Below are positions 1 through 64,000 of a DNA stretch of 64,000 nt, piece by piece. Both the position numbers and the translations under genes were made by a program. A model generated the notes under the pieces. The model was given only the letters and a program-made list of their open reading frames with translations. It was not told the DNA's origin and did not search any database. How positions within the stretch are numbered: position 1 is the first letter of the stretch; the number at the start of each line of letters is the position of its first letter. This DNA is from Hormiphora californensis (Eukaryota; Animalia; Ctenophora): contig CM035359.1 of assembly GCA_020137815.1 (NCBI GenBank), forward strand, positions 7,006,001 to 7,070,000, read 5' to 3'.

Positions 1-334
1 AGAAAACATAATTAAAATCCCGTTTAGATCTTTTACAGATGACAGGTCATCAAGGAACTTAATGAAATTAATTGTAATTACATAACATTTCTCGAAACTT
101 CTTTCTCAACAAAATAAAATTTCCGTACCATCAACAGGACCCAATCTAACTTCCCGCCTTTCCTCTTGTCAAATCATGATATTGACAGTGGAAACTGGAA
201 TTGACACCTTATACTGATGACGCACATGACGAGACCTGCTCATGTCCGCCATTGCAGAAAACTTCTTAGATAGGCTGGCTGTGACACACGGCTCATGCAA
301 CAACTGGATGCTCTCTCGCTCTCTCTCTCTCGCT

Positions 335-371
<37 letters not shown>

Positions 372-546
372 TCTTTCTCTCTCTCTCTCTATCTATTTTT
401 CTCACCCTCTATCCCTCCTAGTTCCTTTCTGTCTGGCAGCAAAGCCGGCGGCCCCGTGCACCGATCGACCCCTACCGTTTGCATCTATCACCCTGTCTAC
501 CGTGGTCTTGCTCCGTAACGAGCTACGGGGAATCAGCACCATCTCT

Positions 547-643
<97 letters not shown>

Positions 644-1408
644 CGGTCTACATCACTATCTTTCAGTGACTAAATCCAATCAGACAGTCCTTGCACCATG
701 TTTTTCTGCCTGGCCGCATCAGCCACATCTAGAAAATTCATAGTTTTTAAACTGTTTTCTTCTCCAGCTCGCTTTGCTTTAGTTTATGACGCTAAGGGAC
801 GGATGGAAGTAATATAATTGAAAGAAGCAGAGAGAAAAAGGTTCTCTGCTTTATAGCTTCTATTGCCTAACGAGGGTCAAAAGGAGAGACCGAAGATAGA
901 TTAGGTATAGGTAGTATTGTACCTCCTAGTTGAGATCAGAGACTCTCCAGACGATCTATATTATTACGATCTGTATTATAACACTGACTAGCTTTTTAGG
1001 AAGAACCTCTGCAAGTTTTAAATCGGTATCTACCAAGTCCCGTTATCACCTCAATTACAGACCTGCTAACAGGAGACCGGGGACTGATTTATGGGGGTCA
1101 CGGGGTTAGGGGAAGTGACGGGGTTAGGGGAAGTCACGGGAAGTCACAGGGGGTTGGCAAGACATGACCACTGGTCATTGACCAGTCACCAGTGACCAGT
1201 GTGATGGGGGAAGGCCAGGTGAAGAGGGGGGTTACAAAAGAGTTACACGTGGTGTGTGTGTCACGTGTTTATTAGTGCTCTGGGTATTGTGGGGTTAGCT
1301 GCAAGAGAGAAGAGCAATATATTGAGGTTCTGATCTGCATGCTAGAGTGATCATTGAATAGAACTCCCTTTTCTCTCTCTCTCTCTCGCTCTCTCTCGCT
1401 CTCTCACG

Positions 1409-1468
<60 letters not shown>

Positions 1469-2252
1469 ACCCAATTTCTGTAAAGTAGGTATCTGGACTG
1501 GTGGTGTTGGGTGTTTGGTGACACGTGTCACGTGACCCAATATCACGTGACAGATCGCGTGACAGAGAGAGAGAGAGAGAGAGCCGCGCATCTCCCCTAA
1601 GTGTGTGTACTGGAGAGCTCCCCCTCCTCTGAGTTGTGTTCCAGGTCTTGTTGACACAACTGCACGTGCAGTGTGTTTCATAGAGCTCTGAGCTGTGGTT
1701 ATAATTGGGATCACTGCACAGCTTCTGTTGTAGCATCAGCTGTGACAGCACATGGTGTTTGCACCATGCGGCAGCTGTTTACACGATGAGAGTGCACCAT
1801 ACGGTTCATGTGCTACTTGTTTTGAAACTGTTGACGTACCGTTATCCTATAACCCACCGTACGGTACTGATTATATACCGTACGGCATCATACACGTGAC
1901 GTTATATCCGATCTCATACAAATAGTTCTAGTTTCTAAATAACTAAAGATGAGTTCTGAAATTACTGCAACTATTGATCTAGCTCTGTTCATTATGGCAG
2001 TAGAATTTTAATTAGCTTGATACTAGGTCGGGACAGCCTCCAAGAAGAAGATGGTGGGGGGCGAAGGGGGATAATGCAAATTTTTGGCAGTGTCATCATA
2101 GCGAAATCATTGTTTATTTTTTCTATTTTAATGAAATGCGTGACGCGTTTATAGACTCAAAAGATCATTGTTTGAGCCATTTCCCTACCTTGACTGCTTG
2201 TATTGTTCAGAACTTTTGGTTAACACTTGTTGTATTTTTGTAGCTGATTAAG

Positions 2253-24367
<22,115 letters not shown>

Positions 24368-25297
24368 AGGACAGAGCTATATTTTCCAGAGATCTGAACT
24401 GCGATGTACTGATCAGCCACAAAGTGATTTATCTGAGAAAGGCTAAAGAGAAAGATATTCGCTCGAAAAAAGACAATTATTATTTTTTATCAAAATCTAT
24501 TTTGTGTTGAGTGGAAATTAATAGAAAAGTTTTACAGGGTACTACTCTTTGTAATCCTATTTTTCTATATTTTTCGTTTTTACTATCACACTTTGAATGT
24601 TTACAAGTTTATATACACGTTATATACGCGCCCAATTAATCCTCATTTTAATGTTCTATGCATGTTTGTATGACCCGAGTACAGTGTTAAATTATTTGCT
24701 ACTATTTTATATTGGACCGGGTACTTGAGAAAAAGAAGGAGAGAGAGACATATGATATGTGTCTGTTTTGTGTGTTTATATCTCAAAACTTCTTTAGATA
24801 AAACAAAGATAACGCGTTTAATTTTGTTTTATTTGGGGATCAATCCTGAATGATCCTTGCCCCTGTTGGGTTAGTGGACACTGTAATCGGAAATCAGATG
24901 TTGATACCGGGCCGCTGGTTGTGTCTACAATACCCCCACCACAACCCCCCCCCCCCCACACGGACGCATCTCCACGTGAGGTAGTAGTCCAAACACATCC
25001 ATCTTATCTGGACCAGTCTAGATGTAGAAACTCTAACCTCTGATTGGTAAATAAAAGGTCATAACCCCACCACACCAAAAAAATACCAAAAATGAGGGTG
25101 CGAGAGACCGAGAACCGGCAAGTCCATATACGAGTCTCCCTTCGTCCATATTAAGGGCGATTCAAAATTAAAAGGAACTCCGTGATTTTTGATCATTTTT
25201 TACCCAACCCCGGCCCCCCTCGGCCCTCCCTCCCCCTGTCCAGTCCTGTCCGAATCTGCCGGACCCCCTCCCTCCGCCCTGTCCGAGTTTCGTCCCC

Positions 25298-27765
25298 AGG
25301 TCAAAATGGAAAAGTTTCTTATAGATTAGGTGGGTAAAAATGGGAAAGTTTCTAAGAGATTAGGTGGTTCAAAGTGGAAAAGTTTCTTAGAGATAAGGTG
25401 GGTCAAAATGTGAAAGTTTCTAAGAGATTAGGTGGGGCAAAGTAGAAAAGTTTCTTAGAGATAAGGTGGTTCAAAATGGGAAAGTTTCTTAGAGAAAAGG
25501 TGGGTCAAAGTGGAAAATTTTCTTAGAGATAAGGTGGGTCAAAGTGGAAAAGTTTCTTAGAGATAAGGTGGGTAAAAGTGGAAAAGTTTCTTAGAGAAAA
25601 GGTGGGTCAAAATGTGAAAGTTTCTTAGAGATAAGGTGGGTCAAAATGGGAAAGTTTCTTAGATATTAGGTTGGGAAAAAGGGAAAAGTTTCTTAGAGAT
25701 AAGGTGGTTCAAAATGGGAAAATTTCTAAGAGATTAGGTGGGTCAAAGTGGAAAATATTTTTAGAGATAAGGTGGGTCAAAGTGGAAAAGTTTCTTAGAG
25801 ATAAGGTGGGTCAAAGTGGAAAAGTTTCTTAGAGATAAGGTGGGTCAAAGTGGAAAAGTATCTTAGAGATAAGGTGGGTCAAAGTGGAAAAGTTTCTTAG
25901 AGATAAGGTGGGTCAAAGTGAAAAAGTTTCTTAGAGATAAGGTGGGTCAAAGTTGAAAAGTTTCTTAGAGATAAGGTGGGTCAAAGTGGAAAAGTTTCTT
26001 AGAGAGAAGGTGGGTCAAAATGTGAAAGTGTTTAAGAGATTAGGTGGGGCAAAGTAGAAAAGTTTCTTAGAGATAAGGTGGTTCAAAATGGGAAAGTTTC
26101 TTAGAGATAAGGTTGGTAACGAAGTTACCCCTCCCTTGCCGGCGCGCAAAGCGCACCGAACGAAGGTATCTTCGATACCAAGAGATAAGGTGGGTCAAAA
26201 TGGGAAAGTTTCTTTGAGAAAAGGTGAGTCAAAATGTGAAAGTTTCTAAGAGATTAGGTGAGGCAAGATAGAAAAGTTTCTTAGAGATAAGGTGGTTCAA
26301 AATGGGAAAGTTTCTTAGAGATAAGGTGGGTCAAAGTGGAAAAGTTTCTTAGAGATAAGGTGGGTCAAAATGGGAAAGTTTCTAAGATATTAGGTTGGGC
26401 AAAGTGGAAAAGTTTCTTAGAGATAAGGTGGTTCAAAATGGGAAAGTTTCTTAGAGATAAGGTGGGTCAAAGTGGAAAAGTTTCTGAGAGATAAGGTGGG
26501 TCAAAGTGGAAAAGTTTCTTAGAGATAAGGTGGGTCAAAATGGGAAAGTTTCTAAGAGATTGGGGGGGGGGTCAAAGTGGAAAAGTTTCTTATTGATTAG
26601 CTGGGTCAAATCGGGAAAGTTTCTAAGAGATTAGGTGGGTGAAAGTGGAAAAGTTTCTTAGAGATAAGGTGGGTCAAAGTGGAAAAGTTTCTTAGAGATA
26701 AGGTGGGTCAAAGTGGAAAAGTTTCTTAGAGATAAGGTGTGTCAAAATGCAAAAGAGAGATCTAGGGGGGGGTCAAAGTGGAAAAGTTTCTTATAGATTA
26801 GGTGGGTCAAAATGGAAAAGTTTCTAAGAGATTAGGTGGGTCAAAGTGGAAAAGTTTTTTAGAGATAAGGTGGGTCAAAGTGGAAAATTTTCTTAGAGAT
26901 ATGGTGGGTCAAAGTGGAAAAGTTTCTTAGAGATAAGGTGGGTCAAAATGGGAAAGTTTCTTAGAGATAAGGTGGGTCAAAGTGGAAAAGTTTCTTAGAG
27001 ATAAGGTGGGTCAAAGTGAAAAAGTTTCTTAGAGATAAGGTGGGTCAAAGTTGAAAAGTTTCTTAGAGATAAGGTGGGTCAAAGTGGAAAACTTTCTTAG
27101 ATATAAGGTGGGTCAAAATGTGAAACTTTCTAAGAGATTAGGTGGGGCAAAGTAGAAAAGTTTCTTAGAGAAAAGGTGGTTCAAAATGGGAGAGTTTCTT
27201 AGAGATAAGGTGGGTCAAAGTGGAAAAGTTTCTTAGAGATAAGGTGGGTCAAAGTGGAAAAGTTTCTTAGAGATAAGGTGGGTCAAAATGGGAAAGTTTC
27301 TAAGATATTAGGTTGGGCAAAGTGGAAAAGTTTCTTAGAGATAAGGTGGTTCAAAATGGGAAAGTTTCTTAGAGATAAGGTGGGTTAAAGTGGAAAAGTT
27401 TCTGAGAGATAAGGTGGGTCAAAGTGGAAAAGTTTCTTAGAGATAAGGTGGGTCAAAATGGGAAAGTTTCTAAGAGATTGGGGGGGGGGTCAAAGTGGAA
27501 AAGTTTCTTATTGATTAGCTTCTAAGAGATTAGGTGGGTGAAAGTGGAAAAGTTTCTTAGAGATAAGGTGGGTCAAAGTGGAAAAGTTTCTTAGAGATAA
27601 GGTGGGTCAAAGTGGAAAAGTTTCTTAGAGATAAGGTGGTTCCAAGTGGAAATTGGAAAAGTTTCTTTACTTAGAGATTAGTTGGGTCAAAATGGGAAAT
27701 TTTCTTTAAGAATTGGAGGTTAATAGCTTTTTTAGAGATTAGGTGGATCAAAGTGGGAAAGTTAC
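25298..27765 (+). repeat. 34-bp satellite array (~70 copies)
   Basis: Unit GGTGGGTCAAAGTGGAAAAGTTTCTTAGAGATAA. Shared variant blocks recur about 918 bp apart (near 26550 and 27470). Confidence 0.97.
26113..26181. mobile_element. ~69-bp hairpin MITE inserted in the satellite, with 9-11 bp target-site duplication
   Basis: TIRs TTGGTAACGAAGTTACC / GGTATCTTCGATACCAA, with GAGATAAGG on both flanks. A related copy lies at ~52337-52409. Confidence 0.8.
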
Positions 27766-27780
27766 TTCATAGAAAGGAAT

Positions 27781-27954
<174 letters not shown>

Positions 27955-28371
27955 CAACGGCCACGGGCCCTTTTTGCCTTTCGGCCAAAGGCAGAATTGC
28001 ATCAACTAGTAAAATGGCTGTGGCACGCGTCTGAAGTGAGTTATTGTCCGCCGGCCGTTAACCAACTTTTCCTCCTTCATTATATCTCTACTTGCAACCT
28101 GTTACTATCGTTTTAATTGTCTTTCTGTCTTTCATCTATCTTTCTTGTTTTCTCTGTCACTGTGCTCTTTCAGTCCAATCGCTCTCACTCTATCTCCATC
28201 TCTCTCTCTCTCTTCCTCTCTCTCCCTCTCTTTCGTCTCATTCTCCCTCCTTTTCTCTCTCTCTTTCTCACTTTCTCTCTCTCTCTCTCTTTCGTCTCAA
28301 TCTCCCTCCTTTTCTCTCTCTCTCTCTCCTCTCTCTCTCATCTCTCTCTCGTCTCCTCTCTCTCCTCTCCT

Positions 28372-28431
<60 letters not shown>

Positions 28432-29469
28432 ACTCTCACTCTCACTCTCTCTCTCTCTCTATTTGCCCGCATCCTGTTCCCGGCATTAACCACACACTGC
28501 GCGTCCGTCCTAGCTACCCGGCACGTGCCCTGGTTTTCGACCAATCAGAGCCCTTGATTGAGGTCACGTGACTTGTAACGGGCCAATGAGAGTATTTAAC
28601 TGGTACCACGTGATTTGATAATAGAGTTAAGAAGCTTTACTCCATTGAGCAGTCAACCTTTCTAACATATGGTGTACATAGTAAAATGCATATATATTGT
28701 CATGTGCTGACACTGTCAGAACCTTGCTTATATTGTGTATTATTTTTCATAGTTTTGACAAGACCTACATTTTGTTATTTCTCCAGGGTTAGTAGTAGCT
28801 GTCTATTTAACAAGGTTACTCTTTCTCTTTTATTTCCGTTGCGTCTGCCTGCCAAATCTGACTGTAATTTTCAAGCGTGAGATGAATTGGGAAATGAGAA
28901 AAATAGAGAGAGAGAGAGAGAGTTATTATTTCGACCGTTCAAAACAGATCTGAGATCACAGCATTGATCTCTCTCCCTCTCTTTGTATGTGACAAAGTCT
29001 GTCTGTTATTAGCTCTATTTGACGGTAGTACCATGCCTCCTGTGGCCATCAACTGTCAGCCTATTTACAGCATCTAAAAAACGGGGAAATTACAAAGACA
29101 GTTGGGCTTTGCTTTGGTACGACTTCTGTTTTCAATTGAAATAGTGTTGCACCGGTATTGCTAGTTCTAATGAAACTGACAGGTTAATTTTAGCACAAAA
29201 TTACCCAAATTATGTAGTAATTGCAGGTCCACATTGTAGCTGCACTCATTGTGGGGTGGGGTGAATGAAAATGAAGTTAAATGTGTGTGCTCTCCCAGTC
29301 TCTCAATATATAACACTATAGGAGCTGACCTGTGCAACATCTCGCATGCTGCATGGCCGGGTATTTTTATGTTTCCTACTCTCCTCGCAATGTGAGGACG
29401 TTAGCAGAGCAATTTGTAGGCTCTTGTCTACAAGATATTCCTCGTGTAACTGATCATTCCTCGTGTAAC

Positions 29470-29730
29470 TGAGAAGATTAGAAACCAGAGACTGAGAATG
29501 GCTGGGCACCTTGCTAGACACGATGACCTAGTGGGACATGAACTACTTATGTGGAAACCAGCTCATGGACAGGCGCGGCGTGGCCGCCCGTTACTAACCT
29601 TCCCAGATGTCCTATTACAAGACCTGGACGGGGTGTGTGATAACAGTAACGAAATGCTTGAACTTATGTGCAACCGGGATAACTGGAGATCGTTCATTGC
29701 TACTCGACCTCTCCGGCCGCCATAAGTTGT
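29470..29730 (+). mobile_element. 5'-truncated RTE-clade LINE, 3' end of ORF
   Basis: LRMAGHLARH...LLMWKPAHGQARRGRPLLTFPDVL...NRDNWRSFI matches the characteristic RTE C-terminus. Confidence 0.8.
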
Positions 29731-30382
29731 CTTAGGCTTTCAATTGCCACAGCTGAGATTTCTTTATCGGCTAACAAGGCTATACAGGCGTAGCCTACTG
29801 TTATAATTAAACATACAACGCCCTTTTGAAGCAATTAGTTTGTTGCATATAGGGCCCCGGGTTCAATAGGGATCCGTAAACAGGTCAACGGTGACCTATG
29901 GCTCACAGTTGTTGTAGGTAATCCAGTTTAACGGTCTCAAGGAGACACACCACAGCAGGACGAGGACAACAACTGCAGTGTCCAGCTGTAGAAGCACGTG
30001 CATGACAGGGTAGGGTACTCCATTCGGCCTTTGCCCCGATACTTTTCATGGTTACACAAAAACGACGACTTTTTGGCATAAAAAGCCGAACACTTTTCTC
30101 CAATGCATACAAGTTTGCAATAGAAAGGTCGAGACATGTCATATCACGTGACCAATGAAAAGTTGGCCCCACTATAATTTCAAAACGTCCCTACATGCCT
30201 GATTACCTAGTAGGAGACCGCCTACTTTATTCTTTAATGCTATCATGGCCATGGGTGCTTTCGTCTCATGCTATGATGTGTCTTTTGTGAGTCACCTGTA
30301 AGGTTTCTGGAGGCTCCTGAAGACCTTTTTGACGGATCGCTATGGGTATAATCACGGAGATTTATGACAAAATTATTTTAGG

Positions 30383-33300
30383 ATGCTTGTAATCGTTTGT
30401 TCTCTCCTTCTCCTCCCTGCCTTCATGGCTCAGGAGTGCCAGTGGGCCCAGTTCTTTGAGGACACCACTGAAGCAGAAAGCTGTGTCATTGATGGTAAGT
30501 GTTTCATTGTCATGTTCTAATCTGTCAGGCCATGATGCACTCTGACAGTAGGTGAGAGATAGATGAGCAAGGCAAGTGTTTAGATCGCTTTAATACAAAT
30601 TTCAAGTTCAATTCGGTAAATATTCATGCTCTTCATTTCCGTGTTAACCCCGTCCCATTCACTGTCAGTGTCCAAGGTTGTCTGTCTGAACAACGGCACA
30701 GACAACAAGTTGCTTATGTTGCACCTGTTGCCCACGTTTCCTTTGTTAATTTTCACCTTCCCTACTTTGTGTGTACCATACCATCACAACAACTGCAATA
30801 CGTTCACACTGCTGAATGTCAGCTCAAAGAACACCCACACACGTGCTAATCGAATGAACTGGAAGAATCAAATAGTGTGAATCTGACGTGCCTGTAAATG
30901 TGAACTGCAAAATGTGAACCGTGAAGCATTGAATTGTGGAAGATGGTTACCTGTTAGTTACCTGTTGGTTACCGGTTAGTTACCTGTTAGTTACCTGTTA
31001 GTTACCTGATAGTTACCTTTTAGTTACATGTTAGTTACATGTTAGTTACCTGTTAGTTACCTGTTAGTTACCTGTTAGTTACCTGTTAGTTACCTGTTGG
31101 TTACCGGTTAGTTACCTGTTAGTTACCTGTTAGTTACCTGATAGTTACCTTTTAGCCTGTTAGTTACCTATTAACCTAATAACACCCTTCCACTGCAGGT
31201 GTATCAGCTACAGTTGACTGTAAGACGTTGAAACCGAGTGAAAGTGGAACTGTCAATCTAAAGTGTAGCGCAGGTTTGTTCTCCATCTCACGGTCACACT
31301 TTCTCAACAGTTGAGTCAACTATTTGTTATTTAGTCCACTGCACAACTCTAAGCCGAGGATCATAAATCTAAGATTAATTAGTTAATTAATTGATGTTAA
31401 TTAACAGAAGAACCTCTATCCAGGTGATTCCCTGACTGGTTATACGAGTTACACATGCGACCAGGGTAAGATCTACCCAGTAAAATACCAAAGCAGCTGC
31501 GTGGCAGATCCAATGCCTTGTACTCCACCCAAAACTGGCAAACTGTCAAACTATATGAGGTTCCTGCAGGATGAGTATCATCAGGTTTGTAGACTTTTTA
31601 GACATAGAGTCCACCTAGAGTTTAGACTTATTTGGACGTCCTTTTTGAATCGCCCCTTTAGCATTTGTATTGTTTAGGGTTGCAGTCTACCAATGGTAGT
31701 ATCAGCCACCTATAATAGTTGTATAATTACCTGAATAAACCCATCTCAATCAGTTAGGAGCGACCCTACAAGATGTTGAATATCATGTCACCTGTGCCGA
31801 GGGATTCATGTTCAAAGATGGAACCGAAAAAGATTTGGTAATATTCTTACTAAGAAAAAACAATCCCTTTTTTGCGCGATGTTTGCTGTGCCCAAATTCC
31901 CTGTAACCACCTCACATCTCCTGTCTGGCGATGCCATACCCCAATTTGATTCTCATTGCGCTCAGATGGGGTCGGCGGCGCCAGACAGCACATCTCGGTA
32001 TCCTTCACCTATACCTTCCTTTAGGTGATGGGTAAGTGTACCTATATAAACGGACGAACTACTCTGGTATCCGATGAGGAATGCCTGCCTGCCTGTCCTA
32101 TTAAGGATGTGACTACCTTGAGTACCAACATTGACAATCTCGACAGAATCACCATCTACTACCCTACCAACCTTACCAGCGTATGTTTGGAGGCTAGCTT
32201 GATCATCAAGATCACCACGAATTTCTTTAAAACCATTCATCTGTTGTTCAATAAAAAACTGACTATACACCACAATCAATAGGTTGGAGATGGGGCTGAG
32301 GTGCATGCCCGAGCATCTTGTAGTGGACCTTACAGTTCCGGAGACCGACCTACTCCCCTTTACTGTTCTACAGTTGGTAAGAAAACATTCAAAAAGTTAA
32401 TAATTCGAACAACCAGTTTGGGTAGAATTCCCACTAAACAAACTCTGTATAAATTTATAAAGTCAAATTGACAGTTTAAAATCGCCCAGGGGTGGCCCGA
32501 AATGCTGATTATGGCGGGTATTTTAGCGAGAAGAGGGATTGTGCAGCTGATGGGAGTTGTCTAAGTTGTAAACGACACTGCACCGTCCCTGATATTGAGG
32601 ATGGGGCTGTCTTTGACAGGTAACACAAACTTTTCATCTGAACTTCAATTAGGCAGCGGATTACGGGGGCCCGAATGGATCGCCCGAATAGATCGCCCGA
32701 ATAGATCGCCTGAAAGATCTGTTCGGGCCCTCTTTGCAAGCCCCCGTAATCTAGATCATAGTCACCAGATGTATTGTTTTAACATATTGAAGCGTGAGCC
32801 ACAATTCTCCATCGCTATTTTCTGTAGAGCTGCGAGAGGCACACCCAGTTCAAAATTCTTTCCATAATGAGATCAGACAATCTAGATGAACATACATCAC
32901 AAATAGTTGTTTATGCCAAGAGTTTATTAGAATAAATAATTAGAAAATTACGAGCATTTATTCGCTGTATTTGAATTTTTCTAAAATTTGTTGGCACATA
33001 GAAACTTAATAGCTGTCCCATTCCCAAAATAGATTCACAGCGCAAGCTGCTTGTAAATGTAAATAAGGAATGCCCCAAATTGTAAATAGGCCGACTCTAA
33101 AGAATTAGGAAACTAAATTACTAAGCGCCTTGCCAAACTGCTAGGATAAATTAACGGCGTGTTCCCCTATAGATCCGGTACCGACGACAGCTCCATGAAG
33201 AAACTGGAGGCAGGTTCGGAGGCAATTCTCAGTGGAAACAAGACCGCCTATGTGAAATGTAATGAAGGATTTAACCTGATTGGTAACCGGTATCTAAAGT

Positions 33301-34780
33301 GTTCTGATGGTAGTATCATCAGCGAGATTCCTACCTGCAGTGGTGAGTATAAAATGTAGTTGAGGGTTGAGTATAAAATGTAGTAGAGGTGGTGAGTATA
33401 AATTGTAGAAGAGAGGGGTGCTGTTTGGGCAATGGACTCGTAGCACCATGAAGCTTTATTTCCTCGTCGTTTCTTGGTCCCATTTCTCTCCGTTGGTACC
33501 TACACTGCATGTAAAACAGTGTAAAATAGATCATCCCAACTAACCCTTCTGAATAGACATGTCCTCAGGGAAGGGGTCCTGTTCTGCTCCCATCATTGAG
33601 AATGGTGTCTCCGGTCCAGATAAATCATCCACCTCCTCTATCGAATACACGGTGAGTTGTGTAGAAACTAATTCTCCCACTTGTGTGACTGATATAACCA
33701 TGAATCAACTAAATGTAAAAATAGTTTATGCAACTAGCTGAACCTTCACATACTGATACATTATACAGGTGTCATGTAATGATGGTTATGCTCTGGGGGA
33801 TCCTAAAGAAAATAAAGTACAATGCTCTGTAAAGGGATCAGCATCCTATTCAACCCTCCCTGTCTGCCACAGTAAGCTGCCATTAATAATACTAATATTA
33901 CTATGACTATACTATACCACTCTCTTTTAATTTCCCTTTTTCCATTCCACATTTATAATTCCAACCTACCCCCGATCACAGTGGGTTGCAGCGTTCCCAA
34001 GGTATCAAATGGTGTAGTTCTTAACAAACCAGAGTCCTTCTCCCAAGACAAGCCGCCATTCAGGACTGGTGCTACGGTTGAGGTCGTCTGTAATGAGGGT
34101 TACATCCCAACGGTAATTAATTTATGAAACAATTCTTTCCGTAAATTATGTCTAATGTTGTGTGTCCAGAGAAATATACCTTATGCACTATTGTAGTTGT
34201 ACAAGTACAATTACTGCTAGAAAATATGTTTTGTGGCCATCAAATTTATTTGGAACCGTGGAACTGCGACGGAAGGGTGTGGGTGTACTTCCTCTTTCCC
34301 ACACACACCAAATACAAACACTTAACCAGTATTTGTGGAATTCTTGGAGTGGTGTAATTTTGTTCGGAATAACGTCACTAATTAGTAGTGCACGGTACGG
34401 CATGGGGAAAAAGACGTTAATAAAACCGCAATTGTAAAAGCTGCAATTTGTGGCCCAGATAAAGTCATTTTTTCACATCAGAGAAATTTCAGATTAAAAT
34501 TAATTGCCTTCTAAAAATGCCTTCTCTCCCAGACTGGCTCAAACAAGTGTGACGTGACGGGGTGGGTGGAACTTGACAGAGTGCATCGACGAAAATGAAC
34601 AGGAGGTGAAGAACGAAAAATCCGCAGCAAAAGGTAAATTGTCTCTACAGTCTTCACTTACAGTCTTCACTTACAATTTAAACCTTGAATTTAATAATTA
34701 CCCACTAATTAGTTGTGTTTTCAGGTGTAGGATTGGCTATTGCGATGGTTGTGGCTTCCTTCTCATACTGGCTGTTATAG
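30383..34780 (+). CDS. Secreted, probably GPI-anchored multi-CCP (sushi) domain protein (~490 aa), 13 exons
   Basis: Exons 30383-30494, 31199-31273, 31424-31584, 31754-31837, 32025-32180, 32283-32376, 32490-32619, 33173-33342, 33557-33651, 33769-33871, 33982-34112, 34533-34633, 34725-34780. Signal peptide MLVIVCSLLLLPAFMA. CCP motifs include CTVPDIEDG...VKCNEGFNLIGNRYLKCSDG..PTC and CSVPKVSNG...GATVEVVCNEGY. Terminal hydrophobic tail KSAAKGVGLAIAMVVASFSYWLL*. One extra base near 34570. Confidence 0.85.
30945..31172 (+). repeat. 11-bp minisatellite (GTTACCTGTTA)n in sushi-gene intron 1
   Basis: About 20 visible copies ending just before the branch point/acceptor. Confidence 0.95.
31921..31989. 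mobile_element. ~70-bp palindromic dispersed element
   Basis: CTGTCTGGCG...CCCCAATTTGATTCTCATTGCGCTCAGATGGGGTC...CGCCAGACAG. Relatives lie at ~57065-57132, ~52422-52460 and ~53114-53144. Confidence 0.7.
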
Positions 34781-35621
34781 GACACTTTTTTTTGGAAAAT
34801 GTTGTTTATTTTTAGTAAACTTTAAGAGACAATAATTTATGCGAGGAAAAGACAACAATTTTTATAAACCCATAAAGCCAGAGAAGAGTTTTGGTTAGAT
34901 TGAATTAGCTAAATTGAATACAGTTGTGAATTAAGTTAAACGACAATGATATGATGATATGATTCTTTAGGATATTTGATAAAGACTTTTCTATGCGTTA
35001 CTTTATTATTAGGTTTTATACGCCCAGTGGCCTATTATAGACACATGTTTCAGTTTGTATTTGAATATGGACAGTATTTGATATAGGATTTCCCACGGTT
35101 TTATTATTGACAAGCTTGTTTAGCGACATTGTGTCGTCGAAAAACGAATAATAATAATTCATTTTGTTGCCTACCGGAAACACGTGTGTTTATATGCTTA
35201 CTTGGTTCTATCGCAGTCTGCAGGTGATATCATAACATGTGAATATGACCCACCAGTTCACACTGTCTTTCTAACTGCATGTAGTAGTGGTTATCACATG
35301 GTCGTCACATACTCCGCACGCGGGTTTACGGGGGATAGTTAACAAGGTGTTTAAATAACAACTCTCCGGTAAAAAGGATGAACTATTTGGGATATTTTCT
35401 ATAGTTCAGCTATGAATACTGTTCCCCTATTTCTGTCTACAAACAATGTCGACTAAAGCCCCCTCTAATTGCTGATGTTAACCCAATCAACTCGGATATA
35501 GAATTCTCTCGAAAGTCGCTGTAGACCCATCATATAATACCCTCTCTGTTACAACTCTGTCATTCCCCTTTGCTGACTAAACAATATGTGTCTATCAGTA
35601 CACCTCTGATCTATCTCTCTC

Positions 35622-35689
<68 letters not shown>

Positions 35690-36632
35690 ATACCTCTCTC
35701 CATCTCCCCCTCTCTCTATAATACCTCCCTCCATCTTCCCCCTCTTTATCTCTCTAACCCTCTCTCTATCCCTCTTGTGTTATTGCCTCTTGTGTTATTG
35801 CCTGTTGTGTTATTGCCGTCATAAAAAGAGCTCAAGCTGGAAATGCGTAATTGGTAAACTAAGTTAGCGTGCCTCTTTTTTACAAGCTCCCATAACGACA
35901 ATTCAACCGGTTGTACTGAGCTATTATTTGGTTCTCCCTCCTACCATGTTTTTGTGACACATAAACACATTGTAATTCGTAGTTCTTCTATCGTGTCTGA
36001 TTATTTCCATATTTTGGCACGTTCTGGGGAACTCCCGAAGACACTCCATAGATAACTCCCAGTTGCAACTGTGAGACACGGTTGACCGAAATTCTTAATT
36101 CAAATCCATAGCATGGAATTGACGGTGTGCTCTCTAAAGAAATGCAAGAGCTCTCGTTATAAGTCACTAATTTCGAGTTAATTAACCGGGTTAACTTTAA
36201 ATGGTAGACTTCAAATTATGAAATAGAATACGAATAAACTATTTTGCACTGGGTAGGTGAGGACTGGGGTACATGTGGCGGCGGGAAATGGATACACCGT
36301 TTAACTGTCTTCAGTTTCCTGGCTGTGTTTAACTGACCTCTACACCCAGACACACTTCCTTCTACCTAGTCGATATATATCATGATGATTTAGTTATCCC
36401 ACTCAGATGAAACGCCCACACGGCCACTACCACACAGTACCATGACATACGGCCACCACTACAGCTGTCTACTTGCCCTCGATGTGTTGTTACTTCATAG
36501 TGTAGAATGGGCGGAACTCGACCCCTGCTGTATTCTGTAGAAGATGTGTGCCCCCTCTAATCATGCGATATACAATATAGGCGCCCTTCTATTGTCATTA
36601 GATATGGTTAATTGGGTTTTTGGATCCATTGC

Positions 36633-37148
36633 AACCTATTCTCGCTCCGCGAATAATAGGATCCCGGTCCGTTGAGAGCAAGAACTCACGTGCGCGCGAT
36701 ATAAAGCACGTTTTCAGCAGATCGCGCGTGACAGACCGTTTTTGGAGACCTTTTTAGCTGACCTAGCACTACTCAAACGTCAATTATCGCCTCATTTCGC
36801 ATCGTGATGAATCGGCGGGTATTTTCCCATACTCACAAGGCCATGACGATTCACCCAGTACCCGCAGATTGTCTCAGGACCGAGTAGGAGCTTGCAGCCA
36901 GGTCTTTAAAGAATTACTCATGTTTAGGGTCAATTTTGACCCACTATTCCTCAAATGCTGATACTCGCGGGTATTTTCCGTAAAACTAGAGACAATTATC
37001 TGCCAGGAGCAACAAACGAGATGCAAATCGGTTCAGTAGTTCCTTGCAGCCAGGTCTTTGAAAAAGTTTGCTCTAAAATCAATAACAGGCCGGAGACCTG
37101 TATGTGAGATCGATCTCGGTCGCTGCGCGACCTCGATCTCACTCAGGT
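36633..37148. mobile_element. Non-autonomous element with terminal GC hairpins and ~152-bp internal duplication (Helitron/Helentron-like)
   Basis: Hairpins TATTCTCGCTCCGCGAATA and GTGAGATCG...CGATCTCAC. GCGGGTATTTTCC and CTTGCAGCCAGGTCTTT each occur twice. Confidence 0.5.
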
Positions 37149-37797
37149 ATCAATGTGACCAAATTGGGTTTCAAGTTCTCATTTCTCAATTAGGGTGCAT
37201 CAACATCAGTGAGGTATTGACACCGGTATAAGAAATAGCAATTAGTCTTTCAATTAGGATGTTTGGCGTGGTTAATTGAAATTGAGGTCGATCAGTTTGT
37301 CAATTATAGGGTAGATATTATGTTTTTTGCCATTGTGTGTTTGCTCTGGGCGTTGCATTTATTCTAGAGAGAAATCCAGTAACAATTCACATCTGCTAGC
37401 ATTTACAGCTACAGAGAAGAAGAGTGATCCTGCAGAGGTCTTGAGAGTGTTTGTGGTAATGGAGTTAGAGTGGATTTAGAGTGCTTGTCTCATCTCCTCC
37501 CGCTCAAAATGTAGATTCATAGAACGAAAAATGCAGTTAGGGCTATCATGAAACTCAATTTCCATGATCAGAATTTGTGTTGAAATCCCTTTTGTGAGAT
37601 CTAGCCCTTTACTCCAGAACGCCCCTCAACAACGAATCTCAACAATCCAGAACTGTTCCTAAGAATGAGTTGTTCTAATTGATCTGTTCGCTATATCTTT
37701 AGCCTTTAAAATGCTTTGTACACCTTGAGTCAGGTCTTGAGGAGACATATAAAGAGAATCAATCTTATCTGAGACTTTCTCCACATGGGTGCGAATT

Positions 37798-37878
<81 letters not shown>

Positions 37879-37881
37879 AGG

Positions 37882-37997
<116 letters not shown>

Positions 37998-39450
37998 GTA
38001 TTATATGCCAATCAAATTATATGTACAAGCAGCTTGCATTGCATGGGGTGTTTTGTGGAAATGGGGACACACACATACACATCCTTTGTTTGCTTGTTGA
38101 GTAAGGGGGAGCTCAACAATTGTTTGCAGTATTATAGGGATGGCATTATCTGCAGTTTTACCGATAATATATAGCTCCCTGCTGCAGCCATGGCTCTATT
38201 GTTTCAGACCCATTGTTTCCTTTGCAAGTTGTTGAAAAGGACTGATAATAGGGCTGTGTAGCACCAATCCAATAGCGTGTTTGATCTACACCCACTTGCT
38301 AAATATATATCCTGTTGACACTACCAGGCAGTAGATTAACTATATCTCCTTATGAACAGAGGTTTTCCACGGTCCATCGACCGAGCATAGTACACGCAGT
38401 GCCAGTGTTTGGTTTTAATAGGGCGGCTTCTATTTTATGTCACACTGTGAATGGACCGGAAATGCTATGTTGAGGGTTTGTTAAGAACTGTCAGGTCTTG
38501 TCTCTCTCATATTCCATGGGGCTATTATATTCCCATTCTGGGGCTATTATGTTCCCATTCTTTGTATATTATTTTCTATCTATAGTGCAAAACATGAAAT
38601 ATTGAAATGTTGAGATAGGATATGGATTTGTGTGATACACAGAATGATGAGCAGTTCATAGCGAACTCACTGAGATATAGGTAACCCTTTGAAGTCTCCA
38701 AGGCACGTATATATCATATTATGTATAATGTGATATATAAACATCTATGGATCTCTTGCAAGAGATCATATTGATATCATGACAAATCCTTGCACATTGC
38801 CTGTTCAGTGTTCAGACTATCTTTATATCTTGTGGAATTATAAAGTCATGTAAAACGAGATATTGCCTTGTTAACCAAATTTAAAACTCTAATTGGGAGT
38901 TATCTACTGACTGCTGGGAGATTTCCCACGCATTTTATCAACAATTTGTTTGTACTACTTGTACTGCAGACATTTGCGGTTTTTAATGACATCTATTATG
39001 TGGTAGGAACTTGGGAAATTTTCTTGAAAGCAAAGAATTTGTTTTATTGTTTTTAAAATCTACCGATGACTTGTTATGGAAGAACTCATCAACCAATGAC
39101 TGCACGTTTTTTTTGGATCCTCCCCGTGCTAACATTTGTCACTCCCTGTTACACACCATGTATCCTGGCCATGACTGCACGTTAGGTGAAAAACTCCGTC
39201 GTTACCAGATATAGAAGTGCCGTATTAATTGGATCAATTACCACACAATTGGATTACCTAACTGTCAATAACTGCTGCTACTAATAGTGTTTGTCTCTAT
39301 TGTGTGTGTATCGCAGTATCTTGGCAGCATGAGAGCTGTTCTGCTTCTCTGCACACAAACTTTATACATGCATGCGACCCATTATCAACCTGACTGATTC
39401 TGGGACAGACTGCAACATGGGAGAAATAAACAGAGAGAGAGAGAGGGTGA

Positions 39451-39492
<42 letters not shown>

Positions 39493-40050
39493 GAGAGATG
39501 AGTAGGGGCTGACCAAGAGGTCTTCTCCTGCAAAGCCTAAGCTGCTCTTTATATTTCAGTTTTTCCCGCCAAACGCTACATACAGATTGTTTTTAGTGTT
39601 TACCCTGAGTAGTGAGACAGTCCCATCTGCAGATGTCATTGACTCTCTTATTACAAGTTGCGTGATTTTATAGTTTTGTTTATCACTTCCTCTATATTTC
39701 TAGTTGTCATTAAGCTGTCAAAAACCGGGCACATAGATACGGAAGTTCTACCAGCCTGACAATTTTACTGAATTTTCTCTCCTTAGAGGACATTATCTTT
39801 CTTCTGGCTCCTGGTATCTTGCCACGCCGCAAATTCAGTTAATTTTATAAGAATCTTATCTTGGTATGAACCGCGGCTCTGTATTTACTGCAGGTTGTAA
39901 CTTCCAAAAAACTTCCTTTTTCATTTTTGTAATGTACCGTGATCTCTTTTATCTTTGTTAGAGGCGTATACTGAGTTTTCAGCTTATTAAATAATCTATT
40001 TGAATCTATGGCAGGTTATGGTTCAGTGAAGTTAGAGAAGAAGTGCAATA

Positions 40051-43000
40051 ATGTCGAAACCGTATGAGAAACTGGAGGTAAGACAACAACTTGAAATTAC
40101 AAACCATGATTGCCCTCTATCGCAGCTTCAACCGCCCCCCCCCTCACTTATTAACTATATCTCATCTATCTTCTCAAAAATTTCACAAATTTAATAGAAC
40201 TCACCCTTCTTCCAACCTTGTGTGCGAGTTAACCCGTTTACAAGACGCAGCTGGATGCCACCTGTACAATATCGTTATGCATGCAATATCGTTATGCATG
40301 CATACAAAACTGTCATTGACCCGGACATTTCGCTGTTAGCTACTTTTTACAGGTCAAATGACCCTAATCCACCCTTTTTTCAACTGTAAAGTCGATTAAA
40401 GCAACTTTGAAAGCCCTAAAAAGCTTCCTTCGGCCATAAATCCGTTTTTATATAAAAACACAAGGATTTGTAGCGAAGCAAATTTTAAATTTTCCACCAA
40501 AATACATTAATTTGGCCATTCTGCACTCGTTTTCCATCTGAAAGGCTGTATCTTACGTACTATAGTCATTAGAACCGATTGTGAACCGCCCCCCTCACTT
40601 ATTAACTATTACCGTAATCTGGGGTAACTTTGTTTTGCAGGGTAACTTTGGACACTTTCAAAATTTGGCTTTAGTCCAAAATTACCAACAGATAACAACA
40701 GATTTGGCATAATTTTTGGGTGTACAAGTAATTGACCTACAAATGTCTAACTAACAGTACAATTATTTTTTTCAATTCTATGCTAATTAGCTCCTAATTA
40801 GGGGCAAACATAATTGATGTCAAAATCGCTAAAAATGTTCAAATCAAAATGGGTACCATAGATTTGACCGGGCTAATGACCGAATCAAGTTTGCTCCATA
40901 GAGTGGAAGGGTTTCGATCAAATAATTCGGGGCACCATTTTTCAAACCCGATCAATTACTTGAATTGAGACTAATAGGGGTGGCTAATGTTACCCCACCA
41001 TTTTTTGAATTTTGGGGTAACTTTGGACGGGGTGCCAAAGTTACCCCACACTACAGGTTTTGAACTTTTGATGTCTGTAGAGTTGCCTTAGACCCTCTCT
41101 GAATTGTTTAGGGCCATATAGTTAACCAATATTCAGCCCACTCCACGCCCATTTCCATCCATCTATTCGATGGGTTAGTGAAAAAACTAGGATTTGAACT
41201 ATTTTATGGAGCTAAATCACAGAAATCCGGCCTGAAACCCATCAAACTTCAACAATTTGGGGTTCCTCATCCATCCTGTAGCTTGTTAGATGGTATTGGA
41301 TCTCTAGGCGAGTGTTCTTGTAGACAATCTATACAGGAGCACAGGTACCAAAACTTCTTTATTTAGCCAGTACCCATAAGTAGACCACTTCCTGTCTATC
41401 TAATTCAGCAAAACGAACTAACACACTCGCCTAGAGGGCCAATACCATCTACCAAACTACAGGATGGATGAGGGACTCCAAATTACTGAAGTTTAATGGG
41501 TTTCAGGCCGGATGTGGCAACCTCTAAATCAAGTCCGATTGAGCTGAAATTTTATTTGGTGGCTAGTTTCATCATTCCTCACACCCAAAAAAGTTGAGTC
41601 GACATTTTTTTAAATCATGGGGCGTTTGGCTAACCATATTGTTCTTTTTTAATTTATTGACCCATTTAAACCCCATTTAAAAATTTTAGGTTCATTTATT
41701 TATCATTGCAAAATGTTCGGATTTATGTTTGTTCCAATATTACTATCGTGGGGTAACTTTGGACGGGTGTCCAAAGTTACCCTACCCTCATTCCAAAGTT
41801 ACCCCATGCCCTAAAACCCCACTTACACTAAAATACACGTTAATTAATGTAATTAAATGAGAGGGGACCAAAAATTTCACTAGTTATATCTGGTGTACTT
41901 GGTCTGGAACGGGATTATTTGGTCCAAAAATTTTCGAGTGTGGTTCTGGCAAGGAGTTATTTTAGGAGAATGCTAAAAAGTGGTACAAAGTTACCCCAAC
42001 TTACGGTATATCCCATCTATATTCTCAACAATTTCGCAAATTTAATAAAACTCGCCCTTCTTCCAACCTTGTGTGCGAGTTAACCCGTTTACAAGATGCA
42101 CCTGGATGCCACCTGTACAATATCGTTATGAAATTGCAATAACTTTCACAATGTGGCATTTTGGTTTTGAAGATATCTCTGTATAGATTTGAGTAGTATT
42201 TATTTACCCCCAATGCCTTCAATTTTATACGATAGTCTTAACTGCCAAAACATGTTCTTTTCCCACTCCCAGATGGCGGAGGCGTCAGAGACAGCCCAGA
42301 TCTCTACAAGCCCAGTCGAGAAGAAGGAGGAGGAAGGGGAGCGGGATGCATGGGGGGCAAAGACAGAGTACATGCTCGCCCTGATTGGTTATGCAGTTGG
42401 TATCGGTAATATTTGGAGGTTTCCCTATCTGTGTCATCGTTACGGGGGAGGTAAGATGATATCAACTACTACAGATAAGAAGTAAGATGATCATTAACAA
42501 CACTAGAGAACCTGCTTGATAACTTCCTACATTCTTTAACATTTTCTCCCTACCAGGTTCTTTCCTGATTCCCTACATCATTATGTTGTTTGTTATGGGA
42601 ATCCCTATGTTCTGCTTGGAAACCTGTTTAGGACAACTGACCAATAAGGGAGCACCTGGCGCCTTCGCGGTATATTTAATTTTGTTACGAAGTTACACCT
42701 TGCCAGCGTGCACGAAGGTCGCATCTTTAGAGGGGTTATTTCGTAACCAAATAATAATACTTAATATCGTATTCAATTGTACACCATGAATAAGAAAGGG
42801 AAACTAAAATCATCTTTTCTCAGGCAATGCACCCGCTATTTCGAGGCATTGGATATGCAGCTATGGTAGTCGATTTGATCTGCAGTTACTATTACAACTC
42901 CATCATTATGTGGATTCTGCGGTACTTCCTCTCTTCCTTCACCCTAGGTGAGTGCTCCTTTATAAGCTTAAAATATGCTCCTTCACAAAATGATTATATC

Positions 43001-46000
43001 AAACCATCCCCTCTTAGGTGATTTACCCTGGGCTGACTGTCCCTTGAACTCAACCTGCTGTATCCACTCCGACAACGCCACAATGCACTACTGGTGAGTG
43101 ATAGATCACAAGCTCCTAATTCAATGAACTCCATTTTATATGACTATTTCCCCAGGTACTATGACGCACTAAAGGCAAGTAACGATATTGGAGTGGTCGG
43201 AGGAATTGACTGGTACCTCTTTGGGTGTCTTGTCATCGCGTGGGTGGTCTGTTTCCTTTGTATGTGCAAAGGTAAGTGTAACACACATTACAACATTTGT
43301 CAACCAATCATTTTTTGCAAAGCTATATGAACACCAGGAACCGACCGAAACAAGTAAACAACCAATCAGAACTCGTTATTTAGGTCACGTGACTGGTTAT
43401 CAGCCAATCAGGGACCAGTATTTCGGTTCCTACTAAACGCAATCTCTACTTCAGGAGTTGAATCATCTGGTAAAGTGGTCTACTTCACAGCCACATTCCC
43501 CTACGTTCTCCTTGTGGTTCTGTTCTTCCGTGGTGTAACCCTCCCTGGAGCAGGAGAGGGCATCAAATATTACATTACACCAAAGGTAGGGGCATCAAAT
43601 ATTACATTACACCAAAGGTATAGGGGCATCAAATATTACATTACACCAAAGGTAGGGGCATCAAATACTACATTACACCAAAGGTATAGGGGCATCAAAT
43701 ATTACATTACACCAAAGGTAGGGGGCATCAAATATTACATTACACCAAAGGTAGGGGGCATCAAATATTACATTACACCAAAGGTAGGGGCATCAAATAT
43801 TACATTACACCAAAGGTAGGGGCATCAAATACTACATTACACCAAAGGTAGGGGCATCAAATATTACATTACACCAAACCGGTAGGGGCATCAAATATTA
43901 CATTACACCAAAGGTAGGGACATCAAATATTACATTACACCAAAGGTAGGGGCATCAAATATTACATTACACCAAAGGTAGGGGCATCAAATATTACATT
44001 ACACCAAAGGTAGGGGCATCAAATATTACATTACACCAAAGGTAGGGGCATCAAATATTACATTACACCAAAGGTAGGGGCATCAAATATTACATTACAC
44101 CAAAGGTAGGGGCATCAAATATTACATTACACCAAAGGTAAGGGCATCAAATATTACATTACACCAAAGGTAGGGGCATCAAATATTACATTACACCAAA
44201 GGTAGGGGCATCAAATATTACATTACACCAAAGGTAGGGGCATCAAATATCACATTACACCAAAGGTAGGGGCATCAAATATTACATTACACCAAAGGTA
44301 GGGGCATCAAATATTACATTACACCAAAGGTAGGGGCATCAAATATTACATTACACCAAAGGTAGGGGCATCAAATATTACATTACACCAAACCGGTAGG
44401 GGCATCAAATATTACTCTCTCACTAACCCTCCCCTCCCTGCTATAGTGGGAGCACTTAATGAACCCGGAAGTTTGGAGAACTGCAGCCACCCAGATCTTC
44501 TATTCTCTGGGTATTGCGTTTGGTAGTGTTGTCGCTTACAGTTCCTACAACAAGAAGAATAACAACTGTCTATTAGGTAAGCGGTTATTACCTGCACCGG
44601 GGTGGCGGGGTGTCCCTCCTGTTCGGTCATCCATTAACCACGTGTAGAATTAGTAAATACAAGGATCTCTGTAAACCACGTGTAGAATTAGTAAATACAA
44701 GGATCTCTGTAAACCACGTGTAGAATTAGTAAATACAAGGATCTCTGTAAACCTTTTCACACACACACACACACCACGTCTTTTCAGATGGTATTATTGT
44801 GACTCTGATAAACTGTTGTACCAGTATTTTCGGAGGTTTCGTCATCTTCTCTATCCTGGGATACAGAGCACACAAAACAGGTACAGAACCCTTTTTGTAA
44901 TTTAAGTTAGTGATTCGAACCAATATGTTATGCCAGAAAAAATTGTTTCACCGCTAAAAACGACTTTGTTTTAGGTGTGAAGTTTGAGAACCTGAAATCA
45001 GGACCTGGACTGGCGTTTGTTGCCATAACTGATGCAATCTCTGAAATGAGTATTGGACCACTTTGGGCCATCCTCTTCTTCTTTATGTTGTTCCTTCTTG
45101 GTCTGGACAGTCAGGTAACTTCCCCTGAACTTCTCCTGAACTGCTAAACCCAAGAAGGACTCTATATCTAACCCTAACCTTTACACTAACCCCTAAACTC
45201 GCACCCAATTAACGGCTCTAACACTTCTGAGTATAGAGGCACAGCAAACTTCCCCTGAACTTCTCAATATATTGTAAAAGTATATTAAGGTTCACCGTCT
45301 CTCACCCCACCCCGTGCCTGAAGAAAGTTTAACCCTTTCTTCACTAGTTTGGTATGTTGGAGAGTCTACTCACCTCCCTGAAGGACGAGTTCCCTATACT
45401 CAACAGAGCCAGAAAGGAACTTGTATCAGGTAATCCTTTTGGTGACGCAGTCACCCTACATCTTATCTTCAGGAAGTATCTGTTTGTTAACCCGCTAACA
45501 TCTTATCTTCAGGAAGTATCTGTTTGTTAACCCGCTAACATCTTATCTTCAGGAAGTATCTGTTTGTTAACCCGCTAACATCTTATCTTCAGGAAGTATC
45601 TGTCTGTTAACCCGCTAACATCTTATCTTCAGGAAGTATCTGTTTGTTAACCCGCTAACATCTTATCTTCAGGAAGTATCTGTTTGTTAACCCTAACATC
45701 TTATCTTCAGGAAGTATCTGTTTGTTAACCCGCTAACATCTTATCTTCAGGAAGTATCTGTTTGTTAATGCTAACATCTTATCTTCAGGAAGTATCTGTT
45801 TGTTAACCCGCTAACATCTTATCTTCAGGAAGTATCTGTTTGTTAACCCGCTAACATCTTATCTTCAGGAAGTATCTGTTTGTTAACCCGCTAACATCTT
45901 ATCTTCAGGAAGTATCTGTTTGTTAATGCTAACATCTTATCTTCAGGAAGTATCTGTTTGTTAACGCTAACATCTTATCTTCAGGAAGTATCTGTTTGTT

Positions 46001-48041
46001 AACCCGCTAACATCTTATCTTCAGGAAGTATCTGTTTGTTAACCCGCTAACATCTTATCTTCAGGAAGTATCTGTTTGTTAACATCTTATCTTCAGGAAG
46101 TATCTGTTTGTTAACCCGCTAACATCTTATCTTCAGGAAGTATCTGTTTGTTAACCCTAACATCTTATCTTCAGGAAGTATCTGTTTGTTAACCCGCTAA
46201 CATCTTATCTTCAGGAAGTATCTGTTTGTTAACCCGCTAACATCTTATCTTCAGGAAGTATCTGTTTGTTAACCCGCTAACATCTTATCTTCAGGGAGTA
46301 TCTGTTTGTTAACCCGCTAACATCTTATCTTCAGGAAGTATCTGTTAACCCGCTAACATCTTATCTTCAGGAAGTATCTGTTTGTTAATGCTAACATCTT
46401 ATCTTCAGGAAGTATTTGTTTGTTAACCCGCTAACATCTTATCTTCAGGAAGTATCTGTTTGTGAACACGCTAACATCTTATCTTCAGGAAGTATCTGTT
46501 AACCCGCTAACATCTTATCTTCAGGAAGTATCTGTTTGTTAACCCGCTAACATCTTATATTCAGGAAGTATCTGTTTGTTAACCCGCTAACATCTTATCT
46601 TCAGGAAGTATCTGTTTGTTAACCCGCTAACATCTTATCTTCAGGAAGTATCTGTTTGTTAACCCGCTAACATCTTATCTTCAGGAAGTATCTGTTTGTT
46701 AACCCGCTAACATCTTATCTGCAGGAAGTATCTGTTTGTTAACCCGCTAACATCTTATCTTCAGGAAGTATCTGTTTGTTAACCCGCTAACATCTTATCT
46801 TCAGGAAGTATCTGTTTGTTAACCCGCTAACATCTTATCTTCAGGAAGTATCTGTTTGTTAACCCGCTAACATCTTATCTTCAGGAAGTATCTGTTTGTT
46901 AACCCGCTAACATCTTATCTTCAGGAAGTATCTGTCTGTTCTTGTTCATCGCTGCTATTCCTATGGCCTTCCAGGGAGGGCTCTACATTGTGGACATTCT
47001 GGATAACTGGTCCCTATCATACCCTCTCCTCATCATTGCCGTCACTGAGATGGTCGCTGTTTCCTGGGTGTATGGAGTGGACAGATTCGCGGATGAGATC
47101 AAGGAAATGATAGGATACCGACCTAACTTGTACTTCACCATCTGCTGGAAGGTAAAACTCTTTCATCAATATAATGGGAAAAGGGATGAAACTTGAGTAG
47201 GCCGAAATTTCCCGTCATCAGATCACATCAAATCACCTTACCCAGTATCAGATTATCCCTCTAGGATCGGATCATATCCCACTCAGGATCAGATCTTAGA
47301 TACTACCTATCAAGCACTCTGTGTGATGTGATCCCCCTTATCTTATATTAGAGAGATAGCGAAAGTTAGAGATAGAGGGAGAGAGGGAGTAAGAGTGAAC
47401 AACGGGCCCTAGTAAAGATAAAATATATTGCTCAACACAACTAACATACATTTTACTTTCAGTATGTTAGCCCTGTTCTAGTTTCCCTCCTCATCCTGTC
47501 TGGTATTGTCCTGAGTATTCTCCAAGGTTATCCCAGCTACGAGAAGTTTGTTGGTTGTGATAACACCACCCTCATCGATCAGGTACATATTTCTTATGAT
47601 ATGTTTCACTTCTTCTTCTTCTTCTGTTTCACTACTTACTTAGTATTTGTTTCTTAGTATTTGTTTGTTTGAAAGAACTTCATGACCAACATTCCCCCAC
47701 CTATTATAGGGTCTTGCGCCTGAAGCCACGGCCAGTTGGGTGGTACCCGATAAAATGCCCGGAGGAGTAGTAGGATTCATAGTATTAATTAACATGGCGT
47801 AAGTAAAGCTATACTATTCTACAAGTCTCTAACTTCATGTTATCTACCGAATTGCCAAGCTAAACTGCCACTCGCGGGGTTGAACAAAACAACTACCGAA
47901 GTAGACGGCCCCGGGCCGGGATCTCACATTGTAACACCCTCATAACACCCTCATAACACCACATTATATCTCAGGTCGTGTTTCATGATCCCCCTGTACG
48001 CCATCAAGTACTTCAACGACAAACGAAGGTCCAGATTATAG
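40051..48041 (+). CDS. SLC6 / neurotransmitter:sodium symporter (NSS) family transporter, amino-acid type (~570 aa)
   Basis: Probable first coding exon 40051-40077 (MSKPYEKLE, phase 0), then 42273-42450, 42557-42669, 42824-42947, 43018-43093, 43156-43271, 43455-43585, 44447-44576, 44788-44880, 44975-45114, 45348-45429, 46925-47151, 47463-47582, 47710-47798, 47975-48041. Signature motifs: [67 protein letters not shown]1 has Gly rather than the monoamine-transporter Asp. Confidence 0.95.
40612..42006. mobile_element. Non-autonomous Tc1/mariner(pogo)-like DNA transposon, 1.4 kb, in SLC6 intron 1
   Basis: TA-flanked TIRs CCGTAATCTGGGGTAACTTTG / CAAAGTTACCCCAACTTACGG, repeated subterminal GGGGTAACTTTGGAC motifs, and an internal inverted repeat at ~41222-41515. 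Confidence 0.85.
43336..43431 (+). mobile_element. Short dispersed element (CCAAT-GTCACGTGAC-CCAAT core)
   Basis: A near-identical reverse-complement copy lies at 56782-56876 and a degenerate copy at ~20140-20220. Confidence 0.85.
43559..44415 (+). repeat. Minisatellite of ~26 x 32-34 bp; unit = last 27 nt of an SLC6 exon plus its splice donor
   Basis: Unit GGCATCAAATATTACATTACACCAAAG|GTAGG; the first copy is the true exon end at 43585. Confidence 0.97.
44637..44752 (+). repeat. 38-bp tandem repeat x3 in an SLC6 intron
   Basis: AACCACGTGTAGAATTAGTAAATACAAGGATCTCTGTA. Confidence 0.9.
45458..46940 (+). repeat. Minisatellite of ~37 x 40 bp; unit = branch point + acceptor + start of an SLC6 exon
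   Basis: Unit CCCGCTAACATCTTATCTTCAG|GAAGTATCTGTTTGTTAA; the last copy is the true acceptor at 46924/46925. Confidence 0.97.
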
Positions 48042-48477
48042 AGACTCAACCATTATATTGATATAGTTATAGCTGTGTATCAGAGTCAGTACGTGTATGG
48101 GGCAGCTTTGTGTAGTTACCATGGTTACCATAGTTACAATGCAGTTGGTGAGAGAAATATTAATTTGGGACTCTTGGGATCGTAGTATTATTATTATGAA
48201 TAAAATATTTTCAATATGCTATAAGCACATACTGCTTTTCGGACTATATGCCCATTCTAGGCTGCTAATTCACTGTGGTAATGTATCTAGATTTGGATAC
48301 ACTATAAATTGGAAGTATGAACCCAACGGTCCGCGCTGCTAAACTGAATTTATTTTATTTTGAAACAGAAACTGTTGTTTTTTAACACTTAACAACTAAA
48401 ACGTTCTACAATTTGTTCTTTGTTCAACAAAAAAACCAACTGTCACAACTAACAGTACAAATCGCACCCTTTCCATT

Positions 48478-51400
48478 TCACATATAGGGGTTGGGTTTAA
48501 CACTCCTTCTAAACTCCCTATCAGCTTTAGCTTCATCCAGTGGTTTAGTTTTGAACAAATCCTTAATTCCCTGTTCAAACCTCCTCCACCTCCTATCAGC
48601 TCGGATATGCTCCGGGGTCACTACTGGAGGGATCGATTCAACTGGAGTGAGGGGAGGAGAGTTGACAGTGAGATCACTCATAAAGTCCTCGAACTGTTGG
48701 ACTAGCTTGTGATGTTCAACCCAGAGCTCCTCCAATACATCCATTAAACTGGAGTCGTTATCCTACAATTGGTGGGGTGGTGGTGGTGGTGGTGGCATAC
48801 AGTACTGGGATGCTGAAAACTGTGCTTCATGCGTTGCGAGGTTTTGATGTTGTCTGGTTGTGCGTAGCTCTAAATATAGCCCTTAACAATGCATGGAAAT
48901 CGTGCCAAAAATAGATGAACAATAAAAAATGCGTAAAATTTTATTTTAAGGGCTATTGACGAGCTCAATTCCATCTTATATACTACTGTAAATATGTATT
49001 AAACAAACAAACTGACCCACATACATTATGTGGGTCAGTTTGTTTCTGCTTCCCCACAGAACTATGATAGTACTAGGGGGAAGCAGCATGGCTCTGAAAA
49101 ATAAGGATAGATAAATGCAGTAGTATTATAATTATGGTATAGGGGGGGGGGGTCACTTACATAAAAGAGAGCTTCCTCAACGTCAGTCCTCAGCAACCGA
49201 ACCTCATCACACAGATCCAGTATCAAGAGATGCCTCTTACTCAGACCACCCCTCTTTTTATTTTTAACTAGCTCAGAGAGACTGGTAGAGGTGGATCTGT
49301 TCACCGCCTGGAGAGGGTCAATTAGGAAGTGGGCCGGCTGACTTGGTGACATAGACACCTGGCGCGACCCCCGCTTAGTGTGTGAGCTCAATCTCGGTCG
49401 CGCCAGGTGTATATTTCACCAAGGGGCTGACCACGTGATCAGTTTGGTAGTTCTTCAAACCAGTACACCATAATATAGAATTAGTTGTAAAACAAAAGAT
49501 TCAACTGTGACAGAATATCATTTGTCTCCTGCTTAACAAAGTGAAGAAGAGGCGAACTAGGGTCAGCACACACCTACGCCAAAATCAAAATTATAATTTT
49601 GATTTTGGCCTAGGTGTGTGCGGACCCCTAGACAACTCTAAACAGTGGTACAAAATGTGGTACCATTGAATCTTGATATTCATTTGCCAATTTTAATGTC
49701 CCTGTTTCAGATCAGCTTGTATTGTCTCTGTGATAGTACAATGTTGATTTGTCAGTCTGTCGATAGGAACGTGTTCATGCTTGTCGGACAATGTCAATGT
49801 CATCAGAGTCTGGAATGAGACCCGGTGGCTTTTTCTTCATTCTCTGTTGTCGTTTGTGTTCCTTTACCACTTTCTTTTCCTGTGAATTTTACTGTCATGT
49901 TTTGTCTGTCAGCAGCTACAATTTCTACACGCCAGACTCTTTTTGGTCAAACCATGGACTCTTTTTGATCACTCTACTTAGGAGATCGCCGGGGAAGGAC
50001 CTGTATTTATCAACCCTGTTTCCTACTACTCACTTACCTCTTCTAAGGGCCTGTTTTTATCAATCCTGTTTCCTACTACTCACTTACCTCTTCCTTAATC
50101 CACGGGTAGATCTCAGCGACGGTTGCTTTCTTCTTTTTCTCTGTTACTTTCTTTCGTTCCACCGCCGTGTCAAACTGGGTGGGGACGTGTGTGTGATACT
50201 TCTAATTTTACATTTTTACAATTGCTGCGAAAGATTCTGAGTAGACTATCAAGTAGCACTACAGTCGGACCCCGATTTACCGGGATGCTCGGGGATAGGG
50301 TTTTGACCGGTAAATCGGGGTGCCCGGTAAATCGAGGTCCGACTGTATAATGCTTTTAACGACTTCTATTCCTAAAGCTACTACTACTCGCGTCTCGCAT
50401 ACTCTATCGTTTTTTGCAGGGGCAAGCCAGAACCTTCCTAATCCAAGAAGATTAACAAATCCAGCAGCAATCCCGGGTCCCTGATCTCTCCTCCTCCTAC
50501 TATCCCTGATCCCTCCAGTCTCTACATCTGCTGACGAAGCGGGGTCCGAGGAGGAAGTTGATAATTGACTGAGGGTCAAATCCGATACATTAGAGGTATC
50601 AACATCACTGAATGCCTGTAGAGATTCCTCAGAGGACACCTCACAGACAGATGTCTCTGTGAGAGAACTCTCACCAACCTCCACATCTCTGGGGTGTCTC
50701 TGAATCCTCCTCTTCCGGGGAATACCCTCAACATCAGAATCAATAATAGACCCATCCTCACTCGAGTCCTTCAATCCAAAACTCAGGGTTATCTTCCGAG
50801 GTTTTAGTTTAAGATCCTCTGGTGATGCCTCTCCACTAGCTGCACCACCCTCTGCAGATGATCCACCAGGGGAGGATGTGAAGGAAGAGGAAGAGGTATC
50901 GTAATCCGAACACGAGGAAGATGACGAGATGGGGGTGAGGGGGATGTCATCATCATCATGGGGGATCAGAGGTGTACCTGCATCTGCCACCTCACCTACT
51001 GTTACCTCCCCCAGTATGGCATTAGATGCAGCCTCACCACCTGGGAAATCACCAAGGATATCATCAGAGTGCTGCTGGACAACAGTGCAAACTCCAGTAC
51101 AACAGACATCATCAGAATGTGGGAGTCCTTCAATGTCTCCTAGTTCCACTGTGGATCGTGATGGATCAGTGCGTTGTGGTGGATCAGTCACTGTGGATGG
51201 TGGATCAGTGATCACAGTGCGTTGTGGTGGATCTACAGCTGCTGGAAGTGGTGGGGCAGTTATTTCATCCAGCAGTACCTCCTCCAGACTGAGTGTCCTG
51301 ATCCCATCTCCCAATAACACCACCTCATCACCACCTGTGTCCACCTCTCCCAATAACACCTGCACCTCATCACCACGTGTGTCCTCTTCCTCCTCTTCCA

Positions 51401-51482
51401 CAGAACTGCTCAGTGTGGAGTGGAAAGGTCGGCGGTAGGGAGCAGGGGATGTTGGTAGAGTGATTTGATCTTCATCTGACAT
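48478..51482 (-). CDS. Uncharacterised protein (~530 aa): long acidic S/T/P-rich disordered region plus helical C-terminal domain
   Basis: Phase-0 exons 50403-51482, 50088-50174 (FDTAVERKK...IYPWIKEE), 49161-49307 (AVNRS...EEALFY) and 48478-48762 (DNDSSLMDV...KPNPYM*), all with canonical GT-AG sites. No recognisable domain. Confidence 0.65.
50262..50345. mobile_element. 84-bp TA-flanked Tc1/mariner-type MITE
   Basis: TIRs CAGTCGGACCCCGATTTA / TAAATCGAGGTCCGACTG. A partial copy of the same family lies at ~3087-3141. Confidence 0.85.
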
Positions 51483-51753
51483 GGTGCTGGCACGGTTATG
51501 GATTATCAGCATGACAGAGGCAGGTGAAGAATATGTGAATAAGAGAAATGGTGAGACTCCTGACCCGATGAGAGTTTTGAAACGTGTTTATCAGAAATTT
51601 ATAAATAGTAAATACAGAAATTAGGAGAAGGCCAGAAGGGAAACCTAGAAACCGAACAAAGAAATATGAACTGATAGTTTGTATTTGTAATAAATGGTAG
51701 ACAGAAAAACAAGGGGCACAAAAACTCTGCATGTGTGTCTGCGAGAGGTCTTC

Positions 51754-51821
<68 letters not shown>

Positions 51822-52176
51822 TAGAGAGAGAGAGAGAGAGAGATAGAGAGATAGAGAGAGAGAGAGATAGAGAGAGGCAGGCGTGTGTGAGTACAGTAAG
51901 GTAGGCGGGGAACAGTTGTCTGAAACACTCCTGGCTTGCTCAACAACTCCTGGCGATAACATTTGACAAACAATCGTGTTTTGATTGGCCCTGGCTGCAG
52001 CCTTTTTTGGGATGGATAGTGGCAGGGATCTAATTTTAAAATCATTAATCAATAGAGGCCGATACGCTGTCAGAGCTTGCCTTGCTCGACCATGTTTCCC
52101 GCGACCAACCAGTAAAGGAGGGTTAGAACACTTTAGAGCATAAATAACTTGACTAAAAATCCCAAAATGCACTTAC

Positions 52177-52909
52177 CGACTTGACTGACATGAGTGAGGG
52201 ACGTCTTGACATGACCTCCGGGACTGTGCCCTGAGGGAGATTATAGTGTCAGCTGACTTATTGAAACAAGTAAAAATGAAACCCTGAAACCACAATAATA
52301 TCCACACGAGACCCTGACCAGAACCCCCATCTGGATTTGGTAACGAAGTTGCCCCCTCCCTTGGCGTCGTGCACCCCACGAAGGTCACGTGTGAGGTAAC
52401 TTTGTTACATCTGGATATTCCCTGTATGGCGGCGCTATACCCCATTTGATTCTCAGATATGGATATTTCCCTTTAATACTTTCCCACATATTCATCTCTC
52501 CTCAGCAGCTCTTCTATTTTACTTTTTATTCCCCTTGCCATTTTCCCCCTAACATTGGGGACCTCATCAGCACGCTCCCTCCTTCTCCCTGAAGGAGAGA
52601 AAAAGAGAGAGAGATGGAAAGAGAGATTGGAGAGGAAGAGAGAATATAGACTAGATAAGAGAAGAGACGAGAATAGAGAGGAGAGAAGGAAAGAGATAAG
52701 AGCCAAGGGTTTTGGGGTGGGGCGGGTTGGGGGCGACTCCCCTCTCCGCCGCCCCCGCTCGACTCTGCGCCTCGCCGCTCTCGCCTCCCCTGCTCCCCCC
52801 TACTTGCGCCGAGAAAAAAAAAATCGTTCATTATTATACCTGGTACTGGGGGAGGGTTACCAAGATCTGGGGGAACAGTGCTACCTCTCCTGCTTGGTGC
52901 TTTTGACAT
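52177..52909 (-). CDS. Three short coding exons, likely the 5' part of the 48478-51482 gene or a small separate gene
   Basis: Exons 52840-52909 (MSKAPSRRGSTVPPDLGNPPPVP), 52488-52588 and 52177-52230 (GTVPEVMSRRPSLMSVKS) join in frame. I could not find the in-frame link to the 51482 exon. Confidence 0.45.
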
Positions 52910-53381
52910 GACTCCTGAAACAACTGATCGTATAAAATCACAAGGAAAGGTCTGGATTTGGTGACTAGAGACCTGTCGCGTCATGCCAGGTGTCTATGTC
53001 ACCAAGGTCTGGATCAGCTATGTGGCGGTGACGACGCCGTCCACAATATGTGGAAGGACCGGTGAACCCTATGGTTAACTACGTGAGTTAACCACAGGGG
53101 TGACCCTATCCACCTGTCTGGCTCCGCAGACCCCATCTGAGACAGTTCTCCACAAGGGAAGTTAGTATTCAAAACGTGCTGCGAATTATTACACAAACAC
53201 AACAGAAGTGTAAGTGCAATAACCGGCTTGGAAGATTCTGTAATCATAGTACGACACTCTCTGATATAGTAGGTAGGTTGGTATAGATCAGGACAGTGAA
53301 GGACATTGAAGTGATTGTAAAATAAGGAGGTTTGCTGGTCAGGAATTCACTAGATTCCACGGCAATGTCGTGGAGTGATTT

Positions 53382-53713
53382 TGACGGTGTAAAAGGTTCA
53401 AATGAGGCACGGAGCTTTTAGTTTTCTGAATCAGCTTTTCAAGATGAATCCAACACAACCAGAAATTCAGAAAATTCGCTTTCTATCTGATCGGGAGGGT
53501 TCGGTTCACACACACTCATTTTTAGTCATTTTTGTCGCACGAGCCAATCAGACGCCAGAATTTCGAAATCCAGCCCTCTCGCGCTGCTAAAAATGAAAAA
53601 AGTGAACCACACCTTCCCGATAAGATAGAAAGCTAATTCCGGTTGCGTTGGATTAGTCTTGAAAAGCTGATTCAGAAAAACTCCATGCCTCATCTGGACC
53701 TTATAAACCGTCA
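53382..53713. mobile_element. Foldback/MITE with ~120-bp imperfect terminal inverted repeats
   Basis: ATGAGGCACGGAG...TCTGAATCAGCTTTTCAAGA is mirrored by TCTTGAAAAGCTGATTCAGA...CTCCATGCCTCAT. Confidence 0.8.
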
Positions 53714-54406
53714 GACATGATCGGATATAGCACTTGGCTAAAACATTATGAAGCCGTCATCAGTTGCCGATACCAAATTACGAGACAGTTTTTATAATTG
53801 CAGAGGGGAGTGTTTAAAGGGGGGAAAACATCACAATCAATCTCTCAGCGGTCATTCAATATTTCACAGCAGAATGAGGTGATGTTAGGGGAGCAACAAT
53901 AGTCTTCCAGCGGTCATGTAGTTCCACCCCTGACAAGATAGATACTTTATCTTTCGATATAGTGTAGAAGAAATCCAACAAGATATCTTTCTACTAGTTT
54001 CTATCTTTCCAAGGATTGGAGCTATCGAACGTGAGGGCTATTGTCTGTCAGGCCAATGCTCTGACAGGCTATTGTTGATTGGTCCCTTTCTTGCACAAAA
54101 AGTCACATAGTACACACATTTAGGTAGCAAAACGCATTGCCACAAGAAATGATGAGTACCGGGGCCCAATACTGATCAAGCAAGAAAGACACTCAGGGGT
54201 AAGGGGGTCAAAACGGGGGGTCAGAAGGGTCAGGAAGGCAAATTGGTGGTTTAGAAAAGGAGTGTTTTAGCAAGGAGGGTGGGTCGTTAGTACAGACATG
54301 CAGGTAGAGAGGGGGAGCTGCGTGTATATTATACCAGCAATTGACACTGATCGCAGCAGCACTCAATATTGTGTCCCTCTCTGTTGAACTAATAATTAGT
54401 AACTAA

Positions 54407-55592
54407 TTACACCTTCATGTTGATAGGTAGAGGTACAAAAACATCATTCCACCCTCCTACCACCATGATATTCTTGTCATTCTTCTCAGTAACGAACATC
54501 CTCTCCAACCACCCCTGGAGTTCGGTAACTAGAGAGTAGCCGAGTTGGAGGACACGCTTATTGTTCTTTATCGTACTGACTTCGTTCTTTCCCTAATGAG
54601 GGGGGGGGGGTCATTATAAAGGAGGGAACTCCGAGAGGGATAGAGGAACTATAGGATGGAATCCGAATAGTCCTGGAATATTCCACGGTTATATTATGAC
54701 CGGGGGGGGGGGGGGGGGTGGCAGACTTACCAATATGTCGGACAGCAGTTTAGGGCACTCATCCTTGATACTAATGTCCTTTAAAGGGCGACACACCTCA
54801 GGTTTCTTGAGCTGTGGAAATATGTGGTATCAAAGGGGAGAAACGATATGTTTTCTGGCTAAACAGACAACAAGATATATGTCAAGACCCCCAATACCAT
54901 GCTAAACTTACCAGCTCCTCAACTGGTATGTCAAGACCCCCAATAGCATGCTAAACTTACCAGCTCCTCAACTGGAATGTAGAGGTCATTGAAACTCTGA
55001 GACTTCATGAACCGACTCGTTGGATTCGTCTTTATCTGCATCTCCAATAGACATTTCAACTGCAAAAATATCTCCCCGATCCTCTCACCGAACTCTTCCA
55101 GTGTCTGAAATTGGGATAATAATAATAATGGGATAATATGGGTGTTTGATATTGTCTGGTATCCATGAGAATCAAATCAGTGTCTGGCACCCTGCCAGAT
55201 AGAACTGATTGGTGGTGAGTGGTGTTTACTATTGGATCTTCTACTAGAAGCTCTTACCGAACGAGTGTTAGCAGGGAGGCAGGTAGAGAGATCACTGACA
55301 GCGACAAATTCAACCTGGTCCAAAATCTAAAAATAAATATATTATGTTGATGTTAAGTGGGTACATGAAATATTCTTTCTGTCTCACTTACATCGTTCTG
55401 TATTTCAATGGAAGCGAGCCAGCCATCCATTATGGAGTTAGATAGTGGCCTGGGTCCGGGGGCACACTGAAATTGTGCCTGCGACTGCTGTGTCCCATTG
55501 GTTGCCACAATCACTGCGGCTCCATCGACAACCAGTTGTTTAGAGGATATGTGGAGGGAGAAAAGGAGGGGTAGGAGCCAGGACACCATCAT
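54407..55592 (-). CDS. Secreted 226-aa protein, candidate long-chain four-helix-bundle cytokine (IL-6/CNTF/CLCF1-like)
   Basis: Five exons, all introns phase 0: 55392-55592, 55258-55326, 54961-55104, 54731-54811, 54407-54592. Signal peptide MMVSWLLPLLFSLHIS...VDG/AA, four amphipathic segments, 5 Cys, one NGT sequon. A probable non-coding upstream exon has its donor at 55946. The gene model is well supported; the cytokine assignment is an inference. Confidence 0.8.
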
Positions 55593-55891
55593 GGGGGGAT
55601 CTAGAGGGGAAACTGTGTCAATCATGAGTCCATTAAATGGGGGATCTAGAGGGGGAAACTGTGTTAATTGAGTCCATTAAATGGGGGATCTAGAGGGGGA
55701 AACTGTGTCAATTGAGTCCATTAAATGGGGGATCTAGAGGGGGAACTGTGTCAATTGAGTCCATTAATGGGGGATCTAGAGGGGGAACTGTGTCAATTGA
55801 GTCCATTAAATGGGGGATCTAGAGGGGGAAACTGTGTTAATTGAGTCCATTAATGGGGGATCTAGAGGGGGAAACTGTGTCAATTGAGTCC
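55593..55891 (-). repeat. ~7 x 42-43 bp tandem repeat containing the acceptor of the cytokine-like gene's first coding exon
   Basis: Minus-strand unit AATTGACACAGTTTCCCCCTCTAG|ATCCCCCATTTAATGGACTC. Confidence 0.9.
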
Positions 55892-56592
55892 AGGCAATAC
55901 CCGCAATTGGAAAGTAGAGGCTCTATGGACAACAGATATATCTTACCTAGATAAGTAGACTGTAGTAGATTATAGAGATCTCAACATCTTCCAACCATCG
56001 CCCCCTTTTTATACTCCCCCGATTTATTCTTTCAAACTGTTTTTAATTAGAAAACCTATCTCTCTGCATCCGTTGGTGAATCTCCCCATCTAGCTAACAC
56101 ATGTATCTCTCCAGTCTCCGATAGAATCTACCGACCCATTTATCCTTTAGATACCCAACGTGTCTCCTACTCGAAAAAAGTTAATTTAAAAAGTTTAATT
56201 GCAAGTTAAAAATAGTACAACTGCTAACATATCAGTTCCCTACTATATTGCAAAGGAAACAATATTTCCATGAACAACATGTGAGTTAGATTGTTTGGCA
56301 GCAGATTGCCAACAGGTGACGGTTAGACTTTAGATAGATTTAGTATTCAAAATACAAGGTATATGGGGGGTAGTAAATAGATACAACTTTACAGGACCAC
56401 ATTCGCCGTTTTAAATAGTTTACACCTTTTTATATTTACAGTTTTTAGTGTTGATAATGTGGGGTTTGCGTGTATCATGGTAGCGGTAGCACACATATGC
56501 AGTGTGATACAATTAGTGTATCTTCAGACATTATGGACCGGCCAAAAAACAGAAAGAATGAAAGAGAGATGATTTAGAGAGAATGAGAGTGT

Positions 56593-58035
56593 CTAGAAAG
56601 CAGTTTTAAGGTCGTGAAATTGATCGTCAATCCTCATGTCTCGTTGCATTGCAGTTTTGTCGCTCACTTTTGCAGTTAGTACCACGTGTTGAAGCTGTGG
56701 AAAATACGGAATTTAGTTGACCCAGCTGATACTTCAAGCCAGATAGAGTAAAAAATAGCACTAGATTGAGATACAATGAAGCAAGAACCGACCAAATCAG
56801 GAAATACTGGTCCCTGATTGGCTGATAACTAGTCACGTGACCTAAATAACGAGTTCTGATTGGTTGTTTACTTGTCTACAATGAAGAACTTACCACGCCT
56901 ATCCTGAGCTCCATCTGAATTAGTTCATTCTTTATCTTGGTGATGGCCTGTTTAATCTTCACCAAGGGGCCACTGTCTGTCATGGTGGTTCCCTTCTCAT
57001 CCATCTGAGCCTTGACAGTCTCCAACTCTTCATTTATCTAGGAGGTGAGACACGTGTTATAGTTGTCTGTATTGCGGCCCCATACCCCATTTGATTCTCA
57101 GTGCGCTCAGATGGGGTCGCGGCGCCAGACAGGTTATAGTTGTCAGTGTCTGCTTGTCACTAGATAAGAAGGATTGTACATATACAATTATACAATTAGA
57201 TACCTGTGCAAGAGTGCGGCTTTGTTCGGTGACCGTGGAACCAGCAGTCTGGTACTTGTTCTCCAACTCTGCCAACCTGTAGAAAACAAGTCACACGGAT
57301 AGCTGACGGTATCATTCGAGCCAGGAAAAAGATTTGCAGTGCGAGCAGCGAGGTACAGCATTTGAGCCAGGCATCACTAAAAATATTTACAGAACGAGGT
57401 ACAGCAAAACCAAACCAAACCAAACCAAGACACTAAAAACACTAGTGTCAAAATATATCCCCCAGGTTGGCTAGAAAATACATTTCCCTACCTGTCTTTG
57501 AGGCGGCGGTACTCCTCAAGTGGGCCTTCCATTTGGCTGTTAATGTACTTCTCTCTGCTTCCAATCTTCTCAAGAGTCCGTGTAATCTCTTGATGCATCT
57601 GATCCAGTTGAGTCTAGAGAGGGATTTAGGGGATATTATTGGGATATTATTGGGGGTTAGGGGAGATTATTGGGATTTAGGGGATATAATTGGGAGATAG
57701 GGGAGATTATTGGGAGTTAGGGGATATTATTGGGATTTAGGGGATATTATTGAGCGTTAGGGGATAATATTGGGAGTTGGGGGATATTATTGGGAGTTAG
57801 GGGACATTATTGGGAGTTGGGGGAGTATTGTTGAGAGATAGGGGAGATTATAGGGACGTGAACTGCAGCAGCATACCTTGCTTGAAGTCAGGGAAGTTGT
57901 CATATTCTTCCTGTATTCCAGCATACTGTCCAGGTGGGTTCTCCAGTCCTGGGATACTGACTCCTAAAGACGTGATGTCACACATAGATGCTTCACAATA
58001 TCACAAGGCATGGGAGAGAGGGAGAGAGAGAGAGG

Positions 58036-58092
<57 letters not shown>

Positions 58093-58126
58093 GAGAGAGG
58101 GAGAGAGAGATAGAGAGAGAGAGGAG

Positions 58127-58178
<52 letters not shown>

Positions 58179-59315
58179 GAGAGAGAAGGCTTCTAGGAGG
58201 CGAGGAGAGAGAATGAGACATAGGAGACGCCGCGCAGCGAGAGCGGCCGGAGGGGAGATGGCCGTGGATCTTTTCAAGGAAGGTCACTTATAATCACACT
58301 TTTGAAACTTCCACCCTACGATTTAAACACAACACTAACCTTATCGTGTTTCAGATGAACCTTGAGAGAGGGCAGAACTCTTTCAACCTCCATCTTCCAT
58401 TCCAAAACATCAGTGTTCGATTCCAGTAGGTTCTCTTGTCTTTGAACCTGAATTTAGAAACATTGTGAAGAGACGGGTGCCGATTGAGAACTCGATTTAA
58501 AGTTATGCACTTGTCTGCAGATTTTACTTCTAAAAGTACTACTAGCTGTAGCAATACTAATATTACTGCTAGTAGTAAAATGATCATTACCTCAGCGGCA
58601 TTCTCAAATCCTGTACCAGAGGCTCCTGGCATCCCAGCGCCACTCTCTCCTACATCAACCATAATCTCTTCTTCGCAATCCTCATCTATTTCCTCATCTA
58701 ATGAAGGTTAGGAATTTCAATATTTTATTAAAAACACTTGTGACTTGTTTATTATAACAGTAGAGAACAGGAGCATCCTTCCTTTTAACTTTGTATTCTC
58801 TATAGTACTGTATATTACCGTCGATCTGCTCGTCTAGAGGCTCATCCTCTATTGCCTCTTCCTGGGCGTCTTCTTCTGTATACTCAGGCCTGAGGAAATA
58901 AAAGCCTTTCATTTCCTTTTATAAAAAAGGGAAACATGACAGACAAAATGACAATTTGACATACACAGGACAAACAATTTGTGTCAGTTTGTGTTGTGAT
59001 TGCGCGCACATGCAACAGAACAGAAGATGCCTACACTTTCTACTTTCAACTTATCAGAAAACTCGCGCGCAACAACTCAAGGGGATTATCAATCAAATGT
59101 GACCGTCGTAGCTATGGGACAATCAAATAAAACTGAGAATAATCAAAAGAAAGGGAAGAATTAAATAGATAAACACTGCTGACTGCCGACGCTTTTTGCA
59201 ACGAGTTGGAAATAAAAAACAAAGGAGACGAAACAAAAATAATTAGCTACCTGCCCCAAGCAAAGCGTCGTGTTTCAAGGGCTTTGCTAGCCAGTTGGTT
59301 GAGGATGTAGCATAC
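56593..59315 (-). CDS. IFT57: Intraflagellar transport protein 57 (3' nine exons; 5' exons not found in window)
   Basis: Exons 59251-59315 (VCYILNQLASKAL..WGR), 58819-58889, 58591-58697, 58340-58447 (EWKMEVERVLPSLKV), 57877-57948 (DWRTHL), 57492-57613 (ITRTLEKIGSREKYIN), 57204-57276, 56894-57037 (MTDSGPLVKIKQAI...RIGV) and 56593-56694. These are diagnostic IFT57/Hippi motifs. Confidence 0.96.
56782..56876 (-). mobile_element. Same short element in the last IFT57 intron, with a 10-bp flanking direct repeat
   Basis: TACAATGAAG at 56772-56781 and 56877-56886. Confidence 0.85.
57620..57855 (+). repeat. Degenerate ~20-bp minisatellite in an IFT57 intron
   Basis: Recurring GGGGATATTATTGGGAGTTA variants. 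Confidence 0.85.
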
Positions 59316-59370
59316 CTGGTGAGGGAAGAATTAATATATAATATCTTATATCAGCTTATCTTATATCAGC

Positions 59371-59971
59371 TTGTGCAGCAAGACTTATCTCTTTCTGCAC
59401 AACTCAACGATCTCGTTTCACACGAGCGATCTTGGGATTTCCCAGCGAACATGGTATATCCAGCGACTAAACCGAAACGAATCATGATATGTAACCATAG
59501 TTCACATTTAATCTCTATTCCCGACTACAATTCCTTCTCCCTCTCTCTCTCCCACAAAGAGAGAAACTGTTTCCAGTTTAACGCTCTCTCTCTCTCTCTC
59601 CAATCTCCCTTTTTTACGGCAGAAATACACTCTCCCCCTCAGTTTAACGCTCTCTCTTCTTTTTTTACAGAAGAAACGATATCTCTCTCTCCCCTCAAAC
59701 TACGCGATATGTCACGCACTGTGCTAATTAAAAAAATCCATCTTCACTTCCTAACTCAGTTGTGCAGCAAGACTTATCTCTTTCTGCACAACTCAACGAT
59801 CTCGTTTCACACGAGCGATCTTGGGATTTCCCAGCGAACATGGTATATCCAGCGACTAAACCGAAACGAATCATAATATGTAACCATAGTTCACATTTAA
59901 TCTCTATTCCCGACTACAATTCCTTCTCCCTCTCTCTCTCCCGCAAAGAGAGAAACTGTTTTCCAGTTTAA

Positions 59972-60010
<39 letters not shown>

Positions 60011-60702
60011 ATCTCCCTTTTTTACGGCAGAAATACACTCTCCCCCTCAGTTTAACGCTCTCTCTTCTTTTTTTACAGAAGAAACGATATCTCTCTCTCC
60101 CCTCAAACTACGCGATATGTCACGCACTGTGCTAATTAAAAAAATCCATCTTCACTTCCTAACTCAGTTGTGCAGCAAGACTTATCTCTTTCTGCACAAC
60201 TCAACGATCTCGTTTCACACGAGCGATCTTGGGATTTCCCAGCGAACATGGTATATCCAGCGACTAAACCGAAACGAATCATAATATGTAACCATAGTTC
60301 ACATTTAATCTCTATTACCGACTACAATTCCTTCTCCCTCTCTCTCTCCCGCAAAGAGAGAAACTGTTTTCCAGTTTAACGCTCTCTCTCTCTCTCCAAT
60401 CTCCCTTTTTTACGGCAGAAATACACTCTCCCCCTCAGTTTAACGCTCTCTCTTCTTTTTTTACAGAAGAAACGATATCTCTCTCTCCCCTCAAACTACG
60501 CGATATGTCACGCACTGTGCTAATTAAAAAAATCCATCTTCACTTCCTAACTCAGTTGTGCAGCAAGACTTATCTCTTTCTGCACAACTCAACGATCTCG
60601 TTTCACACGAGCGATCTTGGGATTTCCCAGCGAACATGGTATATCCAGCGACTAAACCGAAACGAATCATAATATGTAACCATAGTTCACATTTAATCTC
60701 TA
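59371..60702 (+). repeat. ~390-408 bp tandem repeat, 3.4 near-identical copies, in an IFT57 intron
   Basis: Units start at TTGTGCAGCAAGACTTATC at 59371, 59760, 60168 and 60556, and differ mainly in (CT)n length. Confidence 0.95.
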
Positions 60703-61636
60703 TTATTTGCCTCCACCCACCCCTCCGCCCACCCCCCCCCCCCGCCTCACCCGTCCCAAAGTAGAGGACTTTCTGAAACAGGTTACTATAGAGACAATCC
60801 TTGTGTTCTAATTCGCTAAGTCGCTTATCGCGTGTAAGTGTGTAACAACTCACAAATGTAGTAGCAAAACTACTCCCCCGATACTGCTTTGCAGGTACGC
60901 TGCCCCTGCAGGCATACAGATACTAATTTTTGAATAAATACTATCTGGTTGAATAACAATTTCAAGATCTAGATCTAAAATAAACCTCCGATATTTTTTA
61001 ATCCCTACTACCCTCCACCCGCCCCGAACCGCCCCGCCCACCACCAATATATTCATACTAAACAAAACTGTGGACTAAGAACAAATCCTTGCTAGTTCAG
61101 CCTTCTAACCCAATCGGACTTAATTAGTCCTAATCAGACAGATAGGTCTCACATTACACATATAATACGTACAATACCCGTCCTGCCACTTATAATGTAA
61201 ACCTACCATATGCCAGACCAATTCAAGATACTATAATACTATAATAATGAAACCCCAAACACCTAATATGTGGGTGACCTAAAATCCTAAAAACGGAGGC
61301 AAAACCTCGTACAATAACCTATGTAAAACGATAATAAACCACACCGCAGTAGCTATCAGGCCTAATCGAGACTAAAGAATAGAAAGCGACATCCCCTCTT
61401 GTCGCAGGGGGATAGAGCCACGGAGCCAAGAATCACAGAAAGAAGAATCAAGATTCTGCGACTCTCGAAGGAGTTTAGTCTCCCGAACCCGAAGCCACCT
61501 ATAATGCGAACCTGTCCTGTGGTCAGTTCCTGATGGTGGGGGAGGGGAGGGGGGCTATTCTCCTAGTGCCGGCGATATCGCTTTGCGATAGTCCCCTGTG
61601 GGCTTGCCGTTGGCAAGCCCAGGCACTCCGTAGATA

Positions 61637-62236
61637 GATCACTGCGCTGGCAAGCGCAAAGGTGACCCCATCCATCCCCCGAAAAAAATTTCCCCCAAAA
61701 ACGGCCCGCTTGCTCACAGCGTATATATAGTTATTTCATACTTTTAGCCCCTTTTGGCACTTTTTGACATGCCATAACTCCCGAACCGGAAGAGCTAGGA
61801 AGCCGAAATTTTGTACTTAGAAGCTTCTTGTAGACCTCTATCGATGGTAAAAATTTCAAGTGGCTAGCTCTTTTTGTTCAAAAGTTATAACACCACCCCC
61901 AAAACAGAAAATTCAGTGTGGGGATAACTAGGTTGATCACTGCGCTGGCAAGCGCAAAGGTGGCCCCATCCAACCCCCCGAAAAAAATTCCCCCAAAAAA
62001 CGGCCCGCTTGCTCACAGCGTATATATAGTTATTTCATACTTTTAGCCCATTTTGGCACTTTTTGACACGCCATAACTCCGGAACCGGATGAGCTAGGAA
62101 GCTGAAATTTTGTACTCAGAAGCTTCTTGTAGACATCTATCGATGGTAAAAATTTCAAGTGGCTAGCTCATTTTGTTCAAAAGTTATAACACCAACCCCA
62201 AAACAGAAAATTCAGTGTGGGGATAACTAGGTTGAT
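61637..62236 (+). repeat. Two ~298-bp tandem copies of a transposon-derived unit
   Basis: GATCACTGCGCTGGCAAGCGCAAAGG at 61637 and 61935, with a third copy of this head at ~63147. Confidence 0.85.
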
Positions 62237-62890
62237 ACATAGATAGATACATAGATGTATAGACGCTTTATTACCTTCCGTTTGGTCCCAGTTTGAGACA
62301 AACCAGACATCGTACGACCTTAAACCAAGCGGCATTCGACAGATAATTGTCTCGTGCATGTACCCATTTGGGTGGCGACTCTCAATCTTACCTATGACGC
62401 GCGCAATGACGTCACGAGTGACGTCATTGCGCAAGATCGACTAACTTTTTTCAAACGCCTCTAGCACCCTGAAGACGTGTTCCGATTTCTGATTTGACGA
62501 AAAATCGTTACCGGCAAATCGTCTGAACTTTCAGTTACTATATTGCGAATTTTCGTAGCTTATCATTTTGAGCCCTTAAATCGCGTCGGAAGTCAAAAAT
62601 TTGACGAAAAATTCAGTAAAATGAACGTTTTTCGAGCAAAAACTCCCTTTCCTGACCACTGTGGTTAATGATACTTTACAAGCTCCTTCAGGGTATTCAT
62701 TCAAAATATATTGTGATGCAATTACGTCGTTACGACGTCACTAATTACGTCAGATGACGTCATAATGACGTCAAAATTACGGTTTTCACAGAAATTCGTC
62801 TCGTTTCTCATATAACACATCATTTTGACAATTTTACATCATGAAATAATGTCATACTGACATTAGAAACCAAAAAGGGACCTAAATTAA

Positions 62891-63135
62891 GCCAAAAACT
62901 AATTGGAATTAGTTGGCGGGAAAGGTGGCCCACTTACACCTTTGCCTGATGCCGGGTTTTATTTTAAAATGTATCAGGGATATAAGGGGTGAGTGAAATA
63001 GAGAAAGAGAAAGGGTGAGAGAGAGATTGAGATACCGACGTGACGTGAAGAGAATGACAGTTCGTGGTACCCGGTAGCAGCAAAAGGTGTAAGTGGGCCA
63101 CCTTTCCCGCCAACTAATTCCAATTAGTTTTTGGC
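62891..63135. mobile_element. MITE with ~55-bp TIRs flanked by TTAA
   Basis: GCCAAAAACTAATTGGAATTAGTTGGCGGGAAAGGTGG... and its reverse complement ending at 63135. Confidence 0.85.
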
Positions 63136-64000
63136 TTAATATATACATCACTGCGCTGGCAAGCGCAAAGGTTGCCATTCCCCCTCCCCCAAACAGCAAA
63201 GCGCCGCCAGAAACGCAGTTATACGTTTTATGGGTGTTTTGACTGAAAACCCAGATTTCAGAAGGCTATAGCGTGGCTCCCATTCATCCGTTTGACTTGA
63301 AAATTGGAATGTATACCCGGCTCGAGGTCATTAACTTAAGTTCAAAATTTCAAGTCTCTATCTCATCTGGAACTGAAGTTACAGACAGGTCCTATTTGCC
63401 CTAGATTCAGTGTAACACATATGCACGCGCGCGCGCGTACGCGCGCGTAGGAGAGACGCTTTTTATAAACCATATTCACGCCAAACGAAAAGAGATAGAA
63501 ACTTTTCGTTTTCACAGCTGGTAGATCTACTGGATGTGTGTGCATTAGTCGAGGTGGCGTCCCTTTTCATCGCCAGGAACGTCCTACAGAACGTCTTAAA
63601 GTCGTCATTTTTCAGACTCTGACCAAAATTCTTTGAGCTCAATTTACAGCCTGAAGACGGATTCTAATCGAAAAACGAAGACTATATCATGGAAAGAGAA
63701 TTGTCTGAACTTTCAGAAACTATATTCCGAATTTTCAAAACCAGACGTATAAGGGTCTTAAAACGCGTCTAAAGTGTTATGACTGTTTAAAAATAGATAT
63801 GACGATATGGGTTTTTTCGCCATAGCGGACTCAAATCTTATCCAATCGATCTCAAACTTGGTCAGTATCTTCATCTAGGTAATCCCGATGATATGACGTC
63901 AAAATTTTGACGTCATGACGTCGTGACGTCATTTTATGACGTCAAAATGACGTCAAAAATGAAAAAAATTCAACTTAGCGATTCCATCCTCTCCGTACTT

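Follow-up and report, generated by a model that had tools for sequence, protein, structure and literature searches.

The SLC6 (SNF family) transporter gene in the window (the whole 64,000-nt stretch of DNA analysed; Table 1) raises the question of how an exon end is recognized when its splice donor is reiterated head-to-tail through nearly all of the following intron. An earlier note on this DNA had offered two answers, namely that the array generates copy-number-dependent isoforms or that the spliceosome must pass over ~25 near-identical donors, and it is the second that is best supported. The preferred reading is that a tandem duplication spanning the junction of exon 7 with intron 7 gave rise to a minisatellite of exon end plus donor, which is tolerated because the first donor is mainly used (probability roughly 0.7). 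Most probably the array is junk that the gene tolerates, not a source of isoforms.

Table 1. Features of the SLC6 gene and its two splice-site arrays, with positions in the window, strand, and the evidence for each.
Feature	Position	Strand	Evidence
SLC6 (SNF family) transporter gene with an intact 570-aa reading frame in 15 coding exons	40051..48041	+	Exon model, GT-AG introns
Coding exon 7, ending at donor 1 (AAG|GTAGGG)	43455..43585	+	SNF profile 199-241; acceptor as RNA joint in X10
Donor minisatellite	43558..44415	+	TRF, donor count; array also in DNA run X5
Variant-unit proximal block, frame open via donors 3, 5, 6, and 7	43586..43783	+	Seen in assembly only
First in-frame read-through stop (TAG); donors 8 onward all truncate	43817..43819	+	Sequence, gene model
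Intron 7 unique 3' end: CTAAC branch-like motif, pyrimidine run, AG	44416..44446	+	Sequence
Coding exon 8	44447..44576	+	Pfam, SNF profile 242-282; X7 and X8 RNA contigs run from 44576 into exon 9
40-nt unit with exon 12 acceptor, 38 acceptors	45458..46940	+	TRF-type repeat count, gene model; assembly only

The donor array was characterized by TRF as a tandem repeat of period 32 with 26.5 copies and 96% matches (score 1591), its unit comprising the last 28 nt of exon 7 (43558-43585) followed by GTAG. The period and exon origin agree with those given before, although the register was then set as 27 nt plus GTAGG. Intron 7 (43586-44446, 861 nt) had been said to consist almost entirely of copies of the exon end, and the array indeed fills 96% of it, leaving the last 31 nt as unique sequence in which the CTAAC motif would represent the branch point. 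A recount in the assembly sequence also returned the ~26 copies claimed, as 26 GT donors plus a partial unit at the end, and the opening segment lengths of 32, 34, 32, 34, 33, and 33 nt. The 25 inter-donor segments comprise 19 of 32 nt, four of 34 nt, and two of 33 nt, and beyond the opening block all are 32 nt except two CC-bearing 34-nt units with the insertion at donors 10 and 26. The array is a head-to-tail repeat of minisatellite size (32 nt), its edge unit lies over the true exon-intron boundary at exon 7, and the splice signal is reiterated with each unit. The nucleotide just before the common 28 nt is A at donor 1 and G at the later donors. A dispersed satellite merely resembling the exon was rejected as the source, with no other copy within the 64-kb window and a unit that encodes the conserved GIKYYITPK, and RNA structure hiding the decoy donors was rejected on a folding z of +0.70, 75 of 100 shuffles folding equally well. 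An exact search of metagenome contigs with the 28-nt exon end gave 0 matches.

Absence of the array from independent reads had been named in the earlier note as grounds for abandoning the idea; instead, both the units and the right junction were recovered in DNA run X5 (sample S2, study P2), which belongs to another study. An X5 contig carried the right junction (44395-44441) with 0 differences at depth 201, and summed depth over the array units was 3100-3300, up to ~5400, against 207 in the flank, values that do not constitute a copy number. The array is therefore real genomic DNA and no assembly artefact. Unit composition differed in X5, where, among the 8 of 24 records listed, the last donor (26) occurs without the CC insertion and other unit variants are present. 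The stretch 44417-44442, a single copy in the assembly, is repeated several times with a 13-15-nt linker in S2 (X5); intron 7 has a further variable repeat at its putative branch-point end.

The 33- and 34-nt units, and hence the in-frame pattern described below, could be consensus errors of the assembly within a real array, an explanation that would be compatible with predominant first-donor use and that was considered quite improbable. The +G lies within a G run, a slip typical of long reads, the CC at donor 26 is missing from X5, and two parts of the window (~10900-12560 and 21950-22560) look like unpolished consensus. Against such errors, +TA and +CC are each present two times, +TA both times in one register, the flanking exons are free of frameshifts, and a 2-nt insertion in a unit was found in an X5 contig as well (69 letters on 67). 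The two parts in question are homopolymer-rich in the manner of unpolished long-read consensus, and 12180-12560 resembles, by eye, a degraded inverted copy of 12600-12960.

The outcome of splicing from each donor was followed with the 15-exon gene model. Donor 1 yields the 570-aa protein, while donors 3, 5, 6, and 7 yield proteins of 592, 614, 625, and 636 aa, bearing out the earlier proposal that these four are in frame and would add 22, 44, 55, or 66 aa. They are the only downstream donors that are both in frame and stop-free (4/25), the remaining 21 of 25 giving a premature stop. The frame had been predicted to stay open until ~43819, and the first in-frame read-through stop is a TAG that ends there (Table 1). 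Because of this stop, copies past unit 7 add no in-frame isoform; if isoforms exist, they would be set by how the variant units are arranged at the 5' edge rather than by copy number. The suggestion of copy-number-dependent isoforms thus does not follow, everything beyond the TAG being truncated, and neither an RNA contig from a donor to exon 8 nor an insert-bearing protein was found (see below).

The variant units form a frame-keeping block; a pure 32-nt array was modelled to have zero productive downstream donors. At donors 2 and 4, the +TA of the 34-nt units makes the site AAG|GTATAG with loss of +5G, leaving six consensus matches compared to seven for the full-strength donors. Among donors 2-7, both frame-shifting sites are this weakened pair, and each of the four full-strength sites keeps the frame. 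At least four productive donors arose in 0.08% of segment shuffles (n = 200,000; at least one in 21%) and in 0.6% or 1.2-3.8% of arrays in which small indels were drawn at random while the 5' edge retained its block structure, these probabilities being post hoc as the locus was chosen for this very pattern. Donor 3 is opened by only two of the 79 small indels considered for unit 2, one of which is +TA, and the block keeps frame at one of 20 positions tried along the array.

The gene that hosts the array encodes an SLC6 transporter. A PF00209 (SNF) match was identified in five of the six exons scanned, exons 7 and 8 join without gap on the SNF profile (199-241, then 242-282) when spliced via donor 1, and five introns of the gene are present as GT-AG joints in RNA contigs. 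The 570-aa product is identical to protein P0006 at 547/570 positions (96.0%) and to P0001 at 308/311 (99.0%), with Mnemiopsis leidyi P0002 as the best named relative (410/566 identical, 72.4%), which makes a ctenophore the likely host. P0006 is a transcript-type protein of 570 aa from a 2077-nt contig with a plain ITPK|W junction; its alignment with human GlyT2 is ungapped at the exon 7/8 junction and the TPK|W spacing is conserved. Judged by SLC6 topology, the insert site at this junction presumably corresponds to the loop after TM5. Loop spacing was invariant in 26 of the 27 homologs spanning the loop, and the lone exception, P0093, looks like intron read-through of another gene. No insert-bearing protein was present among the 126 proteins examined, and a direct search for it, which covered 59-191 aa, gave none above 79% identity among the 120 of 145 matches listed. 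A related-locus scan with P0001 returned 36 loci with best segment identities of 23-71%, none of them this gene. Single-base differences in the exons across sequencing runs, counted without intronic rows and one in-frame 3-nt insertion, were synonymous in 15 of 17 cases overall and in 12 of 14 in the array-bearing X5, indicating that purifying selection acts on the SLC6 gene even with the array in it. Intron 6 contains at 43335-43424 a very high-copy 90-nt element (summed depth >10 million in X5) with further copies at 56801-56875, 20111-20174, and 28540-28590, which is common in the RNA runs too.

Taken with the frame-keeping block, these data allow the isoform question to be weighed. Leaky use of proximal donors 3, 5, 6, and 7 could give real isoforms extended by 22-66 aa, with the 5' edge selected for frame and for weak donors 2 and 4. 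This would account for the finding that the two sites losing +5G are those that shift the frame, for the rarity of +TA-like changes among the unit 2 indels, and for the single position at which the block works, and two proximal extra donors are employed in human IFI6 and CBS (PMC1557585). Such isoforms are still unlikely because the weaker donor, the missing stop, and the recovered frame can all be traced to a single +TA variant; because every one of the length variants (+TA, +G, and +CC) falls at the unit junction, a place prone to slips, in a locus picked for its pattern from a very large scan; and because the insert, absent from the proteins above, would interrupt the TPK|W motif, which keeps its spacing as far as human GlyT2. 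The combined effect of +TA is suggestive, but it amounts to two mutational events, both at the unit junction, and if anything was selected, the weakening of donor 2 is the simpler target. The broader proposition that selection edited the 5' edge of the array to produce loop-extended SLC6 isoforms and that, together with the 38-acceptor array, the gene displays outermost-site (exon-definition) splicing in a comb jelly is considered improbable.

RNA cover of the locus was sparse. No contig joining any donor to exon 8 was found in the RNA or RNA-like runs X7, X8, X9, and X10 (depth 2-5): X7 cover ends before 43544 and resumes at 44537, X10 reaches no further than 43545, the X8 contig with exon 8 begins only at 44446, and nothing matched at the locus in X9. 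At such depth these gaps carry no evidential weight. The oligo-dT/poly(A) run X8 contained in addition a 62-nt contig made of exactly 32 words of pure unit at depth 4, equivalent to about one 151-nt read, which pre-mRNA, DNA, or use of a later donor would explain alike. P0001 opens with the first Met of exon 8 even though it comes from a 1235-nt contig, which could reflect an upstream stop from an unspliced or mis-spliced intron 7 or merely the choice of the gene caller.

These observations are relevant to a further possibility, that the arrays impair splicing, with intron pairing picking donor 25/26 or acceptor 2, or with intron retention, leading to NMD and a length-dependent expression variant. 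Intron lengths are 62-311 nt in 11 of the 14 introns of the gene (one is 2195 nt), and in a gene with such short introns intron definition would favour donors 25/26, which make introns of 85/51 nt. Array sequence in an oligo-dT library fits impairment, the start of P0001 on its long contig is a weak hint of an upstream stop, and tandem repeats associated with splicing levels in humans have been catalogued and described as common (PMC10078293). Impairment is nonetheless very unlikely, as the X8 contig amounts to about one read that pre-mRNA or DNA would explain, P0001 (99% identical) is spliced to the last acceptor of the exon 12 array, the gene is under purifying selection, and the array is shared with the sample of another study.

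The exon 12 array provides a sister case on the acceptor side of the same gene. All 37 of its 37 upstream acceptors lead to a premature stop and the last alone gives the full protein, which is the acceptor that P0001 and P0006 read through; the first two acceptors would make introns of 43 and 83 nt. With 0/37 productive alternatives, such arrays evidently persist here without yielding isoforms.

Repeats of this class are already known from human VNTRs and lancelet mirage minisatellites and are here extended to a likely ctenophore. The closest human counterpart is F7 intron 7, described as a 37-bp VNTR with 5-9 identical donors of which only the first is used, some of the later ones being stop-free (PMC1557585). 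In both genes the first unit lies over the exon-intron boundary, the intronic donors are identical, and a subset of the downstream donors is both in frame and stop-free. F7 carries 4 nt of exon in each of its 5-9 copies, in contrast to 26 donors with 28 nt of exon filling 96% of an intron in a short-intron gene here, and first-donor use was demonstrated for F7 whereas the array described here is known from sequence. According to the same source, the first donor alone is used in the LMNB2 and PDGFA VNTRs, while two extra proximal donors are used in IFI6 (6-16) intron 2, with 25 pseudo-sites, and two extra donors in CBS intron 13, a 31-bp VNTR of 15-20 copies (PMC1557585). Unit size and copy number in IFI6 and CBS, as given there, are near those of the SLC6 array. 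Their two extra donors are in use, and in the SLC6 array the second donor is weakened by a frame-restoring 2-nt insertion. A CBS paper cited in PMC1557585 reports, by its title, a case like the weakening of donor 2.

Lancelet mirage minisatellites have been described in Adh3, the globins BflGb6/BflGb9, troponin C, and PGBD5, with splicing given as undisturbed (PMC3087553, PMC3902484). They resemble the SLC6 arrays in having boundary copies on the donor and acceptor sides, in occurring several times per genome of a marine invertebrate, and in edge units that differ from the core. They differ in host, as the present case is likely a ctenophore, with arrays of 26 donors and 38 acceptors in one gene, and no splicing effect is reported for the lancelet repeats whereas the SLC6 donor array is a sequence-level observation. 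A ctenophore genome with 13% tandem repeats has been published, the available text mentioning neither 'minisatellite' nor 'mirage' (PMC8527503). No paper combining ctenophore, minisatellite, and splice was found in a literature search that did not extend to supplements, which could list cases, and among the matches listed for the mirage literature none concerned ctenophores by title or abstract start.

Tolerance of the array through predominant first-donor use is favoured because neither the SNF domain nor the alignment with GlyT2 has a gap when donor 1 is used, and because of the plain junction of P0006, the loop spacing shared by 26 of 27 homologs, the purifying selection on the gene, the sister array with its 0/37 productive alternatives, the other boundary-spanning repeats of the window, and the precedent of F7, LMNB2, PDGFA, and the lancelet repeats. 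Evidence in the other direction comes from P0006, which may derive from a relative without the array, from the lack of a donor-exon 8 RNA contig at depth 2-5, from the improbability of the frame-keeping block under simple nulls, from the two extra donors used in IFI6 and CBS, from the short introns of the gene, with which intron definition would favour donors 25/26, and from the pure-array contig of X8, though this is about one read's worth. The array would have arisen by a ~32-nt duplication spanning the donor, with slippage or unequal exchange then adding further copies. Splicing would pick the outermost sites (the first donor and the last acceptor) by exon definition or by first-come commitment of the 5' splice site, a choice shown for human F7 (PMC1557585). 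Rare use of later donors would mostly lead to premature stops, presumably cleared by NMD. The open frame via donors 3, 5, 6, and 7 would be a by-product of +TA and +G slips at the unit junction, and +TA may have been kept because it weakened donor 2.

Two aspects set the locus apart, namely the combination of a donor array and an acceptor array within a single short-intron gene, and the puzzling frame-keeping block. A framework of exon and intron definition, with frame-preserving exon skipping in M. leidyi, has been discussed (PMC6142364), and the SLC6 arrays bear on whether an early-branching animal picks its splice sites across exons or introns. The two arrays form a natural test in this respect, since short introns of normal length (85 and 83 nt) are on offer that would wreck the protein. 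Greater weight would attach to the finding only if use of the in-frame donors were demonstrated.

The window holds up to four or five more boundary-spanning repeats. About six of 11-14 hand-picked repeats span a splice site, which does not establish an enrichment over the chance per repeat of 0.10-0.46 on the SLC6 gene layout, three of the exons in this count being known by open frame and splice signals only. An exon check at the other repeats gave a Pfam match in one of six, a weak Sushi hit (E = 0.004), and a homolog search with the minus-strand apparent exons was empty. A 24-nt repeat in three copies at 33340-33413 starts from the donor of a Sushi-domain exon, with the donor kept in copies 1 and 3. 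Two-copy duplications of 50 and 49 nt at 49995-50093 and 54878-54980 (minus strand) contain an apparent exon end and a GTAAGT donor and are likely seed stages of the same process, as judged from their sequence. On the acceptor side, a 44-nt unit repeated seven times at 55594-55892 (minus strand) carries the start of an apparent exon behind a pyrimidine run and AG and is likely an acceptor mirage on this composition. Three pyrimidine-CAG acceptor-like copies at 6378-6475 (minus strand) precede a short open frame, a possible nested gene, in an intron of a plus-strand zinc-finger gene.

Repeats at 57641-57856, 30946-31173, 44636-44753, and 3611-3732 are intronic and end 14-35 nt ahead of an acceptor; the first of them reiterates a CTAAC-like motif on the minus strand. 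The minus-strand exons at 56895-59320 resemble a gene presumed to be IFT57. An apparently intergenic satellite at 25299-27652, with a 34-nt unit, ~69 copies, and a G-rich strand, contains a short insertion near 26120-26180.

Follow-up and report, generated by a model that had tools for sequence, protein, structure and literature searches.

How a transcript finds one acceptor among 38 that look almost alike is the question raised by a minisatellite in the ctenophore Hormiphora californensis. The repeat lies in the window analyzed here (64,000 nt of contig CM035359.1) and occupies an intron of a gene for an SLC6/SNF sodium-dependent transporter (see table). Three of three exon translations scored above the gathering score of Pfam PF00209 (SNF), with 47-75 bits against a cut-off of 27. 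The first nine codons of the gene (40051-40077) were inferred from the protein P0125 and read from the sequence.

Features of the transporter locus (positions within the 64,000-nt window)
Feature	Position	Strand	Details
Host gene, SLC6/SNF sodium-dependent transporter	40051..48041	+	15 coding exons, ~570 aa
Mirror-image donor-spanning minisatellite, same gene	43558..44415	+	32 bp x 26.5; 26 GT donors
Upstream exon (FGMLES...RKELVS)	45348..45429	+	RNA joint 45112-45346 in runs X7 and X9
Host intron of the acceptor array	45430..46924	+	1,495 nt, GT..AG, phase 1; junction shown by RNA contigs
Acceptor-spanning minisatellite (mirage)	45458..46940	+	40-bp unit, 37.8 copies
Degenerate first copy	45458..45472	+	Lacks CTAAC; only 43 nt from donor
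Decoy acceptors	Last bases 45472 to 46884	+	n = 37
Real downstream exon	46925..47151	+	227 nt; Pfam SNF PF00209 positions 393-466

Tandem Repeats Finder (TRF) reports the array with a period of 40 bp, 37.8 copies, 95% matches, and a score of 2693. Each unit joins about 24 nt of the intron 3' end (CTAAC, a pyrimidine tract, and CAG) to 16 nt from the start of the next exon. The array is a head-to-tail repeat of the gene's own intron/exon boundary, and its last copy is the real junction, where the intron ends at 46924 and the exon starts at 46925. A first-pass annotation of this DNA had described about 37 complete acceptors making up nearly the whole 1.5-kb intron; both points stand, with 38 CAG acceptors counted (37 decoys and the real one) and 98% of the intron covered. 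Its account of the unit (GCTAAC, tract, CAG, and exon start) was also correct, except that the exon copy measures 16 nt rather than about 15 and that the first copy (45472) lacks CTAAC. CAG is kept at all 38 acceptors, and the 25 nt upstream contain CTAAC at 36/38 and GCTAAC at 34/38. A homogenized core is accompanied by a diverged boundary unit: 22 of the 37 units are identical, and the first copy is degenerate. Over intron positions -24 to -1, 26 of the 37 decoys have the same sequence as the real acceptor. Mean identity between the real site and the decoys is 0.95 at -24 to -1, 0.92 at +1 to +16, and 0.27 at +17 to +40; the information separating the real acceptor from the decoys is in the exon body.

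Splicing to a decoy does not preserve the transporter. The typical upstream copy had been said to read GSICLLTR and then TAA, which is the case for 27 of the 37 decoys; the reading frames of the remaining 10 end after 4-18 residues, and in all 37 products the premature stop is followed by three further introns. The AAG four bases past each CAG never restores the transporter frame. These stops arise at every upstream acceptor because the unit is 40 nt long (40 mod 3 = 1) and carries stops in two of three frames, with a TAA inside the unit, so premature termination is expected by default for such a unit. Use of decoys 2-7 would give introns of 83-281 nt (83 nt for decoy 2 and 123 nt for decoy 3), inside the 62-311 nt spanned by the 11 introns of the gene without a junction array. 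Splice sites flanking short introns are expected to pair across the intron, and with introns as short as those of this gene such pairing would favor decoy 2 or 3, a counterpoint to any choice made from the exon side.

Four distinct RNA or RNA-like runs (X7, X8, X9, and X10) were compared, in the form of low-depth contigs assembled from seawater metatranscriptomes. Both contigs that cross the junction (X9 and X10, from two studies, with junction depths of 3.1 and 15.8) join the last acceptor. In X9, the upstream exon runs straight into true-exon sequence, which carries the decoys' T at +11; X10 begins at 46921 with upstream-exon letters ahead of it. All upstream-exon variants visible in X9 (3/3) and X10 (2/2) recur in the DNA run X5, in whose contig at least one full decoy unit is present. 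Positions 46870-46911 have no coverage in X7 and X10. X7 has no listed piece over the junction and X8 gave no alignment, and neither counts as evidence of absence. Two transcript-type proteins, P0001 (311 aa; contig of 1,235 nt; 308/311 identical to the gene model) and P0125 (570 aa; contig of 2,077 nt; 538/561 identical), read the 11-residue junction peptide without insertion. The earlier claim that only the final copy is productive was confirmed: 46924 alone is open, and the RNA contigs and both proteins use it. No decoy junction was seen in the two crossing contigs, and the decoy read-through signature occurred in 0 of 125 fetched proteins, a weak result as nearly all are distant homologues. 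A second round of homologue searching returned, besides P0001, only distant SLC6 proteins (best 46%), and metagenome contigs scanned for the exon start gave 0 matches. Regular splicing at the array, as seen in both contigs and both proteins, describes the dominant mRNA only: the RNA is not matched to an individual with a 38-copy allele, assembled contigs drop rare forms, and nonsense-mediated decay (NMD) would hide decoy-spliced mRNA. 

The array is a "mirage" minisatellite, the type described in lancelets (PMC3087553). With a probability of roughly three in four, it is a tolerated, near-neutral repeat whose decoys likely lose to the acceptor nearest the downstream donor. It would have been born in one duplication spanning the junction of the SLC6 gene and have grown to 38 acceptors by slippage or unequal crossing-over. 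The spliceosome would work across the real exon and match its downstream donor to whichever acceptor is closest, an exon-side (proximal) choice; any small leak to the decoys would be removed by NMD, and the repeat would probably have no regulatory role. Strict exon definition, suggested at the outset, agrees with this reading insofar as the choice falls on the exon side, but such behavior is nothing unusual and has been described before for repeats of this type. RNA structure was considered as the selector and rejected, with predicted unpaired probabilities for branch site, tract, and AG of 0.51/0.43/0.65 in decoys 2-37 vs. 0.56/0.42/0.61 at the real site. A five-unit array had no folding advantage over shuffled units, of which 35 in 100 were as low.

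The same gene contains a second, donor-spanning array, which the first-pass annotation did not include. Its first donor, where the exon ends at 43585, is the homologous one, and at this point ITPK/LTPK-W is uninterrupted in P0125 and in P0002, a protein of Mnemiopsis. Four of its 25 decoys are in frame and open. Of the window's other repeats, 13 were inspected and five of them are junction-like too, with similar repeats at unrelated genes. The arrays are not demonstrably enriched at junctions: when 40-nt windows are taken from the non-exonic part of the host gene, 45% span a junction, the probability of at least two of three arrays doing so is about 0.4, and the two of three found are at chance level. 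Junction-spanning copies are expected by chance because the host gene is so intron-dense.

Splicing at the acceptor array could instead be leaky without being regulated, a sizeable share of long-allele transcripts going to decoys or retaining the intron and then to NMD, as a mild load rather than a dial. The perfect copies among the decoys, the ordinary intron lengths that decoys 2-7 would give (those at 83 and 123 nt being the likeliest sites), and the premature stop in each product all fit such a leak. Neither the crossing contigs nor, more weakly, the 125 proteins contain a trace of it, however, and lancelet RT-PCR data are reported to show regular splicing (PMC3087553), so this reading is unlikely. 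It is highly improbable that the leak has become an NMD-coupled tuning knob, in which repeat number sets the productive fraction of mRNA under selection. Although all 37 decoys lead to premature stops and some human tandem repeats modulate splicing (PMC10078293), the stops are unavoidable for this unit, the sister array has open in-frame decoys, unrelated genes of the window have repeats of a similar kind, and no decoy use was seen. A related organism (organism B) bears on conservation through a single DNA contig, which aligns over 46912-47018 and then continues for 94 letters unlike the decoy unit; it weakly suggests that the array is not conserved. The contig of the other organism B run ends inside the exon; the X17 contig stops at 46933 within that exon and carries no intron information. 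The dial proposed in the first-pass annotation thus found no positive evidence in RNA that consists of assembled contigs, and the stops on which it drew follow from unit length.

The remaining readings concern the intron itself. If both junction arrays shrank to a single unit, their introns would measure 35 nt and 52 nt, less than the 62 nt of the shortest intron elsewhere in the gene, and the arrays may therefore not be fully dispensable. An array needed as a spacer, where the original intron body was lost, at least two units keep the intron above a minimum length, growth is free, and one-copy collapse is selected against, would also suit the degenerate first copy so close to the donor. The DNA run X5, from another sample and study, is in line with this: its intron starts with another, shorter sequence, and units come immediately after it. 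The X5 contig ends inside the repeat. The spacer is compatible with the tolerated mirage rather than exclusive of it, and as an account of its own it is very unlikely. In a composite reading, for a ctenophore with introns of about 60-300 nt, amplified copies of the introns' own splice junctions have taken the place of the intron bodies. The arrays are then the intron, a few copies being a required spacer while copy number tunes transporter mRNA through an NMD-removed leak to decoys at normal intron distance; this composite is decidedly unlikely. Stepwise removal, unit by unit, was another suggestion of the first-pass annotation. Recursive splicing sites consist of an acceptor AG directly followed by a donor GT. 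A GT does lie four bases past the AG in each unit, and a GTATCT donor appears, from the sequence, to serve another of the window's genes, but the decoys read CAG/GA or CAG/GG and AG/GT occurs at 0 of 37. Using the +4 GT would leave GAA at each step, none of which is present in X9, P0001, or P0125, and would excise one unit as an intron of 37 nt, a length below that of every intron in the gene. Stepwise removal is contradicted for the main mRNA and hardly tenable overall. Finally, the copy number is that of the assembly, and the comparison used contigs, yet an assembly artifact is barely credible. The 37 units fall into 12 types with patterned differences, and the X5 contig holds at least one full decoy unit and a unit-to-unit junction of a 38-nt type that also occurs in the window. 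Summed X5 contig depth over the units (3,082 vs. 935) was not taken as copy number.

As a member of a known repeat type, the array is of little importance, and its value is that of a natural experiment: a short-intron animal of a very early-branching lineage apparently ignores 37 near-perfect acceptors, several of which lie as far from the donor as a normal intron is long. Mildly new are silent decoys at 83 and 123 nt, within that normal range. Should raw RNA bear these observations out, exon-side acceptor choice would operate in this lineage too, and mirages would be a feature of animals at large, not a peculiarity of lancelets. With its paired donor and acceptor arrays, the gene offers a compact minigene system, and such arrays mislead gene prediction. 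A literature search outside the subscription journals found no ctenophore mirage in print, and this is apparently the first case.

Among known systems, recursive splicing resembles the array in having several acceptor-like sites in one intron; it differs in its AG/GT ratchet points, which give rise to intermediate lariats or a saw-tooth read coverage in nascent RNA, whereas here no donor is regenerated, the intron is short, and the mRNA has no footprint. In regulated unproductive splicing, which is coupled to NMD, an alternative site places a premature stop far ahead of a subsequent junction, and the stops of all 37 decoys, each with three introns after it, have the same arrangement. Such a site is in actual use, more so when NMD is blocked, and is shared by related species; the contigs examined here show no use of a decoy. 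For mirages, the original Adh3 study reportedly gave unit lengths of 10-72 bp.

Amphioxus mirages are described in Adh3, the globins BflGb6 and BflGb9, troponin C, and PGBD5, and are reported as not disturbing splicing (PMC3087553, PMC3902484). As in BflGb6, the ctenophore repeat combines the intron 3' end with the 5' part of the next exon. It also shares with amphioxus mirages the kept AG signals, normal splicing as far as the dominant mRNA is concerned, the capacity of both 5' and 3' boundaries to be duplicated, a diverged boundary unit beside a homogeneous core, and a unit within the Adh3 range (PMC3087553). Mirages are further marked by unstable length from one haplotype to another (PMC3087553); here, X5 differs from the window at the intron 5' end and carries at least one decoy. 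The differences are its host, a ctenophore rather than a cephalochordate, its 38 copies against 3-6 in BflGb6, the presence of acceptor and donor arrays in one gene, and an array that makes up nearly the whole intron (PMC3087553). Human splicing-associated and exon-boundary internal repeats are likewise tandem repeats at or near boundaries; changes in their length can affect splicing or give rise to introns, with measured effects (PMC10078293, PMC2812944), whereas the ctenophore array showed none in the assembled RNA. The human F7 intron 7 VNTR (37 bp, 5-9 copies) is also a junction-spanning minisatellite in which the exon-proximal copy is used: minigene tests showed that the copy adjoining the authentic exon is chosen and that identical 5' pseudo-sites stay silent, whether or not they give a stop (PMC1557585). 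The F7 repeat lies on the donor side and so matches the array at 43558-44415, and the acceptor array is its mirror image (PMC1557585).

The array detected by TRF at 45458-46940 (period 40, 37.8 copies, score 2693) occupies 98% of a 1,495-nt intron (45430-46924) in an SLC6/SNF transporter gene modeled with 14 exons from 42273 onward. Among named proteins, the closest comes from the ctenophore Mnemiopsis leidyi, with 70% identity over the exon and 407/561 residues (73%) over the model; non-ctenophore animal proteins reached at most 49% identity in homologue searches, which makes a ctenophore the likely source of the sequence. The array contains 38 CAG acceptors, 36 of them preceded by CTAAC at no more than 25 nt; 22 of the 37 units have the same sequence. 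CTAAC is missing from the first copy, which sits 43 nt away from the donor. Use of any of the 37 upstream acceptors (decoys) ends the reading frame, in 27 cases after GSICLLTR and in 10 with a stop after 4-18 residues, and 46924 is the sole open acceptor. The first-pass annotation had described this arrangement accurately; its anatomy, the GSICLLTR stops, and the restriction to the last copy were all reproduced.

The same annotation raised the possibility of an assembly artefact, a doubt removed by DNA run X5, whose sample and study differ from those of the best-matching runs. One X5 contig joins the upstream exon to an intron start that is shorter and of different sequence, continues through one full unit, and ends at a second acceptor; another leads from an array unit into the real exon. 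The array is real DNA, and these contigs therefore place at least one decoy in a second sample; the 21 runs listed are all assembled contigs, which give no copy number. Compared with 45115-45470, X5 differs strongly in two neighboring introns (in one, 150 nt are skipped and 24 other letters are present; in the other, the array intron, the start differs) and at few sites in the exons. Either a high level of indel polymorphism in introns or a divergent population may account for these differences. At 45146-45247, summed X5 contig depth exceeded 200,000 over a short high-copy intronic repeat beside CCCTAA-like hexamers.

Of four separate RNA or RNA-like runs compared, two gave a contig across the junction (X7 had no piece crossing it and X8 had no match). 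Both crossing contigs use the last acceptor. Rare forms are lost from assembled contigs, products of decoy splicing would be degraded by NMD, and the RNA is not matched to a 38-copy allele. In X9, the upstream exon is joined directly to true-exon letters (depth 3.1); the X10 contig starts at 46921, preceded by upstream-exon letters (depth 15.8). Neither X7 nor X10 has coverage of the decoy at 46870-46911. All visible upstream-exon variants in X9 (3/3) and X10 (2/2) are shared with X5, the decoy-bearing haplotype, a sign, short of proof, that these mRNAs derive from alleles with decoys. Two proteins, P0001 (311 aa, 1,235-nt contig; 308/311 identical) and P0125 (570 aa, 2,077-nt contig, perhaps from a close relative; 538/561 identical), also cross the junction without insertion, on contigs too short for introns. 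RNA and protein thus agree with the earlier claim that only the last copy is productive.

Mean identity between real and decoy acceptors is 0.95 at -24 to -1, 0.92 at +1 to +16 of the exon, and 0.27 at +17 to +40, and predicted accessibility showed no difference between them; the choice must therefore depend on the body of the exon or on how far away the downstream donor lies. The last copy yields an exon of 227 nt and the upstream copies exons of 267-1,679 nt. We infer exon-side pairing, in which the acceptor nearest the downstream donor would be chosen. Against this, decoys 2 and 3 would create ordinary introns of 83 and 123 nt, given that the gene's introns lacking a junction array, 11 in all, measure 62-311 nt. 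The earlier interpretation is partly supported, exon-side choice being the likeliest reading here too. Its stepwise alternative, unit-by-unit removal of the intron, requires a donor at each decoy, and all 37 lack one, reading CAG followed by GA or GG. Splicing from the GT at +4 would add GAA to the mRNA at every step, a footprint absent from X9, P0001, and P0125.

An NMD-coupled dial linking expression to repeat number, also proposed, gained no positive support. A stop is certain on decoy use because the 40-nt unit shifts the frame and carries stops in two of three frames. In the gene's donor array, by comparison, 4 of 25 decoys are in frame and open. More weakly, one DNA contig from the related organism B aligns to 46912-47018 and continues with 94 letters unlike a decoy unit. 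Collapsed to one unit, the gene's two junction-array introns would measure 35 and 52 nt, less than its shortest other intron, and a few units may therefore be needed as an intron spacer. At both places (43586-44446 and 45430-45472) the original intron body seems to be missing. That the array acts jointly as needed spacer and copy-number dial is highly improbable.

Splice-junction repeats and associated features in the window
Feature	Position	Strand	Details
SLC6/SNF transporter gene	within the window	+	Pfam PF00209 in 3/3 exon translations tested
First coding exon, 9 codons	40051-40077	+	implied by P0125
Donor-side mirage, same gene	43558-44415	+	32 bp x 26.5, 26 GT donors
Acceptor-like mirage	55594-55892	-	44 bp x 6.9, 7 TAG acceptor-like sites
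Two-copy donor-spanning duplications (GTAAG)	54878-54980, 49995-50093	-	49 and 50 bp
24 bp x 3 repeat	33340-33413	+	begins 3-4 nt before GTGAGT donor; third copy recreates donor

Use of the donor-array copies ending at 43651, 43717, 43750, and 43783 would preserve the frame and insert 22-66 residues; homologous proteins match the product of the first donor. Thirteen other repeats, hand-picked from the TRF list, were inspected, and 5 have a splice-site-like junction at their start or within them (donors 33340, 43558, 49995, and 54878; acceptor 55594), that at 43558 being backed by homology and the other four read from sequence. Enrichment at junctions was not shown (45% of non-exonic 40-nt windows in the gene span one). 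The last site of the acceptor-like mirage (55601) is followed by a 209-nt exon that contains an ATG and whose start resembles a signal peptide, and this repeat likely sits in a 5' UTR intron with its donor at ~55946. Two intronic minisatellites, at 57641-57856 (minus strand; 20 bp x 10.8, CTAAC-like motifs) and 30946-31173 (plus strand; 11 bp x 21), end just before acceptors, with the AG outside. A 34-bp satellite at 25299-27652 (~65+4 copies, strong G skew, broken by an unrelated 60-nt piece near 26117-26180) had no visible link to a splice junction. Long-period tandem repeats occur at 59366-60705 (408 bp x 3.4) and 61637-62236 (299 bp x 2). A multi-exon gene at ~56630-59320 (minus strand) has coiled-coil-like exons that may resemble intraflagellar transport protein IFT57.

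The acceptor array belongs to a known kind, the mirage minisatellite of lancelets, whose unit, as described in PMC3087553, spans an exon-intron boundary of its own gene; no ctenophore example was found in the literature searched. Further literature for comparison includes PMC10078293, PMC2812944, and PMC2095810. For Hormiphora, PMC8527503 describes 13% tandem repeats and a high heterozygosity of intronic indels. Exon-side choice matches older globin duplications cited in PMC1557585, which used the proximal copy, though a similar study found the opposite. The human F7 intron 7 minisatellite described in that paper resembles the array and matches exon-side choice: only the exon-adjacent site is used, regardless of stop codons.

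Follow-up and report, generated by a model that had tools for sequence, protein, structure and literature searches.

The genes that come closest to the one described here are those of the class II helical cytokines, the interferons together with the IL-10 family. As set out in the available sections of the published descriptions, the IL-10 family, IFNL1, IL3 and IL21 have five coding exons with four introns in phase 0 (PMC2654155; PMC12652433), and the same arrangement is described for fish type I interferons (PMC4929537). IFN-upsilon was discovered using four criteria, namely five coding exons, phase 0, a signal peptide and several helices (PMC8863823, available sections). In lamprey, a filter of this type reduced 132 genes to 14 with a signal peptide and fewer than 300 amino acids, and these to a single helical one, which was an interferon; the remaining 13 of the 14, with phases 0-0-0-0, were not interferons and none of them passed the helix filter (bioRxiv 10.64898/2026.05.30.728932, available portion). 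The same portion of this preprint reports interferon-plan genes in lancelets, the deepest occurrence, and none in other invertebrates; its main text lacks the string "ctenophor", and its supplementary species list may bear on the novelty of the present gene. We note that methods of the gene-plan type are described in PMC2654155 as producing many false positives, and that the commonest intron phase in signal-peptide proteins is phase 1, not phase 0 (PMC1626468), in both cases in the sections available.

A targeted literature search found no published report of a ctenophore helical-cytokine gene. Ctenophores are not known to have JAK. The available extracts of published surveys describe CRLF3 as absent from ctenophores (PMC6797617) and ctenophores as having the fewest JAK-STAT components (PMC11193209), and an immune survey of Mnemiopsis describes a Vibrio-induced FN3-TIR gene, with JAK and interferon unmentioned in the extract available (PMC11797021).

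The window analysed here is a stretch of 64,000 nt from Hormiphora californensis CM035359.1, and all coordinates are positions within it. The candidate gene is on the minus strand. Its translation runs through five coding exons, comprising 226 codons plus a stop, with no internal stop and with Met1 as the first in-frame start. The coding introns are 65, 153, 149 and 138 nt long, and all of them have GTAAG..AG boundaries and are in phase 0. The original prediction had proposed exactly these five coding exons, phase-0 introns and 226 residues, and it is borne out by the translation, by the GT-AG sites and by a splice joint at coding intron 1 in an RNA contig. The features are listed in Table 1.

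Table 1. Features of the candidate gene and its surroundings (positions in the 64,000-nt window)
Feature	Position	Strand	Details
Non-coding first exon, 3' end (5' UTR)	55947..55970	-	X1 and X2 RNA contigs; 5' start not found
Coding exon 1	55392..55600 (ATG at 55592; coding 55592-55392)	-	67 codons; signal peptide (likely), sequon N32, C43 and the greater part of helix A
Likely signal peptide, residues 1-24	55521..55592	-	Residues 5-15 form a hydrophobic core; presumed cut after G24 has small residues at -3/-1
Coding exon 2	55258..55326	-	23 codons; last part of helix A, then the A-B linker carrying C83; exon 1-2 joint in X2 contig
Coding exon 3	54961..55104	-	48 codons; helix 92-116, short linker, weaker amphipathic 126-143 with Pro134; C108
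Coding exon 4	54731..54811	-	27 codons; C145, C157, short predicted helix 154-167
Coding exon 5	54407..54592	-	61 codons and stop; helix 177-199, then 27-residue tail; X1 contig cover
Probable 3' UTR	54084..54406	-	X1 contigs 54084-54258 and 54326-54419; X1 may hold DNA
IFT57 gene	56593-59300	-	Pfam PF10498 in 4 exons; 266-residue open frame
SLC6 (sodium:neurotransmitter symporter) gene	42273-48030	+	14 exons, 562 residues
44-bp tandem array, 6.9 copies	55594..55892	.	In 5' UTR intron; copies acceptor region of coding exon 1
49-bp duplication of exon 3 end and donor	54878..54980	.	Splicing at the second donor, 54911, would change the reading frame

Transcripts were checked by comparing contigs of three public runs with positions 53800-57400 of the window, at a depth of 3-4 and with contig pieces approximately 95-97% alike. 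X1 and X2 are marine RNA-type runs from different studies, one of them presumed to be RNA, and the third run matches a repeat alone. One X2 contig joins 55392 to 55326 and thus shows the splicing of coding intron 1, while one contig each in X1 and X2 joins 55947 to the acceptor at 55601/55600, with overlaps on the short side of 24 and 19 letters. The upstream exon has a stop in the Met1 frame and no later ATG in that frame, and we therefore conclude that there are six exons in total, of which the first is non-coding, and that translation starts at Met1. This non-coding 5' exon was overlooked when the five exons were first taken to be the whole gene. RNA support for the proposed exon chain is thus present at the 5' UTR intron and coding intron 1, but none of the three runs covers coding exons 3 and 4. 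Coding introns 2 and 3 are predicted from the sequence, and coding intron 4 is also spliced out in a gene model from Pleurobrachia bachei, which is itself a prediction. Within the 707 bases 3' of the stop there is neither an ATTTA element nor AATAAA. In the run of C ahead of the ATG (55593-55598), the window is 2 nt longer than both RNA contigs, either as an allelic difference or as a homopolymer error, which is harmless in a UTR.

The RNA contigs differ from the window at eight listed coding positions, differences near contig ends being left out, and seven of the eight changes are silent, the exception being I28V. This compares with expectations of 22% (P 1.6e-4) or 35% (P 3.6e-3), and shows that the gene is under purifying selection. 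The gene is real, expressed and conserved, with six exons and an intron plan of the class II cytokine type.

The candidate gene adjoins IFT57, lying downstream of it on the same strand; some 620 bases separate the end of IFT57 from the 5' UTR exon, as far as that exon is known. IFT57, for which one RNA contig contains the joint 57037-57204, is a useful synteny marker for the gene. On the other side is an unannotated multi-exon gene (48400-52900, minus strand), which includes a 436-codon acidic low-complexity frame at 51587-50280 and has no Pfam family among the pieces scanned. Tandem arrays in this region (55594-55892, 54878-54980, 43558-44415 and 45458-46940) repeatedly copy exon ends together with their splice sites. 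Two introns of SLC6 are full of such arrays, one a copied donor (32 bp x 26.5) and the other a copied acceptor (40 bp x 37.8). At the 5' UTR intron of the candidate gene, the RNA contigs use the acceptor copy closest to the exon, at 55601. A dispersed element of approximately 95 bases, present in introns of IFT57 (56779-56875) and SLC6 (about 43340-43425) and very deep in all three runs, is a high-copy, transcribed repeat of this genome. The window also contains a C2H2 zinc-finger exon (21305-21664, plus strand; PF13465, E 3e-7) and a 34-bp satellite (25299-27652) of approximately 65 copies with a strong GC skew.

The closest record to the candidate protein is a P. bachei gene model, sb|3476408 (EukProt EP00116 P016146), which is unannotated and 117 residues long; a match in this species supports the ctenophore origin first proposed. 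It has 79 of 88 residues identical across exons 4-5, including 57 of 61 in exon 5, and it shares the exon 4-5 joint. Its first 30 residues have no counterpart in exons 1-3, making it a truncated copy; the start of exon 4 is doubled at the beginning of the model, a possible reason for the truncation. A truncated database copy that lacks exons 1-3 would escape structure screens based on proteomes. No relative beyond this model was found in searches with exon 1 or exon 3, or in word-free phmmer, metagenome and Atlas searches. One further match was dropped as repeat-derived. In Pfam, no significant family was obtained for the five single exons, two longer frames or the P. bachei exon 4-5 model, in a scan that took single exons or fragments and with HMMER filters that discard weak matches. 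The class II profiles (IL10, IL22, Interferon, IL28A and IFN-gamma) likewise gave no match, whether for single exons or for the model of exons 4-5, and among PDB sequences the best E was 0.12, with no cytokine matched by any exon or by the exon 4-5 model.

The protein has 202 residues beyond the likely signal peptide, which was assigned from hydropathy with a presumed cut after G24 and agrees with the signal peptide originally proposed. There is no second hydrophobic segment, the highest 19-residue hydropathy past residue 30 being 1.03. The protein contains an odd number of cysteines (43, 83, 108, 145 and 157) and a single N-glycosylation sequon, at residue 32.

Structures were modelled for fragments alone (exon 3 and exon 4-5), using single-sequence AlphaFold with no alignment, and the helical moment of each helix was compared with 5000 shuffles. 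Helix B (92-116) is a confident 25-residue helix in the exon 3 model, with a pLDDT of about 95, and its moment is matched by approximately 2% of shuffles. Helix D (177-199), which is 23 residues long, is helical in the exon 4-5 model and its moment is matched by approximately 1%. For helix A, moments alone give moderate support (matched by 2-7% of shuffles, with a best angle of 76 degrees). Helix C as first drawn (122-141) contains Pro134 and is matched by 28-29% of shuffles, and the second half of exon 3 has no continuous helix in the isolated model (pLDDT 56-61). An additional helix in exon 4 (154-167) is seen in a low-confidence model and has a moment matched by 4-20% of shuffles. Of the four amphipathic segments first described, B and D hold well and A moderately, while C does not hold by itself and a further helix is predicted in exon 4; the tally is two helices well supported, two moderately and one weakly, where class II cytokines have five to six. 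The exon 4-5 model is of poor mean quality (pLDDT 37), and in it the two helices form a hairpin across a short linker. When the mature chain is shuffled, 3 of 300 shuffles equal its best four 20-residue amphipathic windows taken jointly, and five 18-residue windows of similar strength, chosen post hoc, lie at 54-71, 90-107, 126-143, 152-169 and 177-194. The product is likely to be secreted and is predicted to be helix-rich. The tail after the last helix (residues 200-226; 54410-54490, minus strand) has two hydrophobic strand-like stretches flanking a Gly-Gly-Trp turn, which is odd for a cytokine, and is near-identical in P. bachei.

When the gene is compared with the description of IFN-upsilon, the five coding exons and phase 0 are present outright, and the signal peptide and several helices plausibly so; its 226 residues are also in keeping with the approximately 200 of class II cytokines. 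The helical-cytokine-like gene layout first proposed is supported; five coding exons with phases 0-0-0-0, together with a helix encoded by exon 4, are published as typical of class II genes and not of IL-6 and IL-11. Four phase-0 introns would arise by chance with a probability of about 6%, given that phase 0 is found in 10 of 20 introns of SLC6 and IFT57, the two neighbours whose exons were assigned from sequence, and taken alone this is weak evidence. Class II genes have internal exons in the order short-long-short, as here (69, 144 and 81 nt), for which a log-normal distribution fitted to 18 internal exons from the two neighbouring genes gives a chance of 0.012-0.018 with broad and 0.003-0.004 with narrow size ranges, these ranges having been taken from class II exon sizes and set after the candidate gene had been seen. 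In class II genes, exons 4 and 5 also encode a helix apiece, an arrangement that the amphipathic windows of the candidate follow, and genes of class II and the IL-10 family have a cysteine 20-25 residues ahead of intron 1 and another early in exon 4, where the candidate has cysteines 24 residues ahead of intron 1 and at position 7 of exon 4. A cysteine usually closes exon 3 in class II genes and the candidate has none there; its last exon is also longer than theirs. The signature of helix F in IFN-gamma, [IV]-Q-x-[KQ]-A-x2-E-[LF]-x2-[IV], as defined in the available text of PMC3271213, is absent from the candidate, which has only the core E-L-x-x-hydrophobic at 189-193. The C-x5-[W/L] motif given for IFN-upsilon (PMC8863823, available sections) is missed by one residue, C43 being followed by P at +6 and L50 at +7.

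Our preferred reading is that the gene, laid out on a class II plan, encodes a ligand resembling the helical cytokines, which would act as a paracrine signal through a non-JAK or other receptor; we give this about an even chance. The product would probably fold as a helical-cytokine bundle on the interferon/IL-10 plan. Helix A would span coding intron 1, a long helix would open exon 3 and a weaker one close it, and exons 4 and 5 would contribute one helix each, giving a five-helix bundle that might be tied by disulfides among C43, C83, C108, C145 and C157. Such a product would be a cell-to-cell signal and would bind a receptor of the fibronectin-III/Ig type, probably not of the JAK-coupled kind of vertebrates; speculative candidates for the receptor are a receptor tyrosine kinase and an FN3-TIR protein like that described from Mnemiopsis.

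The original prediction likened the product to the IL-6/CNTF family, and a long-chain class I cytokine akin to IL-6, CNTF and LIF would fit the long helices at the start of exon 3 and in exon 5. Such a cytokine would have four core helices, a C-D loop holding one short additional helix, and a gp130/Domeless-like receptor. The last helix may resemble helix D of CNTF and CLCF1, and C83, 7 residues ahead of the end of exon 2, has a counterpart in IL-6 and G-CSF, where a cysteine of the A-B loop is at a comparable place, 7 residues ahead of the exon end. The intron nearest to the start of the candidate lies 8 nt ahead of the ATG, in place of the first coding intron looked for in the IL-6/gp130 family, and an early first intron is not common to all members of that family. 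In IL-11 the first intron is 7 bp inside the coding region, that is in phase 1 (PMC3271213, available text), and the candidate has a further intron between the loop helix and helix D. An Asn-Pro pair at 117-118, just after helix B, can be aligned by eye to Asn105/Pro106 of LIF, which are 97-98% conserved (PMC9601804, available sections). The same sections describe a site III motif, FxxK, at the start of helix D, which binds LIFR and whose conservation exceeds 90% among LIF, m17 and CT-1 (PMC9601804); there is no F-x-x-K anywhere in the candidate chain. The IL-6 signature C-x9-C-x6-GL-x2-Y-x3-F, as given in the available text of PMC3271213, is also absent, as is C-x9-C. Furthermore, IL-6-family ligands are reported from vertebrates only, in an account whose available part leaves ctenophores unsampled (PMC13203501). 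Because neither FxxK nor the IL-6 signature is present, no cytokine in Pfam or PDB is matched by any exon or by the exon 4-5 model, helix C is weak and the gene plan is a hallmark of class II, the IL-6/CNTF label is unsupported, and we regard a class I ligand as improbable. On present tests the candidate cannot be placed in any named cytokine family.

A stronger rival is a secreted helical orphan, specific to ctenophores or to a narrower group and unrelated to cytokines, which would have a structural or adhesive role (colloblast or mesoglea) or be a lineage-specific signal, its gene plan having arisen by chance. It would account for the lack of any family match or of any relative beyond the P. 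bachei model, and for the weak helix C, the odd number of cysteines and the strand-like conserved tail. Phase 0 is common in the neighbourhood, at 10 of 20 introns and 5 of 7 in the adjoining IFT57, itself helical. The false-positive warning (PMC2654155) and the 13 of 14 lamprey genes that were not interferons (10.64898/2026.05.30.728932) point the same way in the sections available, but none of those 13 passed the helix filter, and exon sizes, helix per exon and two cysteines would all have to fit the class II plan by chance. We consider the orphan a real possibility, at somewhat less than an even chance. An exchangeable amphipathic helical bundle that binds lipids or membranes and has a simple up-down topology, for instance a carrier resembling apolipophorin or a secreted effector, would explain the several strongly amphipathic helices and the modelled hairpin of exons 4-5. 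There is no repeat periodicity, no family match and no hydrophobic segment beyond the signal, and a disulfide-tied ligand accounts better for the five cysteines, the long linkers with prolines and the glycosylation sequon; we consider such a carrier very improbable.

If the product is a helical-cytokine-like ligand, it might further be a true ctenophore homologue of the vertebrate helical cytokines, in which the class II phase-0 plan and the class I-like sequence traits would have been retained together from an ancestor shared by the two classes. Ligand and gene plan would then date to the last common animal ancestor, before JAK receptors, and signalling would run through another receptor. We hold this tentatively, and think it rather less probable than otherwise. 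A mixture of class I-like and class II-like features is what an ancestral cytokine would give, and also what pattern-matching by eye would give. If the gene does encode a helical cytokine, the fold of the ligand and its intron plan would both go back to the base of the animals, the origin of cytokine ligands would be separated from that of JAK receptors, and cytokine-type messengers would be far older than thought. If the fold fails, the gene encodes an ordinary orphan secreted protein.

Several known systems offer comparisons. IL-34, CSF-1, SCF and Flt3L have the helical-cytokine fold and are ligands of receptor tyrosine kinases, so that the fold can signal without JAK; unlike the candidate, they are short-chain bundles with other gene plans, and no match to them was found. 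The Unpaired proteins of Drosophila (Upd1-3) are secreted ligands of the helical-cytokine kind. Like the candidate, they are from an invertebrate and have no recognisable sequence match to vertebrate cytokines, whereas they have a known receptor, Domeless, with JAK. The IL-6/gp130 family (IL-6, IL-11, CNTF, LIF, CT-1, CLCF1 and fish M17) is similar in size and in having two helices in one 48-codon exon, but the candidate lacks a phase-1 intron in the signal peptide and has an extra intron separating the loop helix from the last helix. From the class II cytokines it differs in having no detectable sequence match, a host far outside the chordates and a strand-like tail. IFNL2/3 likewise have an extra upstream exon (PMC2654155, available sections), that of the candidate being non-coding. 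With the class II cytokines as a whole (the IL-10 family, IFN-lambda, the intron-containing type I interferons of fish and amphibians, IFN-upsilon and the interferons of lamprey and lancelets), the candidate shares its gene plan and size, and plausibly a signal peptide and several helices.
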